A DNA stretch of 64,000 nt from a bacterium (lineage in GTDB: Bacteria; UBA8248). Numbering within the stretch: the first letter of the stretch is position 1; every line of letters starts with the position of its first letter. The translations under genes and the position numbers were made by a program. The stretch covers positions 5,074 through 69,073 of the forward strand of contig JAVEPB010000049.1 in the NCBI GenBank assembly GCA_030922375.1, in the 5' to 3' direction. A model generated the notes under the pieces. The model was not told the origin of the DNA and ran no database searches. It saw nothing but the letters and a program-made list of their open reading frames with translations. Below, piece by piece: positions 1 through 64,000 of the stretch.

Positions 1-1266
1 GTAGGGGTTCCCCTGGAAGGAATAGCTGCCGATGACGGCCATCATGGTGATCAAAGGGATCACCAGGTGGCGGGGAAGCTGGCCCAGCCGAGCGTAGAGC
101 AAGGCAAAGAAGCGCCCAATTGCCAGATTGAAGAAGTTGCCGATGAACAAAATGATGAACAGGGAATAGACCACAGTGGGATAGAGCTCAAACATCCGAG
201 GCGAGGGCGTCGCCCCCTGAAGCATGAGGGCGCCTCCGATGAGCGCGGCCGAGGAGCTTCCGGGGATGCCGAAAGCGAGCAAGGGGATCAGCGTGGGACC
301 CACGGTGGCGTTGTTGCCCGCCTCGGCGGCGGCGATGCCCTCGATAACGCCCGATCCGATTTTTTTCTCCGGGAAGGCCTGCTTGGCCACGCTGTAGGAG
401 AGAAAGGCCCCCGCCGTGGCGCCCAGCCCCGGCAGCATACCCACGAACGAGCCCACGCCCAAGCCGATCGACATCTCCTTCCAGCACCGCAGGTACTCCC
501 TAAAAGAGAGGCCCTCGGTTCCCGTGGTGAGCGCCTCTGCGATGGCCCGTCCAGTGGACTGGATCGTCTGATTCTCTCGCATGAGGATGACGAACTCCTC
601 AAGCATCCGGCTCATGGCGAAGATGCCGATCATCATCGGAATGAGGTGGATGCCCTCTTCGAGCCACCAGATGCCGAAGGTGTTTCTCGAAACGGCGCCG
701 ATAGGGTCTGAGCCGATGGTGCCCACGAAGAGGCCCAGCGCCGCGCTCATCATCCCCTTGGCGAGGTGGCGGCCGCTGAGTGCGCCCAGCAGCGTCACCG
801 CCAGGACCATGAGCCAGAAACGCTCCGAGGGGCCGAACTTGAGGGCGACGACCGCCAGAAGGGGTGCGATGACGATGGTAATCACGTCGCTCAGAGTGTC
901 AGCGGTCACGGAGGCGTAGAGCGCCATCAGGATCGCTTTTCGCCCCTTGCCCCGCCGCATGAGCTTGAAGCCATCGTAAACGGTGGCGGCGGCCTCGGGG
1001 GTTCCCGGCGTGGCGAAACTGATGGCCGAGATGGAACCGCCATAAACGGCGCCTTTGTATAGGCCGATGAGGAGACCCAAGGCAGAGGCGGTGTCCATTC
1101 CGAAAGTGAGCGGAAGCATCAGGGCCACGCCGGTCGAGGCCGTGAGGCCGGGAATCGCGCCCACGCCCACCCCGATGGTCACCCCCACCGCCAGCCAGTA
1201 GAGCGTCCGGAAGGTGAAGACCAGGGTTAACGCATCGTAAAAGGGGTCTACCTGAAAAATATCCAT
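1..1266 (-). CDS. tctA: Tripartite tricarboxylate transporter large permease TctA (3' end runs off the window; absent from the ORF track because no stop lies in the window)
   Basis: Manual minus-strand translation from ATG 1266..1264 gives 422 open codons down to position 1. It reads MDIFQVDPFYDALTLVFTFRTLYWLAVGVTIGVGVGAIPGLTASTGVALMLPLTFGMD... and is a polytopic Gly/Ala-rich TctA-like permease. It lies directly downstream of tctC and tctB. Confidence 0.85.
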   Translation of the reverse strand, partial: MDIFQVDPFYDALTLVFTFRTLYWLAVGVTIGVGVGAIPGLTASTGVALMLPLTFGMDTASALGLLIGLYKGAVYGGSISAISFATPGTPEAAATVYDGFKLMRRGKGRKAILMALYASVTADTLSDVITIVIAPLLAVVALKFGPSERFWLMVLAVTLLGALSGRHLAKGMMSAALGLFVGTIGSDPIGAVSRNTFGIWWLEEGIHLIPMMIGIFAMSRMLEEFVILMRENQTIQSTGRAIAEALTTGTEGLSFREYLRCWKEMSIGLGVGSFVGMLPGLGATAGAFLSYSVAKQAFPEKKIGSGVIEGIAAAEAGNNATVGPTLIPLLAFGIPGSSSAALIGGALMLQGATPSPRMFELYPTVVYSLFIILFIGNFFNLAIGRFFALLYARLGQLPRHLVIPLITMMAVIGSYSFQGNPY

Positions 1267-1291
1267 TTCGCGCCGAACGGTTTCCTAATTT

Positions 1292-1792
1292 TTAAAAAGG
1301 TAAAATGCCGGGAGGAAGATCGATCCCGATCAGTTTAAACAATCCGTAGACCAGCACCGCGGTCACGGCTCCCGCGATAAGCGCGCTCGACCATGGCCTG
1401 AGCCCGAGAAAATAGACGAAAACGAACAGGAAAAAAGGGCTGACCAGCAAATAGCCTATCTCCAGGATCAGGTAAAAATACGCGCCGCACCCCACCAGGA
1501 CCACGATACTGAACAAAAACCACACCCATCGCATTTCGTCCAGTTCCCGAATTCGCTCATTTCGGTTGCGGTCCAGAATGAGCGAGACCGTGCAAAGCAA
1601 CATGAAAACGACGCCCGTAACGGGAAAGAAGCCGAGGGTGAAGCCGTCGCGAAGCTCTTCGTGAACCCATGGGGAAAATTGCAAAAAAGTCAGGTAGGCA
1701 AGCAGACACGCCGTCAGGAGAACGCCGACTCCCTGATTCGTCCTGATCCACTTTTGAACCGGGCTCCGCTCCGGGGGGAGGACGCCGGACAT
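1292..1792 (-). CDS. tctB: Small TctB-type membrane subunit of the tripartite tricarboxylate transporter
   Basis: 166-aa ORF with about 4 hydrophobic helices (GVGVLLTACLLAYLTFL, VTGVVFMLLCTVSLIL, VWFLFSIVVLVGCGAYFYLIL, FFLFVFVYFLGL). It is sandwiched between tctC and tctA. Confidence 0.7.
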   Translation of the reverse strand: MSGVLPPERSPVQKWIRTNQGVGVLLTACLLAYLTFLQFSPWVHEELRDGFTLGFFPVTGVVFMLLCTVSLILDRNRNERIRELDEMRWVWFLFSIVVLVGCGAYFYLILEIGYLLVSPFFLFVFVYFLGLRPWSSALIAGAVTAVLVYGLFKLIGIDLPPGILPF

Positions 1793-1871
1793 AAATCGAC
1801 TCCTGTGAAATTTCCGGCCAGGGCCGCCAGAAGGGCCGGCCCGGGCCGAGATCTATCAACGGGAACGGGAA

Positions 1872-2840
1872 TTATTTCTTCTTGAGAAGACTTACGGCGC
1901 CCGCCATCTTTTTCACAACGCCGGCGTAAACTTTCGCCGCCTCGGCCCTTGGAGAATAGATGATTTCCTCGCCGATTTTCTTAATCAGCCGCTTCACCGG
2001 CTTTTGCTTGAGCAATTTTCCGATTTGGACCGAGAGCTCGTCCGCGATGGCATCCGGGGTGTCGGGATGCACGCCGATCCAGCGGGGGAAACTGATATCT
2101 TTAATCCCCGCGTCCTTCGCCATCGGGAGCCCCTTGAACATTTTGAGTTTCTTGCTGATCTTCATGTTGCTCGAATTAATGATCGCCGAGGCCCGTTTGG
2201 GAACTAAACCCGCGCCAGAAGACGCTGTGATGGCAACCAGGTTGACGTGCCCGCCCAGAAAGTCGCTCACCGCTTTGCCAGTGCCGGAATAGGGAACCGC
2301 CGTCACCTTCAGTCCAAGCTGGTTGAGGATGAACGTCTGGCCCAGCAGGTGGGATTGCGTTCCGCCGAGGGTGAGCTTTCCGGGGTTCTTCTTGGCGTAG
2401 GACTTCAGGCCGTCCAAGGAGGCCCAGGGCTTCCCGGGAGCGCTCAGCAAAATAGAGCGGAACGAGGACACAAGTGCTACGATCTTGACCTGACTGGTTT
2501 TGAGAGGAGGGTTTTTCTCTCTCAAAAGGCCGATGATGGGCGTCGGACTGGCCATCAGAATTGTGCATCCGTTGGGCTTTTTGCTCAGCATATACTTCCA
2601 CCCCACGACGCCAGAGGCGCCGGGCTTGTTCACAACCCGCATGGCCATGCCGAACACGTCGAAAGATGCCGAAGAGAGTATCCGCCCCCAGCGGTCCGTG
2701 CCGCCGCCCGCGCCGAAGGGTACCACCCAGGTAATCACGTTCCGCGGGCACTTCAGCTCCGCCTGGCCCGGACGTACCCCGGCAAAAACGAAACTCAACG
2801 AAAGAAATACAACCGCAAGAATTTTCATCCCTGTTCTCAT
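1872..2840 (-). CDS. tctC: Bug/TctC-family periplasmic substrate-binding protein
   Basis: 322-aa ORF with signal peptide MKILAVVFLSLSFVFAGV and TctC-like motifs VVPFGAGGGTDRWGR and NKPGASGVVG. Confidence 0.85.
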   Translation of the reverse strand: MRTGMKILAVVFLSLSFVFAGVRPGQAELKCPRNVITWVVPFGAGGGTDRWGRILSSASFDVFGMAMRVVNKPGASGVVGWKYMLSKKPNGCTILMASPTPIIGLLREKNPPLKTSQVKIVALVSSFRSILLSAPGKPWASLDGLKSYAKKNPGKLTLGGTQSHLLGQTFILNQLGLKVTAVPYSGTGKAVSDFLGGHVNLVAITASSGAGLVPKRASAIINSSNMKISKKLKMFKGLPMAKDAGIKDISFPRWIGVHPDTPDAIADELSVQIGKLLKQKPVKRLIKKIGEEIIYSPRAEAAKVYAGVVKKMAGAVSLLKKK

Positions 2841-2861
2841 GCTCTCCCTCCTTTCAGTAAA

Positions 2862-3713
2862 TCAGGTAACTTCTCTCGGGTCCTGAATAACCACTTCGGA
2901 GACGTCGTGGCCGCCCTCCCGGCAGGCGGACCCAATCATTTCGGCCAAATCCTTTCCGGGAAGAATACATTCTTCACAGACACTATCCCAAAAAATGAGT
3001 TTCATGGTAATCGTGCCGTTTTCCCGGGAAGCGACGGCGAGGTCGGCTCCATCCGCCTGGAGCATCTTCCGTATGGGTGAGATCGCTTCATCGAGGGGGC
3101 CAAGATCCATGGAGGGGGTTTCCGGGGCGGACGTGGCTGTACCACCGCCCTTCTCCGTGCCGGAAGACTGAGTACCCGTCAGATGACGAACGAGATCGGA
3201 ATAGATGGCTTCCACTTTTTCCTCGATTTCATCCTCAGTAGCCACGGCTACCGGGTGTTCGAGCATAACGAAAGGCAACTCCGGATATCCCAGCGCCCTC
3301 TGCTGCGCCTCGGCGATGGATTGAAACGCGGTGGTGATCACGCAGACGGTTGGAATCCCAGCTTTTTCAAGATTCACCGAGTCCTGGAGACTCCAGGAGG
3401 TGCAGCTTCCTCATTCTCCGAGGCCGGTGACGGCCGCATCTGCATGTTCGGCGACCGGATCGAGAATATCCGGACGGGCGGGCCGTGTGAAAAAGGGTTT
3501 TTGGTGATGGCGAACTTTTTTGACGCCCTCGCGTTCGACGAGCATCTCCCCGAGCCGTTGAAAATATTTGTTCAGCGGCTGGAGCTTATTGTTGTCTAGA
3601 AAAGCGACGGTTTTGCCGCGAAGAATGTCCAGGCGCGGTGAAAGCTCTCCCCCGCCAGGGAAGCGGTCAGGGGTGGGATTCAGGACGATGATGCCGCCGA
3701 TTGGATTTCTCAT
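2862..3713 (-). CDS. UGSC-motif selenoprotein (Sec encoded by in-frame TGA at 3413..3411) with a NifU/Nfu-like C-terminal domain
   Basis: ORFs 3411..3713 and 2862..3377 are in the same frame and separated only by TGA plus 11 open codons. The joined product reads ...AAVTGLGE-U-GSCTSWSLQDSVNLEKAGIPTVCV.... A SECIS-like hairpin follows the TGA. The C-terminus ISPIRKMLQADGADL...KLIFWDSVCEEC resembles an Nfu domain. Confidence 0.8.
3375..3402 (-). promoter_or_regulatory. Candidate bacterial SECIS hairpin for the UGSC selenoprotein
   Basis: RNA sense is CACC-U-CCUGGA-GUC-UCCAGG-ACUC-GGUG. The 4-bp plus 6-bp stems start 8 nt after the UGA, and the apical loop contains GU. Confidence 0.55.
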
Positions 3714-3716
3714 GGC

Positions 3717-4778
3717 TCAAACCTCGATCTTTTCGGTGACCGCGCGGGTCCCCCAGCCGGGGATGAATACCGAATGCCGTCCCTGTCCGCCCGCGACGAT
3801 AACCAGAATATCCTCGGGAGTCCGGACGATAGGGGCGAGGGATTCCTCGTTTTCCCGGTCCACCCATCTGGGCCAGAAATTTTTCTTGTATTCGGAGCCG
3901 TACATTCCGTTGTATTTGAGTTCCTTGAGAGGCTGCCGAGCTGTTTCCCAGAGATAATACTGCACGTCGCGTTTTTTCCAGCCACTCTCGGCGATGCTTG
4001 CGGCGTGTTCCGGGCAGAGAACAACCATCGTATCGCCCATGACGTAAAAATTGTTGTGCCCGGTGCCCTTCATCGCCCCGGCGACGCCGTAGAGAATCTG
4101 AAGCGGGTCTCGCTCGGCGTGGTTATTGATGTTATGGGGCGGCTCGCAACTAAAGGCCGTAATGGTGCTCTCCTCGGCCTTGAAGCCCCGTCCGGCATGA
4201 AACGGCTCCCAGGGGCTTTCCTCCTCGTTCTCGGCAAAGAGGTAGGCGTATTTCCCCGGGTGGCCGAAGGTGGCCTTGTCCGTTTCCCCGGGGATTCCGC
4301 CACCGAGGTTCATCATAATGAGCCTGAGCGCCCGGCCTATAGCGGCGTTCGCCCGGAATCCGCTGCCCAAGCAGCCAGCCTTGGAGTTAATTTCGAGCTT
4401 CCGGGCGATGGGGCCGTTGACCACGAAAGAGGGGGTGCTCATGTGGGTGGTGGACTGAACCCCCTTGAGATTGAATTTTTCGGTCAGCATGGCCTTGAGG
4501 CCGGCGATTACGACGGGGAGATACTCTGGTTTGCATCCGGCCATGAGGGCGTTAATAGCCACCTTTTCCACGGTCGCGCCGCCGTTTATAGGAGGAACGT
4601 AGCCGATGAATTCCTGCGGATCCCGGTCTCCCACCATGCGCCGGACTCCATCCGGGGTGGGTGGAACGATGGGCAGCCCGTCCGTCCATCCGTTCTCCAT
4701 GAAAATTTCGATGGCCGCGATGGGATCTTTGACCGGAATTTCCTTCGATTCGAGGATCGTCATTTTCTTCTCCAACAT
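3717..4778 (-). CDS. Conserved-looking soluble protein of unknown function, translationally coupled to the selenoprotein gene
   Basis: ORF 3717..4958. The 5' part overlaps the CoA-transferase gene, so I placed the start at ATG 4778. ATG 4763 is an alternative and has GGAG 6 nt upstream. I can assign no motif (GWTDGLPIVPPTPDG, KGVQSTTHMSTP, GGGIPGETDKATFGHPGKY). The stop is 3 nt from the selenoprotein ATG. Confidence 0.6.
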   Translation of the reverse strand: MLEKKMTILESKEIPVKDPIAAIEIFMENGWTDGLPIVPPTPDGVRRMVGDRDPQEFIGYVPPINGGATVEKVAINALMAGCKPEYLPVVIAGLKAMLTEKFNLKGVQSTTHMSTPSFVVNGPIARKLEINSKAGCLGSGFRANAAIGRALRLIMMNLGGGIPGETDKATFGHPGKYAYLFAENEEESPWEPFHAGRGFKAEESTITAFSCEPPHNINNHAERDPLQILYGVAGAMKGTGHNNFYVMGDTMVVLCPEHAASIAESGWKKRDVQYYLWETARQPLKELKYNGMYGSEYKKNFWPRWVDRENEESLAPIVRTPEDILVIVAGGQGRHSVFIPGWGTRAVTEKIEV

Positions 4779-4816
4779 CCGGTTTGCCCGGGGCCTGGCG
4801 GAAGGGCCCGCCCTTT

Positions 4817-6136
4817 CTATTCCATCCGATTGAGTTTCCTTGCCGCCGCCGAGAGTTCTTCCCGGAAATCCGGGTGGGCGATTTCGATGAGGGTATTCGC
4901 CCGCTCGCGCAGAGAGCGTCCCCTGAGATTCCTGGCCCCGTATTCGGTGACAATCCATTCCGTCTCGGCCCGGGGAACCGTTACGGTGGCCCCAGCGTCC
5001 AGATAAGGAACGATCCGGGAAACCCCGTCGCCCTTTGCCGTGCTCGGCAGAGTAACGACGAACCGGCCGCCAGGGCTGCGCGATGAGCCGCGGGCAAAGT
5101 CCGAAAGCCCACCCGTGCCGGATATTTGCCGCGATCCCAGGCTTTCGGAGTTAACCTGTCCAGTCAAGTCTACCTGCACCGCACCGTTAATTGCCACCAT
5201 GTTCTCGATTTGTCCGATACGATAGGGATCGTTCGTGTATTCGATGGGATGAAATTCGATGGCAGGGTTACGGTCGATATAGCCGTATAAATTGCGGGTG
5301 CCGCGGCAAAAGCTGGTGACGATCTTCCCCCGATCAATGGTTTTTTTTGAACAGGTGATGCAACCCTTTTCGATAAGATCGATCATCCAGTCGGTGAACA
5401 GTTCTGTATGGATACCGAGGTCCTTCCTGCCGTCCAGAAACTCCGCAGTGGCGGCCGGCACCGCTCCGCCACCCACCTGAAGACAGTCTCCGTCACGCAC
5501 GAGTGAGGCGACGTGAGCTCCGATTTTCTCCTCGACCTCGCCGATTAGGGGGCGGGGTTGTTCGGCCAGGGGATAATCCACCTCGATAACAGCGTCGGCG
5601 CATTCCAGTGGAAAGCGTACAGGTCCAGCCGTTTCGGGCGCCTGGCGGTTTACCTCGGCGATGACAGTTCGCGCCGCGCGTCGGGCGGATTCCATGAAAC
5701 CAATATAAGCGCCATAGCTGCATGTGCCGTCCGGGGCGGGCGGAGCGAGGGAAACCACGGCTACGTCGAGCTTTCGGGGTTCTTCGAAAAATAGACGGCC
5801 AATCTCGTGAAAATAAGCGGGGGTGAAATCAGCGTTCCCCTCCGCCACGGCGTCGCGCATCGCCCGAGGCACCAGCATTGTGTTCAGGCGGATATGCCTA
5901 GCCATCTCGGGTCTTGTGTCCGGCGATTTCCCCAAAAGCCGCATGTGTATGAGCTCGACTCCTTTGAGCTCGCCGGCGCGCTCGTATAGCGCATTCAGGA
6001 ACGCCAAGGGCGTGCTGGCGTTGGCGCTTATGGCAACCCTGTCTCCCGATTTCACGAGCGCCGCCGCTTCCCCGGGGGAGCAGACTTTTGCCCGGGAACA
6101 AAGGTTTTCCGTGGCGGTGGCCCGTTTCTTTGTCAT
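4817..6136 (-). CDS. Acetyl-CoA hydrolase/transferase family protein (4-hydroxybutyrate CoA-transferase-like)
   Basis: ORF 4817..6184 with motifs CSPGEAAALVKSGDRVAISANASTP and SGTGGLSDFARGS. I moved the start to ATG 6136, which has AGGAG upstream. The reason is that 6151..6184 belongs to a repeat that is non-coding at 34365. Confidence 0.85.
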   Translation of the reverse strand: MTKKRATATENLCSRAKVCSPGEAAALVKSGDRVAISANASTPLAFLNALYERAGELKGVELIHMRLLGKSPDTRPEMARHIRLNTMLVPRAMRDAVAEGNADFTPAYFHEIGRLFFEEPRKLDVAVVSLAPPAPDGTCSYGAYIGFMESARRAARTVIAEVNRQAPETAGPVRFPLECADAVIEVDYPLAEQPRPLIGEVEEKIGAHVASLVRDGDCLQVGGGAVPAATAEFLDGRKDLGIHTELFTDWMIDLIEKGCITCSKKTIDRGKIVTSFCRGTRNLYGYIDRNPAIEFHPIEYTNDPYRIGQIENMVAINGAVQVDLTGQVNSESLGSRQISGTGGLSDFARGSSRSPGGRFVVTLPSTAKGDGVSRIVPYLDAGATVTVPRAETEWIVTEYGARNLRGRSLRERANTLIEIAHPDFREELSAAARKLNRME

Positions 6137-6150
6137 CGGGCGATACTCCT

Positions 6151-6245
6151 GTTCTGGTTCAGCGAATCTTTGGGTTGTTTTCACTGCAGGAACGACTTGA
6201 TTTACCGGCGTTTATAATTCTCCCATAGGCCCGACTGAAAATACT
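6151..6245. repeat. Intergenic repeat, B-module copy (GTTCTGGTTCAGCGAATC...TCACTGCAGGAACGACTTGA...)
   Basis: About 80 percent identical by eye over about 95 nt to 34365..34460. Both copies lie immediately upstream of minus-strand start codons. Confidence 0.8.
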
Positions 6246-6305
6246 TTTTAGGGCCATAACTTCCGCTACATAGGCAGGAATGGCGCGCTTCCCGCCATTC
6301 GGAAA

Positions 6306-7343
6306 TTAACGCTCCCTCTCCTCAAGAATCTCTGCAATTTCTACCGGCTGACCCCGCTCAGCCGAGCATAAGCCTGCCCGAACCACCGCCAGAACGTGAA
6401 GGCCCTCCTGGCCACCAACCTCAGGCGCACGGCCTTCTCGGACTGCTCCAGCGAAATCCTCCAGATTTTCTCTCACTTGCCCTTGGCCAGGGAATTCCTC
6501 GAAGGGGACATGCTCCATTATTTCCCCGTCTCGCTTTAGAATGGAAACACCGTCCCAACGGTCGTAGTATATGTTCGCTTCGCTGCCAAACGTGTTCAGG
6601 GATAATGTGAAGCGTCCTTTTCGGTTAGTCGGACTGATGAAACTGGAACCAAGAGTACCCAGGAGTCCAGATTCGAACTCGAGCCAAAGAACGGCCACGT
6701 CGGGAATTTCCGATTTCGTCATCACCTTACTGAACGCTGCCGATACTCGACGAATCGGGCCAAACAGATAGAGCATGTTGTCGATTTGATGTACTGCTAC
6801 CTGCATCAAGGGCCCACCGGGGGACCCATCATTATACCACTGCCAGTCATTGGGAGTGTAAAAGAACCCGCGATCATTCGAATAATTGGCTTCGACCATG
6901 GCGAGTTCCCCCACGAACCCTTCCTGAAGCATCTGGCTGACGATGCGCAGGCCGCGCGTGAACCGATAGCTGGCATTCACGGTCAGCACGACGCCCGCCT
7001 CTTCACAAGCCCGAATCGTGGCCTTGGCGTCAGAGATGGTGGTGGTGATTGGTTTATCCGCACGGACATGTTTACCGTGACCTGCCGCCGCGATCGCTTG
7101 CTCTGCATGCAAGTTATTGGGTGTTGTGAGAATCACGCCTTCCACTTCGGGATGTCGTAATACTGCCTCGTAACTTTCCTCCTTCTCGCATCCGAATTTT
7201 TGGCTGAAGGCCTCTCGCTTGGCTGGCGTCCGCGTGAAACAAGTAACCAAATGCAACTTGGGCGATTCCTTGATTAGTTCCGCAGTTGTATTGGCCCAGC
7301 GCCCAAGCCCGACAATTGCGACCTTTAGCGGTTCGGCGTTCAT
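6306..7343 (-). CDS. Gfo/Idh/MocA-family NAD(P)-dependent oxidoreductase
   Basis: N-terminal Rossmann motif KVAIVGLGRWA, then HVRADKPI (EKP-like) and a typical C-terminal alpha/beta domain. Length 345 aa. Confidence 0.85.
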   Translation of the reverse strand: MNAEPLKVAIVGLGRWANTTAELIKESPKLHLVTCFTRTPAKREAFSQKFGCEKEESYEAVLRHPEVEGVILTTPNNLHAEQAIAAAGHGKHVRADKPITTTISDAKATIRACEEAGVVLTVNASYRFTRGLRIVSQMLQEGFVGELAMVEANYSNDRGFFYTPNDWQWYNDGSPGGPLMQVAVHQIDNMLYLFGPIRRVSAAFSKVMTKSEIPDVAVLWLEFESGLLGTLGSSFISPTNRKGRFTLSLNTFGSEANIYYDRWDGVSILKRDGEIMEHVPFEEFPGQGQVRENLEDFAGAVREGRAPEVGGQEGLHVLAVVRAGLCSAERGQPVEIAEILEERER

Positions 7344-7385
7344 AGATGTCCTCCCAATTTAGATAACCACACATCTAGCCTGTAG

Positions 7386-7414
7386 ATGGCGAATTACAAA
7401 TTCGCAATGCACAG
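7386..7414. repeat. Palindromic element, PAL family copy P1
   Basis: ATGGCGAATTACAAATTCGCAATGCACAG shares GGCGAATTAC...TTCGC(C/A)ATGCACAG with the copies at 45891, 47667 and 60822. Confidence 0.6.
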
Positions 7415-7434
7415 CCCACGGAGAAGTCGATTCC

Positions 7435-8274
7435 CTATTCCGCTTCCAGCAAAGCAGAGGACGCCAGCAGACTTTTTTCTTTTAGCTTCTCGGGGAGAGA
7501 TGTGAGCCTCGGGTCCATCGGGCAGCGGATCTGGCAAATGGCACAGGTGGTGGGGCCACTGTCTGTGTAGGCCATGGACTTGGAGGAAAACAAAAGGTCG
7601 GGAAGTTCGCTGAGGTTTTTGTAATGGTCGATGTTATGTCCCGATCGGCCGGCGGCACAGCCAAAGTGGCTCAGGCCGTTCTCCTCCGAGATGGCGTCCC
7701 AAGGGCAGAGCCTCACGCAGATGTAGCCGCACTTGTCGGGAAGGCAGAGCTCACCATCGAAAAGAGGATCTGGCGGAAGCTCCGCAGTGGTTACCACCGA
7801 GCCCAGGCGGACGTTTGCGCCGAACTTTTCTGTGATGAGGCATCCGCTGAGGCCAATCTGGCCCAGACCCGCGAGCTCGGCCGCGTGCCGCTCAGAGAAA
7901 GAGCCCATGAATCGAATTTCGGGTTTCGGCTCCTCCCGGACGATTTCGGGTGCGCCCGAGTCCCGGGCCGCGGGCATGGGCATGGTGGTGAAACCCTGGT
8001 CTTCCAAGAGGATGGCAAGGCGGTAGGCCGCGAGGTTCAGAATCTCGTTCAGCCTGAGCCAGCCGAACTGAAGAAAGGAATAGTTCGGTGCCGTCAGAAG
8101 TGTCCCCACGGGTATGCGGACGGCGAGGGAGACGACACTCCTGGCATCACGAAGCAGATCATCCGGTCTGTGGCCTTCGGGTGCCCCGGCGAACCGCTCG
8201 ACGGGAGCCACTCCCACGAGGTCTATCCCCGACTCTCTGGCGAGCTTGTCGACTTTGCTCTTGAGTTTTTCCAT
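7435..8274 (-). CDS. 4Fe-4S cluster protein, QueG / reductive-dehalogenase-like (COG1600-type)
   Basis: Cys motifs CLPDKCGYICVRLCPWDAI and CAICQIRCPMDP. The N-terminus KVDKLARESGIDLVGVAPVERF is typical of that family. Confidence 0.55.
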   Translation of the reverse strand: MEKLKSKVDKLARESGIDLVGVAPVERFAGAPEGHRPDDLLRDARSVVSLAVRIPVGTLLTAPNYSFLQFGWLRLNEILNLAAYRLAILLEDQGFTTMPMPAARDSGAPEIVREEPKPEIRFMGSFSERHAAELAGLGQIGLSGCLITEKFGANVRLGSVVTTAELPPDPLFDGELCLPDKCGYICVRLCPWDAISEENGLSHFGCAAGRSGHNIDHYKNLSELPDLLFSSKSMAYTDSGPTTCAICQIRCPMDPRLTSLPEKLKEKSLLASSALLEAE

Positions 8275-8360
8275 CCAAAGTTTACCTCGAGAAGTAAGCT
8301 GGAATCATACGGCGACGCCTTCCATTGATCAAATTCAGACCTTTTTTTCCTTAGTCGAAG

Positions 8361-8933
8361 GTGCCTTCTGCCGAAAGGCGTACTGCCCAAATTTACGTTC
8401 GAGAGTTACGCTCCTGTTTGAATGGGGTTTTGTCAGATTTCAAAAGTATTGAAATTTCAGGGGATCCAGTTATTGCGGATCAGGGCAAGCAGTTCCGGTG
8501 CGAGAGTTTCAAGAACTGGTGCGGGCGAAGGGGCATTCAACCTCGGTTCGGCGCCGTGGGGAAAAAGGGGAGCATCTCAGTTTTCGAGCGATTCATCGAA
8601 AGCCTGAAGATCGAGTGCATAGATGAGATTCTGATGCCAAACCGGAAGAGAGGGGTCCGCCTTGAGCTGGTGCTCTTCTCAGATTGGTATAACCGGCACC
8701 GACCGCAATTCGCCCTTCGCGGGCAGACCCCCGGTGAGGTCTATGACGGGATGGAGCCTGCTAATCAGCACTCCCTGTTTGAGCGGAGGGAAAGATGCCC
8801 GGCAGGCGCCTCCCGCGCTTCTCCTCAAATCTCCGTTGCGGGAGAGCACGGCGTCATCATTCGGTTGGAGTTCAGTTATCATTCGGGCAGAAAACACTTC
8901 CCGATTGTTACCTCGAAAAGGGCGGCGTATTAA
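8361..8933 (+). mobile_element. Truncated DDE transposase / integrase-core (rve) remnant, C-terminal part only
   Basis: From about 8480 the ORF reads DQGKQFRCESFKNWCGRRGIQPRFGAVGKKGSISVFERFIESLKIECI...WYNRHRPQFALRGQTPGEVY. This is the rve-domain pattern. No N-terminal HTH or the first catalytic Asp residues are present in any frame upstream. A lower-GC patch follows at 8934..9250. Confidence 0.7.
8401..8479 (+). repeat. Intergenic repeat, A-module copy A (ends GGGATCCAGTTATTGCGGA)
   Basis: Aligns with 35956..36042, 44641..44727, 46018..46104 and 54555..54628. Its last 18 nt (8461..8478) are the exact reverse complement of 36877..36894. Confidence 0.8.
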
Positions 8934-9257
8934 GAAAATCTTCGAAATTTATAGGTTAAAGTTTCGCTGGCCCAGGACAGCGGACTTCACCATGAATATT
9001 ACTTCATCCCCCTTGCCGCATGAAGGTGGATGAAGTTTTGCGGAGTACAGGTTTCAGAACTCTCATACGGAGTGGTATAAATATTGAGGGGAGGTTAGAA
9101 GAGCTAATGTGTACAGCTAATGCATTCAAAGGGGTCAAAATTTCGGAAGGCACAGGTATCTTTATTGGGACAGATCCAGTGGATTTTATCGGAACGTATA
9201 AAGTTACGGTAAGTGAAAGGCGCTGAAAATCTCCCAATTCAACAAGGACAAATCGCA

Positions 9258-10226
9258 ATGAGTGACAAATCGAATTTTCATTTCGGGTATCTTTTGCCGA
9301 CCCGGGGAGTTGTGGTTCAGGCGAAGGGCGGCGCTCCCGAAACAAAACCGATCTTTACCTTGGCAAGCAGTGCGGAATCATTGGGCCTGGATTCCGTTTG
9401 GCTGGGGGACAGCGTTCTTGCCAAGCCGCGGCTTGAAAGCTTTACGACCTGGGCGGCTATTCTCGCGGGAACCAAACGGGTGCACGTGGGAACCGCCGTG
9501 ATGCTCGCGGCCCTGAGGCACCCTGTCATGTTAGCCCAATCTCTCGCCACCCTTGATTGCATATTCCCCGGAAGGGTACTGCCCGGTTTGGGTGTGGGGC
9601 GTCCCGATCTCAAAATTGAATTTGAAACCCTCGGGGTTCCGTTGAACGAGCGCGCAAGACGATTTTCCGAAACCGTGGAGATTGTCAAACTGTTGATGAA
9701 GGAGCCGAAAGTCAGTTTCTCAGGGAAGCATTTTTCGCTGAATGACGTTGAGTTGGAACCCAGGCCCGCAACCCCTGGCGGTCCTCCCATATGGATTTCC
9801 AGCAACCTGGTGGAATCCGGTCTGCGCCGAGTGGCGCGTTTTTCGGATGGCTGGATCACTAATTCCATCACAGTAGACCTCTACCGACAGTGTTGGGAAA
9901 AGATAATGGCTTATGCAGAGGAAGTGAATCGCGCAGAAATTGTCGCGAAAATTCCGCAATGCCTCTATGTGACAATGAACATCAATCCTGACGGCAAGAA
10001 AGCCGAAAAAGAGTGCGGAGACTTTTTGTCGAAGTATTATCACAAGTCTTTTGAGGAAATTCGAAATCAGTTGCTCGTTATTGTCGGGGACGGCGCCCAG
10101 GTGGAAGAACAGCTTCGGGCGTATGCCGATGCCGGCGCCAGAGTGTTTGTCGTCCGGTTCGCGGGCGGAAGCCAGGAAGAGCAGTTGGAGAACTTCGTAT
10201 CCGAATTAATGCCGAGGTTCAAATAG
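9258..10226 (+). CDS. LLM-class (luciferase-like) flavin/F420-dependent oxidoreductase
   Basis: FHFGYLLPTRG and LGLDSVWLGDSVLAKPRLE...VGTAVMLAALRHP. It is a paralog of 17255..18217. ATG 9258 has AAGGA upstream. Confidence 0.85.
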   Translation: MSDKSNFHFGYLLPTRGVVVQAKGGAPETKPIFTLASSAESLGLDSVWLGDSVLAKPRLESFTTWAAILAGTKRVHVGTAVMLAALRHPVMLAQSLATLDCIFPGRVLPGLGVGRPDLKIEFETLGVPLNERARRFSETVEIVKLLMKEPKVSFSGKHFSLNDVELEPRPATPGGPPIWISSNLVESGLRRVARFSDGWITNSITVDLYRQCWEKIMAYAEEVNRAEIVAKIPQCLYVTMNINPDGKKAEKECGDFLSKYYHKSFEEIRNQLLVIVGDGAQVEEQLRAYADAGARVFVVRFAGGSQEEQLENFVSELMPRFK

Positions 10227-11414
10227 GTGGTCATCGAAAACGGAACCGGTATTGCAAAGGAAGAGATTGAAAACCGAATTTCCCGGGCCCGGGAATCGAT
10301 GCGTATCCGCGGCATCGAAATTCTCATCGTCATCGGACGATCATTCTATGACCGCATGGGTAGTCTGACTTACCTCACAAACCATTTTCCGCCGTTTCCG
10401 CCGGGTGCGTTCAGCGAAACCGTCCGCGGGATGGGGCACGGCCTTTTGATTCTCCCGTTGGAAGACTCCCCGGTATTGTTTGTGGATCACCGGAATTATC
10501 GAAGCGAAATGGTGCATATCGAAAACGTCCGGGTGGAGGCCAACATTTCCGCCGGCGCAGTGGGGCAGTTAAAAAAGCTAGCGGGAAAAGGCGTCCGGGC
10601 CGGAATTGCGGGCGAGGATATCATGCCCGCAACGATGTATATCGACCTGACGACTGCGCTTCCCGATGTATCATTTGTAAATGCCAATACATTGATCGAA
10701 CAGATGCGCGCCAATAAAAGCCAAGCGGAAGTGGAATATTTGAAACGTGCGGCGGAAGTCGTCGAAGCGGGGTATTCCGCCATATTTGAGGCTATCCGGC
10801 CGGGTGTGCGCGAAAGTGATTTGTGTGCCGAGGGGCATTCCGCCGGGATGCGTGCGGGCGCTGATTTTGTGCGATATGTCCGCGTTCACAGCGGGCCGTG
10901 GGCAAGTTGGGGGTCGCGCTGGCCTCAGGCCACCCAAAGGAAACTCGAGGCGGGGGATCTCATTCGTTTCGACTATGTGGGGGCGATCGAGGGTTATGGG
11001 TTTGACGTAAACCGGACGGCGGTGGTGCCCGGTAAGGGGCTTGCCCCGGATGTGGAGGAAATGCTCGAGCTGACGATCGCCACATCTGAGGCGGCGGTGA
11101 GCGCGGTTCGCGCCGGGGCTGCGGCGGCGGATATCCACCGGGCGGCGAGCCGGTTTCTCGATGAAAACGCCGGCGGCGCAGGGCAACATCTTTTCCCGAT
11201 GGCGGGGCACGGCATTGGCCTCGAAACCGTTGAGGCGCCTATCATCCGGCAGGACAACGATATGGTCCTCGAAGAAAACATGGTGATCTGCGTAGAGCCG
11301 CAGTTCGTCCTGCCCGGGGTGGGCGGCACGAACATCGAGCAGATGGTTCTCGTGGAAAGTGAGGGCAGCGAGCTCCTCACCCGGACTACGACGCGGCCCT
11401 GGCGGGCGGGTTGA
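10227..11414 (+). CDS. M24-family metallopeptidase fold (Xaa-Pro peptidase / creatinase-like)
   Basis: N-terminal creatinase-like domain plus pita-bread motifs GDLIRFDYVGAIEGYGFDVNRT, GHGIGLETVEAP and NMVICVEPQF. The GTG start directly abuts the upstream stop. Confidence 0.85.
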   Translation: MVIENGTGIAKEEIENRISRARESMRIRGIEILIVIGRSFYDRMGSLTYLTNHFPPFPPGAFSETVRGMGHGLLILPLEDSPVLFVDHRNYRSEMVHIENVRVEANISAGAVGQLKKLAGKGVRAGIAGEDIMPATMYIDLTTALPDVSFVNANTLIEQMRANKSQAEVEYLKRAAEVVEAGYSAIFEAIRPGVRESDLCAEGHSAGMRAGADFVRYVRVHSGPWASWGSRWPQATQRKLEAGDLIRFDYVGAIEGYGFDVNRTAVVPGKGLAPDVEEMLELTIATSEAAVSAVRAGAAAADIHRAASRFLDENAGGAGQHLFPMAGHGIGLETVEAPIIRQDNDMVLEENMVICVEPQFVLPGVGGTNIEQMVLVESEGSELLTRTTTRPWRAG

Positions 11415-11474
11415 TCATTTGACCGGTTAATCATATGGTTGATTAATCAATTTTTCCGAAAATTTGGGCTAAAC

Positions 11475-11504
11475 CCCGGATAATCCCGGATAACCCCGGA
11501 TATC
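11475..11504 (+). promoter_or_regulatory. Three in-phase 10-bp tandem units CCCGGATAAT / CCCGGATAAC / CCCGGATATC (candidate regulator binding array)
   Basis: Read directly from the sequence. It lies in the 595-bp gap upstream of the TRAP operon. The core CGGATAA recurs at 19773..19785 and 40037..40057. Confidence 0.4.
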
Positions 11505-12009
11505 TCGGTTAATCTATTGGAAAAAACAATGATTGCCATTGCTTTTTTTGACCTTGCGGCCATCCGACTGAAATTATGTAAAATGGCGGCCAGAATCAAC
11601 CGGGCATAAAAATTTCGGTCCTGGGGGGGCCGGAGGTCAAGGCTACGGGCCAGAGGGCCGGAAAACGCACCCGTCTCTCCGGAGGGGAAAACCCGATCCC
11701 CGCCCCGCTGCCGAAGGATTTCCGAAACCCCAAAACCGTGCCGGAGGGTTTGAGCACCAATCACCTTACGAAGGGTCGAAACCCTTGTTACCGGAATATT
11801 GTTGGGGGTATCCTCTGATCTCGCCTCTCCAGCGCAGGGCGCACTCTCCTGACCGCATGTCCTCCGGCCGGCATGCCGTTTGCCGGAAATCGCGGCATAA
11901 ATAGAATAAATTGTCTTAACTCCTGGCAAGCGATTCCGGAGAAAAAAAAGTCGATCCCCCATTTTCGAGGCGGAGCGATCGTGGCTCTCGCCAGAGGGAT
12001 GACAACTCC

Positions 12010-13893
12010 ATGGATGCTTCTTCCATGAAACGGTTCCGAAATCCTGTCGCCATTCTTGCCATCGCCTGGGCGGCCATCCAGCTCTACTGGGCTTTCTTCG
12101 GAATGCTCCATGTCTTCATTGCCCGGCCCCTCCACCTAAGTTTCGCTCTCGGTATCGTTTTTCTCACCAAGCCGGCCCGGAAGGAAGGCCAAATCGGCCT
12201 CCTCGATTATATTTTCGCCGCCGTGGCGATGGGCATCGCCTTTCTCTACCTCGCCGAGTGGAATTTCCTCAACGAGCGAATCCGCGATGTCGATCCCGTC
12301 CCCCTGCGCTATATCATCCTGGGCCCTGTTTACATTCTCCTGACCGTCGAGGCCTCCCGGCGCTATCTCGGATGGGGTGTCACCTCGGTCGCCGTCGTGG
12401 CGCTCGCCTATAATTTCCTGGGCCACCTCATCCCGGGGGCGATGGGCCATCGGGTCATCGAGCTTTCCACCTCGGTCGAGTTTCAGATACTCGGCATCGA
12501 GGGCCTCCTCGGTGTCCCTCTCGGGGTGAGCGCCGAAGTCGTCTTCTACTTCATACTATTCTCGGCCGCCCTCGAAGTCTCCGGCGGCGGGAAGTTGTTC
12601 ATCGACCTCGCCATCCGGCTGACCGGTTCCTTCCGGGGCGGGCCCGCCAAAGCCGCTATCGTCAGCAGCAGCCTCATGGGAACAATCAGCGGCAGCGCCA
12701 CCGCCAACGTCGTCGGAACCGGGATATTCACCATCCCCCTCATGAAGCGTCTCGGCTTCGCCCCGCACTACGCCGGCGCCGTCGAGGCGGTCGCCTCAAC
12801 CGGCGGCCAGCTCATGCCCCCTATCATGGGAGCGGGCGCCTTCATCCTCGCCGACATGACGGGCACCCCCTATCTCCGGGTGGCCGCCGCCGCCGCCATC
12901 CCGGCGATTATCTATTATGTCTCGCTATTCTTAATGGTGGACCTCGAGGCTAAAAAGCTTAGTCTCCGGGGCATATCCATGAACGAAATGCCCGAGCTCC
13001 GGGGAATTTTCCTCGAGCGCGGTCTCCTCCTACTGCCCATTATCTTGATCCTCGGCTACATGATTGCCGGATTCACGCTGATGTGGTCGGCCACCTCGGC
13101 TTTCCTCGGTGTCGTAGTCCTGAGCTGGGCCCGAAATTCCACCCGGATGGGGCCTGCGGGAATTCTCGAAGCGCTCGAAAAATCAGCCCGGATGACGGTG
13201 CCCGTCGCTATTCCTTGCGCCGTGGCCGGTATCGTCGTCGGGGTGGTGGACGACACCGGGATCGGCCTGAAGTTCTCCGGGCTCATCGTGAATCTCTCGA
13301 AGGGGATGATTCTCCCCGCCCTGGGCATGACCCTGGTCGGCTGCATTATCATGGGAATGGGAATGCCAACGGCCGCCGCCTATATCATGGCGGCCACCCT
13401 CCTCGGGCCCGCGCTCGCCAAGCTGGGCATTCCCGTCCTCGCCGCCCATATGTTCATCTACTACTTCGCCATTCTCTCGATGCTGACCCCGCCGGTGGCG
13501 CTATCGGCCTACGTCGCCTCCGGGGTGGCGGATTCCGACCTGACCAAAACCGGATGGAAGGCGTTTCAGCTGTCACTCGCGGGTTTCGTCGTTCCCTTCG
13601 CCTATGTCTATAATCCTTCCATGCTCTTCATCGGACCGCTCGGTGATACGGTCTGGGTATCCGCCACTTGCATCATCGGCGTGGCGGCGCTCGCGGCGGC
13701 GATTACGGGCCACCTTTCCGCCGACATGGCGGGATGGGAGAGGGCGGCGCTTCTGGTTTGTTCGATGGCGCTGATCGTCCCGGAGAAGATCACCGATTTC
13801 GTCGGAGTCGGAGCGCTGATTCTAATCGTTTGGATTCATGTACTGCGGGCGCGAAAAAACGCCCCGCTCACCGCACCTGCGGGACAGGTGTGA
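12010..13893 (+). CDS. TRAP transporter fused permease subunit (TAXI-type system)
   Basis: 627-aa polytopic protein. The N-terminus RNPVAILAIAWAAIQLYWAFFGMLHVFIARPLHLSF is typical of fused TAXI-TRAP permeases. A TAXI binding-protein gene follows. Confidence 0.9.
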   Translation: MDASSMKRFRNPVAILAIAWAAIQLYWAFFGMLHVFIARPLHLSFALGIVFLTKPARKEGQIGLLDYIFAAVAMGIAFLYLAEWNFLNERIRDVDPVPLRYIILGPVYILLTVEASRRYLGWGVTSVAVVALAYNFLGHLIPGAMGHRVIELSTSVEFQILGIEGLLGVPLGVSAEVVFYFILFSAALEVSGGGKLFIDLAIRLTGSFRGGPAKAAIVSSSLMGTISGSATANVVGTGIFTIPLMKRLGFAPHYAGAVEAVASTGGQLMPPIMGAGAFILADMTGTPYLRVAAAAAIPAIIYYVSLFLMVDLEAKKLSLRGISMNEMPELRGIFLERGLLLLPIILILGYMIAGFTLMWSATSAFLGVVVLSWARNSTRMGPAGILEALEKSARMTVPVAIPCAVAGIVVGVVDDTGIGLKFSGLIVNLSKGMILPALGMTLVGCIIMGMGMPTAAAYIMAATLLGPALAKLGIPVLAAHMFIYYFAILSMLTPPVALSAYVASGVADSDLTKTGWKAFQLSLAGFVVPFAYVYNPSMLFIGPLGDTVWVSATCIIGVAALAAAITGHLSADMAGWERAALLVCSMALIVPEKITDFVGVGALILIVWIHVLRARKNAPLTAPAGQV

Positions 13894-13948
13894 ATCGCGG
13901 CAACGGAATGAATTCCGCGTGATTCCTTTTGAAAGGGAGGAAAGGCAA

Positions 13949-14932
13949 ATGATGAAACGGGCACGGAAAATCGGAATTTCATTTTTGACGATTGCGGTGA
14001 TCGGTATTTTCGCCGCCGGCCAGGCCGGAGCGGCCAAGCGCATCACCATGGGAAGCTGGAAAAAGGGGAGCGGCTGGCATGTCTACTCCGCGACCATGGC
14101 CAACATCGTGAACAATGCCAACATCGGCGTTCAGATCGACGCGCTCTCGAAAGGCGGCGGCGTCGGCAACCCGGTGAACGTGGGCACCGGCAAGTTCAAC
14201 ATGGCGCTCACTTTCAGCGTCGCGGCGGCGTGGGGCTATCAGGGCAAGGTCGCCTACAAGAAACCGTTTAAAAAGCTGCGCGGGCTCATTGGCGGGCTGG
14301 ACCAATACTATCTGGGGATCGTCACGACGAATCCGAAGGTGAACAGCATCAACGACCTCAAGAAGGTCAAAGTGAACTACGTGACCGTACCCCGGGGCGG
14401 CCTGGGCCAGTGGGCCACCCGCGCCATGCTGGGCGCGCACGGGATCACCTACGCGGACATCAAGAAAATGGGCGGCACGGTCACCCATACCGGTTTCGGG
14501 GCCATCAAGAGCCGGATGAAGGATGGCCAGGCCAACATGCTGAGTCATACGGTGAACGCCGGCCATCCCGCGCTGACCGCCATCGCCGTACAGAAGAAAC
14601 TCAAATTCCTGGAAGTGGAAGAGCAGTATCGCGACAAGCTTCTCGGAATCGGCTTCCTCAAGGCCAACCTGCCGGCGAACACATTCCCCGGCCAGAAACG
14701 GCCCCGGAGGACGTTCGGTTTCACGACGGTGGTGATCGCCTCGAGCGATATGGACAACGGCACGGCCTATAAGATCGTCAAGGCGTTGCTCGACAACTTG
14801 AGCGACCTTCGCGCGGGCCACAAGGGTCTCAGGAATTTCGACCCGGCCAGTACGGGATGTAAGGAATCCCAGATGGGCGCTCCGATTCATCCGGGCGCCG
14901 CGCGTTATTGCAAGGAAAAAGGCTGGAAGTAG
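13949..14932 (+). CDS. TAXI-family TRAP transporter solute-binding protein
   Basis: Start ATG 13949 (GGGAGGAAAGG upstream), signal peptide MMKRARKIGISFLTIAVIGIFAAGQAGA, then TAXI-like GSWKKGSGWHVYSATMANIVNN...GGGVGNPVNVGTGKFNMAL. Confidence 0.85.
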   Translation: MMKRARKIGISFLTIAVIGIFAAGQAGAAKRITMGSWKKGSGWHVYSATMANIVNNANIGVQIDALSKGGGVGNPVNVGTGKFNMALTFSVAAAWGYQGKVAYKKPFKKLRGLIGGLDQYYLGIVTTNPKVNSINDLKKVKVNYVTVPRGGLGQWATRAMLGAHGITYADIKKMGGTVTHTGFGAIKSRMKDGQANMLSHTVNAGHPALTAIAVQKKLKFLEVEEQYRDKLLGIGFLKANLPANTFPGQKRPRRTFGFTTVVIASSDMDNGTAYKIVKALLDNLSDLRAGHKGLRNFDPASTGCKESQMGAPIHPGAARYCKEKGWK

Positions 14933-14946
14933 ACCGAAGCTGACTC

Positions 14947-14975
14947 GCACCCGCCGCCTTCCGGGCGGCGGGTGC
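14947..14975 (+). terminator. Perfect 12-bp GC hairpin after the TRAP operon
   Basis: GCACCCGCCGCC-TTCCG-GGCGGCGGGTGC, followed by GGCGTTTCGCTGATTTC (a weak U-tract). It starts 15 nt after the stop codon. Confidence 0.6.
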
Positions 14976-15033
14976 GGCGTTTCGCTGATTTCTAAAAGGC
15001 CGTGCCCGGTTTTGCGCCGGGAGGGGGATAGTT

Positions 15034-15825
15034 ATGCCTTACCGCTTTGTCGATCTGACGCTCACGGTGGACCCGAAGGACACCTATGTACAGTTCCCGC
15101 GCGATGAGATTTACGGCAAACCCGCGCCCGGAACCACCGTCACCCCCATCGCACAGCTCGATGTGGATCACATCTGCAATTTCGGGTTCACCACCACCAC
15201 CCAGAGCTACACCCACTACGATGCGCCCTACCATTTTTTTCACGATGGGCTGAAGAACGACGAACTACCCCTTGACCATGTCTGCGGGGACGCCTGCGTG
15301 CTCAAGGTGCCCGGAAAAGGGAACTCCGAGGCGGTGACGGCCGAGGATCTCGAGGCCACCGGCGTCGAGGTGCGCCCCGGCGACATCGCCATCGTCAGCA
15401 CCGAATGGACCGACCGGATGTGGGGTTCGCGGGACTTTTGGGAGCACATGGTCTACCTCTCCACGGACGCGGCGGATTGGCTCATCGGCAAGGGCATCAA
15501 GGCGCTCGTTCAGGATTTTATGACGTGCGATTCGCCGCTCTACCCCCCCGAGGAGAGAAAGTGGCCGGCGGTGGACTGGAGCCCGAATCACATCAAGTTT
15601 CTCGAACGGGGCATCTGCCTGATCGAGTGGTGCACCAATATGGGCGCGATTCAAAAAGAGCGCGTCCTGCTGATTACCGGCGCGATGAAGCTCAAGGATA
15701 CCGAGGGCGCGCCGGCGCGGGTCATCGCCATCGAAACCTGGGACACCGAGCCGCCCCGCGATGGGCAGCCTCCGCTTCCCCCGCTTGAGAACCCGTACAC
15801 CGACCGGGGCGCCTGGGCGAAATAG
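15034..15825 (+). CDS. Cyclase-family protein (kynurenine-formamidase-like metal hydrolase fold)
   Basis: Motif SYTHYDAPYHF (HxDxPxH) and the overall size. GGAGGGGG lies upstream of the ATG. Confidence 0.8.
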   Translation: MPYRFVDLTLTVDPKDTYVQFPRDEIYGKPAPGTTVTPIAQLDVDHICNFGFTTTTQSYTHYDAPYHFFHDGLKNDELPLDHVCGDACVLKVPGKGNSEAVTAEDLEATGVEVRPGDIAIVSTEWTDRMWGSRDFWEHMVYLSTDAADWLIGKGIKALVQDFMTCDSPLYPPEERKWPAVDWSPNHIKFLERGICLIEWCTNMGAIQKERVLLITGAMKLKDTEGAPARVIAIETWDTEPPRDGQPPLPPLENPYTDRGAWAK

Positions 15826-15858
15826 CACGGGTGACTCTCGTAACCGATTGAGGTTTTC

Positions 15859-17241
15859 ATGGTTGATCAAAGTCTGCGCGGTTTCTTGGAGATGGTGGAG
15901 CGGGATTTTCCCGAAGAGTTCGTCCGCATCAGGGAGCCGGTCAGCCGGACCGACATCACTCCGGCGGTGTTCGAGTTCGAGCGGGCGGGGAGGTCTCCCG
16001 TCATCGTGTTCGATCAAGTCGAGGGCTTCGTTCACCCGGTCGTGACGAATATCGCGGGAAACAGGAAGCTGCTCGCGGCTTGCCTGGGGGTGGAGCCCGG
16101 AGGCCTTCCCGAAGCGTATAAGGACCGGTGCCAGAATTACCTGCCGGTCGAGGTTGTGGAAGACGCTCCGTGGAAAGAGGTGGTCATCGAAGGCGACGAC
16201 ATTGATCTGACCAAGCTGCCGATACCGTTTCATTTTCCGGTCGATGCGGCGCCCTACATCACGGCGGGGCAGATCGTCGCGCGCGACCCCGAGACGGGTG
16301 TGGATACCACCGGGTTTCACCGTCTCATGCTCGTGGGCAATAACCGTCTGGGCGTGTCGCTTCACTCCCGGCGGCGAATGTATCAATACCATCAAAAAGC
16401 CGAGGCCCGCGGGGAGCCGCTCCCGGCCGCCGTCACCATCGGGACTCATCCGGTGCACTATATGGGTTCGATGGCCTACCACTACCCGCCCGGGGTGCGG
16501 AAGTACGAGATCATCGGCGCGCTGTTCGGCGAATCCTACAAGGTATCGGAGTGCGGGACGGGGGGCCTGGAGGTGCCCGAGGGGGCGGAAATCGTCCTGG
16601 AGGGGGAAATCCTCAACGATGTACACGAGCCCGAGGGGCCCTTCGGCGAGTTCACCGGGTACGCCTCATACCGGAGCACCCAGAACGTATTCGTCGTCAA
16701 GCGCGTCCAGATGCGCAGGGACGCCATCTTCCACAGCGTGGCGTCGGGGATGTCGGCCGATCATATACTGATTTCATGCGTGAGCCGGGAGGCGGAAATC
16801 CTCAACACGCTCCGGCGCAACCTGCCGAACGTGCTCGCCGTCCACGTTCCCTCGAACACGGCCGGCGCGCTGTTGGCCGTCGTCCAGATGAAAAAGACCG
16901 CCGAGGGCCAGCCCCAGCTGGCGATCATGGCGGCGCTGGGGACGGAGTTTTACTGCAAGTGCGTGGTGGTGGTGGATGAGGACGTGGACATCTTCAACCT
17001 TTCGGATGTCGCCTGGGCGATCATCACGCGGACCCGCGCCGAGAAGGACATCACCTTCATCCACGGGGCGATGGGCGCGATCCTCGACCCGATCTCGGAT
17101 CCCGAGGATCACACCCTCACCAAGGTGGGGGTCGACGCCACCCGGCCGGCAGGACGCGATTTCGCCGAGCGGCTTTATATTCCCGACGCGCAGCGGGAGC
17201 GGGTCCGGAGGATGCTCGAGAGCGAGGGCATCAATCTCTAA
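15859..17241 (+). CDS. UbiD-family (prenyl-FMN dependent) decarboxylase
   Basis: 460 aa. N-terminus LRGFLEMVERDFPEEFVRIREPV, plus FGEFTGYASY and an overall UbiD-like layout. Confidence 0.9.
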   Translation: MVDQSLRGFLEMVERDFPEEFVRIREPVSRTDITPAVFEFERAGRSPVIVFDQVEGFVHPVVTNIAGNRKLLAACLGVEPGGLPEAYKDRCQNYLPVEVVEDAPWKEVVIEGDDIDLTKLPIPFHFPVDAAPYITAGQIVARDPETGVDTTGFHRLMLVGNNRLGVSLHSRRRMYQYHQKAEARGEPLPAAVTIGTHPVHYMGSMAYHYPPGVRKYEIIGALFGESYKVSECGTGGLEVPEGAEIVLEGEILNDVHEPEGPFGEFTGYASYRSTQNVFVVKRVQMRRDAIFHSVASGMSADHILISCVSREAEILNTLRRNLPNVLAVHVPSNTAGALLAVVQMKKTAEGQPQLAIMAALGTEFYCKCVVVVDEDVDIFNLSDVAWAIITRTRAEKDITFIHGAMGAILDPISDPEDHTLTKVGVDATRPAGRDFAERLYIPDAQRERVRRMLESEGINL

Positions 17242-17254
17242 GGGGTGACGCATC

Positions 17255-18217
17255 ATGGCCGAAAGAAAAGTGAAGCTCGGGGTGTTGCTTCCCACGCGCG
17301 GGGTGTTGCTCTGGAACGATGGCACGCCCTCGGTGGCGCCCATTGTCGATCTCGCCGTGCGGGCCGAGGAGCTCGGCTACGATTCGGTGTTCGTGGGCGA
17401 TTCGGTCCTGGCAAAGCCCCGGCTCGAGGCGGTTTCGGTCCTCTCGGCGCTGGCGGTCAAAACTTCGCGCGTCAAGCTCGGGACGGCGGTTTTTCTCCCC
17501 TGTCTGCGCGATCCGGTGTTCCTCGCCTACCAGGTCGCAACGCTCGACGTGATCAGCGGCGGGCGGGTGATCCTCGGAGTGGGCATCGGACCGCCCAAGC
17601 CCGCCGAATGCGAGCACGAGTTCGAAACGCTCGGGGTGCCCTTCCGCAAGCGCATGTTCTACATGCAGGAGCACATGACCCTCATGCGCCGGCTCTGGAC
17701 CGAGGACGATGTCACTTTCGAGGGTAAATACTACCGGTGCGAGAACGTGACCCTGGCGCCCAAGCCCATTCAAAAACCCGTGCCGATGTGGATCGCCTCC
17801 GCGACGGTGGAGACCGCCTGGCGGCGGGTGGCGCGTTTCGGTGACGGGTGGTTTCCCAACCGGGTGACGCCCGAGGAATTCGCCGCGACCTGGGGGAAGA
17901 TCAGCGCCGAGGCCGCCGCGCACGGGCGCGACCCGGGGGTGCCGGCCTGGTACATGACCACCTGTCTCGGCGACGACAAGGCCGAGGCCATGAGGAACGG
18001 AGAGAAGTTTTTGCTCGATTACTATTACACCCCGTTCTGGGGGGACAGCATCGAGAAGTGGGGAACTTACGGTCCGGCCGAAGACCTCATCGAGCGGATC
18101 AACGCCTTCGCCGCCGCCGGGGCCGAGCACATCTCGCTGCGCTTCACCCACAGGGACCAGATGGGCCAGCTCGAGCGCTTCACCGAAGAAGTCCTCCCCC
18201 ACCTGAATCTGGACTGA
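17255..18217 (+). CDS. LLM-class flavin/F420-dependent oxidoreductase
   Basis: KLGVLLPTRG and LGYDSVFVGDSVLAKPRLE...LGTAVFLPCLRDP. It is a paralog of 9258..10226. Confidence 0.85.
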   Translation: MAERKVKLGVLLPTRGVLLWNDGTPSVAPIVDLAVRAEELGYDSVFVGDSVLAKPRLEAVSVLSALAVKTSRVKLGTAVFLPCLRDPVFLAYQVATLDVISGGRVILGVGIGPPKPAECEHEFETLGVPFRKRMFYMQEHMTLMRRLWTEDDVTFEGKYYRCENVTLAPKPIQKPVPMWIASATVETAWRRVARFGDGWFPNRVTPEEFAATWGKISAEAAAHGRDPGVPAWYMTTCLGDDKAEAMRNGEKFLLDYYYTPFWGDSIEKWGTYGPAEDLIERINAFAAAGAEHISLRFTHRDQMGQLERFTEEVLPHLNLD

Positions 18218-18229
18218 AGCTTTTCGCCC

Positions 18230-18282
18230 GAAGTTCCGCCGACCGAAATTCCCGGCCCGGGGAAATTCCCGGCCGGAACTTC
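18230..18282. terminator. Inverted repeat between convergent genes (possible bidirectional terminator), containing a 13-nt direct repeat
   Basis: GAAGTTCCG (18230..18238) pairs with CGGAACTTC (18274..18282). GAAATTCCCGGCC occurs twice inside, at 18245..18257 and 18262..18274. Confidence 0.4.
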
Positions 18283-19621
18283 ACTCGCCGAAATCGGCGT
18301 TTTCCGCTCCGGGAATTTTCAGCGACCGGAAGGCCCCCTCGAGCCCGCCGACCGGGGCGGTGGCGTCAAGGCCCATCTTCGCGGTGACACCATCCTCGGC
18401 GGAGGGGTCCAGACGGCTGCCCCAGGCGCCGGGGACAACGAACATATCCCGGTCGGCCTGAAAGCGCGTAGCGAGGGCCCAATCCACCTCGGCGGGGTCG
18501 TGGATGTCGATGTCGCGGTCCACGCAGATGGCGTGCTTAACGTCGTAATGCGAAGCGAGGGCGGCCATGAGGGCGCTCTTGCCCTCGCCCTCGTTCTGCT
18601 TGTCGAGCTGAATCACACAGTGATATCGCCCCGCGCCCGATAGCGGGAGCGTCGCGCCCGTCACCGAGGGAACGGCCTTCCGGAGATCGTGCAAAAGTGC
18701 CGCCTCGCGCGGCACCGCGCCCATCAGAAGATGGTCGAAACCCGCCGCCACGATGGAGTAGAACACCGGGTCTTTCCGCATGGCGATGGATTTCACGCGG
18801 AACACCTCGCGTTCGGCCGCCGGGCTGTAGTAGCGGGGAAACTCGCCGAAGGGCCCCTCTCGTCTCAACTCGCCCGGGGGAATCTCCCCCTCGATCACGA
18901 TCTCCGCTCCGGCCGGGACCGGTATCCCCGACCAGGGCGCGGGAGCCACCTCCACCGCCCTGCCCCGGAGCCCGCCCGCCGCCGAGAGCTCATCTTCTCC
19001 CGGCGCGAGGACCAGCTGGCTCGCCATCAGCAGGAGCGGATCGAGCCCCACGCATACGGCCACCTTTAAAGCCTCGCCCCGCTCCCCGGCCCGGCGGAGC
19101 ATCCCCTTCAGATGGCGGGGAAGCACGAGCAACCCGAACAGGTCCGGCCCCAGCGCCTGCATCCTGTGAATCGAGACGTTCCCCTCCCCGGTGTCGGGAT
19201 CTTTGGCAAAGAAGACCCCGGCCGAGATATACGGGCCGCCGTCGAGTTCGTGGTAGGTCGGAAGGGGAAGGCGTTTTAGGACGTCGATGTTTTTTGAAAC
19301 AACTTTTTCGAGAAAAGGCGCGTCCGGAACCGCCTCCGGCGCGATTCTCACTTCCTGGCGCAGCCGCACCTCTTGGGAAAGCCGCTCCGGCGCCACACCG
19401 ATCGCCTCGGCGTACCACTCCCGCCGGCAGGCGATATTCGCCGCCACCGGCATCGGCGCCCCGTCGGTGGCCTCGAACAGCACCGCCGACTCCCCGTCAA
19501 GCTTCTGCGAAAGCGCCGCCAGCTCATGCCTCAGCCGGACGGAGCGCTTCACCCGCCTGAGTCTGCCCCCGGCCTCCAGATGTTCGATCCAGTCCCGAAA
19601 ATCGTTTATCAAAGGGTTCAT
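18281..19621 (-). CDS. UbiD-family decarboxylase (second, divergent paralog)
   Basis: 446 aa. DFRDWIEHLEAGGRLRRVKRSV and FGEFPRYYS, with the UbiD domain order. Confidence 0.85.
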   Translation of the reverse strand: MNPLINDFRDWIEHLEAGGRLRRVKRSVRLRHELAALSQKLDGESAVLFEATDGAPMPVAANIACRREWYAEAIGVAPERLSQEVRLRQEVRIAPEAVPDAPFLEKVVSKNIDVLKRLPLPTYHELDGGPYISAGVFFAKDPDTGEGNVSIHRMQALGPDLFGLLVLPRHLKGMLRRAGERGEALKVAVCVGLDPLLLMASQLVLAPGEDELSAAGGLRGRAVEVAPAPWSGIPVPAGAEIVIEGEIPPGELRREGPFGEFPRYYSPAAEREVFRVKSIAMRKDPVFYSIVAAGFDHLLMGAVPREAALLHDLRKAVPSVTGATLPLSGAGRYHCVIQLDKQNEGEGKSALMAALASHYDVKHAICVDRDIDIHDPAEVDWALATRFQADRDMFVVPGAWGSRLDPSAEDGVTAKMGLDATAPVGGLEGAFRSLKIPGAENADFGE

Positions 19622-20049
19622 CCTCCCATCTTACCCCCAAATCCATCCTTATACCCGCCGGCGGCCGGTCAAAAACCGGACAGAAGGCAGCCGCGAGAAT
19701 TCCGGGGGGCTGTCCCTCTTGTACACGATGATTTTCAGACTGCGGGGCGCGGGAGGGGTCAGCTGTCCCTGGCCGGATAACCGGGCCGAAAATCCTTCAA
19801 GCTTTCCGGTGCTCTTCCTGCGGACCATGTAGATGACGAATTGCGGACTGTGTATCGGTAGGCGCCGCTACGAATCCATTTTCAGATAAATTCCTCTTTT
19901 TTCTCCCTCGTTTTTATTCATTGACGGAGATCGAAAGCCCTCTATAATAAAAAACCCTTGAATTTAATGAATGCATTGTTGTTTATGGGGATGGTCCCCC
20001 AAGACCCTCTTGTTGGCGTGGATCGCCACCTTCCGGGAGGTTACGGACA

Positions 20050-20850
20050 ATGCTTCACCCGGTTTATCACTTCTACAAGGGCCGGTTTACCCAGTCCGAT
20101 ATTCATGTCGTGACCGAGGTTCCCTTCCGTATCATGGTGAACGGAACGGAGTTGGCCACCATGATGTGCACGCCGGTGAAGCTCCGGGAACTGACGCTTG
20201 GTTTTCTGGCGTTCGAGCGTTTCATCGATTCGATGGACGATGTGGCGAGCCTCGAGGTCGACGAGGAGGAATCGGACGCCTACGTGCAACTGAAAAAGCC
20301 GCTGGAGAAAATCGAGCGGCGTATTTTCACCTCGGGTTGCGGCGGCGGCGTCACTTTTCACCTCGATTACCACGACTACCCGCCCGTGCGGACGGAGCGC
20401 ACCCTCGATCCGGAGAAAATTCCCTCCCTGATCGGAGAACTCCATTCCGCCGCGGTGCTTTATCACCAGTCACGGGGGATACACACGGCTGCGCTCTCGG
20501 ACGGGGAGAATCTCATCGCCGTGGCCGAGGATGTCGGCCGCCACAACGCGCTCGATAAACTCAGGGGAGAGACCCTCGAGCGGAGAATCGATACGCGCGA
20601 TCATATTCTCATCAGCACGGGCCGCATCTCCTCGGAAATGCTTCGCAAGGCGGCGCGGCTGAACGCCCCTTTCGTCGTTTCGCGCACTTCGCCGACGAGT
20701 CTTTCGATTCATGTGGCCAAGCGGCTGGGGATCACTTTGATCGGATATGTCCGCCGCGACAGGTACAATGTCTACTCTCACCCGGAAAACATCGCCTTCT
20801 CGCCGGAGGCCATAGCCGCACGCGCCAGAAACGGCGCCGTTGCCCCCTGA
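20050..20850 (+). CDS. fdhD: Formate dehydrogenase accessory sulfurtransferase FdhD
   Basis: VPFRIMVNGTELATMMCTPVKLRELTLGFL, SGCGGG, GIHTAAL, EDVGRHNALDKLRG and SRTSPTSLSI. Confidence 0.9.
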   Translation: MLHPVYHFYKGRFTQSDIHVVTEVPFRIMVNGTELATMMCTPVKLRELTLGFLAFERFIDSMDDVASLEVDEEESDAYVQLKKPLEKIERRIFTSGCGGGVTFHLDYHDYPPVRTERTLDPEKIPSLIGELHSAAVLYHQSRGIHTAALSDGENLIAVAEDVGRHNALDKLRGETLERRIDTRDHILISTGRISSEMLRKAARLNAPFVVSRTSPTSLSIHVAKRLGITLIGYVRRDRYNVYSHPENIAFSPEAIAARARNGAVAP

Positions 20851-20881
20851 TAGCAGGGCTGGGTTCGGGGAGCGGAGCGAA

Positions 20882-21430
20882 ATGCATTCTCCCGAAAATT
20901 CGGACAAAGACCGGAGAGGCGGGGAGCCTCCCGCTTCTCCGCCGGCTTCCTCGCCGCCGCCCGCGGCGGTGCGACGCCGGCGGCGCAAGAAAAAAGGCCG
21001 CAAGCAGGGAGGCATGTTCATCGATATCGTTGATCAGGCCTTCGTCCATCAGATGATGATATCGGTCTGGCGCGAGTCCGAGGCGGTGCTCGATGCCTCC
21101 TCTTCTTTAGAGGATGGGCTCCGGCGTCTTCGAGAGGTGGGCGATTTCGGGGACCGGGGCCGGTTCGCACCCATCTGGCAAAAAAACTGGGAGGAAGCGC
21201 TCGGGGAGATTAGAGAGGCTGACTCACCTCCCGAACGCCTCGAGGCGGTGCGGGGGGCGGTTGTGAAATCCATCGATGAGGAGAATGAGGCTCGCTTCGA
21301 GGCGGGGCTGCCTCCCGTGATCGACGGGCAAGAAGGCCAGGACTTTATCGACTACACCCTGGATCGGATTATCGAGGACGCCAGCGGCGAAATCGAGGAC
21401 GATCTGGAGGACGAGCCAGACGAAATATAA
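20882..21430 (+). CDS. Hypothetical protein (basic, Pro-rich N-terminus; acidic C-terminus)
   Basis: ORF 20840..21430. The start is uncertain (ATG 20882 or ATG 21014). No motif recognised. It is kept only because of its position between fdhD and the polyferredoxin gene on the same strand. Confidence 0.4.
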   Translation: MHSPENSDKDRRGGEPPASPPASSPPPAAVRRRRRKKKGRKQGGMFIDIVDQAFVHQMMISVWRESEAVLDASSSLEDGLRRLREVGDFGDRGRFAPIWQKNWEEALGEIREADSPPERLEAVRGAVVKSIDEENEARFEAGLPPVIDGQEGQDFIDYTLDRIIEDASGEIEDDLEDEPDEI

Positions 21431-21558
21431 GGGGCCGTGCAGTCATCCTGGAAGCAGGTCCAATTGATTCTCGCAGGGAGGCGGCGCCGTCTCCCGTTTT
21501 ATTTGAGGTTTTCCAAGGGAGTTCGGTTATTACCGGGCTTCGTTAAGGAGTGAGCATC

Positions 21559-23742
21559 ATGCCCAAGGACCGATGGGCGGTGCATCTTTGCTCTTGCAAC
21601 GGCGTCCTTCCTGTCGAGGCGAAGGAGATCGGACGGCTGGCCGGGCTCGACGCCCCTCCCTCGGTCCACGCGAACCTCGGGCGGGAAGGCGCCGGCGCCT
21701 ACTGGAAGGAGGCCCAAATGGGGGCCGACTTCCATCTTGTTTGTTGTTGCGGCGCAGGGGAGGACCTCAATCCCGCTCTCGAGGAGGCCGGCGTCGAGGA
21801 GGAGCAGATTGTTCACCTCGACGTGAAGGGCGGCGCTTTTTGGCGCGGTGAAGACCCCGAGTCGGGGAACCTGACCGCCGCCCGTTTGATCCGATCCGCC
21901 ATCGCGCGAACCGAGGCCCGCCGCGGCGGGCCCAGCCTCTCGATCTCCGTTCCTTCCTCGGTGCTTATCTACACCGATCGGCCCGAGGGCCTTCGGCTGG
22001 CCGAACGCCTGGCCGACCAGATGGATGTGCGGGTCATTATCGACGAGGACGCCGAAAATTTCGACGAACTCTCGCCCGCCCGGCGGCCCTATTCGTTGAC
22101 GCGGGGACGGGTGACTCAAATCAAGGGTCATCTCGGTGCGTTTCGAGCCCGCCTGCGGGCGCGCCAGGCCATCGACCTGGACGCCTGTACTCGCTGCGGC
22201 CGGTGCGCTCCGGTCTGCCACACGGGGGCCATCACCCAGGGCCTTCGCCTGATTGCCGCCAAGTGCGACGAGTGCGGGGATTGCCTGAAGGAGTGCGCCG
22301 ACGTCGGAGCCATCAAGATTCCCCGGAACGAGGCGCGCGAAGTCTCCGCCGGGCAGGTGGTGGCGATTCTCGAGGGGGCGCCCGCGCCCGATTCCGGTCT
22401 CCACTCGGGCTATCACCTCATCGCCGGCGAGGAATCGCCCGATGTGGACGCCATCGCATTTCGGGTCGCGGCCCTCGAGGGCGAGTTCATCCGCCCCTCC
22501 TATATTTCCTACGACGAGAGCATCTGCGCCGGAGGGACGGCAGATGTGGAGGGCTGTGAGGCCTGCCTCCCCGAATGCCCTTACGACGCGCTTTCCCGCG
22601 CGGGCGCCCGCATCCGGGTGGACGAGGAGGCATGCGAGGGCTGCGGAGGCTGCGTATCCGTGTGTCCGACATCGGCTCTTTCCCTCCGCACTCCGTCGGC
22701 CGGGGAAATCCACGCACAGCTACGCGCCGCGCTCGCTGTCCTGCCGGGCGAAAAGGCGCTGGGCCGGGAGTTGGCCGTTGTTTTTCATTGCGGGGAAAAA
22801 GGGGCCGAGGCCCTGCGCGTGGCCGGGGAGAATCGCTGGCCCCTGGGCGGGGGGATGATCCCCATCGAGGTGCCCTGCCTGCGCTACGTCTCCGAGGCCT
22901 TGATCCTCCAGAGCTACCGCCTGGGCGCGGCGGGGGTCGCGCTCCTTGGCTGCGCCGATTGCCCGAGCGGCGAGCGGCCACTGATGTCCGATCGGCTTGC
23001 GCTCTGCGGGGCGGCGCTCGATGCCTTCGGCTTTGGGGCGGGGCGCCTCGCGCAAATTTCAGTCGAGGCTTCGGAGGAGGCTTACTATCTCGCCTCGGCG
23101 GTGGGCGAGTTGGGCGCCTTTCTCGAGAGGCTTGAGCCCGCCCCCTTGCCGGGTCTGGTGGGCTCCGCTCCCGGAGCGGGAAATAGCGCCGGAAAACCGG
23201 AGGGGGGCCGCGATCTGCTCATCGATGCGGTGCGGGCTTTCGTTGGGGCCACGGGTTTGGACCCCGGCGAGATTGTCGGGGAGACGGCGCTTCCCTTCGC
23301 GCGGGTCCGTGTCCAAAAGGCGGGGTGCACCCTTTGCGGAGGATGTGTGTTCGTCTGCCCCACCGGCGCCCTTCACGCGTCGGATCCGGGTTCGGCGATG
23401 ACCGAGGCCAAGACCCTCGAGTTCAATCACCTCAAATGCATTGCCTGCGGAATGTGCGATGAGGCTTGCCCGGAGAAGGTGGTGACAATCGAGCGGGGAG
23501 TGTCGATGGGACGCGCCGCTCTCGCTCACGTGGAGCTTGTCCGCGATGAGATGGTCGCCTGCATCAGCTGCGGACGCGAGTACATCAACAAGCAGGCGCT
23601 TGAAACCATCATCGGCAAGATGCTCGGCCTGGATAAGGTGGGCGATACCTTCGAGGGCGAGCGCAAGGATCTTCTCCGGATGTGCCCGGATTGCCGGGGC
23701 GCTCATGCGGTTCGCGAGGTGGAAAGAGGATGGCAGCCATGA
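21559..23742 (+). CDS. Large cytoplasmic polyferredoxin with an MvhD/FlpD-like Cys domain
   Basis: Six ferredoxin-type motifs: CTRCGRCAPVC, CDECGDCLKEC, CEACLPECP, CEGCGGCVSVCP, CTLCGGCVFVCP and CIACGMCDEACP. It also has VVFHCGEKG...IEVPCLRYVS...GVALLGCADCPSG. No signal peptide. AAGGAG lies 8 nt before ATG 21559. Confidence 0.75.
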   Translation: MPKDRWAVHLCSCNGVLPVEAKEIGRLAGLDAPPSVHANLGREGAGAYWKEAQMGADFHLVCCCGAGEDLNPALEEAGVEEEQIVHLDVKGGAFWRGEDPESGNLTAARLIRSAIARTEARRGGPSLSISVPSSVLIYTDRPEGLRLAERLADQMDVRVIIDEDAENFDELSPARRPYSLTRGRVTQIKGHLGAFRARLRARQAIDLDACTRCGRCAPVCHTGAITQGLRLIAAKCDECGDCLKECADVGAIKIPRNEAREVSAGQVVAILEGAPAPDSGLHSGYHLIAGEESPDVDAIAFRVAALEGEFIRPSYISYDESICAGGTADVEGCEACLPECPYDALSRAGARIRVDEEACEGCGGCVSVCPTSALSLRTPSAGEIHAQLRAALAVLPGEKALGRELAVVFHCGEKGAEALRVAGENRWPLGGGMIPIEVPCLRYVSEALILQSYRLGAAGVALLGCADCPSGERPLMSDRLALCGAALDAFGFGAGRLAQISVEASEEAYYLASAVGELGAFLERLEPAPLPGLVGSAPGAGNSAGKPEGGRDLLIDAVRAFVGATGLDPGEIVGETALPFARVRVQKAGCTLCGGCVFVCPTGALHASDPGSAMTEAKTLEFNHLKCIACGMCDEACPEKVVTIERGVSMGRAALAHVELVRDEMVACISCGREYINKQALETIIGKMLGLDKVGDTFEGERKDLLRMCPDCRGAHAVREVERGWQP

Positions 23743-24494
23743 TCAAGGATCGGGAGGTCCTCGCTCTGAGGATCGAGTATTGCTCCCTGATTTCGACGCT
23801 CTATTTCCAGGAACCGGACGCCGAGCTTTTGGAGCTGCTTGTAAAGGACGCCCGAACCCGCGGGCGGGGGGCGGAGGAGATGAGTTCCCTGCTTGCCGGG
23901 GGCTGGTTCCAGTTGGCGGATATTTGCGCCGAAGGGGGACCCGAAGCTTGGGCGGAGAGGGCCGGAGCCGAGTACACCACCCTTTTTGTCGGACCGGGAA
24001 TGCCCGCACTGACGCCGTGCGAGTCTCACTTCCGCTCGGGCCGGGCCTACGGTCATCATCTGGTCCATGTACGAAACTTCATGGAGCGGGCCGGCCTCGA
24101 GCCGGTGGAGGGCGCCTCAGAGCCCGAGGATCACATATCGTTTGAATTTCAGATTCTTCGGCACCTTATTGAAAAACAAAAGAGCGATGGCGAGAGAGAG
24201 GATGAGTGGCTCGCCCTTCAGGGAGAGTTCGTCCGGCGGCATATGAGGGCGTGGATTCCCTCTCTTCTCGAGGATGCGCTCAAAGTGGAGGAAGCGTTAT
24301 TTTATGAAGCATTTACGAGAATCGCCTCCGGATATCTTGTTTGGGAGGAGGATATTCTCAAGGATTGGGGTCCCAGGCTCGAGGACGACGAACTGATGCA
24401 TATTCAAACGGATAGTGTATGGAAAGGCCCATTGTATGATGCCGAACCACCAAGCTCGGAGCCGATCGAGGAAGAAACCGGTTCCGGGGATTAA
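23739..24494 (+). CDS. TorD/DmsD/NarJ-family redox-enzyme maturation chaperone
   Basis: YTTLFVGPGMPALTPCESHF and PEDHISFEFQILRHLIE. The ATG overlaps the upstream stop (ATGA). Confidence 0.75.
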   Translation: MIKDREVLALRIEYCSLISTLYFQEPDAELLELLVKDARTRGRGAEEMSSLLAGGWFQLADICAEGGPEAWAERAGAEYTTLFVGPGMPALTPCESHFRSGRAYGHHLVHVRNFMERAGLEPVEGASEPEDHISFEFQILRHLIEKQKSDGEREDEWLALQGEFVRRHMRAWIPSLLEDALKVEEALFYEAFTRIASGYLVWEEDILKDWGPRLEDDELMHIQTDSVWKGPLYDAEPPSSEPIEEETGSGD

Positions 24495-24783
24495 TAATAA
24501 AATTGATGAATTATGAATAAAAATAGTGACAATCTCGTTATGTTTAAATAGAATTCTACTGTCTATCAATACTTTTCAAGAATTGAATTTTGCCGTTCGC
24601 GCAAGTCTTTAATAACAGTTTTGCCCTGCGTCCGGGATGAATTCGGAGTTCAACCCCGGGCGGCGGGGAGAGTCTGTTGTCTAATTAAGCATTTGCTAAA
24701 AACGCACTTGCTCTAACCGTTTGAATTTTTGATTTCTCGTCTCTCACTTTTGACTCGCTTCCTTAACAGGAGGAGGACCACCC

Positions 24784-25026
24784 ATGGTCGAAGCCGTTGT
24801 AAAAACGATTGACCTCGAAAAGGGCAGTCTGGTCGTCCAGACCGAGGACGGCAAAGAGATTTCCCTGCACGTCCACGAGGACACCGATATTTCGGTGATG
24901 GAGCTCGAAACCGCGGGAGAGGAGGACGCAACCCTGGCCGAAATAGAGGCCGGCTTTATTGTCGAGGTGGAATACACAGAAGGCGAAAACGGCTGCCATT
25001 GCCATGCCGTGACCAGCATCAGCTAG
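24784..25026 (+). CDS. Small acidic protein ending in a CHCH motif, function unknown
   Basis: 80 aa. There is a strong SD (AGGAGGAGG) 7 nt before the ATG. Two beta-rich half-repeats. The C-terminus is ENGCHCHAVTSIS. Confidence 0.5.
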   Translation: MVEAVVKTIDLEKGSLVVQTEDGKEISLHVHEDTDISVMELETAGEEDATLAEIEAGFIVEVEYTEGENGCHCHAVTSIS

Positions 25027-25043
25027 CGAAAAGGAGGATTGCC

Positions 25044-25235
25044 GTGACGGAGGAAAAAAAGACCACGAGACGGGGATTTTTCGCCGGCCTGCTTGCGGGT
25101 GCGGGGGCTCTCGCCGTCCTGGGTGGCGCCAAGAAAGCCTCGGCCATGAACGAGGCGGGGACCAAGAAAATATCAGAGCCGATACTTTTTCAAAGAAACG
25201 AAGAGTCGGCCCGCTACTATAAAACCCTTTACTAA
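25044..25235 (+). CDS. Small twin-arginine-signal protein of the type found beside formate dehydrogenase genes
   Basis: GTG 25044 preceded by AGGAGG. It reads TRRGFFAGLLAGAGALAVLGGA with C-terminus ESARYYKTLY. Length 63 aa. Confidence 0.55.
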   Translation: MTEEKKTTRRGFFAGLLAGAGALAVLGGAKKASAMNEAGTKKISEPILFQRNEESARYYKTLY

Positions 25236-25253
25236 CCCTCGGGAGAAGATGCG

Positions 25254-28112
25254 ATGAGCATGAAACTAAAGCGGAAGAAAGATTCCGGGGCGGTTTCCAC
25301 CCGGGGCCGGTCTCTCGACCCGGTTTTGGAGCGCCGCAGCTTTCTGAAGAAGGCGGGGATCGGGCTCGGAGCGGGGGCGGTGGCCACGGCGCTGCCCAAG
25401 ACGCTTGTGCGCGAGGCCGGCGCCGCCCAGGGAAAGCCGAAGCCTCTCAAGCTCGAGCAGCATAAGACCATCTGCGGGAACTGCGCCGTGGGCTGCGGTC
25501 TGATCGGCGAGGTTCAGAACGGCGTCTGGGTCAGCCAGGAGCCATGGTTTGAGCATCCCATCAACCGCGGAAGCCTTTGCGGGAAGGGCGCGGCCGCCCG
25601 CGAGCATGTCATCAGCGAGAAGCGTTCGAAATATCCGATGAAACTCGAAGGCGGCAAGTGGAAGCGCCTGAGCTGGGATCAGGCCATGACCGAGATCACC
25701 GGCAAACTCAAGGCGATCCGCGCGAAGAACGGCCCCGACGCCGTGATGATGCTCGGCTCGGCCCACGCGAACAACGAACACTGTTATGCCCTCCGGAAAT
25801 TCGCGGCACTATGGGGGAGCAATAATATCGATCATCAAGCCCGTATATGACACTCCACAACTGTGGCCGGTCTGGCCAACGTTTGGGGTTACGGTGCGAT
25901 GACGAACAACATGAACGACATCCGCAACAGCAAGAGTGTGATTATCGTCGGACAAAATCCCGCCGAGAATCACCCGATTTCGATGCAGCATATTCTCACC
26001 GCAAAGGAGCGGAACAAGGCGCCTCTGATCGTCGTGGACCCGCGGTTCACCAAGACCGCCGCCCACGCGACCCAGTACGTGCGGATCCGCCAGGGTGCCG
26101 ATGTGGCCTTCATCTACGGGCTCATCAACGTCATCCTCAAGAACGGGTGGGAAGACAAGCAGATGATCGAGGATCGGACCTACGGGTTCGCGGAATTCAA
26201 GTCCGAGATCGACAAGTGGGATTTGGCGACGGCTTCGGATGTTTCGGGCGTATCGGTCCGGGAGATTGAGCGCGTAGCCAAATCGCTGGCCGACAACCGG
26301 CCCGGATGCGTCATCTGGGCCATGGGCGGCACGCAGCACACCCACGGGACCAACGTGACGCGCTCGTTCTGCGCGCTCCAGCTCGTTCTGGGCAACATGG
26401 GCAAGCCCGGCGGCGGGGCCAACGTGTTCCGCGGCCACGATAACGTCCAGGGCGCGACCGATCTGGGCAATCTCTCGAATACGCTTCCCGGCTACTACGG
26501 CCTCTCGCAGGGCGCTTTCAAGCACTGGTCCAAGGTCTGGGGGCTGGACTTCGAGTGGCTCAAGGGCCGCTTCAGAAGCAAGAAAATGATGGGTTCGAAG
26601 GGCTTTACAGTCGCCCGCTGGCACGAGGGCGTCCTGATGGACGCCAAGAAAGAACTCAGCAACGGCGGAGAGAATGTCCACGCCGCGCTTTTCTGGGGCC
26701 ATGCCACGAACTGCCAGTCCCAGATGCACCGGGTCAAGAAGGCGCTCGAGAAAATCGAGCTCATCGTTGAAATCGACCCCTATGTCACGAGCACCTCCAT
26801 CGTTCCCGACAGGAAGGATGGGGTTTATCTCCTTCCCGCGGCCACCCAGTACGAGCAGATGGCGAGCGTTACGAACTCCAACCGCGACATCATGTGGCGC
26901 AACCGGATCGTTTCGCCGGTGTGGGAGAGCCGGACGGACTTGGCCATACTGCTTGACCTGGCCCAGCGGCTTGGTTTGAAAGACAAGCTGGCCACATACG
27001 TCAAGGGACCCTGGAAGGGCGTTCCGAAGGATATGAAGAACGTCAAGGAACTTTCCGAGGAAACCATCGCGTCGGTCGTCGATGAGTGGAACACGGGAAT
27101 GCGCACGATTGGCATGGTGGGGCAGACGCATGCGCGGATGAAGCGCCAGATGGATTTTGCCCACGTCTTCAACATTGACACCAAGCGCGCCGAGGGCTCT
27201 GCCGTTAACGGCGAATACTGGGGAATGCCCTGGCCTTGCTGGTCGGATAAACACCCCGGGACCCCCATCCTTTACCGCGACGATGTGCCGGTGATGGATG
27301 GCGGCATGGGCTTCCGCGCCCGGTGGGGAACCAAGGCCCCCGACGGCAGGACCCTGCTGGCCGGAAACGGCGCCGCGCCGCCGAAGGGCTCGATCAACGC
27401 CGGCTATGCCCAGCGGAAGGCCTGGAAGACGGACATCACGGGCAAGGTCTTCGATGAGGCCCTCGCCCAGGGGCTTGCCCCTTACGGCAACGGCCGTGCC
27501 CGTTTCAACGCATGGAACGTCAAGCCGGACGGGGTTCCGATTCACCGCGAGCCGCTGCACAGCCCGCGGCCGGATCTGATCGCGAAGTACCCGACGTATG
27601 ACGATGTGAAGAATCACTACCGTGTGCCCACCCTCTGGAAGAGCCTCCAGAAGACGGACTGGGTGAAGGATTTCCCGATCATGCTGAACACCGGGCGGGT
27701 CGTGGAGTTCGAGGGCGGCGGCGCCGCGGGCCGCGCCTCGTGGTGGCTCGTCGAGCTTCAGCCCGAAATGTACGCGGAGATTCATCCCAAGCTGGCCAAT
27801 GACTATGGCATCAAGAACGGCGAGTACATGTGGGTGGAAAGTCCGCCCGACTGGGGCGGAAGCTACGGCGGCCGTATCAAAGTAAGGGCCAAGGTAACCC
27901 GCCGGGTTGGTCCTGACTCGATTTTCCTCCCCTATCACTGGGGCGGAAGCTGGGAAGGGAAGTCTCTTCTGTCGAAGTATCCGAAAGGAACCGAGCCTTA
28001 CTCGGTCGGCGATTCGGCCAACGTGGTGACGAACTACGGATATGACCGGATTACGCAGATGCAGGAGACGAAGGCCGGCCTCTGCAGAATTCGCAAAGCG
28101 ACGGAGGTGTAG
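25254..28112 (+). CDS. fdhA: Selenocysteine-containing formate dehydrogenase catalytic subunit (Tat-exported, molybdo/tungstopterin), Sec at TGA 25848..25850
   Basis: ORFs 25254..25850 and 25863..28112 are in the same frame. Read-through gives ...[29 protein letters not shown], the classic FDH Sec context. Other evidence is the Tat motif ERRSFLKKAG, the FeS motif CGNCAVGCG, and RGHDNVQG. Confidence 0.9.
25863..25877 (+). promoter_or_regulatory. SECIS hairpin core of fdhA
   Basis: UGGCC-GGUCU-GGCCA starts 12 nt after the UGA. The GGUCU apical loop resembles the E. coli fdhF SECIS loop. Confidence 0.65.
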
Positions 28113-28115
28113 ACG

Positions 28116-28712
28116 ATGGCTACTTTAACTCCTGCAAGAATGAAGTTCTACATCGACACCAAGCGTTGCATCGAGTGCGGCGGTTGCGAAGTCGCGTGTA
28201 AGAACGAGAACAATGTCCCTCAGGGCGTGGCGCGCATCCGCGTGGTCACCATCAACGAGGGGGTTAGCGGCGAGACCCATGTGGCGATTCCGTGCATGCA
28301 CTGCTCGAAAGCCCCCTGTGTGGCCGTCTGCCCCGTGGACGCCCTGTTTCACAGGCCCGACGGAATCGTCCATGTCAATAAGGACACCTGCATCGGCTGC
28401 GGCTATTGCCTCTATGCCTGTCCGTTCGGCGCACCGCAGTTCCCGAAGGCCTCGCCCTTCGGCGCTCGAGGCGTCATGGACAAGTGTACTTTCTGCGCCG
28501 GTGGACCCGAGGAGGCCTTCTCGAAAGAAGAGCAGCGGACCTACGGAGCGAATCGCGTCGCCGAAGGTAAGCTGCCCATGTGCGCCTCGGTTTGCTCGAC
28601 AAAGGCGCTCGTCGCCGGTGATTCCGAGGAGGTGGCCAAGGTGGTTCGCCAGCGGGTCGCGGAGCGCGGCTCGGGGGCGGGTTCCTGGGGCTGGGGTGTC
28701 GCCTACCGCTAG
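28116..28712 (+). CDS. fdhB: Formate dehydrogenase iron-sulfur subunit (4x[4Fe-4S] DmsB/FdnH-type)
   Basis: CIECGGCEVACK, CMHCSKAPCVAVCP, CIGCGYCLYACP and CTFC...CASVC. Confidence 0.9.
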   Translation: MATLTPARMKFYIDTKRCIECGGCEVACKNENNVPQGVARIRVVTINEGVSGETHVAIPCMHCSKAPCVAVCPVDALFHRPDGIVHVNKDTCIGCGYCLYACPFGAPQFPKASPFGARGVMDKCTFCAGGPEEAFSKEEQRTYGANRVAEGKLPMCASVCSTKALVAGDSEEVAKVVRQRVAERGSGAGSWGWGVAYR

Positions 28713-28735
28713 GATGTTTCGTTAACAGCGTGCGG

Positions 28736-28769
28736 GGCAGGGACTCCGGCCCGGGCCGGAGTCCCTGCC
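28736..28769 (+). promoter_or_regulatory. Perfect 16-bp GC-rich hairpin inside the fdh operon (between fdhB and the NrfD-like gene)
   Basis: GGCAGGGACTCCGGCC-CG-GGCCGGAGTCCCTGCC, read directly from the sequence. It lies in a 154-nt intercistronic gap. Confidence 0.6.
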
Positions 28770-28866
28770 GCCGCTCTTTACCGCTTCCGGTTTTCTCCGC
28801 TCCGAGTCAGCTTGATTTGTAGTGCACGGGGGGAATTTTCCCCGAATCTCGAGGAGATAGACGAGA

Positions 28867-29907
28867 ATGGATTCTATCGTCTTGATGCAGAGTAAGTGGG
28901 GAGCGACATTCAACATCCCGTGGTATCTGTTTTTGGGAGGAATGTCCGGGGGGATTCTGATTGTCGCCTCTGTGACGGAGCTGCTCGGCGGCAAAAACCC
29001 TAAATACCATGCCCTCTCGGGTCTTTCGGCCCTGTTGGTCCTGCCGTTCATGGTGATTGGCGGCCTGGCGCTCACCTTCCACCTCGGGAAACCCGAGCGC
29101 GGATTTTTCTTTCCCCTTTATATGAGTAACTACGCCTCATGGCTCACGATTGGTGGATGGATCATCGGAATTTTCGTTCCCCTGAGCATCGCCATGGCGA
29201 TGGCCTGGTACTACGAGATTGATCGAAAGCTGCGCGTATTTCTTGCCCTCATCGGTGTGCCTGTCGGTATTTTGATGTGCTTTTATACCGGGAATCTTCT
29301 CGCAGCGGCGAAGTTTGTTCCCCTCTGGGCGTGGCAGTTTCTACCGGTTCTGTTTCTGCTGTCGGGGCTCTCGACCGGTCTCGCCGTTTGCGCCATCAAC
29401 GCTTATGTCGTCAGGTATATACCCTTTCCGCCGAGAGCTCGGGATAGAATCGTTGTAATGGGGCTTGAGGATACCGCTCCCGTCCTCGGGCTCTACGATA
29501 TTGGTGTCCTGATTCTGGAGATGATCTGGCTGGCGCTGTTCTTGGTCGCCCTGACAAGAGGCGGAGTGGGACATCAGTATGTAGCGAAGGCGTTGATGAG
29601 CGGCAGCCTGGCCAATTGGTTTTGGGTGGGGGTGGTGATTGTCGGTATGGCGTTGCCGCTGGCGCTGGGCGTGCTCGAACCTATTTTCCATAGATTGAAA
29701 AACAGCGCTGTGGCCGGATGGTCGCTATTCGCCAAGCTTCACCTGGTGCTGATCGGCGGCCTTGTTTTGCGTTATGTCATTGTCTGGGGAGGGGATATTT
29801 CTCAGCCTCTCGTTTATACACCGACGAGGTTGGGGCCTCCGAAAGCCGCTGCCCAAGGCTCTCCGCAGGCGCTCAATCAGGCTCTTCGTATTATTAATCG
29901 CCGGTGA
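28867..29907 (+). CDS. NrfD/PsrC-family integral membrane quinone-interacting subunit
   Basis: WGATFNIPWYLFLGGMSGGILIV and about 8-10 TM helices. It follows the catalytic and FeS subunits. Confidence 0.85.
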   Translation: MDSIVLMQSKWGATFNIPWYLFLGGMSGGILIVASVTELLGGKNPKYHALSGLSALLVLPFMVIGGLALTFHLGKPERGFFFPLYMSNYASWLTIGGWIIGIFVPLSIAMAMAWYYEIDRKLRVFLALIGVPVGILMCFYTGNLLAAAKFVPLWAWQFLPVLFLLSGLSTGLAVCAINAYVVRYIPFPPRARDRIVVMGLEDTAPVLGLYDIGVLILEMIWLALFLVALTRGGVGHQYVAKALMSGSLANWFWVGVVIVGMALPLALGVLEPIFHRLKNSAVAGWSLFAKLHLVLIGGLVLRYVIVWGGDISQPLVYTPTRLGPPKAAAQGSPQALNQALRIINRR

Positions 29908-29911
29908 ACCC

Positions 29912-30334
29912 ATGGCGGGTCTTGGTTTAGGCACAAACGCGCTTTTTCGCCTTTTCACCTCGACATTGGCAGGGGTCTTATTTGTTTGCCCTGCTTTTGC
30001 GGCATCGCCCGGAAAAAGCCCGGCGCGCGGAAAAGCGTTTTATACGGAGAGATGCATTTTTTGTCATGGTGAGGACGGCCGTGGCTGGAGTCTGCAGAAC
30101 CGAATGGTGCGGCCGCCGGTGCCTGTTCCCGATTTGACGGTTTCCGAATTTATGAGCCGTTTCTCGAACCGGGAATTGTTCAAGGTGATTAAATACGGCG
30201 GCACCCGGAAGGGTAAGTCACGTTTTATGCCCCCGGCCGGCCGGTGGTTGAGTGACGAAGATATTCAGGATGTCATTACCTATGTGAGGTCCCTGGAGCG
30301 GAGCAGTTCTGATGGAAAATCCGGAAAAAAATAA
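29912..30334 (+). CDS. Monoheme class-I c-type cytochrome (signal-anchored or exported)
   Basis: ATG 29912 lies within ORF 29762..30334. Signal LFRLFTSTLAGVLFVCPAFA, heme motif CIFCH, distal FMPPAG, and C-terminus DVITYVRSL. Confidence 0.75.
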   Translation: MAGLGLGTNALFRLFTSTLAGVLFVCPAFAASPGKSPARGKAFYTERCIFCHGEDGRGWSLQNRMVRPPVPVPDLTVSEFMSRFSNRELFKVIKYGGTRKGKSRFMPPAGRWLSDEDIQDVITYVRSLERSSSDGKSGKK

Positions 30335-31532
30335 CGGCTCCCGGCGGTTTTCAACGAGAAGGGCCGGGTTGGATGCTTGGCGCCGGAGGCGTCTTTTTTA
30401 TCACCTGGGTGCGGTGGTTTTTGTCGTGCTCGCGGTGGTCGCCTTCGCCCACCGGTCCGGTTGGGGGGATAGTGAGTCTCAACACATCCACGTGGGTCGC
30501 TTCCCGCACGCTCTCATCCTCACCGACATCAACCGGGACAGGAATCTCGACATTGTCGTGGCCGCTTCGGCCGGAGAGAGCATCACCGTTCTCATGGGTG
30601 ATGGAAAGGGTGGAATTTCACGAGCCGTATCCGAGCGGGTCGGGCTCGGGCCGGGATGGATCGATTCGGGCGATGTGGACGGGGACGGGTCTATCGACAT
30701 CGTGAGTGCGGAAACCGGCGCGGGGAGGATAACGATCCTCTATGGAGACGGTCGGGGTTCTTTTCCCCGCCGCCGGATTCTTGAGGTTCCGGCGGCGGTA
30801 TCGCTCGGTCTCGATGATTTAAACGGCGATGGCCGGATGGATATTGTCGTATCGCAGGCGGTGCCGGGAAAAATTCTGGTGTTTCTCGCCCGCGGGAAGG
30901 GAGAGTTCGGGGAGCCGCGCGAATACCCTCTTTCGAGAGGGCTTCATATTCTCAACCTGGCCGATCTCGACGGGGACGGAAAAAAAGACATCGCCGTCGG
31001 TGGCCTTGGGCAGCAACAGGTGTCCGTCCTTCTCAATCGAGGAAACGGGACGTTTTCCGGGGCGCGTCATTTTAAGCCCGGCCGGCTGCCGCATTACATG
31101 GCTATCGAGGATTTCAACCGGGATGGACGGGTCGACATAGCCGTTGTCCTGGGGGGAGACGATTCGGTCCGGCTTCTCATGGGTGACGATGACAAGGGGT
31201 TCGTTCTCGGGGCCAGCGTCAAGGCGGGCACGAACCCGCACGGGATCGCGGTGGGCGATTTCAACGGGGACGGCTACTCAGACTTGGCGGTGGGGAGCCG
31301 TACGTCGATGGACGTTTGGGTGTATTTTGGGAGCCGCTCGGGCGAATTTCGGGCAGGCGGTAAATTTCGGGTTCCTGACGACGTTATCGCCCTCCGGGCG
31401 GGGGACATGAATAAGGACGGGAAGGCCGATCTCGTCCTCGCCTTCGCGAGTCTCCACCGGGTGGGAATCTATCTCGGCGATGGCGAAGGAAGATTTTCGC
31501 CTCGGGAGCTTTCCGCGAACAAAGGCAAATAA
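30312..31532 (+). CDS. Membrane-anchored FG-GAP/VCBS-repeat beta-propeller protein
   Basis: N-terminal TM LFYHLGAVVFVVLAVVAFA. Seven repeats of the Dx(N/D)xDGxxD(I/L)(V/A)V type: DINRDRNLDIVV, DVDGDGSIDIV, DLNGDGRMDIVV, DLDGDGKKDIAV, DFNRDGRVDIAV, DFNGDGYSDLAV and DMNKDGKADLVL. Confidence 0.8.
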   Translation: MENPEKNNGSRRFSTRRAGLDAWRRRRLFYHLGAVVFVVLAVVAFAHRSGWGDSESQHIHVGRFPHALILTDINRDRNLDIVVAASAGESITVLMGDGKGGISRAVSERVGLGPGWIDSGDVDGDGSIDIVSAETGAGRITILYGDGRGSFPRRRILEVPAAVSLGLDDLNGDGRMDIVVSQAVPGKILVFLARGKGEFGEPREYPLSRGLHILNLADLDGDGKKDIAVGGLGQQQVSVLLNRGNGTFSGARHFKPGRLPHYMAIEDFNRDGRVDIAVVLGGDDSVRLLMGDDDKGFVLGASVKAGTNPHGIAVGDFNGDGYSDLAVGSRTSMDVWVYFGSRSGEFRAGGKFRVPDDVIALRAGDMNKDGKADLVLAFASLHRVGIYLGDGEGRFSPRELSANKGK

Positions 31533-31645
31533 TCATCCGTAAACGTGTGTTCCCCCTCCCGAAACCTCATGGCAGCTAATTTCGTTCTTTTTTTAGATCG
31601 GTATCCACCTGGTTTCGTCTTCAGAATTGTTATCAGGTCAGCGGT

Positions 31646-31730
31646 GTCCCGGTCCGGCGAATTAATAGGCCTGAATTCCTGTCTTTTTCAGCCGTAATAT
31701 ATTGATTCGAAATAGACTTTGATTCCTCCC
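31646..31730. repeat. Intergenic repeat, B-module copy
   Basis: GTCCCGGTCCGGCGAATTAATAGGCCTGAATTCC...GTAATATATTGATTCGAAATAGACTTTGATTCC aligns with 36896..36985. Confidence 0.65.
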
Positions 31731-31982
31731 AAGTCCGACCACGGAAATTATTGGGAGGTTACGGGAAAGAAAAGGCCCTGGTGCATTCGCTCGGAATGGG
31801 CCGAATCAGTAATTCGCCACCCACGCGGGAGGCGGCCTTCCTCCCGAAGCGGCCGGAAAGACTCAAGACTTTATCGGCGCACCCGATAAAATTTCACCAC
31901 CTACCACCTGCGCGGATGATCCTCGGGCAGCGGCGAGCCGAAGGGCCCCGTCCCCGAGATCTGGTGGACATAGGCGATCTTC

Positions 31983-33107
31983 TCATGGCCGGCGGGCACG
32001 TTTCCGTTCAGGGCCTCGCGGAGCCAATCGATCACCAGCGGATTCAGGTCCAGCCCCCCCCAGCCCCTTCATCCCCCAGACGCGGTGAAATTCGTTCTCC
32101 AGCACCCAGAACTCCTTGGGGCACGCGAGCCCTTCGTAGAAGGCAAAAGCATCCTCCACCGGCGTCAGCGGATCGAACTCCCCCGCCGCCATCAGGACGG
32201 GGCATTTAATCCGGTCCTCGTAGCCCCTCAGCGTCATCTTCATCGCCATCGCATCGAAGGCCTCTTCGTCCGACATGCCTGCCATATACATGAAAATCTG
32301 CTTGAAGCGCGGGGAGGCGATATCGAAGATAAAATTCTTGTCGGCGAAGTTGGCGCTGCCCGCCGCGCAGGCGGCGACTCTCGAATCGTAGGCCGCCGTG
32401 CGGGGCGCCCAGTAGGAGCCCATGCTGATGCCGAAGACGCCGATTTTTTCGGCGTCGATCTCGGGCCGGTTCGCCAGGTGATCGATCACGGCGCTCGCGG
32501 CCCGCTCGTAGTTATCGGCGGTCACCCGGATTTTCCGGATATTCGACATCCCCTGTCCCGGGCCGTCCATGGCGCAGGCGTGCATCCCCCGGCGGAGCAT
32601 GTCGTTTTGAAGGACATAGGGATAAAACTCCTTGGTCTGATCCATCCCCGGTATGTAGAGGACGCAGGGCGCCTTCCGCCTATCGGGGAGCAGATGAAGG
32701 AGAATCTGGATTTCCCCTCCCTCAAAAGGCACCTCGATCCGCTCGACCGGATAATCGGCCAGCGCCATAATCCGGTCGTAGCACCGGATGAGACCGGCGT
32801 GGAGCTTGAGTTTTTGGGGGTGGTCGTCCTCGAAGATGGCGTGCTGGGCGTGGCGGTAGGCTTCGGCCGCCTTGACGTACACCTCAAGGGCCGACTCGGG
32901 GAAGTCCGCCTCCTCGGCGGCGCGGGCGACGGCCTCTTTGTGCGCGGCCTCCTCGCCCTTGAGCTTGCTGATCATCTTATAATTCTTGACGCCCCCGGGC
33001 AGCTCGAACTTATCGTCCTCGAAGTTCTGCACCATGCCGGCCGTCTTGGCCATATAATCGAGGATCCACTGCTGGCCGTCGCGTCGCCGGACCGATTTAT
33101 AAGGCAT
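31983..33107 (-). CDS. Alpha/beta hydrolase with an N-terminal helical extension; the C-terminus appears frameshifted at a G8 run (true end probably 31901)
   Basis: GISMGSY nucleophile elbow. It is a paralog of 33163..34338. After ...FHRVWGMKGLGG the listed frame becomes low-complexity. The +1 frame continues LDLNPLVIDWLREALNG... to TAG 31903..31901. Confidence 0.75.
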   Translation of the reverse strand: MPYKSVRRRDGQQWILDYMAKTAGMVQNFEDDKFELPGGVKNYKMISKLKGEEAAHKEAVARAAEEADFPESALEVYVKAAEAYRHAQHAIFEDDHPQKLKLHAGLIRCYDRIMALADYPVERIEVPFEGGEIQILLHLLPDRRKAPCVLYIPGMDQTKEFYPYVLQNDMLRRGMHACAMDGPGQGMSNIRKIRVTADNYERAASAVIDHLANRPEIDAEKIGVFGISMGSYWAPRTAAYDSRVAACAAGSANFADKNFIFDIASPRFKQIFMYMAGMSDEEAFDAMAMKMTLRGYEDRIKCPVLMAAGEFDPLTPVEDAFAFYEGLACPKEFWVLENEFHRVWGMKGLGGAGPESAGDRLAPRGPERKRARRP

Positions 33108-33162
33108 CGCCTGACCTCCTATTTAAAATTATTTTCTTGGATGAACCGCGTAGGAATATTTT

Positions 33163-34338
33163 TCAGGGCCGAAGTTTTTCCTGTAGCCAATCGAAGATAT
33201 AGGCCGTTCCGATGGCGAGGTTATCCCGCTGGCAGTGCTGGGCTCCGCCCTCGGCGACCGTGAAAATTTTCATCGTCTTGTCTTTTGAGCCCACGGCCCG
33301 GAAGAGGCGGCGGGCGTCCCCGAGGGAAATCTGCTTGTCGTCGGCGCCGTGGGTCAGTAAAAACGGGCAGCGCATCTTCTGCACCACGCCGTCGAGGCGG
33401 AACCCCTCGAGCTTCCCGAGGGCCTCGTCTATCGATTTTGCTCCCGTCACCCATTGGATATGGTGGCCCGGCACGGACAGTTCGGACCGGAACGAGGACT
33501 CGATGCGTTTTTTCCAGGTCGCGTGGTAGTCCCAGATCGCCCCCCAGGCGACGCAGGCCTTGAACCTGCGGTCCATGCTGGCGATGCGCGGGGCGTAGTA
33601 GCCGCCCAGGCTGACGGCCATGACAGCCGTCTTTTTGGCGTTCACGTCGCGGCGGGTCTCGAGATAATCGAGCGCCGCCGAGCCGGCCGCTTCGTAGTCG
33701 TGGCGAAGGGGGGTGTTCCTGAAGCGGATGGCCTCGCCGGTGCCGGGGCCGTCCGAGATGAGGACGCTGATCCCCCGGCGGACGAGATCGAAAATCCCCC
33801 ACATGTAGTGAAGCTCCTTGGTGCCATCGAGGCCGTCAAAGAAAATGACGGCCGGAGGCTTCGTCCGGCTTGTGTTCTCGGCGTGCACCAGATAGGCGGG
33901 GAGTTTTTTCTTTCCCTCGAAGGGATACTCGACCCGCTCGATTCGGGGCCGGTCGATGAGGCGCGCGAAGCGGGCGAAGCAATCAAGCGCCTTCCGGTAG
34001 GCATCGAGCGCCTTTTTATCCTTGGGTGTCCTGAACCGCTCGCCCATCTGGTAGTAGCAGCAGGCCCGCTGGTAGTGCGAGGCCGCCGAAAGGGCGTGTC
34101 CCCGGCGCTCCTCGCTCCGCCCGAGCGCCCGCACCCGGTCGCCCATCCGCGACCACTCGCGGAACCAGTGCGCATCGTCGCCGAGTTTCCGGGCCAGGCG
34201 GCGGCCCACCTGATCGATCTCGCCGATCTCCGAGCCCCCCCACTTCGCCCACGATATCATCCCGCAAATCGCGGCCGACCAGCGGTAGTCTTCCGGAAAG
34301 TACGTGTACCAGTTGGCGTTGGCCGGGGCTTCGGGCAT
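33163..34338 (-). CDS. Alpha/beta hydrolase with an N-terminal helical extension (paralog)
   Basis: AVSLGGY elbow, ...HGADDKQI..., and C-terminus AYIFDWLQEKL. Length 391 aa. Confidence 0.8.
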   Translation of the reverse strand: MPEAPANANWYTYFPEDYRWSAAICGMISWAKWGGSEIGEIDQVGRRLARKLGDDAHWFREWSRMGDRVRALGRSEERRGHALSAASHYQRACCYYQMGERFRTPKDKKALDAYRKALDCFARFARLIDRPRIERVEYPFEGKKKLPAYLVHAENTSRTKPPAVIFFDGLDGTKELHYMWGIFDLVRRGISVLISDGPGTGEAIRFRNTPLRHDYEAAGSAALDYLETRRDVNAKKTAVMAVSLGGYYAPRIASMDRRFKACVAWGAIWDYHATWKKRIESSFRSELSVPGHHIQWVTGAKSIDEALGKLEGFRLDGVVQKMRCPFLLTHGADDKQISLGDARRLFRAVGSKDKTMKIFTVAEGGAQHCQRDNLAIGTAYIFDWLQEKLRP

Positions 34339-34364
34339 CGTATCGCCTCACACTTAAAGGGGGT

Positions 34365-34460
34365 GTCCTGGTCCGGCGAATCTTTGAGCCGCTTTCACTG
34401 CAGGAACGACTTGAATCACCTTCGGTTATGATACTCTCTTGGGCCCGGCTAAAAAAATCC
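34365..34460. repeat. Intergenic repeat, B-module copy (near-duplicate of 6151..6245)
   Basis: GTCCTGGTCCGGCGAATCTTTGAGCCGCTTTCACTGCAGGAACGACTTGAATCACC.... It begins 27 nt upstream of the hydrolase ATG (minus strand). Confidence 0.8.
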
Positions 34461-34600
34461 CATTGAAGTCATCATTCCCGCTGAATAGTCAGGACAATCG
34501 TGCTTAGCCCTGGTCCAGCGAATTTTTTTATCGGGGCCGTCCGGGCGAAATCTCTTTATTCCTCATTCTCCGTTTTCTATTAATAGGAAATGCCCGTCTG

Positions 34601-35482
34601 TTAGTTGAGCTGCAAATTTACCAGTATGGCGCCGCTCACGGTGAGCAGCGCCCCCGCCGGCACCCGCCAGGTAATGGATTCCACACGCCGCAGGAAAAGA
34701 AGAGCGAAGATGACGGTGATGAGGGGGGAGGTCTGGATAAGCGAAAGCATCCGGTAGACCTCTCCCCTTTGAAGGGCGCTCGCAAAGAAGAACTGTCCGA
34801 CAGATCCGATGATCCCGACCAGAAAAAAGGGTTTCCATGCATTCTTGACGCCTTCGGGAACCTGGTCGCGCAAGAAAATGAAGGTGTAGAGCACCACGAC
34901 GGCGAACGCCGCTACCAAACCGACAAACGTGCCCGCGAGGGTGTCGGGAAACGATGGAAGGGCCTTGCGCCAGAGCACCGCGCCCAGGGCGGCAAACCAA
35001 GCGGCGGCGATGGGCCAGAGGGCGTGGATTCGCCTCCACCGGCCCTCGGTCCTCCCGGATGACAGCAGAGCGATTCCCGTTACTATCAACAGAACGCCCC
35101 CCAGGTGGTACCACTCCGGCCGCTCTCCGAGAAACAGAATGGCCAAGAATGAGGCGAAAAGAGGTGAGCTTCCTTTGATGGGAGCCGCCCGGGCGACGCC
35201 TATCTTCGAGATCCCGAACATGAAGCAAATTGAGAAAAGCCCAGGGTTGAAAACACCGGCCACCGCCAGCCAAAGATAATGTTCTCCCAGAGGCGGAAAG
35301 CGGACACCCGAGAGCAAGATCAGGATGAGGAGAGCCGATACACCCGCGGAGCGCGAGATCGTCGAGCCGACAAAAGGATTGGTGTGCTGAAGCCCGGACC
35401 GCATCGCCATATCCGCACAGGCGAATGAGAACGCGGCGCCCATGGCGAAGAGAAGGGCGGCATCAAATATCAATACGAACAT
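34601..35482 (-). CDS. EamA/DMT-family transporter
   Basis: About 10 TM helices in two EamA-like halves. The start is placed at ATG 35482 (GGAAAGG upstream) because 35495..35509 belongs to a repeat. Confidence 0.8.
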   Translation of the reverse strand: MFVLIFDAALLFAMGAAFSFACADMAMRSGLQHTNPFVGSTISRSAGVSALLILILLSGVRFPPLGEHYLWLAVAGVFNPGLFSICFMFGISKIGVARAAPIKGSSPLFASFLAILFLGERPEWYHLGGVLLIVTGIALLSSGRTEGRWRRIHALWPIAAAWFAALGAVLWRKALPSFPDTLAGTFVGLVAAFAVVVLYTFIFLRDQVPEGVKNAWKPFFLVGIIGSVGQFFFASALQRGEVYRMLSLIQTSPLITVIFALLFLRRVESITWRVPAGALLTVSGAILVNLQLN

Positions 35483-35494
35483 CCTTTCCGGTAT

Positions 35495-35590
35495 GTCCTG
35501 GTCCAGCAATTATTCGGGCCGGGATACCCAAATGAATTGCTTTGAATTTCTTGAGTGTTCAACACTCTAAGGAAATCAGGATTCAGTACC
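35495..35590. repeat. Intergenic repeat, B-module copy
   Basis: GTCCTGGTCCAGCAATTATTCGGGCCGGGATACCC...TTGAATTTCTTGAGTGTTCAAC...AGGATTCAGTACC aligns along its length with 36896..36991. Confidence 0.75.
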
Positions 35591-35955
35591 TTCTCGAAAG
35601 TGTAATGAGATGAAAAAATTACGTCGAAAAATCGCCCAACGTGTTCCGTGAAGAACATTCGCCGCTTGAAAGTAAAAATCCCGCACATGCCAGATAATAT
35701 ATGCGCTATTCCTCCCAAGGGCTTGGGCCCAGGAATCGCCGGGCCAACACACCAGCGCCGGCGCTCAGGTGGCCATCTTCCGCTTGCCCGGCAGAGGGAA
35801 GATGGGGGAAAGAATGATGGCGAAGACCACTGTGCTCCGCAAAATGACACCTTCATATAAAGAGTGCTTTGGCGAGGTCGATTGATCGGGTCTCGTCGTG
35901 GCATGATGTGCGTCTTGCGCATAGCCGAAACATTATATCGCGTCCTGTCGAAAAG

Positions 35956-36042
35956 CACGATCAAGTTTCAAATTTCTGCTCGAATGGAATTGTTGCCGGA
36001 TTTCAGAAGTACGGAACTTCAGGAGATCTATTTATTGCGGAG
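35956..36042 (+). repeat. Intergenic repeat, A-module copy D
   Basis: CACGATCAAGTTTCAAATTTCTGC...GGATTTCAGAAG...CAGGAGATCTATTTATTGCGGAG aligns with copies at 44641 and 46018. Confidence 0.75.
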
Positions 36043-36074
36043 CCCGGATATGCCCGGGCGGAAAGGAAGCCATC

Positions 36075-36821
36075 GTGCAACTGAAGGGTCGGGCGGCAAT
36101 CGTGACCGGCGCCGCGAGCGGTCTCGGGGAGGCGATTACGAGGAGGTTTGCCCGGGAGGGGGCGAAGGTTTTCGCCTGCGATCGGAATGAAGATGGTGTG
36201 AAAAAACTTGCCGCCGCGCTCTCGGCGGAAGGCCTGACAGTCATTCCACATGTGGTGGACGTATCGAAGTCAGGCGAGGTCCGGCGGGCCGCGGAGACCG
36301 CGTTCGAATCGTTCGGCCGGGTTGAAATTTTGATTAACAATGCGGGAATTTCCCCGAAAAAGACCTATCTCGACTACACCGAGGCGGATTGGGACGCCGT
36401 TCTGGACATCAATTTGAAGGGGGAATACCTGTGCGCCCGCGCCGTCTCGGAGCACATGATGAAAAACGGGTACGGACGAATCGTAAATCTCTCTTCTTCG
36501 GCGTGGCGCTCGGGCGGTTTCGCGGGGGGGATCCCCTACACTTCTGCCAAGGCCGGGGTGATCGGTCTGACGCGCTCGTTGGCCAAGACGCTGGGTTCTC
36601 ACGGAATCACCGTCAACGCCATCGCGCCGGGACCGACGACGACGCCGTTGACCGATAACTGGCTTCCGGCAAGGGAATCCGAAATGGTGAAGCAGATTCC
36701 TCTGGGCAGGTTGGGGCTGCCGGAGGATGTCGCGAATGCGGCCCTCTTCCTGGCCTCGGACGAGGCTTCATACATCACTGGTATCTTCCTGGACGTTAAC
36801 GGCGGAATTGCCATGGGGTGA
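36075..36821 (+). CDS. SDR-family oxidoreductase (FabG-like)
   Basis: TGAASGLGEA, NNAG and YTSAKAG (YxxxK). GTG start with GGAAAGGAAG upstream. Confidence 0.9.
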   Translation: MQLKGRAAIVTGAASGLGEAITRRFAREGAKVFACDRNEDGVKKLAAALSAEGLTVIPHVVDVSKSGEVRRAAETAFESFGRVEILINNAGISPKKTYLDYTEADWDAVLDINLKGEYLCARAVSEHMMKNGYGRIVNLSSSAWRSGGFAGGIPYTSAKAGVIGLTRSLAKTLGSHGITVNAIAPGPTTTPLTDNWLPARESEMVKQIPLGRLGLPEDVANAALFLASDEASYITGIFLDVNGGIAMG

Positions 36822-36874
36822 ACCGGGCCCGGGGATCGTTGGCGTTGGATGGGGCGTGAGTTGATGTGGAGATG

Positions 36875-36991
36875 CTCCGCAATAACTGGATCCCTGTCCG
36901 GGTCCGGCGATTTTTCGGGCCGGGTTTCCCGGATGTAATGCCTTGAATTTCTTGAGTATTCGACTTTCCCGGGGATTCAGGATTCATTGCC
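36875..36991. repeat. Composite intergenic repeat (inverted A-terminus plus B module)
   Basis: CTCCGCAATAACTGGATCCC (reverse complement of the A-module end) is joined to GTCCGGGTCCGGCGATTTTTCGGGCCGGGTTTCCCGGATGTAATGCCTTGAATTTCTTGAG... Confidence 0.8.
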
Positions 36992-37015
36992 CCACTACTG
37001 GAGCGGACGAAGGGC

Positions 37016-38434
37016 TTAATTTTTCTTTAGCGTTAGCTGCAAGAGCGTGTCGGCGCGATCTTGTCCGTCGAGGTCGCGGCAGGTCTCGATGATCGCTTCG
37101 AACTGCTCCGCCGGTATCGGGATGCCCGGTATGATATCGCGGATACGGCGCGCCTCCTCGTCAAAATTCCACATGAACTCGCGTCCGGTGGATTGCTTCG
37201 TGTAGCTTTTGCCGTCCTTGGTGTGGATCGTTATCCGCGGGCCGAAGAGCGTCATTCGGTGGGACGGGATGATCGTCACCCGCTTCATGAGCTCCAGCAC
37301 CTCGGGCGGGTCGTCCAGGCCGTCCGGGACGGCCGACACACCCGGGACGGCTCCCATGCTTCGCAGCACGGGGAAGCCGCGTTTCACGGCGCCGTACGCC
37401 GTGTAGTAAGAGGTTCCGCCCACCCTGGTTTCCCCATCTTCTCGCCGGCTCGGGAAAGCGGGGCTGGGATACTGTGTTTCGAGCCAGTTCACCACGGCTT
37501 CGATGCGGTCCACGTCTTGATGATTGATGTCGTTCTCTTCGCAGAGCTTCGCCGTCACATCTACGTGCGCGATGTTGTAGCCAGCGGTCGAGTAGATGCG
37601 GTAGAGCGTCTCGAGGAACATCCACCTCCTGCCCAAATCGGCGGTGATTTTGTCCAGGCTGGCCAGGGTGTCTCCGGTAAAGCTGTAGGTAAGCTGACCC
37701 ATGTTGTTGCCTGCGTAGGCGTGATAGAAACCCGCGTCGCCTTCGAGGAGGGTTTCGCCGCCGATGTGCCCCTCTCTTGCCAGTGAGACCGCGAGCATGG
37801 CGTTGCGCACAGCGGCGCCCTCACGCAGGGAGTGGCCGCCGCTCCGGGGCCCTTCGAGGTTGCCCCCGGCCAGATTCACGCAGAGCGCGATCGCGGCGTT
37901 CACCTGGTCCTCGTTGAAGCGCATGATCTTCGCGGCGGCGATTGCGGAGCCGAAAATGCCGAACACCGGACTGGCGTGGAAGCCGCGCGCCATCACCGTC
38001 GGGATGAAGTCGGCCGCCATCCGCTCCATGACCTCGTAGCCCGCAGCGAGACCTGTGATGAAGTCCTTTCCCGAGACGCACGCTGTTTCCGCGGCGACGA
38101 AGGCGCCCGGGAGGATGCACGTACCGGGATGCGTGAGCATGCGGAAGGTATCCCACTTTCCGCCGGCCTGCATCAATTCCGCGTTCGCATAGGCGGCCCC
38201 GCCCTTTGTCACCTTGGCGCCGTCCACCATGATGGTAGCGCCGTTTTGTACGCCGGTTTCTTCTTCGGCGATTATCTTCATGGCCTGTTGACCGCCCGGT
38301 GACTGAGAGCCAAGGAGTGCGGACGCGAGGTTCTGGAGGGTGACCCCCTTGGCGCGATCGACCACCTCGGGGGGCAGATCTTCATAACCCAGGCCAACCA
38401 CCCAATGCGCTAGCTGCCGACTGAGAGATGTCAT
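37016..38434 (-). CDS. MmgE/PrpD-family protein (2-methylcitrate-dehydratase fold)
   Basis: 472 aa. N-terminus LAHWVVGLGYEDLPPEVVDRAKGVTLQNLASAL, with family-typical length and layout. Confidence 0.9.
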   Translation of the reverse strand: MTSLSRQLAHWVVGLGYEDLPPEVVDRAKGVTLQNLASALLGSQSPGGQQAMKIIAEEETGVQNGATIMVDGAKVTKGGAAYANAELMQAGGKWDTFRMLTHPGTCILPGAFVAAETACVSGKDFITGLAAGYEVMERMAADFIPTVMARGFHASPVFGIFGSAIAAAKIMRFNEDQVNAAIALCVNLAGGNLEGPRSGGHSLREGAAVRNAMLAVSLAREGHIGGETLLEGDAGFYHAYAGNNMGQLTYSFTGDTLASLDKITADLGRRWMFLETLYRIYSTAGYNIAHVDVTAKLCEENDINHQDVDRIEAVVNWLETQYPSPAFPSRREDGETRVGGTSYYTAYGAVKRGFPVLRSMGAVPGVSAVPDGLDDPPEVLELMKRVTIIPSHRMTLFGPRITIHTKDGKSYTKQSTGREFMWNFDEEARRIRDIIPGIPIPAEQFEAIIETCRDLDGQDRADTLLQLTLKKN

Positions 38435-38503
38435 CGATCCCCTTTCGCTGTGTCAAAGGTATTGAGCATTTGTATGGTCCGGTAATTTAGAAATTATTGT
38501 AAT

Positions 38504-39184
38504 TCAACTTCTCTCGACAATTGCCACCACGCGGCACGGCGCGGCGGTGGCCTCCCGGAGGGAAAGCGGCGCGGCGATCATCCGGAAGCGTCGAGGCAGA
38601 TCGGCCACGGCGGGCCAGAGCGCCAGGTTTTCGATGATGTAGAATTCGTGTTCCCTGAGCATCTTGTGGGCGGGCCATTCGATGGGGTCCGTGTCGATTT
38701 CGGGGCCGTCCACCCCGAAGAGCATGACGCCCAGCCCGAGAAGCCAGTTGACCGCCGCCGGGGCAACCGGCCTGACGGACTGGCGATAGTCCGGCATCCC
38801 CCATTTTTTCGAACAACCCGTGTAGATCAGGACGGCGTCGCCGGGGTTCACCGCTTCCCCGGCGGATTGAAGCGCTTCTTCGAGTTCCGGCGCTCCGATT
38901 TCCTCCCCCGGCTCTTTTCCGGAGCAGTCCAGCCAGAGGGCAGGTGTTTCGAGGAAAAGCTCCGGCGGCATTTCGTCTATCGTTTTTCCCCCCGGGAGAA
39001 AATGAGCGGGTGCGTCGATGTGGGTCGCCACATGGTCGCTGAAGGCCAGCATCGATGTCTGGACGAGCTTTGTCTCGGAGAGCAGGCTCCATCCGAGCAC
39101 CGCGCCCCTTCCGAAGGTCTCCGCCTGGGCGAAGGTGGGCTCCTTGGGGATGTTCTGGGATAAATCGACGAGTAGGCGTCCCAT
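38504..39184 (-). CDS. Cyclase-family protein
   Basis: SDHVATHIDAPAHF motif. Length 226 aa. Confidence 0.8.
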   Translation of the reverse strand: MGRLLVDLSQNIPKEPTFAQAETFGRGAVLGWSLLSETKLVQTSMLAFSDHVATHIDAPAHFLPGGKTIDEMPPELFLETPALWLDCSGKEPGEEIGAPELEEALQSAGEAVNPGDAVLIYTGCSKKWGMPDYRQSVRPVAPAAVNWLLGLGVMLFGVDGPEIDTDPIEWPAHKMLREHEFYIIENLALWPAVADLPRRFRMIAAPLSLREATAAPCRVVAIVERS

Positions 39185-39193
39185 GCCTTCTGC

Positions 39194-39943
39194 CTAGTCC
39201 AGAATCGCCATGGCGCGAATCGGCGAGCAGGGCCCGTCCGCCCATTTGAGGGGAAATCCGGCGAACCGGAAGCGGCTCCGCGAAATCTGTCCGAGGTTTC
39301 TCAGGTTTTCCATGTGCATGGAGTAGCGCTTGCGCATGTTGAGATGCGGCAGATCGTAGCCGGGAATCACGTCCACCGTGATTTGATCCATACCGAAGAG
39401 CTTGACCCCGCGGTCGATCATCCAGTCCACCGCCTCGACCCGGAAGGGAACGAAGTTGAAATGATACTCCTTCCGGGGCCAGTGCCGTTCGGCCCCGGTG
39501 CGCATCAAAACGATATCGTCGGGGCGAAGCTCCTCGCCCGCTTGGCCGAGGGCTTCCTCGATGACTTCGGGGGTGATCCAGTCCGTTTCGAGGATTTTTT
39601 TCTCGTACGGGTTGTATTTGATAGGGGCGAGGTGAGTTAGATCGAGAAGCACCGCTTCGCCGTAAAATCGCTCGAGGTCCACTTCCGCTATACGCTCCCC
39701 GAGGGGGTTGAAGTGGTAGGTCGCGTCCACGTGGGTGCCCCCATTGTCGCTCATAACGACAAAACATGTGCGGAACAGTTCTTCCTCGCGACCGTGCGTC
39801 CGCAAATAGGCGCTCGTCTCATAATCCTCCCAATCGGAGACGATGGTCTTGGCGAGGCCGAAGGCGCCGCCCATTTCCACCCAGGCGGGCATTCCGGTTT
39901 CGATGGGATGCGTAAGGTCAATGATCATTCGGTTGAAATCCAT
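39194..39943 (-). CDS. Cyclase-family protein
   Basis: DNGGTHVDATYHF motif. Length 249 aa. It is in tandem with 38504..39184. Confidence 0.8.
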   Translation of the reverse strand: MDFNRMIIDLTHPIETGMPAWVEMGGAFGLAKTIVSDWEDYETSAYLRTHGREEELFRTCFVVMSDNGGTHVDATYHFNPLGERIAEVDLERFYGEAVLLDLTHLAPIKYNPYEKKILETDWITPEVIEEALGQAGEELRPDDIVLMRTGAERHWPRKEYHFNFVPFRVEAVDWMIDRGVKLFGMDQITVDVIPGYDLPHLNMRKRYSMHMENLRNLGQISRSRFRFAGFPLKWADGPCSPIRAMAILD

Positions 39944-40036
39944 GATTTTATGCGGCCGGATTAATGCCGCGAATTATATGCGTAAATTGGCAGAGAATAG
40001 TAGGCAATATATGTTCCTTGGTAACATCATTCAATC

Positions 40037-40057
40037 CGGATAACCGGGAATTATCCG
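40037..40057. promoter_or_regulatory. Inverted repeat CGGATAA-N7-TTATCCG in a divergent promoter region
   Basis: Read directly from the sequence. It lies between the minus-strand cyclase start (39943) and the plus-strand CocE/NonD start (40264). Confidence 0.4.
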
Positions 40058-40263
40058 ATAAGAGCGCGTGAAAGTTGGCGTCTTTTTTCCGGGGCCTGTT
40101 GGGTGCGCTCCTATAAAACAGAGCCCATGTAGATTGACTGGTCTAAGAAGTTGGCTTGGGGGGGACCTGGACAGCGGAAATGTCTGCTGACAATATGATT
40201 CTATCAGGAAATGGCGCAATTATTCGGGTCGGGCCGGCAAAGGCGCAAAAAGTGAGGAGCAAG

Positions 40264-42012
40264 ATGAGCGAATTTAAGAGCGAAATAAGGGACGGGATGC
40301 GGATCGACTGGGACGTGCCGATTGAAATGGACGACGGCGTGACCCTCCGCGGCGATGTTTTCCGGCCCATCGGGGAGGGGGAGTATCCGGCCATCATGTC
40401 CTACGGAATCTACGCCAAGTGGCTCCACTATGCGGACGGTTACCCCTACCAGTGGAAAGTGCTGACCGAGCGCTATCCGGAGGTGACCTCGGGTTCCTCG
40501 TGCAAGTACATGAACTGGGAGGTGGTGGATCCGGAGAGGTGGGTTCCCGACGGATATGCCTGCGTGCGGGTGGACTCGAGGGGCGCCGGCCGCTCCCCGG
40601 GCCTCCTCGATCCCAGGTCTCCCCGCGAGGCCCGGGACTATTACGAATGCATCGAATGGGCAGCGGCCCAGCCCTGGTGCAGCGGCAAGGTGGGCCTGAA
40701 CGGCATTTCCTATTACGCCATGAACCAGTGGCTTGTGGCCTGCCTCCAGCCGCCCCATCTTGCGGCCATGTGCTCGTGGGAGGGCGCGGCCGACCGCTTC
40801 CGGGACGGTGTCCGCCACGGCGGAATCTACTGCACCTTCACCGACGATTGGTACGACAGAACTGTTTTGCCCCGGCAGAACGGCCTGGGGACGCGGGGCT
40901 ACCGGTGCCGCTGGAACGGCGACCTGGTCTCGGGGCCCGAAACCCTCACCGAAGAAGAGCTGGGAGCCAACCGGTCGGATCACCTGGGAGAACTCTTCTC
41001 CCAATCGCTCGACGGCGATTACTGGGAGGTGCGAAGGCCCGATTGGTCCAAGGTCGTGGTGCCTTTTCTCTCCGCGGGCAACTGGGGCGGGCAGGGCCTC
41101 TTCCCCCGCGGGAACATCGAGGCCTTCGAGAGGGCGGCCTCAGAAGAGAAGTGGCTTGAAATGCACGGGCGAGAACACTGGGCCGAGTTCTACACCGACT
41201 ACGGCGTTGGGCTGCAAAAAAAGTTCTTCGGCCATTTCCTGAAGGGCGAGGACACGGGCTGGAAGGATCAGCCCCGGGTTCAGCTGCAGGTGCCCGATAC
41301 GAGCGGGCGGTTCACCGAGCGAACCGAGGATGAGTGGCCGATCGCGCGCACGAAGTGGACGAAATTTTATCTCCATTCCGCCGGCTACGCGCTGGACGCC
41401 GATCCCCCGGCTTACGAGGGCGCCGTCAGCTACGCGGGCCTGGACGAGGGCGTCACCTTCCTTGCCCCGCCGCTCGAGGAGGCGACCGAGATCACCGGCC
41501 CCGCCGCCGCGAAACTATTCGTCTCCTCGGAGACGGAGGACGCCGACCTGTTTCTCGTCCTGCGCGTTTTTACCCCGGACCTCAAGGAGGTGACGTTCCA
41601 GGGGGCGATCGACCCGAACAAGCCGGTCGCCCTGGGGTGGCTGCGCGCCTCGCACCGTAAGCTCGACCAGGAGCGCACCCGGCCTTTTTATCCTTTTCAT
41701 GCCCACGACGAAAAACAGCCCCTCGCGCCGGGCGAGGTGGCCGAGCTCGATGTCGAGTTCTGGCCCCCCTGTGTCGCCGTGCCGCCCGGCCACCGAATCG
41801 GTCTTTCCGTGCGGGGCAGGGATTATGTTTACCCTGGCGGCGTCGGCGGTGATCGTCCGGACATCATGGTTCGGGCGTTCACGGGTGTCGGACCGTTTCG
41901 GCACGACGATCCGAGGGACCGCCCGGCGGACATCTTCGGCGGCAAGGTAACGCTCCACACAGGTCCCAGCCGGGAAGCTTACGTTCTTCTTCCCGTCATC
42001 CCGCCGAAGTAG
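40264..42012 (+). CDS. CocE/NonD-family hydrolase (S15 X-Pro dipeptidyl-peptidase fold)
   Basis: ATG 40264 (GAGGAG upstream). RDGMRIDWDVPIEMDDGVTLRGDVFRP, DGYACVRVDSRGAGRSPG, GISYYAMNQW, and a C-terminal beta-sandwich. Confidence 0.85.
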   Translation: MSEFKSEIRDGMRIDWDVPIEMDDGVTLRGDVFRPIGEGEYPAIMSYGIYAKWLHYADGYPYQWKVLTERYPEVTSGSSCKYMNWEVVDPERWVPDGYACVRVDSRGAGRSPGLLDPRSPREARDYYECIEWAAAQPWCSGKVGLNGISYYAMNQWLVACLQPPHLAAMCSWEGAADRFRDGVRHGGIYCTFTDDWYDRTVLPRQNGLGTRGYRCRWNGDLVSGPETLTEEELGANRSDHLGELFSQSLDGDYWEVRRPDWSKVVVPFLSAGNWGGQGLFPRGNIEAFERAASEEKWLEMHGREHWAEFYTDYGVGLQKKFFGHFLKGEDTGWKDQPRVQLQVPDTSGRFTERTEDEWPIARTKWTKFYLHSAGYALDADPPAYEGAVSYAGLDEGVTFLAPPLEEATEITGPAAAKLFVSSETEDADLFLVLRVFTPDLKEVTFQGAIDPNKPVALGWLRASHRKLDQERTRPFYPFHAHDEKQPLAPGEVAELDVEFWPPCVAVPPGHRIGLSVRGRDYVYPGGVGGDRPDIMVRAFTGVGPFRHDDPRDRPADIFGGKVTLHTGPSREAYVLLPVIPPK

Positions 42013-42278
42013 ACGGCCGGCGAGGGTCGGGCCGGGCAGGTTGTTGTGCTCCGCAAAAAATGGATTCTCTCAATAATGAAAATCTTACGGAGGTCCTGGA
42101 ACTCGCCTGGTTAGCTTTTTGAAGTGGATTTGCTACTATTTTGCTACCCATTCATCGGCGAAAGTGATTTCGGCGCTTGCCGGTTTGTGAGGCCGGGGCT
42201 ATCCGCTGGCCGTCCGGGCGCACCGGGTGCCATGTATCCCCGTGGAAGGGGTATCCGGGCGCTCGGCGAGTATCGAAC

Positions 42279-43550
42279 ATGACCGGGGAAATGATTCCTC
42301 CAGGTAGAATCGAAGGGCCCGGCACCCCCATCAGAGGAGAAGCCGCCTTGACGAACACCTCTACAGAAGAACGAATCCTGTCCTGCATCGAGGAAGACTC
42401 TGTCGTTGGGTTCACTCGCGAGATGGTCCGCCGGCCGAGCATCAACCCGCCCGGCGACTACGACGCCATCGCCGACTATGCCGAAGGCCTCATGCGCGAC
42501 CTCGGCCTAGAGGACATCCAAAGATCGGTCGGGGAGGCCGGAAGACCGAATGTCATCGGAGTGCTCCGGGGGGCGGGGCCGGGACCTGCGTTCTGCCTCT
42601 CTTCGCATATGGATGTGGTCGATCCGGGGGACCTGAACGCCTGGCGCTTTCCTCCCTTCGAGGCCGTGGTCGAGGAGGGTTTTGTCTGGGGCCGGGGCTC
42701 GGCCGACTCCAAGGGCATGCTGGCGGGGATGTTCGAGGCGGTCCGAGCCATCCAGAGCTCCGGGGTCCGGTTGAACGGCGACCTCCACCTCGTGGCCGCT
42801 GTGGACGATGAGACCGCGGGGCGCTACGGGCTCCGCTACCCGTTCGAGAAGAATCTCGTCCCCGCCCGCGCGGCCATCCTCGGCGAGGCTTCAAACTTCA
42901 ATGTTCCCCACGTGTTCAAGGGGCGAATCTGGTTCGAACTGGACGTCATCGGAAAGTCGAGCCACGGCGCCTTCCCGCTGGACGGGGTGAACGCCATCCT
43001 CAAGGCGTGCAGGCTCATTCCCGCGATCTACGACATCCAGCTGGGAGGCCACCCCCGGCTGGGAGACGACACCATCAGCGTGGGGACCATCCAGGGCGGG
43101 AGTGTGGTCAACGTGGGAGCGGAGAAGTGCACGTTCGCGTTCGACATCCGCTGGGCGCCGCCCCTGACCAGCCAGGACATCCGCGCGAAAGTGCTGGAGG
43201 TGGCCGATCGGATTGTGAGCGAGGATGGAGATTTTAGCATCGGTGAGATCCGAGCGAGCGAAGAGCGCGACCCCCTCGAATTCGGCGAGGAAACCCCCCT
43301 CATCCAGGCGATCCGCTCAGCCGTGCGCAAGGTCAGGGGAACCGAGTCCGAGCTCATCGGCTGGTACTCCAGCGGCGAGGTCTTCCACATGCACAAGAAC
43401 GGCAACATCGACGCCGGAACCCTGTTCGGGCCCGGCGAGCCCTGGCAGGCGCACGCCATCAACGAGCGAATCGCCATTCAGGACCTGGTGGACGGCGCGA
43501 GGGTCTACGCGCTGGCCTCGCTGGTGATGTGCGGCGGCGGGGCCGTGTGA
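42279..43550 (+). CDS. M20-family metallohydrolase (ArgE/DapE/ACY1-like)
   Basis: FCLSSHMDVVDPG, WGRGSADSKG, DDETAG and a dimerisation-domain layout. The start is uncertain (ATG 42279 chosen). Confidence 0.85.
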   Translation: MTGEMIPPGRIEGPGTPIRGEAALTNTSTEERILSCIEEDSVVGFTREMVRRPSINPPGDYDAIADYAEGLMRDLGLEDIQRSVGEAGRPNVIGVLRGAGPGPAFCLSSHMDVVDPGDLNAWRFPPFEAVVEEGFVWGRGSADSKGMLAGMFEAVRAIQSSGVRLNGDLHLVAAVDDETAGRYGLRYPFEKNLVPARAAILGEASNFNVPHVFKGRIWFELDVIGKSSHGAFPLDGVNAILKACRLIPAIYDIQLGGHPRLGDDTISVGTIQGGSVVNVGAEKCTFAFDIRWAPPLTSQDIRAKVLEVADRIVSEDGDFSIGEIRASEERDPLEFGEETPLIQAIRSAVRKVRGTESELIGWYSSGEVFHMHKNGNIDAGTLFGPGEPWQAHAINERIAIQDLVDGARVYALASLVMCGGGAV

Positions 43551-43637
43551 GCCGCCTGCCGGCGTTACCCTCTCAGCCAGACGGAAAAAACCCGTCTCTT
43601 TGCCGATCGGTGAAGAAGAGCTTCAGGATGAGCTTTC

Positions 43638-43661
43638 CATGACGAATTACTAATTATTGCC
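43638..43661. repeat. PAL family, partial copy P5
   Basis: CATGACGAATTACTAATTATTGCC compared with P3 CATGGCGAATTACTAATTCACCC. Confidence 0.5.
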
Positions 43662-43773
43662 AGATAGAGGGGTATTTCCGTAATGTCGGGTGAGAAGAGT
43701 ACCCCTGTTTCGCCAGCAGGATACTGAGAATCCCCCCCCGCCATTTTCTGGTGCGGCATAACTCGAGGTTCGG

Positions 43774-44601
43774 ATGTCCTCCATCGAGGAGCGTATTCCC
43801 GCGATCCAGTGGGTCGAAAGAGAGAACCGCCGGTTTATCACCATCTTGCGCAACCTGGACGAGGGGGGGTGGCGTTGTCCGAGCTATTGCCCTGTCTGGT
43901 CAGCGGCGGATGTCGTTGCCCATATGACACTCGGGGCCCGGTTTTACGCGCACGTGATACCGGCGGGGAGGGAGGGGCGGTTCGAGATGCCCTTTGGGGC
44001 GAAGGATTTGAAGAGCTTCTGGGCCTACAGGGATCGGGTGGGCGCCGCGCTTGCTTCCCTGCCCGGTGGCGAGCGGGTAGACCGTTTCGAGGAGGCGATC
44101 TGGAATCTTCAGGGGGTGTTCGAAGCGATCCGCCCCGAAGATATGGAAAAGGAAGCCTGGCACTGGATGTGCCCGTGCCCGGTGCACTCCTACCCCGGAC
44201 AGCGGCTCTATGAACTAATTCTCCACGATTGGGACATCCGGAACGATCCGGAGGGCGAACTCCATCCCGATGCGCTGGGTGCGGCGGTCGATATCCTCGA
44301 CTTCCGGCTGCCCTTTTTCTTCAACCGTGCCCCGGACCCGGGGCTGACGGGGTCCTTTCGGTTCGAGACGGCTGGCCCCGCCCGAAGCTGGGCGATGCGG
44401 GCCGAGGCGGGGAGCGCGCGGCCGGTTTCTCCCGAGGAAGGGCCGTTCGACGCGGAGATATTCGCATCCGCCAGCGATATTGTCCTGCTGACGACCGGCC
44501 GGGCCGATTTGGCTGCGAAAAAAGCGGGTGGCCGCCTCCGGACCGAAGGAGACTCCGGGTTGGCCGGCGCCCTGCTCGGGACTCTTTGCCGGCCTTTTTG
44601 A
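43774..44601 (+). CDS. DinB-like / maleylpyruvate-isomerase N-terminal domain protein
   Basis: CPSYCPVWSAADVVAHMTLG matches the metal-binding His helix pattern of that superfamily. Length 275 aa. Confidence 0.6.
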   Translation: MSSIEERIPAIQWVERENRRFITILRNLDEGGWRCPSYCPVWSAADVVAHMTLGARFYAHVIPAGREGRFEMPFGAKDLKSFWAYRDRVGAALASLPGGERVDRFEEAIWNLQGVFEAIRPEDMEKEAWHWMCPCPVHSYPGQRLYELILHDWDIRNDPEGELHPDALGAAVDILDFRLPFFFNRAPDPGLTGSFRFETAGPARSWAMRAEAGSARPVSPEEGPFDAEIFASASDIVLLTTGRADLAAKKAGGRLRTEGDSGLAGALLGTLCRPF

Positions 44602-44640
44602 GCCTGCCACTGAAACCGGGCTGCCCGCCCTGTCCTGATG

Positions 44641-44727
44641 CACGATCGAGTTATCAATTTCTTTTGGACATGATTTTTATCGGATTTCAAAACATTGAAA
44701 TATTTTGGGGATCTCATTATTGCGGAG
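44641..44727 (+). repeat. Intergenic repeat, A-module copy B
   Basis: CACGATCGAGTTATCAATTTC...CGGATTTCAAAACATTGAAATATTTTGGGGATCTCATTATTGCGGAG. Confidence 0.8.
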
Positions 44728-44930
44728 GACAGGAAAGACGCCCTCGGGTTGGGTTTTTTAAAGGAGGAGGTGTCTCGCATGAAGTTTTCCGCTAGACTTG
44801 GGGGGGTTCAACACGGGAAACATAGCCAGATTTGTGAATGCTCGGTGCGGAATCAGGGTACGGGCCTCGATTGCCGCGTAATTCCGGATTGTGATTTGTT
44901 CGGATACCAGGACAGGACGGGAGTTCGACA

Positions 44931-45869
44931 ATGACAAACGCGGAACGGTACCGCCACCTGGCCGCCTGTGTGGTTCCTTTCACGGAGAGCGGTGATATCG
45001 ATCGGGAAGGCCTCGAAGCCCAGGTCGCCGAATTGGCCGAGACCGGTCTCATGAACGGATTTGTCGTGAACGCCCACGCCGGCGAGGGGGACAGCCTCAC
45101 CTACGAAGAGCGAATGCAGGTCGTTGAAATCGTTGCCCGGACCGCCAAGCCGCACGACCTCCTCACCGTCGCGGGAATTTCTCCATACCCGGACACGACC
45201 GATGGCGCCATCCGCGTATCCCGCGACTCGCTGGAGCGCGGGGCGGACGCTTCCTTGATGATGGCTCCCTGCTGGTTCTCGTGGGGGATCGACGGGCCGC
45301 TCGTGCGGAGGTTCTGCGAGGAGGTTCTGGAGGCCGTGGATCTTCCCATGCTCTTTTTCGTGATGGGCGCTTATTCGGGAGTGAATTACACGACCGATGT
45401 CGTTCGCGAGATCTGCCGGGTGCCGGGCGTGGTGGGCGTGAAGGATACGACCTGGGCCACCGCCAGCTTCGAGAACAATCTTCACGGCATCCGGGAGCTG
45501 GATCGGGACGTGGCCGTCCTGACGGGAAACGACACCCTTCTTTTCTACAACTTCCTGGCCGGCGCGGACGGCACCCTTCTCATATTCCACACCCTTTGCC
45601 CCGATCTCATCGTGGGGATGTTCAATGCGGTGAAAGAGGGGGATATATCCGCCGCAAAGGCGCTCCACGAAAAAGTGGACTGTCTGGCCCGCGTCCTTTT
45701 CGAGCCGCCCATGATCAACATGGTGCCGAGGATGAAGGCCGCCCTTTATCTGTCCGGAAAGCTTCCTTCGATGGCGGTGCGGGCCCCCCTGCAGGTTCCC
45801 GGCGAGGAAACTTTGGGGCGCATCCGGAAGGCGCTTGAATTCGCCGAGATCGAGATCAAGAACACCTGA
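44931..45869 (+). CDS. Dihydrodipicolinate synthase / N-acetylneuraminate lyase family (class I aldolase)
   Basis: VVPFTESGDIDREGLEAQVAEL...GFVVNAHAGEGDSLTYEER and VVGVKDT (the Schiff-base Lys region). Confidence 0.85.
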   Translation: MTNAERYRHLAACVVPFTESGDIDREGLEAQVAELAETGLMNGFVVNAHAGEGDSLTYEERMQVVEIVARTAKPHDLLTVAGISPYPDTTDGAIRVSRDSLERGADASLMMAPCWFSWGIDGPLVRRFCEEVLEAVDLPMLFFVMGAYSGVNYTTDVVREICRVPGVVGVKDTTWATASFENNLHGIRELDRDVAVLTGNDTLLFYNFLAGADGTLLIFHTLCPDLIVGMFNAVKEGDISAAKALHEKVDCLARVLFEPPMINMVPRMKAALYLSGKLPSMAVRAPLQVPGEETLGRIRKALEFAEIEIKNT

Positions 45870-45890
45870 CCGCCCGCGCGGTATACAGGG

Positions 45891-45927
45891 TATGCACGGC
45901 GAGTTACTGGTTCGCCATGCACAGGTT
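45891..45927. repeat. PAL family copy P2 (37-nt palindromic element)
   Basis: TATGCACGGCGAGTTACTGGTTCGCCATGCACAGGTT. The arms TGCACGGCGA and TCGCCATGCA pair with one mismatch. It starts 22 nt after the stop codon. Confidence 0.7.
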
Positions 45928-46017
45928 AAGAAGTAGCCCTGGTGGAGACATGCCAAGGCTGAATCCCGGCAATGGTCATCATCAAAACGATATTTCCAGC
46001 TCCCTCCTGTTCAAATA

Positions 46018-46104
46018 CACAATCGAGTCCTGAATTTCCGCTTGAACGGGATTTTTGTCGGATTTTAAAAGCGCTGGATTTTCAGGGGATCCGATTTTTG
46101 CAGG
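46018..46104 (+). repeat. Intergenic repeat, A-module copy C
   Basis: CACAATCGAGTCCTGAATTTCCGC...CGGATTTTAAAAGCGCTGGATTTTCAGGGGATCCGATTTTTGCAGG. Confidence 0.8.
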
Positions 46105-46209
46105 GCGCAATGGAGCAATTAAAGGGAGTGATATAATTTCGGAACCCTCAAATAAGATCGAACTCAACTTGACGATTCTGGCTTGGCAGTTCCAGAAGGA
46201 GAAAAAGCG

Positions 46210-47121
46210 ATGGCAAGAAATAAAACCATAGGGGTAATTGGGCTGGGAAAGATGGGCAAACCCATCGCGGAAGAGTTGATTGAAGCAAAAACGCCTCTTA
46301 TGGTGTGGGACACATCCCCGTCAGCCCGGAAGCCTTTCGAGAACATGAAAGGTGCTGAGGTGGCTGAACCCGGCACGATGGCGGGAAAGTGCGCGGTTAT
46401 TATTTTCGTCGTCCCCTCCTCGCTGGAAGTGGCGGATTGCCTGAAGGGAAAGGAGGGAATCCTGCAAAACGCGGGCAAGGGGCTGGTCCTCTATGATTTC
46501 ACCACATCAGATCCCGTTGATACGAAAAAGTTGGGCCGTCTGGCCGAGAAAAGGGGGATAGCTTACCTCGATGCCGGGATGGGCCGGGGCTCCACCAGGA
46601 AGCTCGTCCTCATGATAGGAGGAGATCAAAAAGCATTCCGGCGTACGAAAAAACTTCTCGCCCCCATCGTGGAAAAAACCTTCCATCTTGGGGAGCTCGG
46701 TTCCGGTCACGCGATGAAGCTTGTTCACAACATGGTTCTCCACACTATCTTCGTGTCCACCTGCGAAGGTGCTCGGATGATTGAGCGGATGGGGATGAGG
46801 GTGGAGGACATGATCGAAATTTTTAATGCTTCCGTCGTCTATAGCTATGTAAGCCGTCACCGCTTCCCGAATAACATTCTTTCAGGGAAGTGGAACGCCA
46901 ATTCTCGCGTTTTCAATCTCCATAAAGATGTAGGCCTGGCCGTCAAACTGGGCAAAAAGCTTGGGGCGGAGGTCTCGCTGGCGGAAAGAACTTTTTCTTT
47001 TTTAGGGAAAGCCATCAAGCGAGGGATGCAAGAGCAGGATTTTTCATTGCTCTATAGGGACTTTGAGAAGATCAGGAGGGTGCGGCCGGCCTCCCCCTCG
47101 AAACCGGTCCATTCGGATTAA
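46210..47121 (+). CDS. NAD(P)-dependent 3-hydroxyisobutyrate/6-phosphogluconate dehydrogenase-like oxidoreductase
   Basis: ATG 46210 (AGGAG upstream). IGVIGLGKMGKPIA Rossmann motif and GSGHAMKLVHN. Confidence 0.85.
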   Translation: MARNKTIGVIGLGKMGKPIAEELIEAKTPLMVWDTSPSARKPFENMKGAEVAEPGTMAGKCAVIIFVVPSSLEVADCLKGKEGILQNAGKGLVLYDFTTSDPVDTKKLGRLAEKRGIAYLDAGMGRGSTRKLVLMIGGDQKAFRRTKKLLAPIVEKTFHLGELGSGHAMKLVHNMVLHTIFVSTCEGARMIERMGMRVEDMIEIFNASVVYSYVSRHRFPNNILSGKWNANSRVFNLHKDVGLAVKLGKKLGAEVSLAERTFSFLGKAIKRGMQEQDFSLLYRDFEKIRRVRPASPSKPVHSD

Positions 47122-47216
47122 GGGAATTTTGTAGCCGGACTCTCATCGGAAGTGTCGCAATTTTTTTTTAGGGGGGAAGATTTACCTTACCCCGTTTCCC
47201 GTTCAGGAGGGGCCTC

Positions 47217-47582
47217 ATGACGTTCTACAGTTGGGATACGGTTCCGGAGGAGCACAATCGCTCCGGCGTGATTCACCGCCGGCTTTTCGGTAAAAACGTT
47301 CAGGTGCAATTGCTCACCATCGAACCGGGTGGCGAGCCCGCCGAGCTTCACGACCATCCGGAGATCGAACAGTTTTTCTGCGTTCTGGAAGGCGAGTGGG
47401 AGATGCGGGTGGATGAGGAGAAGCGCCGCGTGGGTCCCGGCGATGTCATCTACGTCGCGCCGGGCCAGATCCACAACATCACGCTCCTGGGCGACACGAC
47501 TGGAAAAGTAATCGAGGTTTATCAGCCCGTGTTGAGCACCGAGTTGGCGGAGGAGCGCAGAAGGTCAGCCAATCCTGGCTAG
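47217..47582 (+). CDS. Cupin-domain protein
   Basis: GGEPAELHDHPEIEQFFCVLEG...GDVIYVAPGQIHN (cupin motifs 1 and 2). Confidence 0.8.
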   Translation: MTFYSWDTVPEEHNRSGVIHRRLFGKNVQVQLLTIEPGGEPAELHDHPEIEQFFCVLEGEWEMRVDEEKRRVGPGDVIYVAPGQIHNITLLGDTTGKVIEVYQPVLSTELAEERRRSANPG

Positions 47583-47666
47583 GGCGGCCGGGGCCGGGCT
47601 CAAACCTGTGCTTCGCAATAGCTTCATCCTCTCTCTCACGTTGCGATGACGCGATCGGCGGGTGAG

Positions 47667-47703
47667 TATGCATGGCGAATTACTAATTCACCCTGTACAG
47701 GTT
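47667..47703. repeat. PAL family copy P3
   Basis: TATGCATGGCGAATTACTAATTCACCCTGTACAGGTT is about 84 percent identical to P2. Confidence 0.7.
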
Positions 47704-47993
47704 GACACCCCCGAGCGGGTTTCCGATATTAAGGGATGGATGTCTTTTTCATCCTGATCAGCCTTTTGTTCGGCCCTCCTGCACAGATGTCCCGAAAATG
47801 ATGTCCAGAGAAAAGTCAGCGAGTTCGATCCGCGCCCTGACTCCGATGTTTTTCTCCATCAGAGAGAGGGAGGCCATCATGACGGAACACCTATACCGCC
47901 CGGGGGGCTGTGAATCCGCGCGGAGAATTTGATGCCACGGTGCGAGTCTCAGCGACCTGGGCAGATTTCTCAACACTCCTGGAGGGGACGACC

Positions 47994-48968
47994 GTGACTA
48001 GTCTGATGGAACGGATGGAGATCGCAAGCCTCTGCGTGGATACCTGTCTGGGGATCCAGGAAGGAGAGAAGGTGCTCGTCCTCGCCGACAGGGAGCACCT
48101 CGAATATGGCGAAGCCTTGAACGCCGCGGCGAACCTCCTGGGGGCGGAAACCGCGATCACCGTTCTCCCCGATCCCAAAAATTACGAAATGGAGCCCAGC
48201 GGGATGGTGGTCGCGGCCATGAACGCGGCGGACGTCCTGATCGTCGTCTTGTCGGAACTGGCCCAAAACCAGTTCGCGCATTCAATCGCGCGAAAAGAGG
48301 CCACGGAAAAAGGCGTCCGGTACGGTGGCTACAGGATCCTTCCTCCCGGCTCGCGCCTCACCCGCGAAGATCTGCTGGAAACAGGAGAGCGTGTACTCCG
48401 GCTGATAGACCGGCTGACGTCCGCGGATTCCGCGCGCCTCACGACCGCACTGGGGACCGAAGTCACCATGTCCCTGAAAGGGAGAAAAGGGTTCGGCGTC
48501 TCACCCATCTGCACCAAATGGGAACCGGGCCGCTGGGCCGGCCTGCCGAATTTCGCCGACGCGCACATCGCACCCGTGGAAGGCACCGGCGAGGGCGTGG
48601 CGATCATCGACGGGATGGTGAACTGGATCGGCTTCGTGCGCGAGCCCCTTAGGATAACGATCGAAAAAGGCAGAATAACCGATGTCTCCGGGGGCGCCGA
48701 CGCTGAGCGGCTGCGCGCCATTCTGGATCAGGGGGATGAAAACGCTACGAATTTCGCGGAGCTGGGCATGGGCACCGTCGCCAACGCGCTGCCCGTGGGC
48801 TCGAACCTGGACAAGCGCCTTCTCGGCACCGCTCACATCGGACTCGGGGACAACTCCGTCCTCACCGGGAAAGTCCGGAGCAACATGCACATGGACGCCC
48901 TGATGTACGGGGCGACGGTGGAACTGGACGGCGAGCCCATCGTGAAGGAAGGGAAATTCCTGGCGTGA
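47994..48968 (+). CDS. Aminopeptidase-T (M29)-fold protein, paralog of 59787..60761
   Basis: ORF 47910..48968. I chose the GTG 47994 start (GGAGGGGA upstream), with ATG 48006 as the alternative. EGEKVLVLADRE, NFAELGMGT, GTAHIGLGDN and HMDALM. Confidence 0.7.
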   Translation: MTSLMERMEIASLCVDTCLGIQEGEKVLVLADREHLEYGEALNAAANLLGAETAITVLPDPKNYEMEPSGMVVAAMNAADVLIVVLSELAQNQFAHSIARKEATEKGVRYGGYRILPPGSRLTREDLLETGERVLRLIDRLTSADSARLTTALGTEVTMSLKGRKGFGVSPICTKWEPGRWAGLPNFADAHIAPVEGTGEGVAIIDGMVNWIGFVREPLRITIEKGRITDVSGGADAERLRAILDQGDENATNFAELGMGTVANALPVGSNLDKRLLGTAHIGLGDNSVLTGKVRSNMHMDALMYGATVELDGEPIVKEGKFLA

Positions 48969-49126
48969 TCGAAGGATGCCGCAGTGCTCCGAAAAAATTG
49001 GGTCACTTGGGAATCCAATTATAGCGGTGCACGGTTCGGCTGATTAAAGATGGGAATCCCCCTGTCAGCGGGATTGGTTCGAACCCAAGAGGCGGAGGGC
49101 GAGGCGAAATTCAAAGGAGATGGCAG

Positions 49127-51517
49127 GTGATGAGTTCGGAAAATGGCACCCGAATCGTGAAATCCGGATGTTTTTGTTGCCACGCGGGATGCGGAATTCT
49201 TGTCCACGTCAAGGACGATCGTGTCGTCGATGTCGTCGGCGACCCGGACCACCCGCACAACCGGGGCAAGATATGTGTCAAGGGCCGCCACTCAATCGAA
49301 ACCCTCTACCACAAGGATCGATTGCTATATCCCCTGAAGCGCGTGGGCAAGCGCGGAGAGGGGAAGTGGGATCGCATTTCCTGGGACGAAGCCCTGGATA
49401 CAAGCGCCGCCGAACTCAAACGGGTCATTGATCGCTACGGGCCCCTGGCCGTCACCGGCGGAGACGGCACGAAGGGCGACGAAGTGGCCTGGATCATAGA
49501 CCTTTTCCTCCTCAAGCTCGGCACAACGAACCGCACCGGATCCGGACGGGCTCAATGCATGATGCCGCGGCGGGAGGCCTCAAAAGCGGCTTTCGGCAAT
49601 TACTACACCATTGATTTCGAGGGAGGACCCGAATGCATGATCCTCTGGGCGGATCAGCTTGAGGTCTCGAACCACAATTCCGTCCTGGGCTGGAAGGTGC
49701 AGGAGAACCTCAAGCGGGGCGCCAAGCTGATAGTGATAGATCCGCGGCGGACGGCTTACGCCCGCCGGGCGGACCTCTGGCTCCGGATTCGCCCCTCGAC
49801 CGACGTGGTCCTGGCCATGAGCATGATTCACGTCATCATCGAAGAGGGCCTTTTTGACCGCGAATTCGTTACGAAATGGACCAACGCTCCCTATCTGGTG
49901 GATACCGCGTCGGGCGATCTGCTCCGGGACGCGGAAGGGCGCTATCTCGTATGGAACGCGGAAAATAACGAGGCGGCCCCGGCCGACACCCCCGGTGTAA
50001 AGCTCGCCTTGGAAGGCTCGTTCGAGGTGGCCGGCCTCTCGTGCAAAACAGCCTGGCAACTCCTGCGCGAGCGGTGTGCGGCGTACCCGCCCGGAGAGGC
50101 GGCCCCCATCACCTGGCTGAAGGCGGAGGACATCGTCCGTGCGGCGCGCCTCTATGCAACCACCCGGCCCGCCGCCATCAGCTGGGGCGTAGGCCTCGAT
50201 ATGAACATCAACTCCCACCAGGGGCCGAGAGCCCTGACCATCCTGGAGTGCCTCACCGGCAACGTGGACAACCAGGGAGGGAATTACTACCCGACGCCGC
50301 GCTGCAAGGTTCACCGGGAATTCGTTGAGGAATTCGCGGCCACGCTTCCCGATGAATCCTTCGAGAATCAGCTCGGCGGCGACCGCTTCCGGCTCGGTTC
50401 CGGGGTCACCGCGAAGCAATACGCCAACAACCCCGCCGTCCTGCGCGCCATCCTCACGGGAGAGCCTTACCCGGTGCGGGCCTGGGTTGCCATGGGGGGA
50501 AACCCCGTCATGACCTGGAGCAATTCACGCGAGGTCTGCGAGGCCCTGCTGAAGCTCGATTTTCATATGGGATTCGACCATTTCATGACCCCCTCGCTCC
50601 AACTCGCCGACATCGTGCTGCCCGCTCCCACCCAGTTCGAGAAGGAGCGCCTCGCGGGACCGCACAGCTACAGCCCCTTCGGGAACGTCATGTGTCAGAG
50701 AGCGATCGAGCCGCTGGGAGAGGTACGCGATGAGTTCGAGGTTTCGGGCGAGATCCTGCGGCGCATGGGGTTGGGAGAGAGTTGGCCCTGGCGCACGATC
50801 GTGGCTTTCTACGAAGAGCGCCTGGCCAAGGCCGGCATCTCATGGAATGAAGTGACCGAGGCGGGCGGCCTTCAGGACAAGCTCATCTACCGGAAACACG
50901 AGACCGCCTATTTTCGAGAGAGCGGAGGTTTTCCCACCCGTACCGGCAAGGCGGAAATCTACTGCACCCGGTGGCACGAGAACGGCTATGATCCGCTGCC
51001 CTTTTTCACCGAGCCGCCCGAAACCCCTTATAGCAGCCCCGAGGTGGCGGAGGAGTATCCCTTCACCGTTATCACGGGTGCCAGGGTTCCCTATTTCTTT
51101 CACACCCAGCAGCACCACGAGGGAACTCTCCGCGGGCTTCATCCCGAGCCTTTGACTTGTATCCACCCCGATTCGTCCGCGCGGCTCGGAATCTCGAATG
51201 GCGACTGGATATGCATCGAGAGCCCGCGAGGGCGTTGCGCGCAGAAGGCAAAATTATTCGACGGCCTCGACCCCCGGGTGATCAGTGTGGAGCATGCCTG
51301 GTGGTTCCCGGAGGAGGAACCCTCCCTGCCCCATCTTTATGGCGCCTTCCGATCGAACGCGAACACCCTCACGCCGAACAAGGACCCCTTCCTCGACCGG
51401 GCCTTCGGGGGCTACACCTTGCGGGGATTTCAGGCGAAGGTTTACAAAATTACCGAAGAGGAGGCCATGTCCATCGGTTTGGAAGAAGAGGCGGCGGCCG
51501 GCGTTTCGGACTCATGA
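49127..51517 (+). CDS. Cytoplasmic molybdopterin (bis-MGD) oxidoreductase, DMSO-reductase superfamily, substrate unknown
   Basis: N-terminal FeS motif CFCCHAGCG...KICVKG. No Tat signal. 796 aa with the MopB domain order and a C-terminal beta-barrel (ISNGDWICIESPRGR). ATG 49130 is an alternative start. Confidence 0.85.
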   Translation: MMSSENGTRIVKSGCFCCHAGCGILVHVKDDRVVDVVGDPDHPHNRGKICVKGRHSIETLYHKDRLLYPLKRVGKRGEGKWDRISWDEALDTSAAELKRVIDRYGPLAVTGGDGTKGDEVAWIIDLFLLKLGTTNRTGSGRAQCMMPRREASKAAFGNYYTIDFEGGPECMILWADQLEVSNHNSVLGWKVQENLKRGAKLIVIDPRRTAYARRADLWLRIRPSTDVVLAMSMIHVIIEEGLFDREFVTKWTNAPYLVDTASGDLLRDAEGRYLVWNAENNEAAPADTPGVKLALEGSFEVAGLSCKTAWQLLRERCAAYPPGEAAPITWLKAEDIVRAARLYATTRPAAISWGVGLDMNINSHQGPRALTILECLTGNVDNQGGNYYPTPRCKVHREFVEEFAATLPDESFENQLGGDRFRLGSGVTAKQYANNPAVLRAILTGEPYPVRAWVAMGGNPVMTWSNSREVCEALLKLDFHMGFDHFMTPSLQLADIVLPAPTQFEKERLAGPHSYSPFGNVMCQRAIEPLGEVRDEFEVSGEILRRMGLGESWPWRTIVAFYEERLAKAGISWNEVTEAGGLQDKLIYRKHETAYFRESGGFPTRTGKAEIYCTRWHENGYDPLPFFTEPPETPYSSPEVAEEYPFTVITGARVPYFFHTQQHHEGTLRGLHPEPLTCIHPDSSARLGISNGDWICIESPRGRCAQKAKLFDGLDPRVISVEHAWWFPEEEPSLPHLYGAFRSNANTLTPNKDPFLDRAFGGYTLRGFQAKVYKITEEEAMSIGLEEEAAAGVSDS

Positions 51518-51608
51518 AGAGCGAAAAGCATCCGATCTTTCGGCAGGAACTTTTTACAGATATCTGGAACGAACATTTAGATTTGAGAAGGGGAGGTAAA
51601 TACGGCTC

Positions 51609-51953
51609 ATGAAATCCTACGACTGGAACGAGATGATCGCTCACCAACAAGAAGGCCGCATCCGGCGCGTCATCGCGGGAGAGCTGATGACCGTCCTCCG
51701 CCAGGTCATTCCCTCGGGTCCGGACTCCTTGGGCGCCCATAGCCACCCCCAGGAGCAAATCAGCATTGTGCTCGAGGGAAGGGCGCGCTTCACCTGCGCG
51801 GATGAAGAAGTGACTCTCGGCCCGGGCGGGGTGGTGATCTTTCCTCCCGATACGGAGCACTCCACTCAAAATCTGGAGGACGGGGATCTGGTGGTGGAGG
51901 AGATATTCTCTCCGGGCGTGGAGCGGCTCAACAAGCTTGCGCCGCAATCTTAA
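51609..51953 (+). CDS. Cupin-domain protein
   Basis: GAHSHPQEQISIVLEG...GGVVIFPPDTEHS. Confidence 0.75.
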   Translation: MKSYDWNEMIAHQQEGRIRRVIAGELMTVLRQVIPSGPDSLGAHSHPQEQISIVLEGRARFTCADEEVTLGPGGVVIFPPDTEHSTQNLEDGDLVVEEIFSPGVERLNKLAPQS

Positions 51954-52454
51954 CGAGCAAGTCGAAAGGAGGGGTCGAGGGACAGCGAAGGGTCCGGTTG
52001 GCGAGCAGTGAGTTTCCTCTTATTTTCCCTGTTTAACTGGGAATTAAGCGGAGAAGGGTTTGCTCTGGACTGTGCTCATCGCCAAATAATTTCTCCGTCT
52101 TTTCTCTGTTTCGATCTGACACTCTATTACCGCTATTTCCTGGGGTTTTCCCGGATTCAACCGGACATTTTCCTATTCTCCAGGGCCGCATTTCTAGCCA
52201 AAATTGGCGCAAATCCGCTTCCTCCCGGAATGTGCAATCATCAGAGTCCAAAAGACTTGATTCCTTGTGATATCCAATTTCGCCGGGTGCGGGCTACGCC
52301 ATGAGTATTGTCCCTTGCCGCATGACGGTGGATGGAATTTCGCGGAACACGGCCGAAGCGCTGAAACCAAATGCGTATGAGCTTTCAAGCGCGATGGAGC
52401 GGAGCCCTTTTCCCGCAACTTAAAAAAGAGAGTGTTTTATCCAAAATACAGCCG

Positions 52455-52520
52455 TTGCACTTCACCTAAAAAAATCGATAATACAGGTCATTGCATTTCA
52501 CCTAAAATAATCGATACGGA
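52455..52520 (+). promoter_or_regulatory. Two 26-nt direct repeats TTGCA(C/T)TTCACCTAAAA(A/T)AATCGATA immediately upstream of the nitrile hydratase operon
   Basis: Units at 52455..52480 and 52491..52516, 36 nt start to start, with 2 mismatches. The second unit ends 11 nt before ATG 52528. Confidence 0.5.
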
Positions 52521-52527
52521 GGCGCGC

Positions 52528-53154
52528 ATGAGCGAGAAGACCCACGATGGGCACACCGAGCTTACGGATAACGAACTTCGGGTCCGGGCGCTCGAGTCGT
52601 TGCTCACCGAAAGAGGCTTGGTGGACGCGGACGCTCTCAATGAACTTATCGACACCTACGAGACCAAGATCGGCCCGCGCAACGGGTTCAAGGTGGTCGC
52701 CCGCGCATGGACGGACCCCGAATTCAAGAAACGGCTGCTCGAGGACGGCAATGCGGCCCTCGCCGAGATGGGCTACGAAGGGCGGCAGGGCGAAATCATG
52801 GTGGTGCTGGAGAACACGCCCAAGATTCACAACATGGTGGTCTGCACCCTTTGCTCGTGCTATCCGTGGCCGGTGCTGGGCCTTCCTCCCGCCTGGTATA
52901 AATCGTTCCCCTACCGCTCACGCGCGGTGATCGACCCCCGAGGCGTTTTAAAGGAGTTCGGCCTCGAGCTCGGGGACGATGTCGATATCCGCGTGTGGGA
53001 CAGCACCTCGGAGACGCGGTTTATCGTCCTTCCCGAGCGCCCGGCCGGGACCGAGGACATGACCGAAGAGGAACTGGTCGAGATCGTCAACCGCAACTCC
53101 CTCATAGGAACGGCCCTGGTCGAGGCCCCGAGCGCGATAGGAGATCAGACATGA
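52528..53154 (+). CDS. nthA: Nitrile hydratase alpha subunit, cobalt-type active site
   Basis: [22 protein letters not shown] (CTLCSC is the Co-type motif). ATG 52528 with GGAGG upstream. Confidence 0.9.
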
Positions 53155-53462
53155 ACGGCGTGCACGATATGGGCGGCATGCACGGGATGGGGCCCATCGT
53201 CCTCGAAGAGAACGAGCCCATTTTCCACGCGGAGTGGGAGAAGCGCATATTCGCTCTCTCGCGCGCCATGGGCTTTCAGGATCGGTGGAACATCGATATG
53301 GCTCGCCATGCCCGCGAGCGCATCCCGCCTCACATCTATATGGCGTCGACTTATTACGAGCGGTTTTTGTTGAGCCTTGAGACCCTGTTGGTTGAAGGTG
53401 AGTACTTTACGCAAGAGGAAATCGACGAGCGCGTGGCCAAGCTCGCTAGGGAGGAAGCCTGA
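53151..53462 (+). CDS. nthB: Nitrile hydratase beta subunit, N-terminal half as a separate gene
   Basis: [36 protein letters not shown]...[13 protein letters not shown]. The ATG overlaps the alpha stop (ATGA). It ends at TGA 53460..53462. Confidence 0.85.
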
Positions 53463-53812
53463 TGCCTTTGCTCACGAAGGAGATGGTCGCGGGGATGCTT
53501 CGGCAGGGGGAGGGTTTTAAGGTAGACACCGACATTCCGCCCAGGTTTTCGGTCGGCGATCGCATCCGGGCCCGCGATATCAATCCCGAGGGCCATACAC
53601 GTCTTCCGCGCTATGCCCGCGGCCGGCAGGGAGTGATCGATAAAGACTATGGCGTTTTCGTCTTCCCCGACACCATGGCCCGGGGCGAGGGGAAAAACCC
53701 CCAGCACCTATACAGCGTCCGCTTCATGTTCAGCGAACTTTGGGGGCCCGACGCACGGGCCGGGGATTCCGTTTATGTCGACATGTGGGACGACTACATG
53801 GACCCCGCATGA
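53462..53812 (+). CDS. nthB: Nitrile hydratase beta subunit, C-terminal half as a separate gene
   Basis: FSVGDRIRARDINPEGHTRLPRYARGRQGVIDKDYGVFVFPD...LYSVRFMFSELWG. The ATG overlaps the preceding TGA by 1 nt (TGATG), and GGGAGGA lies 7 nt upstream. Confidence 0.85.
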   Translation: MPLLTKEMVAGMLRQGEGFKVDTDIPPRFSVGDRIRARDINPEGHTRLPRYARGRQGVIDKDYGVFVFPDTMARGEGKNPQHLYSVRFMFSELWGPDARAGDSVYVDMWDDYMDPA

Positions 53813-53839
53813 ACCCATACAATGAGTCCATGAGCGAGA

Positions 53840-54214
53840 GTGGCGATGAATGACCCGAAGGATTTTGATGCGCTTCCCTCAATGCCGCGGGATGAGGAGG
53901 GACCCGTCTTCCGCGAGCCCTGGGAGGCGCAGGCCTTTTCCATGACCTTGATGCTCTACGAGCAGGGGCACTTCTCCTGGAGAGAATGGACCGAATGCCT
54001 GGGCGCCGAGATCACGGCGGCCGAAGAGCGAGGAGACCCCGACCTGGGAGATACTTATTACCTTCATTGGCTTGCCGCCATCGAAAAAATGGTCGCCGAA
54101 AAAGGCATCGTGGAGGCCGATACCCTACGCCGCCGAAAAGACGAGTGGGATGTCGCCGCACGGACGACTCCTCACGGCCAGCCGATATTGCTTGATCACC
54201 AAAAAGAACAGTAG
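53840..54214 (+). CDS. Nitrile hydratase accessory (activator) protein
   Basis: GPVFREPWEAQAFSMTLMLYEQGHFSWREW...YYLHWLAAIEKMV, the typical activator pattern. Confidence 0.8.
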   Translation: MAMNDPKDFDALPSMPRDEEGPVFREPWEAQAFSMTLMLYEQGHFSWREWTECLGAEITAAEERGDPDLGDTYYLHWLAAIEKMVAEKGIVEADTLRRRKDEWDVAARTTPHGQPILLDHQKEQ

Positions 54215-54554
54215 GGAATTCGCCGGCCGCTCTCTTCCTGAGAGGAAAAACGCCGGATTGCAGGAATTTTCCGGCCCCGATCTGCCCGGGGGTCTGTGCT
54301 TTCGCCCGGCTCGCCGCGCGCGCATTGGGCAGGCGCGGGCTTATTGTGCACGCCGAAAGCCGCGGCCTTTTTCTCGTGAAGGTTCTAACCTCGGCCAATC
54401 CGGTTTCTGTGAATCCAAAATCATCTTGAATTTCCATGCGAAATATATTTACGAATCGCTACGATAAATTCACGGCATATCGAATTTCCCTCAAACAAGG
54501 CTCCGGAAGGTGCCGTCCCGTCCGAATACTCGTCTGAATCCTAATCCCCCCTCT

Positions 54555-54628
54555 CATGATCGAGTCTCTTCGTGGCTACGAATTGATAAGGGAAGAAATC
54601 GTCAATTTCAGGGACGAGTCAGTTTAGG
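54555..54628 (+). repeat. Intergenic repeat, degenerate A-module copy
   Basis: CATGATCGAGTCTCTTCG...CAATTTCAGGGACGAGTCAGTTTAGGC. It is preceded by a B-like fragment GTCCCGTCCGAATACTCGTCTGAATCC (54513..54539). Confidence 0.5.
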
Positions 54629-54701
54629 CTAGTATGTTACAATTCTAGAAACCGTAGAGAATTATTGGTTAAAATAGGTTGGTGGGAAGAGGGAGTATCC
54701 T

Positions 54702-55829
54702 ATGGCCGGTAATCCGTCATTCACCGAGCGCCTCGGCGTCAGGACCATCATCAACGCGCGCGCGCGCCTCTCGCGTCTGGGTGGGTCGCTTATGGCGCCG
54801 GGGGTGTGGGAGGCGATGCAGGACGCGGGCCGGGCCTACCTCGACATGGGAGAGCTCCATGTGCGGGCCGGGGGGCGAATCGCCGAGCTCACCCGGAACG
54901 AGGCGGCCTACGTCACGAGCGGATCGGCGGCCGGGCTCGTACTGACGACGGCGGCCTGCATCACCGGGACCGACCCGGCGAAGATGGACCGCCTGCCCCA
55001 TATCGACGGGCTCAAGAACGAAATCGTAATCCACCGCTTCCAGCGCAACCACTACGACATCAATATTCGCCAGACCGGGGCCCGGCTGGTCGAAATCGGA
55101 AATCAGCGCACAACCCACCCTTGGGAGCTCGAAGGAGCCATCGGCGAGCGAACGGCGGCTGTGATGTATTTTCCGGGCAGATACCTGGGCGCCAATATCC
55201 TCCCGCTCGAAAAAGTCATCGAGATAGCAAAAGGGCGGGGCGTTCCCGTTATCGTGGACGCCGCCGCCCAACTACCGCCGGCTGAAAACCTATGGGCCTA
55301 CTCTGAAATGGGCGCGGACCTGGTGATTTTCAGCGGAGGAAAATCGCTCGCCGGTCCCCAGAACACCGGCCTCATTCTCGGGAGAAAGGACCTTGTCGCC
55401 GCCTGCCGGATGATGGGAAGCCCCTGCTACGCCATCGGTCGGCCGATGAAGGTGGGCCGCGAAGACATCGCTGGGCTTATGGCGGCCCTTGAGCACTACC
55501 TCAACGGCGGCGAACAGGCGCAGGTGGCCCACTGCGAAAAACTCACGGAATTTCTTCTCGAGCGAATTTCGGGTATCGCCGGTCTTTCCGCCCACCGGCG
55601 CTTACCCAACGAACTCGGCCAGGCGCTTCCCGAGGTGGTGGCCGAGCTCGATGAGGCCGCCCTCGGTCTCACGCGGGAGGAATTTATCCGGCGCCTCTGG
55701 GAGGGCGACCCGCGCGTCGAGGTGGGCCCCGACGGAGACCGCGGCTTCTATCTCAGCCCCGATCCTCTTCAGGAGGAGGAAGCGGGGATTTTGATAGAGA
55801 GAATCAAGGAGGTGCTCGCCTCCAAGTAA
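54702..55829 (+). CDS. SelA-like PLP-dependent enzyme (COG1921-type; not a canonical selenocysteine synthase)
   Basis: VTSGSAAGL and FSGGKSLAGPQNTG (the Lys in the SelA-like motif). It is 375 aa and lacks the SelA N-terminal domain. Confidence 0.7.
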   Translation: MAGNPSFTERLGVRTIINARARLSRLGGSLMAPGVWEAMQDAGRAYLDMGELHVRAGGRIAELTRNEAAYVTSGSAAGLVLTTAACITGTDPAKMDRLPHIDGLKNEIVIHRFQRNHYDINIRQTGARLVEIGNQRTTHPWELEGAIGERTAAVMYFPGRYLGANILPLEKVIEIAKGRGVPVIVDAAAQLPPAENLWAYSEMGADLVIFSGGKSLAGPQNTGLILGRKDLVAACRMMGSPCYAIGRPMKVGREDIAGLMAALEHYLNGGEQAQVAHCEKLTEFLLERISGIAGLSAHRRLPNELGQALPEVVAELDEAALGLTREEFIRRLWEGDPRVEVGPDGDRGFYLSPDPLQEEEAGILIERIKEVLASK

Positions 55830-55939
55830 GGCCCAGACCATTCGGGCAGATCGCCGGCTGGACCGCTGGGTTTCTGAACGGTTTTTGATATCATTCAATA
55901 TTAATAAAGGCAGGTTTTTTTCTCGAAAGGAGGCCAACC

Positions 55940-56200
55940 ATGCCCCGTTCAATCAACCGGATGTCTCAGAGAACGAGAAACTGTCTTTTAGGCGTGGCGC
56001 TCTCCGTTCTTGTGCTTTTCGCCGCTGGATGCTCCGAAGAGGAGAAAAAGCCTGTTGTATCCGCGAATCTATGCCTCACACTTCCGAACGGAATGGTGCT
56101 CGGTCCCTACGATACGGACAAGGCGTGCCAAACAGCCCGGGATAACATGCCCGACGGCAAATGCCATATTTGCAAGAACACCGAAAAGAAAAATAAATAA
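55940..56200 (+). CDS. Small Cys-rich lipoprotein, unknown function
   Basis: AGGAGG lies 6 nt upstream. Lipobox LFAAGC. The mature part has 4 Cys (CLTLP, KACQ, KCHIC). Confidence 0.5.
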   Translation: MPRSINRMSQRTRNCLLGVALSVLVLFAAGCSEEEKKPVVSANLCLTLPNGMVLGPYDTDKACQTARDNMPDGKCHICKNTEKKNK

Positions 56201-56342
56201 CCGGATTAAGGCGAATTTTCGATACCCGGTTCCGCACGAATCGCAATCACTTTTTCCTTGCCCCATAGAGAGCGGGTGAATACAATCTATGGGTCTACCC
56301 GGATATACGACTTAGGCGAACACCAATAGAAAGGCCCCAAGA

Positions 56343-57074
56343 ATGCCGGTCATGGTCCAAGCGCGGGACGTTCAAAAATTCTATGGGGATTTTCAGGCCT
56401 TGTGCGGGGTATCGATGGATATCCAGGAGGGCGAGGTAGTCGTCATCTGCGGGCCAAGCGGATCGGGGAAAAGTACTTTCCTCAGGTGTATCAACGGCCT
56501 GGAGAGGATACAGGGAGGCGACATTGTCGTGGACGGCCTTTCTGTGGCCGATCCCAAAACCAACATGAACGAGCTCCGCTCCGAGGTGGGAATGGTTTTT
56601 CAGCAATTCAACCTCTACCCCCACATGACGGCCCTTCAAAACATCACGATTGCCCCCATCAAAGTGCGCGGCTCGAACCGATCCGATGCCGAAAAGGTGG
56701 CGCATGAACTTCTGGGCAAGGTGGGCATCCCCGAAAAGGCGGACAGCTATCCTTCCGAGCTCTCCGGCGGCCAGCAGCAGCGCGTCGCGATCGCGCGGGC
56801 TCTGGCGATGAGCCCCAAGGTGATGCTCTTCGACGAGGCCACGAGCGCTCTTGACCCAGAGGTCATTCACGAGGTCCTTAACGTCATGCTCGATCTGGCC
56901 CGCGACGGTATGACGATGGCCGTCGTCACGCACGAAATGGGTTTCGCGAAAGAAGTGGCGAACCGGGTGGTCTTCATGGACGAGGGGCTCATCGTCGAGA
57001 CGGGCGACCCGAACGTGTTTTTTTCCAACCCCAAGGAAGAGCGATCCAAGCAGTTTCTCGAAAAAATTCTATAG
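56343..57074 (+). CDS. Polar amino-acid ABC transporter ATP-binding protein
   Basis: Walker [10 protein letters not shown], signature [15 protein letters not shown] and Walker B VMLFDE. Confidence 0.9.
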
Positions 57075-57101
57075 TCTTGCCCCGTTCGAATCGCCTTCGC
57101 T

Positions 57102-57782
57102 TTATACCGCCGTCGTATCCTCAATCGAACCGGGTCTTTGCCCGAGGCGGTTGCCCAGCTGTGAAAGCGAGAAACAACAAACGAAATAGATGGCGGCGAT
57201 GAAGGTGAATACCGCGAATGAGGCGTTTTCCCGCCCGTTCACGATGGTGCCCGCGCGGAAGAACTCGATCACCCCGATAACAAAAGCCAGCGATGTGTTC
57301 TTGAACAGGGCCACCGAGCGGTTCACGATGGCCGGCGCCATATTGCGCAAGGCCTGGGGGAGCACGATGTAGCGCATCGCCTGAACGTAGGTCAGTCCCG
57401 TGGAGTAGGCGGCCGCCACCTGGCCCCTTGGGACCGAACCGAGACCCGCCCGCACGATCTCGGCCCCGTAGGAGCCGTTATGAATCATCAGTGCCCACAT
57501 CGCTGCCCAGAACGGGCTCAGGGCAAAACCCACGAGGGGACGGCTCAGGAAGTAAACCCAGACAACGAACATGAGCCCCGGCGTTCCCCGGATCACCTCC
57601 ACCACCGCTGCGGCCGGGCCGCGAAGCCACCAGAGGCTGGAAAAACGCATTGAGCCGAAAACGATGGCAAAGATCCAGCACCCCACCCAACTCAGCGCGA
57701 ACAACTGTAGCGTCAGGCCGAATCCCTGAACGAAAAATCCGAAATTCTCGGGGATGACGTGCCACTTCCAAAATGATTCCAA
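57102..57782 (-). CDS. Amino-acid ABC transporter permease (His/Glu/Gln/Arg/opine family)
   Basis: 226 aa with 5 TM helices and the EAA-like loop AAYSTGLTYVQAMRYIVLPQALR. TTG start. Confidence 0.85.
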   Translation of the reverse strand: MESFWKWHVIPENFGFFVQGFGLTLQLFALSWVGCWIFAIVFGSMRFSSLWWLRGPAAAVVEVIRGTPGLMFVVWVYFLSRPLVGFALSPFWAAMWALMIHNGSYGAEIVRAGLGSVPRGQVAAAYSTGLTYVQAMRYIVLPQALRNMAPAIVNRSVALFKNTSLAFVIGVIEFFRAGTIVNGRENASFAVFTFIAAIYFVCCFSLSQLGNRLGQRPGSIEDTTAV

Positions 57783-57807
57783 AGAAATTCTCCCCCCGGC
57801 CGCCGGC

Positions 57808-58704
57808 TCAGGTGGCCGACCGCACCTTCAGGCCAAACATTCGCTGGCCGAAATAGATCACGCCTACCGTCATGAGGGTCAAAAGCAGGAAAAGTACCGT
57901 TCCGCTGGTATAAGCCTCGAATCCGGCGAAAGTTTCTTCCTCGATTTTCTGCGAGTAAAACATCAGGTCGGTGATGGCGATCGTCATCGCCACTGCGGAA
58001 TTCTTGATGATGTTAAGTACCTGGCTCGACATAGGCGGGATAACGATGACCAGCGCCTGAGGCAGGATAATATGCCGCCAGGTCTGGTAGCGCGACAGTC
58101 CGGTCGAAAACGAAGCTTCCCATTGCCCCTTCGGGATGGACCGGATGCCGGACCGGACCACTTCTCCCATATAGGCGCCGGTATAGAGCGAGAGACCCAG
58201 AATGCAGGCGAAGGTGCTGGGGATCAGCAACTGGGTCCCGAACGGCTCGTTCATGAATACGTTGACGAGCTCCTGGAGGCCGAAATAAGCCCACCACATC
58301 TGGACGAGGAGCGGGATGTTCCTGAAAACCTCCACATAGGAGGTCGAGAAGACGCGGACCCACCGGATTTCCGTTGTCCGCCCGATTCCACAAAAAATGC
58401 CGAGGATCAGGCTGATGACGAGCGACCAGGCGAAGATGTACATCGTCATGCCCACGCCCTTCAGGAGAAACCCCCTGTAGTCCCAGATGACGCCCCAGCG
58501 CCACTGATAGTCGAACTCGGTCTGAAAATCGAAGGGCCACAGGTTGAAGGCGAAATACCAAACGGCGAGGGCCGCCACGCTCCCCCAGGTGAGGAGGAAG
58601 GCCTTGCGCTCCCTGGGCGACTCGAAGGGCTTCCACCGGCGGACCTTCACAATGGCGCCGGATACCCAGCCTCGGTCTTCGCCGCTCACGCGCGCTTCTC
58701 CCAC
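57808..58704 (-). CDS. Amino-acid ABC transporter permease
   Basis: EASFSTGLSRYQTWRHIILPQAL loop. The GTG start at 58704 is uncertain. Confidence 0.85.
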   Translation of the reverse strand: MGEARVSGEDRGWVSGAIVKVRRWKPFESPRERKAFLLTWGSVAALAVWYFAFNLWPFDFQTEFDYQWRWGVIWDYRGFLLKGVGMTMYIFAWSLVISLILGIFCGIGRTTEIRWVRVFSTSYVEVFRNIPLLVQMWWAYFGLQELVNVFMNEPFGTQLLIPSTFACILGLSLYTGAYMGEVVRSGIRSIPKGQWEASFSTGLSRYQTWRHIILPQALVIVIPPMSSQVLNIIKNSAVAMTIAITDLMFYSQKIEEETFAGFEAYTSGTVLFLLLTLMTVGVIYFGQRMFGLKVRSAT

Positions 58705-58776
58705 GGCATGGCGGCCGCCCCCCGCCGGGGAGCGGCCGTTCGCCGGTTCATCGCAGCAATAAGATTGAAGCGCAAC

Positions 58777-59580
58777 TTATTTCGGATACCAGGGAAGCGT
58801 GAAATCCGGATCCCGGCCGAACCACTTTCGCCAGATTGCGTGATAGCGCTTGGTTTCCCAGAGTTCGAGGAGAACCTCGTTGACGAAATCGCGCCAGTCG
58901 GAATCGTTTTCCCGAAGACCCATTCCGTAAGGTTCGATGGTGTAGAGCTTGCCCGGAACGACGAGTTCTGGATTGTTCTTCGCCATCCACTGCAGCAGGA
59001 TGTCGTCCGTGACCATGGCGTCCACTTTTTTCTGTTTCAGGGCGAGAAGGTTTTCGGTGTGCTCCTGGAAGGGAACGATGATCGCCTTGGGCTGGACCTT
59101 GAGCAGGTTGGGTCCCGCGTTCCCGCCCTGAACGGAGGCAACGCGCTTGCCGGCGAGCTGGGAGATATGCTTGATGCCCGTATCTTTGCGTGTGATGAAT
59201 CGCTGGCCCGTGATGAGATAGTGCATCGAAAAATCGATGACCTTATCGCGAGAGCGCTTATGCGTCATGGTGGCGGCGATGAGATCGACGTTTCCGTTGA
59301 CAATGAGCGGAATCCGCGTTTTTGAGAGCGCCTGGACGAATTTGGTCTTAACGCCAAGCTTCTTGGCGATCTCATTGACGAGGTCAACGTCGAATCCGTC
59401 TGGTTTGCCGGTTTTTTTGTTGATGAAACCCATCGGCGGAAAATCGAACTTCACTCCCGCGACGAGCACCCCCCGCTTTTTTATCTTTGCCAATGTCGAC
59501 TCGGCGGAGTATGAATTTGGCACCGCCAAAAACGTTACGGCCACGGCCAAACTGAGTATCGCCAACGCAATCCGTTTCAT
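58777..59580 (-). CDS. Amino-acid ABC transporter substrate-binding protein (family 3)
   Basis: ATG 59580 (AAGGAGGGG upstream). Signal MKRIALAILSLAVAVTFLAV, then GVLVAGVKFDFPPMGF...GFDVDL. Confidence 0.85.
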   Translation of the reverse strand: MKRIALAILSLAVAVTFLAVPNSYSAESTLAKIKKRGVLVAGVKFDFPPMGFINKKTGKPDGFDVDLVNEIAKKLGVKTKFVQALSKTRIPLIVNGNVDLIAATMTHKRSRDKVIDFSMHYLITGQRFITRKDTGIKHISQLAGKRVASVQGGNAGPNLLKVQPKAIIVPFQEHTENLLALKQKKVDAMVTDDILLQWMAKNNPELVVPGKLYTIEPYGMGLRENDSDWRDFVNEVLLELWETKRYHAIWRKWFGRDPDFTLPWYPK

Positions 59581-59786
59581 TGCTCCCCTCCTTAATTTTG
59601 GAAAGTGGGATAACACATTGAAACAGCGGGTGAAACCCGAGGATCTCCTCTCTTTTCGAGCCGGTTTTTCGTCAAAAGGAATTAAGATTACTATTCTAAA
59701 TAGTGGGTGTTGTTGTCAAGAGGTTATTTTCTGTCCTTGACGGCCCGGGGATATTAATCCGGAACTGAATCAGGGGGCTATTTTCC

Positions 59787-60761
59787 GTGAACGAATCCAT
59801 CATGGCTCCGACGGCCAGGCGTCTTGTCGAAAGGGTATTGGCCGTTCGGCCCGGTGAGAGGGTGCTCCTTCTCACCGACCCGACCCGGCCCGCCTCGATT
59901 ACGCAGGCGCTTGCCCACGCCATCACGGCCGCCGGGGGAGAGTTGGCCCTCATGTACATGAAACCGGTCACGATGGGTGGTGTCGAGCCGCCCGGTCACA
60001 TTGCCGCGGCCATGAAAGCATCAGAGTGCATCTATCTCCAGGGGAGCTTCGCGGCAACGCACACCGATGCCGTCCGGGAGGCACTTGCAGCCGGAGCGCG
60101 TGTGGTGGACATGTGGGGTTTCGAGGAAGAAATGATGACTGTCGGCGGCGCGGTGGCGGACTACGAAGAGATAGGCGGAATCACCCGAAAGCTAGGAGAG
60201 CGGTTGAATACAGCTCGAGAGGGCCGATTTACCACGCCGGATGGATGCGACATGACCTTTTCGCTTGAGGGAAGAGAGTGCGTCGAATTCAACGGAATCG
60301 CGGCCGAGCCGGGTCAGATCACCGCCTGCCCGGATGGTGAGGGAGCGATTGGCCCGGTTGAAGGATCGGCGGAAGGTGTCATGGTCAATCCTGTGTCCGT
60401 CGAACACGGGGAATTGGGGTTCGTCTCAGAGCCCATGCGGCTTGAAGTATCCGGTGGTCATGTGAAATCGGTGACCGGCAGTCCTACTGCCGAGCGATTC
60501 CGGCGAATACTTGAGGAAGGTGGAGATGAGGCATGCAACATTGCGGAATTCGCGGTGGGAACCAACCCCGGATGTCGGAAGAATGTTACTTTGCGGGAAG
60601 CCAAAACGGCATGGGGCACTTGTCATATGGCGGTGGGGGACAACAGGACCCTGGGAGGAAGTGTTTTTGCTCCGTTGCATGTGGACATGATTTTTCATCG
60701 TCCCACGGTGTGGCTGGACGAACAGATCATTGTCCGGGATGGGGAGATTGTTGGCCTTTGA
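59787..60761 (+). CDS. Aminopeptidase-T (M29)-fold protein, paralog of 47994..48968
   Basis: PGERVLLLTDP, NIAEFAVGTN, GTCHMAVGDN and HVDMIF are collinear with the 47994 gene. Confidence 0.7.
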   Translation: MNESIMAPTARRLVERVLAVRPGERVLLLTDPTRPASITQALAHAITAAGGELALMYMKPVTMGGVEPPGHIAAAMKASECIYLQGSFAATHTDAVREALAAGARVVDMWGFEEEMMTVGGAVADYEEIGGITRKLGERLNTAREGRFTTPDGCDMTFSLEGRECVEFNGIAAEPGQITACPDGEGAIGPVEGSAEGVMVNPVSVEHGELGFVSEPMRLEVSGGHVKSVTGSPTAERFRRILEEGGDEACNIAEFAVGTNPGCRKNVTLREAKTAWGTCHMAVGDNRTLGGSVFAPLHVDMIFHRPTVWLDEQIIVRDGEIVGL

Positions 60762-60821
60762 ACCCGAGAAGCGAATAGCAGAATAATTTCTGCATGACCT
60801 GATTGTTTCAAAATCCATTCC

Positions 60822-60852
60822 CATGGCTCCCTTTAATTCGCCATGCACAGGT
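60822..60852. repeat. PAL family copy P4
   Basis: CATGGCTCCCTTTAATTCGCCATGCACAGGT. Its right 16 nt, TTCGCCATGCACAGGT, are identical to P2. Confidence 0.6.
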
Positions 60853-60877
60853 AATTCATCACCCGGGAATCAAAATA

Positions 60878-61489
60878 TTAAGCGCTCACCAGAAAAACCA
60901 CCCCTGCCGTAGCGATGAACCCACCAACGGCTTCGCGCCAATGCATGCCGGAAATGCCCGCCCGGCGTATGACGCTTCCCGCCCCTGAGCCCATTACGAG
61001 CAGGATCGATGTCGCCAGGATAAATCCCGCGCTATAAAGCGCTGGCATAACGGCTTGCGGAATTTCCGCGCCATGAGCGTAACCGTGAAAAACGGCGAAT
61101 AAGCCGGCCATTCCTAGACCTTTCACCACACCCGTATTCCACGACAGCGCAATGACAATACCTACAACAAGAACCGAAAGAGCAATTCCCGCTTCCGCAA
61201 AGGGCAGCGATATTCCGGTCATCCCCGCCACACCGCCTACAAGCATCATTGCGGCAAACAACGCGGGCAGTTTCCAGGCCGTGTCTTTTCCCATCTGCCC
61301 GGCCCAGAAGCCCACGCCCAGCATGACCAGCACATGATCGAGACCGCCGAGGGGGTGAAGGAACCCCGCGCCAAACCCCGCGCCATGGGCACCGAAGGTA
61401 TGCGCCTCCGATACGCCGGCAAACCCCAGAACAGCCAAAGCCGAAAAAGCCGCGGTACAATATTTTCGAATCATTCCTTTCGTCTCCAT
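60878..61489 (-). CDS. hupE: HupE/UreJ-family Ni/Co transporter
   Basis: HPLGGLDHVLVMLGVGFWAG and FHGYAHG. 6 TM helices and a signal peptide. Confidence 0.85.
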   Translation of the reverse strand: METKGMIRKYCTAAFSALAVLGFAGVSEAHTFGAHGAGFGAGFLHPLGGLDHVLVMLGVGFWAGQMGKDTAWKLPALFAAMMLVGGVAGMTGISLPFAEAGIALSVLVVGIVIALSWNTGVVKGLGMAGLFAVFHGYAHGAEIPQAVMPALYSAGFILATSILLVMGSGAGSVIRRAGISGMHWREAVGGFIATAGVVFLVSA

Positions 61490-61492
61490 CGG

Positions 61493-62353
61493 TTAAAATT
61501 TTCTTAAACGAACCGCCTTGCGGCCCAAAACCGAAAGACGTGCAACTTTCCAAACCTCATCGAACGCCCACCTGAGTCTGACGGGAGACTCGGCCAGCCA
61601 GCGCACCATTACCCCGGGGCCTTCAAGATGGCAGGCGCCTCCCGAAACACCTCCCGCGTCCGACAGAATTTTGTCCAATTCCTCGGTTACTTTGTCCAGC
61701 ACGGATTCTTTTCCCCCAAGCACGTAAAAAGACCCCAAATAGGGAAAGGGCTCGAACAGGCCCAGCGAGCATGGGTCCATCCGATCCGGGCGAATCTCCA
61801 TGGCATCGGTTAACAAGGGAACGCCGTTCAGCCTCGCATCGACACGGAGCGCCACCTCGGTGAAATCGAAAGATTCACCCATAGCAACTCTGCCCTGATA
61901 AAGGGTCTCGCCATAAAGCAATCGCGCGCCTTCGGCAAGATCCAGCGCAACCTCCTGCCGGTACCGGGAACCCGCGAACGGAATGATCGGATCCGGGATA
62001 AACTCGAGCACCGAATCTTTTTCCAATCGGATCCTCGTCCGGGAAACCACCGACTCGTCCGCCGTTCGGTAGATTCGGGTCGCTCCCTGCGTGGTGAATA
62101 GAACTTGCGCCCCCTCGCCCAGGAAAATCTCCGTTTCCAGGAAATCCCCGCCAACCGATCCGCCTGTCGGATTAATCAATGTGAGGTGGGCCGGCTCCTC
62201 TCCTTCGGGATAAAGCGGACGGATAATCTGGAGAGGAACCCTGAAATAACTGTCTCTGAGAATGGTTCGCCCGCGCGAGCGCTCGAACCGGGCGCTCGCG
62301 TAGCCATGCCGGCCGATCTGGGAGGGTGCCAGTACCGGAGCGACTATATTCAT
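61493..62353 (-). CDS. ureD: Urease accessory protein UreD/UreH
   Basis: [17 protein letters not shown]...[11 protein letters not shown]. Confidence 0.85.
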
Positions 62354-62958
62354 GCTTCCACGAACAGGACTTCGGTTTCGATCCAGTGAATCACCTCGGT
62401 CAGCCCTTCCTCTGATTTCAGGTTGGTGAACAGGAAGGGTTTTTCGCCACGCATTTTTTTCGCGTCACGTTCCATCACCTCGAGACTCGCGCCGACCAGC
62501 GGCGCCAGATCGGTTTTGTTGATCAGCAACAACTCGGATCGCGTGATGCCGGGGCCTCCCTTCCGGGGAATTTTGTCTCCCGCCGACACGTCGATGACAT
62601 AAATCGAAGCGTCAACCAGCTCCGGGCTGAATGTCGCCGCGAGATTGTCCCCGCCGCTCTCGATGAAAAGAATGTCGAGGGGTGCGTGTTTCCGCATCAG
62701 GTTCTCCATCGCCTCGCGATTGAGCGAAATATCCTCCCGGATAGCCGTATGCGGGCATCCGCCCGTTTCGACCCCCTCTATCCGGTCGGGGGGGAGCGCG
62801 CCGCTTCGCGTGAGGAACTGGGCGTCCTCCTTGGTATAGATATCGTTGGTAACCACGGCGATAGAGTATTTGCCGCGAAGCGACTGGCAGAGCTTGTCCA
62901 CCAGTGCGGTCTTGCCCGAGCCGACGGGACCGCCCACCCCGATCTTTACCGGTTCCAT
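62350..62958 (-). CDS. ureG: Urease accessory GTPase UreG
   Basis: [13 protein letters not shown] and [15 protein letters not shown]...ESGGDNL. Confidence 0.95.
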
Positions 62959-62967
62959 ATTTTTCTC

Positions 62968-63657
62968 CTATGACACAAAAAGCCGGGTATATAGCCGTTG
63001 GTGCGCCATCGCCCGTATCTCGTGGCCGGGGCCCAGCGAGAAGGCCGCATCGAGCGGGCGCGCCATCGCCTCATTCACCGCGCCAAAGGCCACGGATTCG
63101 AGAGAAGCGATCACTCGCTGGCCGTCCGTCTGACCCAACGGGATAAGTCGCACCGCCGAAGAGACCAGGCCCGACACCGTTCCGTAGCAATAAGATTCAA
63201 GCGCCTGCTCACAGGAAAACCCCAGCGCCTGGGCCGCCACACCAAAGGAAAGAGGATAGTGGCCGGGAGAGTTTCCGGCCCGCACCTCGCTCTCGTACCG
63301 GATTGTAAATTCGCTCTCCACGTAACCCACCGCCGTCCTCAAAAACTGCCTGCCCACGCTTTTGCTTGCATCCCGGAGGGAAGCCACCGGTCTTGCGGCG
63401 GAAAACGCCAAATCGAGCGCCATCAAGGCCGCCAGATCCTTCTTTTCCGAAAAATTCCAGGCTTCCCGTAGATACACCCCGTCGAGCGTGGCCACACTGG
63501 CGGAAAGAACATTTTCGATGAATTCGGCCAGTGAATCCGCATCGGAAATTGTTCCTTCCTGAACATAGGTCTCCAGCCCCATCGAATGAGCGAAAGCCCC
63601 GCGCGGAAAAGCGGAGTCGGAGATTTGCAACAGACGAAATAGAGATTTGTCAGTCAT
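62968..63657 (-). CDS. ureF: Urease accessory protein UreF
   Basis: LLQISDSAFPRGAFAHSMGLETYV. Confidence 0.85.
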   Translation of the reverse strand: MTDKSLFRLLQISDSAFPRGAFAHSMGLETYVQEGTISDADSLAEFIENVLSASVATLDGVYLREAWNFSEKKDLAALMALDLAFSAARPVASLRDASKSVGRQFLRTAVGYVESEFTIRYESEVRAGNSPGHYPLSFGVAAQALGFSCEQALESYCYGTVSGLVSSAVRLIPLGQTDGQRVIASLESVAFGAVNEAMARPLDAAFSLGPGHEIRAMAHQRLYTRLFVS

Positions 63658-63660
63658 CGG

Positions 63661-64000
63661 CTAGTGGTGGTGAGAGTGAAAAGCGCCGAAGCTGTGTGTG
63701 AAGGGCTCGATAGTCCGCCCGCACCGTACGCCCAGCTTCTTGAAATACTCTTCGATAACACCATCATACGGCGTCAGCACCCGCTCTTTTTCCACAGCGA
63801 CCGGGGCATGCCGGTTCCCGACCTGATAGGCGATTCGGGCAAGCTCCTCCGCCGAATCGGCATATAACACCAGAACATCCTCCGGGACGGTGCTTACCGC
63901 CACAACCCGCTCGCCATCCTCAAAAAGAACATCACCCTCGGCGAGCGCCTGCCCGGTCGGCAGGGCGATTCCGAACTCGGTTCCGGCGTCGGACTTCACC
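63661..64000 (-). CDS. ureE: Urease accessory metallochaperone UreE (5' end outside the window)
   Basis: ARIAYQVGNRHAPV and a His-rich tail FHSHHH. The ORF is open to the window edge. Confidence 0.85.
   Translation of the reverse strand, partial: VKSDAGTEFGIALPTGQALAEGDVLFEDGERVVAVSTVPEDVLVLYADSAEELARIAYQVGNRHAPVAVEKERVLTPYDGVIEEYFKKLGVRCGRTIEPFTHSFGAFHSHHH

Follow-up and report, generated by a model that had tools for sequence, protein, structure and literature searches.

The window, by which we mean the whole 64-kb stretch of DNA that was analyzed, contains on its minus strand two adjacent open reading frames that share one frame. The first, ORF 3411..3713, has a TGA (3413..3411) as its terminal codon, and 11 open codons (3410..3378) then lead in frame to the GTG of ORF 2862..3377. 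The joined frame comprises 283 sense codons and a stop, contains this single in-frame UGA, and encodes a product that reads ...VTGLGE-U-GSCTSWSLQDSVNLEKAGIPTVCVITT... around it. The preliminary description had taken the two ORFs for one recoded gene that standard gene callers would split, and both points were borne out. The terminal TGA, the open in-frame codons and the 283-codon product were all recovered, and the public calls were found to consist of a 171-aa fragment (P0001) and, on an identical contig, of a 100-aa and a 171-aa protein that each match the Pfam family UGSC (PF24696). TGA is also the ordinary stop of the upstream partner gene and of the UGSC gene itself; since TGA is normally a stop in this genome, recoding would have to be site-specific. 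No paralogs of the UGSC gene or of its partner were found elsewhere in the window. The features of the locus are listed in Table 1.

Table 1. Features of the UGSC locus, its neighbors and fdhA (window positions; RNA positions within the hairpin are counted from the U of the UGA as 1)
Feature	Coordinates	Strand	Remarks
Predicted complete UGSC-family selenoprotein gene	2862..3713	-	283 codons plus TGA stop (2864..2862); ATG 3713..3711; PF24696 match across the junction
In-frame UGA, predicted selenocysteine codon	3411..3413	-	residue 101, U of U-G-S-C; Cys of the CGSC homologs aligned there
UGSC domain, residues 10-179	3177..3686	-	PF24696 positions 2-171 of 172; NF041046 123.8 bits
Gly/Thr/Ser-rich linker, residues 179-201	3111..3179	-	length and sequence vary among homologs
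Divergent NifU/Nfu-like domain, residues 209-274	2892..3089	-	remote PF01106 similarity; CxxC is CEEC, 2967..2978
Conserved SECIS-like core	3383..3397	-	stem CCUGGA/UCCAGG, 17-22/26-31; loop G23 U24 C25 at 3391..3389
Extended hairpin as first drawn, adding a CACC/GGUG lower stem	3375..3402	-	RNAfold; lower stem specific to the window
Partner gene, uncharacterized, highly conserved protein of ~350 aa	3717..4778	-	upstream; TGA stop 3 nt before the UGSC ATG
Acetyl-CoA hydrolase/transferase-family CoA transferase	4817..6184	-	upstream, same orientation; PF13336 and PF02550
Tripartite tricarboxylate transporter: TctC 1872..2840, TctB 1292..1792, partial TctA 1..1272	1..2840	-	directly downstream; TctA runs off the window edge; PF03401, PF07331
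Formate-dehydrogenase-alpha-like molybdoenzyme (fdhA)	25254..28112	+	outside the UGSC locus; TIGR01591 481 bits across in-frame UGA 25848..25850

When U was written as C, the joined product matched PF24696 with 160.4 bits (cut-off, 25). This match spans residues 10-179 and therefore crosses the UGA. The NCBIfam model NF041046 ("UGSC family (seleno)protein") was covered end to end by residues 33-179 of the same sequence, with a score 1.2 bits below its curated equivalog cut-off of 125. The assignment to the UGSC family made in the preliminary description held. Cys homologs of full length (P0014-P0017, along with some 125 others) ran continuously over the junction and aligned on both sides of it, with the Cys of their C-G-S-C at the position of the UGA. 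The outcome that the preliminary description had named as a refutation, homologs that end before the TGA or begin after it, was thus not observed. C101, G102, S103, C104 and T105 were invariant in alignment A3, and CG[ST]C was present in 127 of 129 retrieved family members, the other two being fragments that break off just ahead of the TGA, with ...GLGE or ...GVGE as their last residues. The metagenome scan was run with the narrower alignment A2, the broad alignment A1 being too divergent. TGA was kept at the codon in all close loci with the motif (57/57), with the protein conserved on either side, and also in six distant lineages (L063-L068). The codon is thus a TGA in more than 60 loci from several phyla, and purifying selection acts on both flanks. 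If the UGA were a true stop, the locus would hold two genes or a nonsense-broken pseudogene, consisting of a 100-aa fragment and a separately started 171-aa protein. The split made by gene callers (identical contig; P0001-P0010) and the GTG at 3377 would agree with such an arrangement, which is, however, at odds with a single Pfam domain across the junction, with the continuous Cys homologs and with the retention of TGA between selected flanks. In addition, the invariant GSCT(S/A)W motif comes from the 11 codons that separate the TGA from GTG 3377, and an RNA hairpin behind the UGA is conserved only in TGA-type genes. We regard a true stop as extremely improbable and conclude that 2862..3713 on the minus strand is very probably a single gene, encoding a 283-residue UGSC-family selenoprotein by read-through of the UGA.

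RNAfold predicted the structure CACC-UCCUGGA-GUC-UCCAGGA-CUC-GGUG (-16.1 kcal/mol), which begins 8 nt past the UGA. Its folding energy corresponded to z values of -1.0 to -1.4 for segments of 48-57 nt and of -2.7 for the 17-nt core. As folding energy alone does not separate the hairpin from shuffled sequence, we relied on comparative evidence. The degenerate third-codon positions within the core (18, 24, 27 and 30) did not vary among 41 distinct sequences of close relatives, whereas all 14 flanking third positions did (14/14; Fisher p = 3.3e-4). In 14 sequences including distant lineages, 97.6% of the stem cells were paired, compared to at most 61% in slid controls. Both sides had changed in a compensatory manner in three of the six pairs (18:30, 19:29 and 21:27), and the covariation score of 0.44 (0.11 for shuffles) was reached by none of 500 shuffles. 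The loop nucleotides G23-U24 were present in 9/9 Sec lineages, while three Cys-type loci had 2-3 stem mismatches and no GU loop. The hairpin of the preliminary description (3402..3375) was therefore confirmed in part: it is present 8 nt after the UGA, and its upper stem (17-22/26-31) and the loop G23-U24-N are conserved, but the lower stem CACC/GGUG is not. The latter was rejected as a conserved feature, pair 15:36 being formed in only 26 of the 41 sequences. The reading as a bacterial SECIS stood, given the frozen synonymous sites, the compensatory pairs and the absence of the hairpin from Cys-type genes. Judged by these sequence comparisons, the conclusion is supported that the hairpin resembles a bacterial SECIS in its behavior, apparently being one that selection maintains in Sec-type genes and that Cys-type genes can do without. 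Rfam searches at gathering thresholds (whole window) and at permissive settings (3300..3480) returned no SECIS or other credible family, a result that carries little weight because bacterial SECIS elements in coding regions are short and poorly modeled.

The SECIS of E. coli fdhF has a bulged U17 and the loop nucleotides G23 and U24. Like this element, the window hairpin lies directly 3' of the UGA within the coding region and presents its apical G23-U24 at an equal distance. Unlike it, the window hairpin has a loop of 3 nt (GUC, compared to GGUC), shows no evident bulged U and has no Rfam match. The comparative work defines a core for the UGSC SECIS, composed of G23-U24 and the compensatory pairs.

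A second candidate site of selenocysteine decoding lies in fdhA. The preliminary description had named its TGA at 25848, and we found this codon in frame within 25254..28112 and in a Sec-type context (HQARI-U-HSTTVAGL). The hairpin downstream of it has the loop G22 G23 U24 C25 U26, with the same G23-U24 spacing as in the UGSC gene. By its sequence context, the fdhA UGA offers independent, though indirect, support for Sec decoding in the window. Neither selA, selB, selD nor a tRNA-Sec was found in the 64-kb window (the window ORFs were scanned, including 20 further large ones, and no tRNA was detected). The sole match related to the Sec machinery among the scanned ORFs was a SelA-related DgaE-type lyase at 54702..55829. 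The lack of sel genes and tRNA-Sec within the window would suit another kind of read-through, in which a suppressor or near-cognate tRNA places Cys or Trp at the UGA without the Sec machinery. We consider such read-through very unlikely, as the spacing of the hairpin and its G-U loop correspond to those of SelB-dependent SECIS elements, both features recur in fdhA, and TGA otherwise acts as a stop here. It is also at variance with the standing of UGSC as an established Sec family, in which 255 Sec forms were counted vs 21 Cys forms in ocean metagenomes (PMC2398784).

According to the literature, UGSC selenoproteins form a family that emerged from metagenome data and has no known function (PMC2398784, PMC13188914), in agreement with the preliminary description; no study of UGSC function turned up in our search of the literature. 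The family is exemplified by ABI76733.1 (PMC13188914), was covered by the metagenome surveys of Zhang and Gladyshev (PMC2398784), and ranks among the most abundant selenoprotein families of ocean and freshwater metagenomes (PMC2398784, PMC13188914). It has been known since 2005-2008, and Pfam and NCBIfam models exist. UGSC being a catalogued selenoprotein family, the finding is not new. The window gene shares with the family the full-length HMM match, the U-G-S-C motif, the Cys homologs and the UGA with a SECIS-like hairpin, and nothing essential differs: the window copy has the rarer domain order, lies 1.2 bits under the NCBIfam cut-off and is split in public calls. An additional Cys-containing domain fused to UGSC, as in the window gene, also belongs to the family picture, a "UGSC/Unknown_1" fusion having been noted by 2008. 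With respect to annotation, the outcome is a routine correction of one selenoprotein gene mis-split in public gene calls.

The domain behind the linker had been described as a NifU/Nfu CxxC domain. The window domain itself scored 20.5-20.8 bits with PF01106, whose gathering score is 27. When 18 such domains were combined into a profile (A7), it retrieved the NifU protein 1xhj (E = 1.5e-4), with the family CedC aligned to the Nfu cluster-binding CgtC, and 10 of the 18 homologous domains matched PF01106 singly (E < 0.01), while other families were matched by none. The part of the claim that stands is thus the remote relationship with an aligned CxxC; the domain's own PF01106 score remains below the gathering score. 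By sequence, the C-terminal CxxC domain is supported as a NifU/Nfu relative only in the sense of remote homology. It resembles the NifU C-terminal/Nfu domain (PF01106; 1xhj) in its size of ~70 residues and its aligned, conserved CxxC, and it differs in that it falls below the Pfam gathering score and that UGSC-fused domains have an invariant terminal D-P-R motif of their own; Fe-S binding is putative. The fusion recurs in the family: 97 proteins have the NifU-like domain followed by UGSC, 3 have the reverse order and 27 were classed as "UGSC only." The window copy, with UGSC followed by the NifU-like domain, represents the less common order.

Upstream of the UGSC gene lies the partner gene, the start of which is probably M61 (4778) or M66 (4763) of ORF 3717..4958. 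The partner had no match in Pfam (including E <= 10), in NCBIfam or in sequence and profile searches of the PDB. Its family has thousands of members and no Pfam model, and its structural model is confident yet shows no recognizable PDB fold. Of 59 related loci, 53 carry the partner, and in the remaining six there is little or no sequence upstream. It also adjoins Cys-type UGSC genes, with both gene orders occurring, and look-ups that started from the partner found UGSC immediately downstream in 6/6. The adjacency of UGSC and partner is near-obligate for both Sec and Cys forms. Cultivable carriers are, for example, Nocardia for the Cys-type pair and Egibacter rhizosphaerae for the Sec type. In 29 related loci, the partner is preceded on its upstream side by a CoA-transferase homolog. 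On the identical contig, TctC, TctB and TctA were annotated, and the TctA frame is open in the window. UGSC genes usually lie near genes for a CoA transferase or CoA ligase and for a carboxylate transporter (Tct; TRAP or DcuC elsewhere).

The fold of the UGSC protein was assessed on an AF2 model of a Cys homolog (P0014) that is 32% identical to the window protein and has the same architecture. The model (pLDDT 87.7) displayed five beta-alpha units, with the UxxC position between a beta-strand and the N terminus of a helix. The best compact matches in a Foldseek search of the PDB were flavodoxin/WrbA/PTS-IIB-like. The UGSC domain profile had no match among PDB sequences, and a permissive Pfam search (E <= 10) with this domain showed no tie to GrdB/PrdB (PF07355) or any other family. 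Published work ascribes to UGSC a "likely Trx-like fold" and a redox motif of the form UxxC (PMC2398784, PMC13188914). We rejected this fold for the P0014 model, as none of its top 50 Foldseek PDB hits was described as thioredoxin-fold; the model of the UGSC Cys homolog looks flavodoxin-like, not thioredoxin-like. These observations bear on the view that UGSC is a free-standing thioredoxin-type thiol/selenol oxidoreductase, with an antioxidant or disulfide-exchange role that is independent of its neighbors. Such a role would draw on the published description and on the UxxC at the helix N terminus; it is difficult to reconcile with the Foldseek result and with a partner that is retained whether the UGSC form is Sec or Cys and whichever of the two genes comes first. 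We therefore judge it a rather unlikely explanation. The near-obligate pairing, together with the CoA-transferase/ligase and carboxylate-transporter neighbors, points to an enzymatic role, not to a generic antioxidant.

Alternatively, the protein could serve to carry or assemble Fe-S clusters; its NifU-like CxxC, perhaps with UGSC, would then hold a cluster and deliver it to the partner enzyme. This possibility is suggested by the NifU/Nfu-like CxxC domain fused in most UGSC family members and by the best Foldseek match of the partner model, a [4Fe-4S] class I fumarate hydratase. The match is very weak (TM 0.27, E = 1.8e-3), however, and the partner possesses only one invariant Cys (C82), its other invariant residues including H112, E212, H215 and H258. 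Many UGSC proteins, moreover, do not have the NifU-like domain (L002-L004 and the "UGSC only" group). Delivery of a cluster is in our opinion improbable, and at a TM of 0.27 the partner was not accepted as a fumarase homolog.

For the gene and its product, we propose the following course of events. During translation, the hairpin would recruit SelB with Sec-tRNA(Sec), SelB binding being putative, and the UGA would then be decoded as selenocysteine instead of as a stop, by analogy with E. coli fdhF. In the N-terminal alpha/beta UGSC domain, U-x-x-C would, according to the model, have the geometry of a redox-active selenenylsulfide/dithiol center, and a flexible linker would connect it to the C-terminal NifU/Nfu-like CxxC domain. 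Gene neighborhood suggests that the UGSC protein may act with the upstream ~350-aa protein, probably as the subunit that provides the redox function or bears the selenium, and that the pathway could comprise uptake of a carboxylic acid (by TctABC here) followed by formation of a CoA thioester by the neighboring CoA transferase. UGSC, with or without the NifU-like domain, might be the subunit responsible for selenium/thiol redox chemistry in a novel enzyme of two proteins, with the partner as its large subunit and with CoA-activated organic acids, imported by Tct, TRAP or DcuC, as its substrates. We consider such a two-protein enzyme possible rather than probable.

The B subunits of glycine reductase and D-proline reductase, GrdB and PrdB, are UxxC selenoproteins that are encoded beside a nonseleno partner and act with it. 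By analogy, UGSC is a predicted UxxC selenoprotein encoded beside a nonseleno partner, in a setting that may be one of small carboxylic/amino acid metabolism. In contrast to GrdB/PrdB, UGSC has no PF07355 match even at E <= 10, the partner protein is a different one, and the UGSC pair shows no sign of a pyruvoyl group or of reductive cleavage.

The family matters because it is an orphan that abounds in aquatic metagenomes. If the two-protein enzyme proposed here is real, one of the most abundant orphan selenoprotein families of such metagenomes could be assigned to a specific enzymatic setting.

The open reading frame (ORF) that starts at ATG 3713 on the reverse strand terminates at the TGA 3413..3411, which is followed by 11 in-frame open codons up to the GTG of ORF 2862..3377 (-). 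The joined UGSC frame, 283 codons long, reads ...AEHADAAVTGLGE-U-GSCTSWSLQDSVNLEKAGIPTVCVITT.... For the family searches, U was written as C in the product. The Pfam UGSC model PF24696 matched with 160 bits (model positions 2-171 of 172) and covers residues 10-179; therefore, the match spans the UGA. NF041046 of NCBIfam ('UGSC family (seleno)protein') scored 123.8 bits, with a cut-off of 125. The open codons and the PF24696 match bear out the preliminary description, which had read the two ORFs as one UGA-interrupted frame and its U-G-S-C context as the mark of the UGSC family. TGA otherwise serves as a normal stop here, both for the upstream partner gene (3719..3717) and at the UGSC gene's own end (2864..2862), and any read-through at 3413..3411 must therefore be site-specific. 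Conservation of the UGA codon across loci excludes both a nonsense lesion and an error in sequencing. In all four related genome-assembly loci (two Nitrospinota/Nitrospinae MAGs, a Proteobacteria MAG, and an Entotheonellaceae MAG; the closest to the window gene is L001, from a Nitrospinae MAG), the TGA lies within G-E-TGA-G-S-C-T, and the protein is conserved on both sides. The motif was present in 52 of 55 metagenome loci, all 52 with TGA, so that the codon was kept in 57/57 motif-bearing close loci, including the window. Six more divergent loci, found via the neighboring gene and including a Firmicute-like contig, Egibacter rhizosphaerae, and a Tectimicrobiota MAG, all carried TGA at the same codon.

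Features of the UGSC locus, the UGSC protein, and fdhA
Feature	Position	Strand	Remarks
Fe-S protein	7435..8274	-	weak QueG/RDH-like matches
GFO/IDH/MocA oxidoreductase	6306..7343	-	
CoA transferase	4817..6184	-	acetyl-CoA hydrolase/transferase family
Partner	3717..4778	-	~350 aa, uncharacterized; stop 3 nt from UGSC start
UGSC domain	residues 10-179		PF24696
G/T/S-rich linker	residues 179-201		
NifU/Nfu-like domain	residues 209-274		Pfam NifU PF01106, 20.8 bits (gathering score, 27)
fdhA, formate-dehydrogenase-alpha-like molybdoenzyme	25254..28112	+	TIGR01591, 481 bits

Three classes of homologs were returned by the first search. Proteins of 171-178 aa that start just past the UGA are truncated gene calls from close relatives, two proteins ending in ...VTGLGE or ...VTGVGE are calls truncated at the UGA, and full-length proteins of 270-320 aa contain C-G-S-C. 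Rather than stopping before or starting after the UGA, these Cys forms align continuously through the junction; Cys occupies the position of the UGA, and C/U-G-S-C-T is invariant. A profile search yielded 702 family members, several of them named 'UGSC family (seleno)protein' by NCBI or UniRef. As had been anticipated, gene callers split the gene: in L062, a Logan contig identical to the window, it was called as 100-aa and 171-aa proteins, both matching PF24696. Public calls also split the Sec-type gene in the related loci L063 and L065-L068, and only the N-terminal piece was called in L066. Catalogues of UGSC-containing proteins go back to the Sargasso Sea, GOS, and Olavius symbiont surveys, with 255 Sec and 21 Cys forms counted in GOS (PMC2398784, PMC1976440); in a 2026 review, the family is still given as functionally uncharacterized (PMC13188914). 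The identification is correct, and the window gene is a new, misannotated member of this known family.

Counting the U of the UGA as position 1, the downstream RNA folds into a stem 17-22/26-31 (CCUGGA/UCCAGG) with loop G23 U24 C25 and a window-specific lower stem 12-15/36-39; the folding energy is unremarkable on its own (z about -1). Among 41 distinct close-relative sequences, the degenerate third-codon positions inside the hairpin (18, 24, 27, and 30) were invariant, whereas 14/14 flanking third positions varied (entropy, 0.46-1.43 bits; Fisher p = 3.3e-4). The lower-stem pair 15:36 formed in only 26 of the 41; of the GU-loop hairpin described previously, the upper stem and loop are conserved, but the lower stem is not. 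In divergent Sec lineages, the peptide SWSLQD is replaced by SCSLHD, SCSVHD, or SCCIHD, and the helix is retained by compensatory changes: pair 18:30 alternates between C-G and G-C, pair 21:27 is G-C, C-G, or U-A, and pair 19:29 is U-A, G-U, or U-G, with the loop G23-U24-N constant. In a 14-sequence alignment, 97.6% of the stem cells were paired, compared to 61% or less in slid controls, and both sides changed in three of six pairs; the covariation score of 0.44 (0.11 for shuffles) was reached by 0/500 shuffles. Three Cys-type loci (L059, L060, and L061) showed mismatches in 2-3 of the six pairs and loops of GCG or CCG, as would be expected if only Sec insertion requires the hairpin. In the E. 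coli fdhF SECIS, apical-loop G23 and U24 are the bases contacted by SelB; the UGSC hairpin has G23-U24 at the same spacing. No Rfam model matches the UGSC hairpin.

The second in-frame UGA reported earlier was recovered inside fdhA at 25848..25850 (HQARI-U-HSTTVAGL). The hairpin downstream of it (about 25864..25878; loop G22 G23 U24 C25 U26) shares the G23-U24 spacing, and thus both UGAs carry the same kind of element. Since each of these independent Sec-type UGAs has a matching hairpin, we infer that the host would be Sec competent. The 64-kb window contains no tRNA, and selA, selB, and selD were not found among 20 further large window ORFs scanned. ORF 54702..55829 (+) was rejected as SelA; the encoded PLP enzyme is related to SelA but falls in the DgaE family (TIGR01437, 224 bits), a lyase type that could be mistaken for Sec machinery. 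The window also encodes two UbiD-family decarboxylases, a second molybdopterin oxidoreductase, and an M20 deacylase (15859..17241 [+], 18281..19621 [-], 49127..51517 [+], and 42177..43550 [+], respectively). No in-frame UGA was noticed in the second oxidoreductase, and the deacylase has subthreshold similarity to the 'selenium metabolism-linked hydrolase' YgeY. Four large ORFs of 352-523 aa, at 37016..38434 (-), 38487..39767 (-), 47910..48968 (+), and 57754..59325 (+), had no NCBIfam match (E limits, 1e-5 or 1e-8).

The C-terminal NifU/Nfu CxxC domain proposed earlier holds as a remote homology, although its PF01106 score is below the gathering score. With a profile of 18 such domains, the best PDB sequence was NifU protein 1xhj (E = 1.5e-4), with the CxxC aligned; PF01106 was matched individually by 10/18 domains and other families by 0/18. 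Because of these matches, 'NifU/Nfu-like' is a fair name for a remote relative. The 129 retrieved sequences were full-length Cys forms, of which 127 contained CG[ST]C, except for two fragments stopping just before the UGA. NifU-like then UGSC was the order in 97, UGSC then NifU-like in 3, and UGSC alone occurred in 27; the window order was also found in L001, L005-L007, and L065. The fusion is a family trait, and a 'UGSC/Unknown_1' fusion was reported in 2008 (PMC2398784).

An AF2 model was made of P0014, a Cys homolog that shares the architecture of the window protein (32% identity). It has five beta-alpha units (mean pLDDT, 87.7) and places C-G-S-C between strand 91-97 and the N terminus of helix 100-115; in this model, UxxC at a helix N terminus would fit a redox-active selenenylsulfide center. 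Foldseek against the PDB gave weak matches only, the compact ones being flavodoxin-like (WrbA, flavodoxin, and PTS-IIB), and no thioredoxin-fold description occurred among the top 50. The 'Trx-like fold' of the literature is not supported by the predicted structure.

The window string 1..8274 (-), which encodes on one strand the Fe-S protein, the oxidoreductase, the CoA transferase, the partner, UGSC, TctC, TctB, and a partial TctA, may constitute an operon. Homologs of the CoA transferase are found upstream of the partner in 29 related loci; elsewhere, CoA_transf_3 or an AMP-dependent acyl-CoA ligase replaces this type. The carboxylate transporter beside the pair is TctCBA in the window and TRAP or DcuC-type elsewhere.

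Searches of the partner against Pfam, NCBIfam, and PDB sequences gave no match, and its more than 7,500 homologs are all named hypothetical. It shares 96% identity with a protein assigned by name to a Nitrospinae bacterium; taken with the origin of L001, this makes a Nitrospinota-like genome the probable source of the window. Its invariant residues include GWTDGLP, MAGC, TTH, EAPHN, and EHA. The AF2 model is confident (pLDDT, 88.4; pTM, 0.90) and has no significant PDB fold neighbor. The partner was found in 53/59 related loci, the other 6 having little or no upstream DNA, and is conserved at about 85% identity compared to about 67% for UGSC. It also accompanies Cys-type UGSC, downstream in Nocardia and upstream in a JGI metagenome contig, and look-ups started from partner homologs found UGSC directly downstream in 6/6 cases. 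The two genes were thus adjacent in every examined locus with enough flanking DNA, whether UGSC was of the Sec or the Cys type and whichever of the two genes came first. Judging by gene order alone, UGSC would act with its partner on a CoA-activated organic acid. Its apparent near-obligate pairing with this uncharacterized family is the more novel lead.

Follow-up and report, generated by a model that had tools for sequence, protein, structure and literature searches.

The window, i.e., the whole stretch of 64,000 nucleotides that was analyzed, belongs to contig C49 of the metagenome-assembled genome G000 and holds at 36075..36821 an intact gene for a FabG-like short-chain dehydrogenase (SDR) of 248 residues, which matches Pfam adh_short_C2 over its full length (1e-67), possesses the motifs TGxxxGxG, NNAG and YxxxK and yields a dN/dS of 0.08-0.18 against the related genome G004. 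The 12-mer TTATTGCGGAGC is found at 36032-36043 on the plus strand, 31 nt 5' of the GTG start of this gene (36075), and its exact reverse complement at 36874-36885, 52 nt 3' of the stop (36821), whereby the inverted match around both words reaches 19 nt at 89% identity. A first-pass annotation had described this pair with its positions and spacings and had further reported the 18-mer at 36877-36894 to be the exact reverse complement of 8461-8478, and both descriptions were confirmed by the sequence; the similar words which it listed at 42048, 48985 (48986 in our numbering) and 35834 turned out to be genuine members of the 12-mer family. As both tips face inward to the gene, the bracketed stretch has to be considered as passenger DNA between elements and not as an element itself. 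Positions 34469-37157 of the window were recovered at 100% identity in a separate Logan assembly of SRR25584962, and since this assembly matches base for base, the bracket arrangement is not a binning or assembly artefact. The features surrounding the gene are given below, whereby IS-A and IS-B are names introduced in this work for two insertion-sequence families and G002 is, like G004, a related genome.

34364..34464, plus strand: D module, an IS-B-type solo end at a distance of 26 nt to the ATG of a hydrolase gene on the minus strand, with a paralogue at 6150-6250.
35494..35600, plus strand: second B module, an IS-B-type solo end; about 10 nt separate its tip from the start codon of EamA, a gene on the minus strand.
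35830..35931, plus strand: L half of the A MITE, aligning to the left end of the IS-A copy on contig C142, with the degenerate left terminus CTGTGCTCCGCAAAATGACACC from 35830 (nhmmer, C49 40903-41004, E=1.7e-23).
35941..36047, plus strand: R half of the A MITE, ending in ...GATCTATTTATTGCGGAGCCCGG, with its tip toward the SDR start and containing the 12-mer (nhmmer, C49 41014-41120, E=1.8e-23).
36049..36872, plus strand: apparently captured operon fragment of 824 nt, comprising the 27-nt SDR1-SDR2 spacer with RBS, the whole of SDR2, the SDR2-cyclase spacer and the first few cyclase codons.
36075..36821, plus strand: the SDR gene (SDR2 of this operon order).
36872..36894, minus strand: solo A-type terminus TGCTCCGCAATAACTGGATCCC, the stump of a second element, with its tip toward the SDR stop and an AATAA signature.
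36886..36907, plus strand: predicted terminator-like hairpin with T-run (consensus scan only), spanning the junction of A terminus and IS-B tip 3' of the SDR gene.
36895..37001, plus strand: B module, an IS-B solo end with the terminus TGTCCGGGTCCGGCGATT, kept next to PrpD in G002 at 93%.
8379..8481, plus strand: solo R copy with a terminus that matches the 18-mer 36877-36894 in reverse complement and a tip that forms, within about 3 nt, the left junction of a 23.3-kb block missing in G002.
8480..8979, plus strand: truncated IS-B comprising the 3' portion of a gene for an rve transposase (59% amino acid identity to the C142 copy) and an IS-B terminus at 8962-8979, adjoining the R tip of 8379-8481.

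With one mismatch allowed, the 12-mer possesses five matches in the window where 0.28 are expected, a count which was reached by none of 100 shuffles, and in the genome (4.07 Mb in 272 contigs) 36 occurrences of the 20-nt terminus were counted at up to four mismatches (about 3 expected by our own arithmetic). These words were identified as the terminal inverted repeats of an insertion-sequence family of the rve/DDE type, IS-A, which measures about 1.2 kb and possesses the ends TGTGCTCCGCAAAAATTGGATCC…GCACA. One complete IS-A copy with an intact transposase gene is present in G000 next to several partial copies at contig ends; the complete copy, located on C142, spans 1,199 bp between the inverted termini TGTGCTCCGCAAAAATTGGATCC / GGATGGAGTTTTTGCGTAGCACA and holds one ORF with HTH_32, rve and rve_3 domains. 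Relatives of its transposase with 69-80% protein identity were found in Nitrospinota MAGs, and among the curated NCBIfam models the protein scores 94.4 bits with IS481 NF033577 (cut-off 224) and 90.6 bits with IS3 NF033516 (cut-off 160); the group to which it belongs is very large and carries generic public names, i.e., 'integrase core domain-containing protein' and 'transposase InsO family protein'. The MAG chromosome OZ245330.1 contains at least six IS-A copies of 1,197 bp with 99.7-99.8% identity and an identical left terminus (23 nt), and judged by these near-identical copies IS-A is demonstrably active elsewhere. No target-site duplication was detected beside five of these near-identical parent copies or beside the C142 copy, so the family appears to make none; since the parent element makes no visible duplications, these are useless as a test at the SDR locus, which disposes of the check for target-site duplications that the first-pass annotation had proposed. 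Its proposal to define the repeat family and the copy number led further: two rounds of profile search in G000 revealed, next to four full MITEs, 26 matches to the L half and 19 to the R half, with dozens more in G001-G004.

Next to the autonomous element, the IS-A family thus comprises three non-autonomous forms, namely a 218-nt MITE composed of an L half and an R half, solo L copies and solo R copies. Both 12-mer termini had been assigned to longer repeat units before, and this assignment stands; the extent given for the upstream unit does not, as this unit is a bigger, complete element of 218 nt (35830-36047) without a transposase ORF, the other full copies measuring 204-225 nt. Its left terminus CTGTGCTCCGCAAAA..., located at 35831, holds the word previously seen at 35834, and its right terminus is ...TTATTGCGGAGC. 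For some MITE halves the identity between G000 and G004 amounts to 90-96%, as compared to 82% for rpoB, and because this identity exceeds the rpoB baseline, it indicates that copies moved recently between lineages. Comparison of filled and empty sites yielded no clean empty site for the MITE copies on contigs C148 and C216, as the C216 copy is orthologous in G002 and the flanks of the C148 copy are located on separate G001 contigs.

The bracket itself is asymmetrical: the MITE upstream of the SDR gene is complete, both of its termini being present, and the element downstream is a stump of 21-23 nt, truncated by a different IS end. The AATAA signature of the stump is commoner in R-type ends, and among the copies the stump is closest to that at 8461-8481, its 18-mer being identical to the R copy at 8461-8478. 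It runs straight into an IS-B-type tip at 36895, an abutment of A tip and IS-B tip which was seen again on contig C170. IS-B was defined on C142, where it measures 1,634 bp and possesses perfect 20-nt terminal inverted repeats TGTCCTGGTCCAGCGAATTT which face each other and enclose an rve transposase gene; against the curated family models the encoded transposase behaves like that of IS-A, i.e., the cut-off is not reached. The B modules (36895-37001 and 35494-35600, the former being 77% identical to 35494-35590) and the D pair (6150 and 34364) all start with TGTCCTGGTCCAGCGAAT, and since to the left of TGTCC each copy continues into unrelated sequence, these modules are best described as element termini, i.e., IS-B solo ends. 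The IS-B terminus is present in about 11 real copies, of which eight are located on C49. Nested and truncated IS copies litter the island.

The orientation of these ends relative to the neighboring genes raises the question of their function. Among 18 intergenic R copies, 15 are followed in the same orientation by a gene whose start lies 15-731 nt past the tip (binomial P = 0.004), the genes 3' of the R tips all being accessory catabolic enzymes of diverse kinds, and three IS-B-type solo ends (6150, 34364 and 35494) lie 10-26 nt from start codons with their tip toward the gene. This bias suggests that R ends may act as outward promoters or that selection may act on their orientation, and it offers a testable lead for IS-end promoters of accessory catabolic genes. 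Alternatively, the A and R modules may be understood as mainly regulatory, i.e., as a shared promoter or operator placed before catabolic genes, whereby the bracket around the SDR gene would reflect common regulation instead of mobility. Such a function is compatible with an IS origin, as the R end could have been domesticated as a promoter that reads outward, and outward promoters of IS ends are well documented (review PMC9330008). Against it stands that no sigma-70-type promoter scores in 35700-37100, that neither the complete window nor the surroundings of the C148 copy yielded an Rfam match and that no conserved RNA fold was detected in 13 aligned R copies, the consensus energy being 0 on both strands as for column shuffles. 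Moreover, L-type tips do not possess a significant orientation bias (15 versus 9, P = 0.31), and a homology of 110 nt which ends in an IS terminus points to common descent from a mobile element and not to a convergent operator. A mainly regulatory nature of the modules is hence possible, if unlikely. A sigma-54 promoter reading of the termini was considered as well and rejected, as by our reading the GG-GC spacing is one base too wide in both the A and the B/D motifs.

What lies between the element tips was identified by comparison with related genomes. The orthologue of the SDR gene in G004 (same genus, 90% nucleotide identity) and in G009 (other genus, 74%) is the middle gene of an SDR1-SDR2-cyclase operon with the order HMGL-like, SDR1, SDR2 and cyclase, followed in G004 by a BKACE-like gene, and the metagenome contigs L079 and L081 likewise carry it between SDR1 and the cyclase. 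Alignment to the G004 operon (90% nucleotide identity) revealed that homology starts at TGCCCGGGCGGAAAGGA and stops at GTGGA just before TGCTCCGC; in coordinates, it begins at 36049-36051, 0-3 nt past the right tip of the MITE, and reaches to about 36870, where the tip of the stump is located, so the borders of the passenger are flush with the inner ends of the elements. G000 itself keeps a remainder of this operon on contig C164, where HMGL (90% amino acid identity to G004), SDR1 (87%) and BKACE (82%) are present without SDR2 and the cyclase. The same loss was found in G002, in which 97 nt separate the SDR1-side from the BKACE-side homology block. At neither operon gap, i.e., that on C164 of G000 and that of G002, was a remnant of an A element detectable, alignment scores equalling those of shuffled controls, and under a foreign origin of the SDR fragment this site is not the donor. 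As G000 is a MAG with 7.5% estimated contamination, the assignment of C164 and C49 to one organism is based on G002 having both at similar identity.

Divergence from G004 was used to distinguish between a foreign and a native origin of the fragment. For the SDR gene of the window, dS between G000 and G004 is 0.31, as compared to 0.88 for rpoB and 1.3-1.6 for HMGL, SDR1 and BKACE on C164; for calibration, rpoB dS amounts to 0.11 between G000 and G002 and to 0.26 between G000 and G001. Since the dS of the SDR gene is far below that of rpoB and of its former operon neighbors, the fragment was presumably acquired horizontally from a lineage close to G004. By this measure, the SDR gene is not native at this locus and is best described as a horizontally acquired fragment. 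Further genes of the island are comparably similar to their G004 counterparts, namely the DHDPS-like gene at 44931-45869 (dS 0.19) and the gene at 43774-44601 (0.33), both of which are found in G004 and G003 in ordinary contexts without A or IS-B modules. The alternative to be weighed at this point is a relocation of the SDR gene within the genome, out of G000's own C164 operon and without any horizontal transfer. This idea draws on the fact that SDR2 and the cyclase are missing from the operon site in G000 as well as in G002, and that the left break on C164 lies right after the SDR1 stop, within about 3 nt of the fragment start relative to G004. However, vertical descent followed by relocation would predict a dS like that of the former neighbors, with which the value of the SDR gene does not match, and the excess similarity to G004 extends to the island neighbors named above. 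A move within the genome is thus regarded as quite improbable.

Comparison with the closest relatives revealed how the locus has changed. G002 is collinear with C49 at 93-95% identity and lacks two blocks of the window, one of 23.3 kb (8480-31779) and one of 4.8 kb (about 32058-36892); the latter comprises, at 32058..36892, a hydrolase gene, the D module, the EamA gene, the B module, the A MITE, the SDR gene and the stump. The 23.3-kb block has its junction no more than about 3 nt from the R tip at 8479, and the right junction of the 4.8-kb block lies 0-4 nt from the IS-B tip at 36895. The left junction of the 4.8-kb block is located in a C-run inside a hydrolase gene, which is continuous in G000, and because this junction cuts a gene that is uninterrupted in G000, G002 was reasoned to possess the deleted form. 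The 4.8-kb deletion could be the outcome of ordinary microhomology-mediated illegitimate recombination at the C-run instead of transposase action. In G001 and G003, unrelated sequence follows 3' of PrpD. The variation in gene content between related genomes for which the first-pass annotation had asked is hence present, both as the absence of the block in G002 and as the operon location of the SDR gene in G004 and G009.

Based on these findings, a history of the locus may be suggested in which IS-A-end repeats surround an SDR fragment that was gained from a G004-like lineage after the operon of G000 had lost its own SDR2, and in which the borders of the fragment were made by transposon ends; we consider this history to be probable. 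It assumes that initially the own operon of G000 lost SDR2, before the foreign SDR fragment arrived. Next, an 824-nt fragment of an SDR1-SDR2-cyclase operon would have been gained horizontally from a lineage near G004, whereby both joints of the fragment would have been made by transposase action at IS-A-type ends, a suggestion which derives from the coincidence of both borders with IS-A-type tips within 0-3 nt. Two routes may be envisaged for this step: (i) in the donor operon, SDR2 became flanked by two inserted elements, one on each side, and then moved with them as a composite unit or (ii) the acquired segment was larger at first and was shortened at both of its ends by deletions next to element tips, for which the deletions seen in G002 are a likely precedent at the same locus. 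Both routes fit the evidence and a choice between them would be a matter of inference, because of the downstream element a stump is left, no target duplication is present and the unit has no second context. Finally, the downstream element would have been cut to a stump of 21-23 nt by an IS-B end.

Taken further, this history would allow for the island as a whole to have been built gene by gene by IS-A and IS-B ends, with single genes cut from the operons of relatives and joined behind R or IS-B ends serving as portable outward promoters. This idea derives from the single-gene blocks of low dS to G004, the R bias of 15 in 18 and the location of tips 10-30 nt from gene starts; it is put forward tentatively and, as a general account of the island, is doubtful. 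If true, it would describe a transposon-end counterpart of the integron cassette array in an uncultured marine lineage.

A further reading, according to which the bracket is a functional composite transposon formed by a MITE pair and still moves the SDR gene as a cassette, likewise deserves consideration, as the passenger borders are flush with inward tips as in composite transposons, as an intact IS-A transposase gene is present in the genome and as MITE-bounded composites have been documented elsewhere (PMC3934969, PMC4133298 and PMC13367494). Against a unit of this kind stand the downstream element, which is reduced to 21-23 nt and lacks an outer terminus, and the upstream MITE, whose termini are degenerate with 4 mismatches in 20. 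Furthermore, JGI metagenomes and related genomes did not reveal the same bracketed unit in any other genomic context, the close SDR2 copies elsewhere being located in the operon context and free of elements. A composite that still functions is thus very improbable; mobility of the bracketed unit in its present form is very unlikely, and the structure is now a fossil. Of the cassette-like or MITE-pair arrangement proposed in the first-pass annotation, the part that remains is that transposable-element termini, namely a MITE and a solo end, surround a displaced single gene; the symmetry of the pair does not. That the repeats are REP/REPIN palindromes mobilized by a RAYT, as their intergenic, dispersed, short and inverted nature may imply, or are chance matches, is hardly conceivable, since the words coincide exactly with the termini of rve-type IS elements, a search for a Y1/RAYT gene (PF01797) gave no match in G000 although the control search was positive in 6 of 14 reference genomes, and chance is excluded by the shuffles; the search for a RAYT-type or other transposase, which had been recommended beforehand, accordingly ended with an rve/DDE transposase (IS481/IS3-like).

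When compared with known systems, an integron gene cassette offers an analogy only, as the repeat 3' of the SDR gene was recognized as an IS terminus and no conserved fold is visible in the alignment of R copies. IS-A resembles the IS481/IS3 superfamily in possessing a single DDE transposase with N-terminal HTH and rve core, a length of about 1.2 kb and TGT...ACA termini, the latter being the pattern known for IS481 from ISfinder descriptions; it differs in that its scores are far below the NCBIfam cut-offs and in that five fresh copies are devoid of a target-site duplication. Promoter-bearing MITEs are known in bacteria, the Correia elements of Neisseria being an example, and the R ends share with such MITEs and with promoter-bearing IS ends a tip that is strongly biased toward the start of the next gene, whereas the R promoter itself is only putative. 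Erosion of islands by IS-end-adjacent deletion is likewise recognizable in the synteny breaks between G000 and G002 at element tips and in the nested, truncated IS copies, with the difference that the G002 deletions are explicable by transposase or by microhomology. The closest counterparts are MITE-bounded composites, of which a 439-bp MITE pair around a blaPER-1 integron of Acinetobacter johnsonii (PMC3934969) and the TIME-COMPs (PMC4133298 and PMC13367494) are examples. Different from these, the second element at the SDR locus is a terminal stump, leaving the pair incomplete, the parent is an rve-type IS and not Tn3, no target duplication flanks the unit, the passenger is one catabolic gene from an operon instead of a resistance region, and any movement as a unit is putative. 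Shared features are short non-autonomous elements with the termini of an autonomous transposon on both sides of the passenger, passenger borders flush with the element ends and a passenger which is native elsewhere in a different context. The locus is thus interpreted as transposon ends around a displaced gene. Gene shuffling of this transposon-driven kind is known from elsewhere, and current understanding is not overturned. Two uncurated rve-type IS groups and their miniature derivatives were defined in the course of this work, which account for several 'leader' and 'repeat' features in the window. Essentially, the SDR locus provides a base-resolution view on how one gene out of the operon of one species may come to reside in an accessory island of a second species, each of the two cuts being marked by a transposon tip, and such events have rarely been documented in uncultured marine bacteria.

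In the island, neighbouring genes at 43754-47077 of the window were identified as homology blocks of one gene each between genomes of the same genus, and copies of R, the right half of the 218-nt MITE of the rve-type insertion sequence IS-A, locate to the gaps between such blocks:

43754-44604, single-gene block, 87% in the relative G004
44626-44733, R copy, in a gap between single-gene blocks
44891-45879, single-gene block, 94% in G004
46005-46108, R copy, in a gap between single-gene blocks
46197-47077, single-gene block, 80% in the relative G003

For the island genes within this stretch, dS to G004 was found to be far under the rpoB baseline. Further along, at 48986-49030, two A-type termini, i.e., IS-A ends, stand back to back, 45 nt in total and beginning 18 nt past the stop of gene 47910-48968, which looks like a minimal element made of termini alone. 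A unit of ~120 nt at 31645-31770 starts with a terminus (TGTCCCGGTCCGGCGAAT) of the type of IS-B, the second rve-type IS, and closes with a degenerate A/R-type terminus (AAATTATTGGGAGGTTACGGG), and the left edge of the R modules (CGTCCTGTCCAAATA) is similar to the IS-B tip; MITEs of a hybrid or imperfect-TIR kind are possible. The 4.8-kb block absent from the sister genome G002 has its left junction exactly at a C-run in a hydrolase gene (32054-32061).

Elsewhere in the source genome, an 83-nt stretch on contig C148 (L002 4169-4251) lies immediately past an R tip, ahead of a gene start. G004 carries this stretch at two sites and the relative G001 has it too, each time with 98% identity, which is far above the genome baseline. 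A tRNA was ruled out for this stretch, and no Rfam match was obtained for it.

On contig C164 (~30680-31750, locus L028), an rsgA-like GTPase gene lies between SDR1 and BKACE, occupying the position of the absent SDR2 and cyclase genes. It is AT-rich (35% GC versus 60% for the genome), and G002 possesses the same SDR1-BKACE gap without it; either the gene is a foreign insertion or the contig is chimeric.

In L054 and the other near-identical IS-A copies of the MAG chromosome OZ245330.1, the long ORF (322 aa) begins later than in the source-genome copy, even though tblastn matched all 331 query residues, and a frameshift or an altered N-terminal arrangement may be conserved across these copies.

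A high-copy IS starting TGACGTGCCCCCCTCACGTCGGTCCATGCTGAATGAG, also noted at L013 6725-6836, was found at ~25 source-genome contig ends (e.g., C2, C95, C210, C70, C66 and C143) and is probably the chief source of assembly fragmentation; it carries an IS3-like OrfA start (MSRKRHTPEQIIGKLREAE).

Follow-up and report, generated by a model that had tools for sequence, protein, structure and literature searches.

Nitrile hydratases (NHases) are industrial biocatalysts for products like acrylamide and nicotinamide, and their subunit architecture, the role of their activators and the effects of subunit fusion are active engineering topics. NHases with a split beta subunit are as such already known. 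The thiocyanate hydrolase (SCNase) of Thiobacillus thioparus (2dd4) is a member of the same superfamily with a naturally split beta equivalent; its gamma subunit corresponds to the NHase alpha subunit, and its beta plus alpha subunits to the two halves of the NHase beta subunit. Among the solved structures, the cobalt-type NHase of P. putida NRRL-18668 (alpha, beta and P14K; 3qxe, 3qz5) is the best match for all three chains of the enzyme described here, and the roles assigned here to the arginines that stabilise the metal-binding claw and to the catalytic tyrosine follow PMC12646544. The ScNHase of S. canus CGMCC 13662 is encoded in the order betaN-betaC-alpha (AnhD-AnhE-AnhA) without an activator gene. 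Its beta subunit consists of an N-terminal and a C-terminal half of approximately 10.4 and 11.4 kDa, and the enzyme is active as AnhD2E2A2 (PMC7329996), so that a split beta subunit can work. As far as the citing text in PMC7329996 goes (after Nelp et al. 2014), ToyJKL of Streptomyces rimosus is a three-subunit cobalt-type toyocamycin NHase encoded in an antibiotic gene cluster.

We analysed a window of 64,000 nucleotides (positions 5,074 to 69,073 of contig JAVEPB010000049.1), to which all coordinates given here refer. It contains four genes that lie head to tail on the plus strand and encode an NHase alpha subunit, the N-terminal half of a beta subunit (betaN), the C-terminal half (betaC) and an accessory protein. 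The alpha gene (52528..53154; ATG at 52528, TGA at 53152-53154) encodes 208 amino acids, and its start matches the starts of the orthologs in the genomes L001, L007, L008 and L010. Residues 105-111 of the protein form the motif VCTLCSC (C106, C109, S110, C111), the cobalt-type metal site. The protein scores 291.9 bits with PF02979 and 306.7 bits with TIGR01323 (cut-off 249.85), and its motif bears out the assignment to the cobalt type that had been made in a preliminary description of this DNA.

The betaN gene (53151..53462; ATG at 53151, TGA at 53460-53462) starts one base before the alpha stop codon at 53152, with which it overlaps as ATGA. It encodes 103 amino acids ending in AREEA, scores 130.7 bits with PF21006 and covers positions 1-99 of TIGR03888 (121.8 bits). 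The betaC gene (53462..53812; ATG at 53462-53464, TGA at 53810-53812) is shifted to the -1 frame with respect to betaN and overlaps the betaN stop as TGATG. Its product of 116 amino acids, which includes GHTRLPRYARGRQGVI, scores 113.4 bits with PF02211 and covers positions 117-226 of TIGR03888 (129.3 bits). Direct reading of the sequence gives a GGGAGGA resembling a Shine-Dalgarno (SD) sequence at 53449..53455, inside the last betaN codons, and a spacer of 7 nt between GGAGG and the ATG of betaC. Since the betaC frame opens just four codons upstream of this ATG, behind a TAG at 53447-53449, position 53462 is the sole possible start of betaC. The assembled junction within 53440-53475 reads GGGAGGAAGCCTGATG, and the betaN stop, the betaC start, their overlap and the SD-like element were all found as initially described. 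The same applies to the activator gene said to follow: the last gene (GTG at 53840 or ATG at 53846, to 54214) encodes a P14K-type accessory protein homologous to betaN, with 95.7 bits for TIGR03889 (cut-off 46) and a weaker PF21006 match of 50.1 bits.

The operon thus combines a cobalt-type alpha subunit, both beta domains with the claw arginines and the tyrosine, and a downstream accessory gene, as is typical of classical cobalt-type NHases; in place of the single beta polypeptide of about 220 amino acids there are two genes. The cut is a clean one. In a PDB search, residues 1-92 of betaN align with residues 1-92 of the P. putida beta subunit (3qxe_B, 45% identity), and residues 2-116 of betaC with residues 104-219 of the same chain (50% identity). 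The 103 and 116 amino acids add up to 219 and are colinear with the 219 amino acids of the P. putida beta subunit (3qxe), and therefore the two genes together represent a normal beta subunit with no part missing. The cut lies after beta residue 103, in the linker between the PF21006 and PF02211 domains, which reads AKLAREEA-stop/MPLLT here. In the split loci this linker has a common charged tail, A(K/E)LA(K/R)E(E/A)A, which encodes the SD sequence, whereas in the fused loci it is mostly rich in Pro and Gly (PAPGSPKATPPLT). We consider it highly probable that this free-standing four-gene operon encodes a classical cobalt-type NHase, the beta subunit of which underwent fission exactly in the linker that connects its two Pfam domains.

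A beta gene broken by a one-nucleotide insertion or deletion in the assembly would look similar at first sight. The source genome is a metagenome-assembled genome (MAG) of 272 contigs with 7.5% contamination, the fused ortholog in L010 is just one junction nucleotide away, and in the metagenome locus L046 betaN is interrupted halfway by what looks like an artefact. We judged this question from independent assemblies. The same four-gene order and the same TGATG junction are present in L001 (= L009), a congeneric MAG labelled Nitrospinota, with proteins 95-98% identical to those of the window and dS values of 0.1-0.37, as well as in L007 (genus g2) and L008 (genus g7), which represent two further genera of this family. 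These independent assemblies retain the identical TGATG but differ at many synonymous sites, and an assembly or sequencing artefact has hardly any chance of being the cause. Moreover, the arrangement occurs in other phyla, namely in one MAG of the Rhodospirillaceae and two of the Gammaproteobacteria (L002-L004), and on the three metagenome contigs L035, L056 and L108, where betaN has 103-106 amino acids and the overlap is TGATG or ATGA. On contigs of 1.28 Mb, 516 kb, 107 kb and 25 kb, betaN and betaC are called as separate genes. A protein search limited to lengths of 57-180 amino acids (90% clustering) returned 531 clusters matching betaN, and the best 120 of them mostly have 102-109 amino acids. 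In a search of a representative library with betaN, matches of about 103 and about 220 amino acids were interleaved at 50-60% identity, with many fragments, a mixture that by itself favours neither reading. Finally, stop, start and SD sequence are laid out as in a designed coupled junction, and a purine-rich aGGAGg is found at the same spot in most other split loci, although L035, L056 and L108 show it weakly or not at all.

A frameshift in a coding region is also the commonest first step in gene decay, so that the split beta gene might be read as a decaying pseudogene in an operon that no longer yields an active enzyme. Yet both halves are open and full length over 46-97% identity in many lineages, the residues that support catalysis are all kept, and the dN/dS values of 0.06-0.31, which apply to alpha, betaN and betaC alike, indicate purifying selection. 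The probability of such a decay is practically negligible. Taken together, the sequences point to a genuine, heritable gene fission and not to a sequencing frameshift, and make an artefact or a pseudogene very unlikely. The split was already taken to be genuine in the preliminary description, and the recurrence of the junction in independent assemblies and phyla, together with the purifying selection on its genes, strengthens this view.

To place the operon among its relatives, the alpha alignment was used to scan metagenomes, which yielded 80 loci with alpha subunits of 61-73% identity. All informative loci have the order alpha-beta(-accessory), 60 with a fused beta gene, 3 with a clean split and 1, the aforementioned L046, with the artefact-like break. 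Trees were calculated from alpha alone and from concatenated alpha and beta sequences with the junction columns removed. In both, the window groups with L001, L007 and L008 (97-98% SH-aLRT), and the sister of this group is L010, a one-contig genome from the same family with a fused beta gene (99%). The trees place the operon inside a clade of NHases with fused beta and the order alpha-beta-accessory. The preliminary description had named a position within ordinary two-subunit NHases, combined with a split unique to this assembly, as an outcome that would refute its reading; the first part of this combination is what the trees reveal, but the second does not hold, as the split is found in other assemblies.

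The comparison with L010 suggests how the two states are connected. Its junction, aaggaCggaaacCTGATGcc, contains an additional C within the SD region compared with the split genes, agggaggaagcCTGATGcc, and this C joins both halves in frame (...LAKDGNLMPLF...) with the internal Met kept. The split state and its fused sister ortholog are one linker nucleotide apart. On the best trees, three or more changes between the split and the fused state have to be assumed. In AU tests, a single clade of all clean splits was rejected (p = 7e-7), whereas a single clade of the splits plus L010 was not rejected (p = 0.13). There may have been a single early fission, followed by spread between phyla and by re-fusion in L010, or there may have been several fissions at the same linker. 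The GC composition of the operon is unremarkable and gives no sign of recent transfer. The split form persists under purifying selection in three genera or more. A betaN-betaC-alpha type is also present in congeners (L011-L014). Since its alpha subunits are only 49-53% identical and lie outside the clade of the window, on a long and fully supported branch, the split in the window and that in L011-L014 are separate events.

The best reading of the junction sequence is translational coupling, in which termination at the betaN stop would be followed by re-initiation at the betaC start. A stop-start overlap recurs over the split loci, and an SD sequence in most of them. One could also imagine that a programmed -1 frameshift upstream of the TGA, stimulated by GGGAGGA, yields a full-length fused beta subunit, in which case translation as two genes would give an incomplete picture: seen from betaN, betaC is indeed in the -1 frame, an internal SD sequence just before the stop is generally known from frameshift sites of the dnaX type, and the product would equal the fused protein of L010 almost residue for residue. 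However, at the junction of the nine split loci a slippery heptamer of the type X XXY YYZ is neither present nor conserved, and only the SD sequence and the overlap of stop and start recur. The RNA at the junction does not exceed shuffled sequence in stability (z = 0.87) and lacks a palindrome, and betaC starts from an ATG of its own in canonical spacing. Furthermore, the ATGA overlap in L056 and the 4-nt gap between the two beta genes in L119 are unsuited to a common frameshift site, and we regard frameshifting as most improbable. Around the operon, an Rfam search for RNA families and riboswitches gave nothing credible, with one sub-threshold match to a miRNA model, and a scan of its flanks for promoters and terminators was not informative.

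Given translational coupling, the ATGA and TGATG overlaps and the SD sequence embedded in the betaN end would link the synthesis of alpha, betaN and betaC, and the three chains would therefore be made in roughly equal amounts. By analogy with the AnhD2E2A2 form of ScNHase (PMC7329996), they are predicted to assemble as alpha2(betaN-betaC)2, equivalent to alpha2beta2. Cobalt would be held in the VCTLCSC claw of alpha, into which the accessory protein presumably loads it, judging from its membership in the P14K family. BetaN would contribute R52, E56, Y68 and the pocket positions 48, 51 and 72, and betaC the second claw-stabilising arginine, R47 (R149/150). The predicted activity is the hydration of a nitrile to the amide.

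BetaN (103 amino acids) and the accessory protein (122 amino acids) are paralogs of similar size with the same fold (PF21006), and the operons of L120 and L121 contain two betaN paralogs that are 57% identical. This raises the idea that fission made betaN a free, exchangeable module, so that the enzyme matures when the accessory protein is swapped for betaN on a cobalt-loaded alpha-betaC core, and that the split is adaptive, in favour of modularity in maturation or specificity, and not a neutral frameshift. We consider this unlikely. If it were true, the lineages with two betaN genes could build enzymes with alternative pockets, because positions 48, 51 and 72 are all located on betaN.

The genomic context adds little to the question of the substrate. 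The operon is isolated: 574 nt of non-coding DNA precede it, and 487 nt follow it. Its neighbours encode a cytoplasmic Mo-oxidoreductase, a cupin, a DgaE-like PLP enzyme, an ABC ATPase, peptidases, and urease accessory proteins with HupE/UreJ. In comparison with the other split-beta contigs, no neighbour is conserved across lineages, and there is no conserved amidase, transporter or regulator beside the operon, so that the surroundings say nothing about the substrate. On other contigs of the genome there are 13 amidase-signature matches, which make hydrolysis of the amide product plausible, and one of these unlinked amidases could take over this step.

The residues that support catalysis are those of an ordinary NHase. 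R52, E56 and Y68 of betaN and R47 of betaC (P. putida betaR149) do not vary among 9 split and 56 fused sequences, and Y112 of betaC is the equivalent of P. putida betaY215. In the pocket, the window has I48, A51 and F72, where the P. putida enzyme has L48, F51 and W72. Most relatives have Trp at position 72, and F72 is shared by the clade of the window including its fused sister L010; positions 48 and 51 are equally variable among the fused enzymes. Given F72, the enzyme may be somewhat different in specificity from its P. putida counterpart.

It had been suggested in the preliminary description that the operon is related to toyocamycin NHase or SCNase and that its substrate might not be a simple aliphatic nitrile. 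Such a functionally distinct three-subunit relative with a non-standard substrate is not without arguments, since the known three-subunit members SCNase, ToyJKL and ScNHase have special substrates (PMC7329996, and general knowledge) and the three pocket residues do differ from those of P. putida. But the alpha subunit scores only 188.2 bits with the SCNase-gamma model TIGR03887, below the cut-off of 291.45, and SCNase chains rank last in all three PDB searches (alpha, betaN and betaC). There are no deazapurine genes among the neighbours, in particular none for 7-deazapurine biosynthesis, and gene order and accessory gene are unlike those of ScNHase (PMC7329996). The F72 of the fused sister and the variability of positions 48 and 51 in fused enzymes argue in the same direction, and a distinct relative of this kind is distinctly improbable. 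The comparisons that the preliminary description had suggested, of the pocket residues and of the phylogenetic placement, gave no support to the proposed kinship: the pocket positions are within the range of the fused relatives, all residues supporting catalysis are conserved, and the operon is found among ordinary fused-beta NHases with a fused sister. ToyJKL and ScNHase were compared through their published descriptions. The cut itself says nothing about the substrate. As the split carries no signal on it, the inference of a non-standard substrate is unsupported.

What can be learned from the operon concerns the architecture of NHases. A clean cut after beta residue 103 is tolerated in nature, even in a classical, activator-dependent lineage, and it is probably reversed by single-nucleotide changes. 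It offers a ready-made cut site for the design of modular or circularly rearranged NHases. L010 on the one side and L007, L008 and the window on the other form a fused/split pair one nucleotide apart, which can serve to show the role of the covalent link. There is also a consequence for annotation. Neither half, each in a different reading frame, reaches the whole-protein cut-off of TIGR03888 (152.2, compared with 121.8 and 129.3 bits), so that annotation can list operons of this kind as pseudogenes or as having no intact beta subunit. For the lineage labelled Nitrospinota, which inhabits oxygen-minimum zones and has urease accessory genes and many amidases, the operon would add a predicted step from nitrile to amide. 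Judging by the sequences collected here, the alpha-first, activator-bearing split-beta NHase is a widespread and common natural variant in environmental bacteria; our literature searches found neither a description nor a bench study of it.

Among the described systems with solved structures, the P. putida NHase is the closest. The identities to its chains amount to 63% for alpha (3qxe_A), 45% for betaN and 50% for betaC, and both enzymes share VCTLCSC, the order alpha, beta, accessory, the total beta length of 219 amino acids and the conserved residues betaR52, E56, Y68, R149 and Y215. They differ in that the P. putida beta subunit is one polypeptide and that of the window is encoded by two coupled genes, cut after residue 103, and in the pocket (L48/F51/W72 in P. 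putida, I48/A51/F72 in the window). SCNase is much more distant. The alpha subunit of the window reaches 150-157 bits against SCNase gamma but 284 bits against P. putida alpha, and betaN and betaC reach 27 and 31 bits against the beta and alpha chains of SCNase. ToyJKL, as far as it is portrayed in the source cited above, resembles the operon as a three-subunit cobalt-type NHase in which two small proteins carry the beta function, but it acts on toyocamycin and sits in a deazapurine antibiotic cluster, and genes of that kind are missing from the flanks of the operon described here. ScNHase is likewise a cobalt-type enzyme with the beta subunit encoded in two halves. In contrast to its published betaN-betaC-alpha layout without an activator (PMC7329996), the operon of the window is alpha-first, in the order alpha-betaN-betaC-accessory, and includes a P14K-type accessory gene. 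The novelty of the operon is thus limited to its lineage, its layout, and the existence of a fused and a split form that are one nucleotide apart.

The orthologous beta gene is fused in L010, a sister locus at about 176.3-177.0 kb of a one-contig genome from the same family (G040:C1). Compared with the split genes, L010 carries one extra C, located in the SD region, and this additional nucleotide reflects either a true re-fusion of the two halves or a homopolymer-type error of the long-read assembly. In the metagenomic locus L046 (3118-3766), the beta gene is broken in the middle of the betaN part, with 76 aa followed by a change of frame. L038 and L053, the sister loci of L046, have a fused beta gene, and the break in L046 has the look of either a pseudogene or an error in sequencing. 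This locus serves as a useful contrast case against the clean betaN/betaC splits.

Some split-beta operons possess two tandem betaN paralogs (L120 and L121, each at 5001-6400) in the gene order alpha-betaN-betaN'-betaC-accessory gene. The two copies, of 103 aa each, share 57% identity, and the TGATG overlap with betaC is made only by the second one. This two-betaN operon has a DDE transposase gene as a neighbour.

Upstream of alpha in the window, a pair of direct repeats of 26 nt each, 36 nt apart, is located at 52455-52516 (TTGCACTTCACCTAAAAAAATCGATA and TTGCATTTCACCTAAAATAATCGATA), and the alpha start codon lies 11 nt past the end of the second repeat. The pair may represent an operator for some regulator. 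No sigma-70-like promoter was called across the 574-nt gap upstream of the operon. At a distance of 6.7 kb from the Co-type NHase, a permease of the HupE/UreJ family (60878-61489, minus strand; PF04955, 161 bits) adjoins urease accessory genes. It probably transports Ni for urease; a contribution to the Co supply is speculative.

The window genome contains just one alpha gene, and two further types of NHase occur in the phylum. One of them (L016-L034), present in most genomes, consists of a betaC-like gene of 95 aa and, immediately downstream, an alpha gene whose product has a long His-rich N-terminal extension of about 260 aa. A betaN gene was not detected in these loci, and in L020 the gene upstream resembles an amidohydrolase. 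In one genome of the phylum (G024), the NHase-alpha model gives 28 short matches, all confined to its positions 114-165, which are presumably NHLP-type RiPP precursor peptides.

The other type, with the order betaN-betaC-alpha, was found in congeners and relatives (L011-L014 in G049, G037, G050 and G048). Its beta is likewise split, without the linker segment of roughly 20 residues, and no accessory gene was seen within 1.5 kb. The layout of these four loci is similar to that of ScNHase, the three-subunit NHase of Streptomyces canus (PMC7329996).
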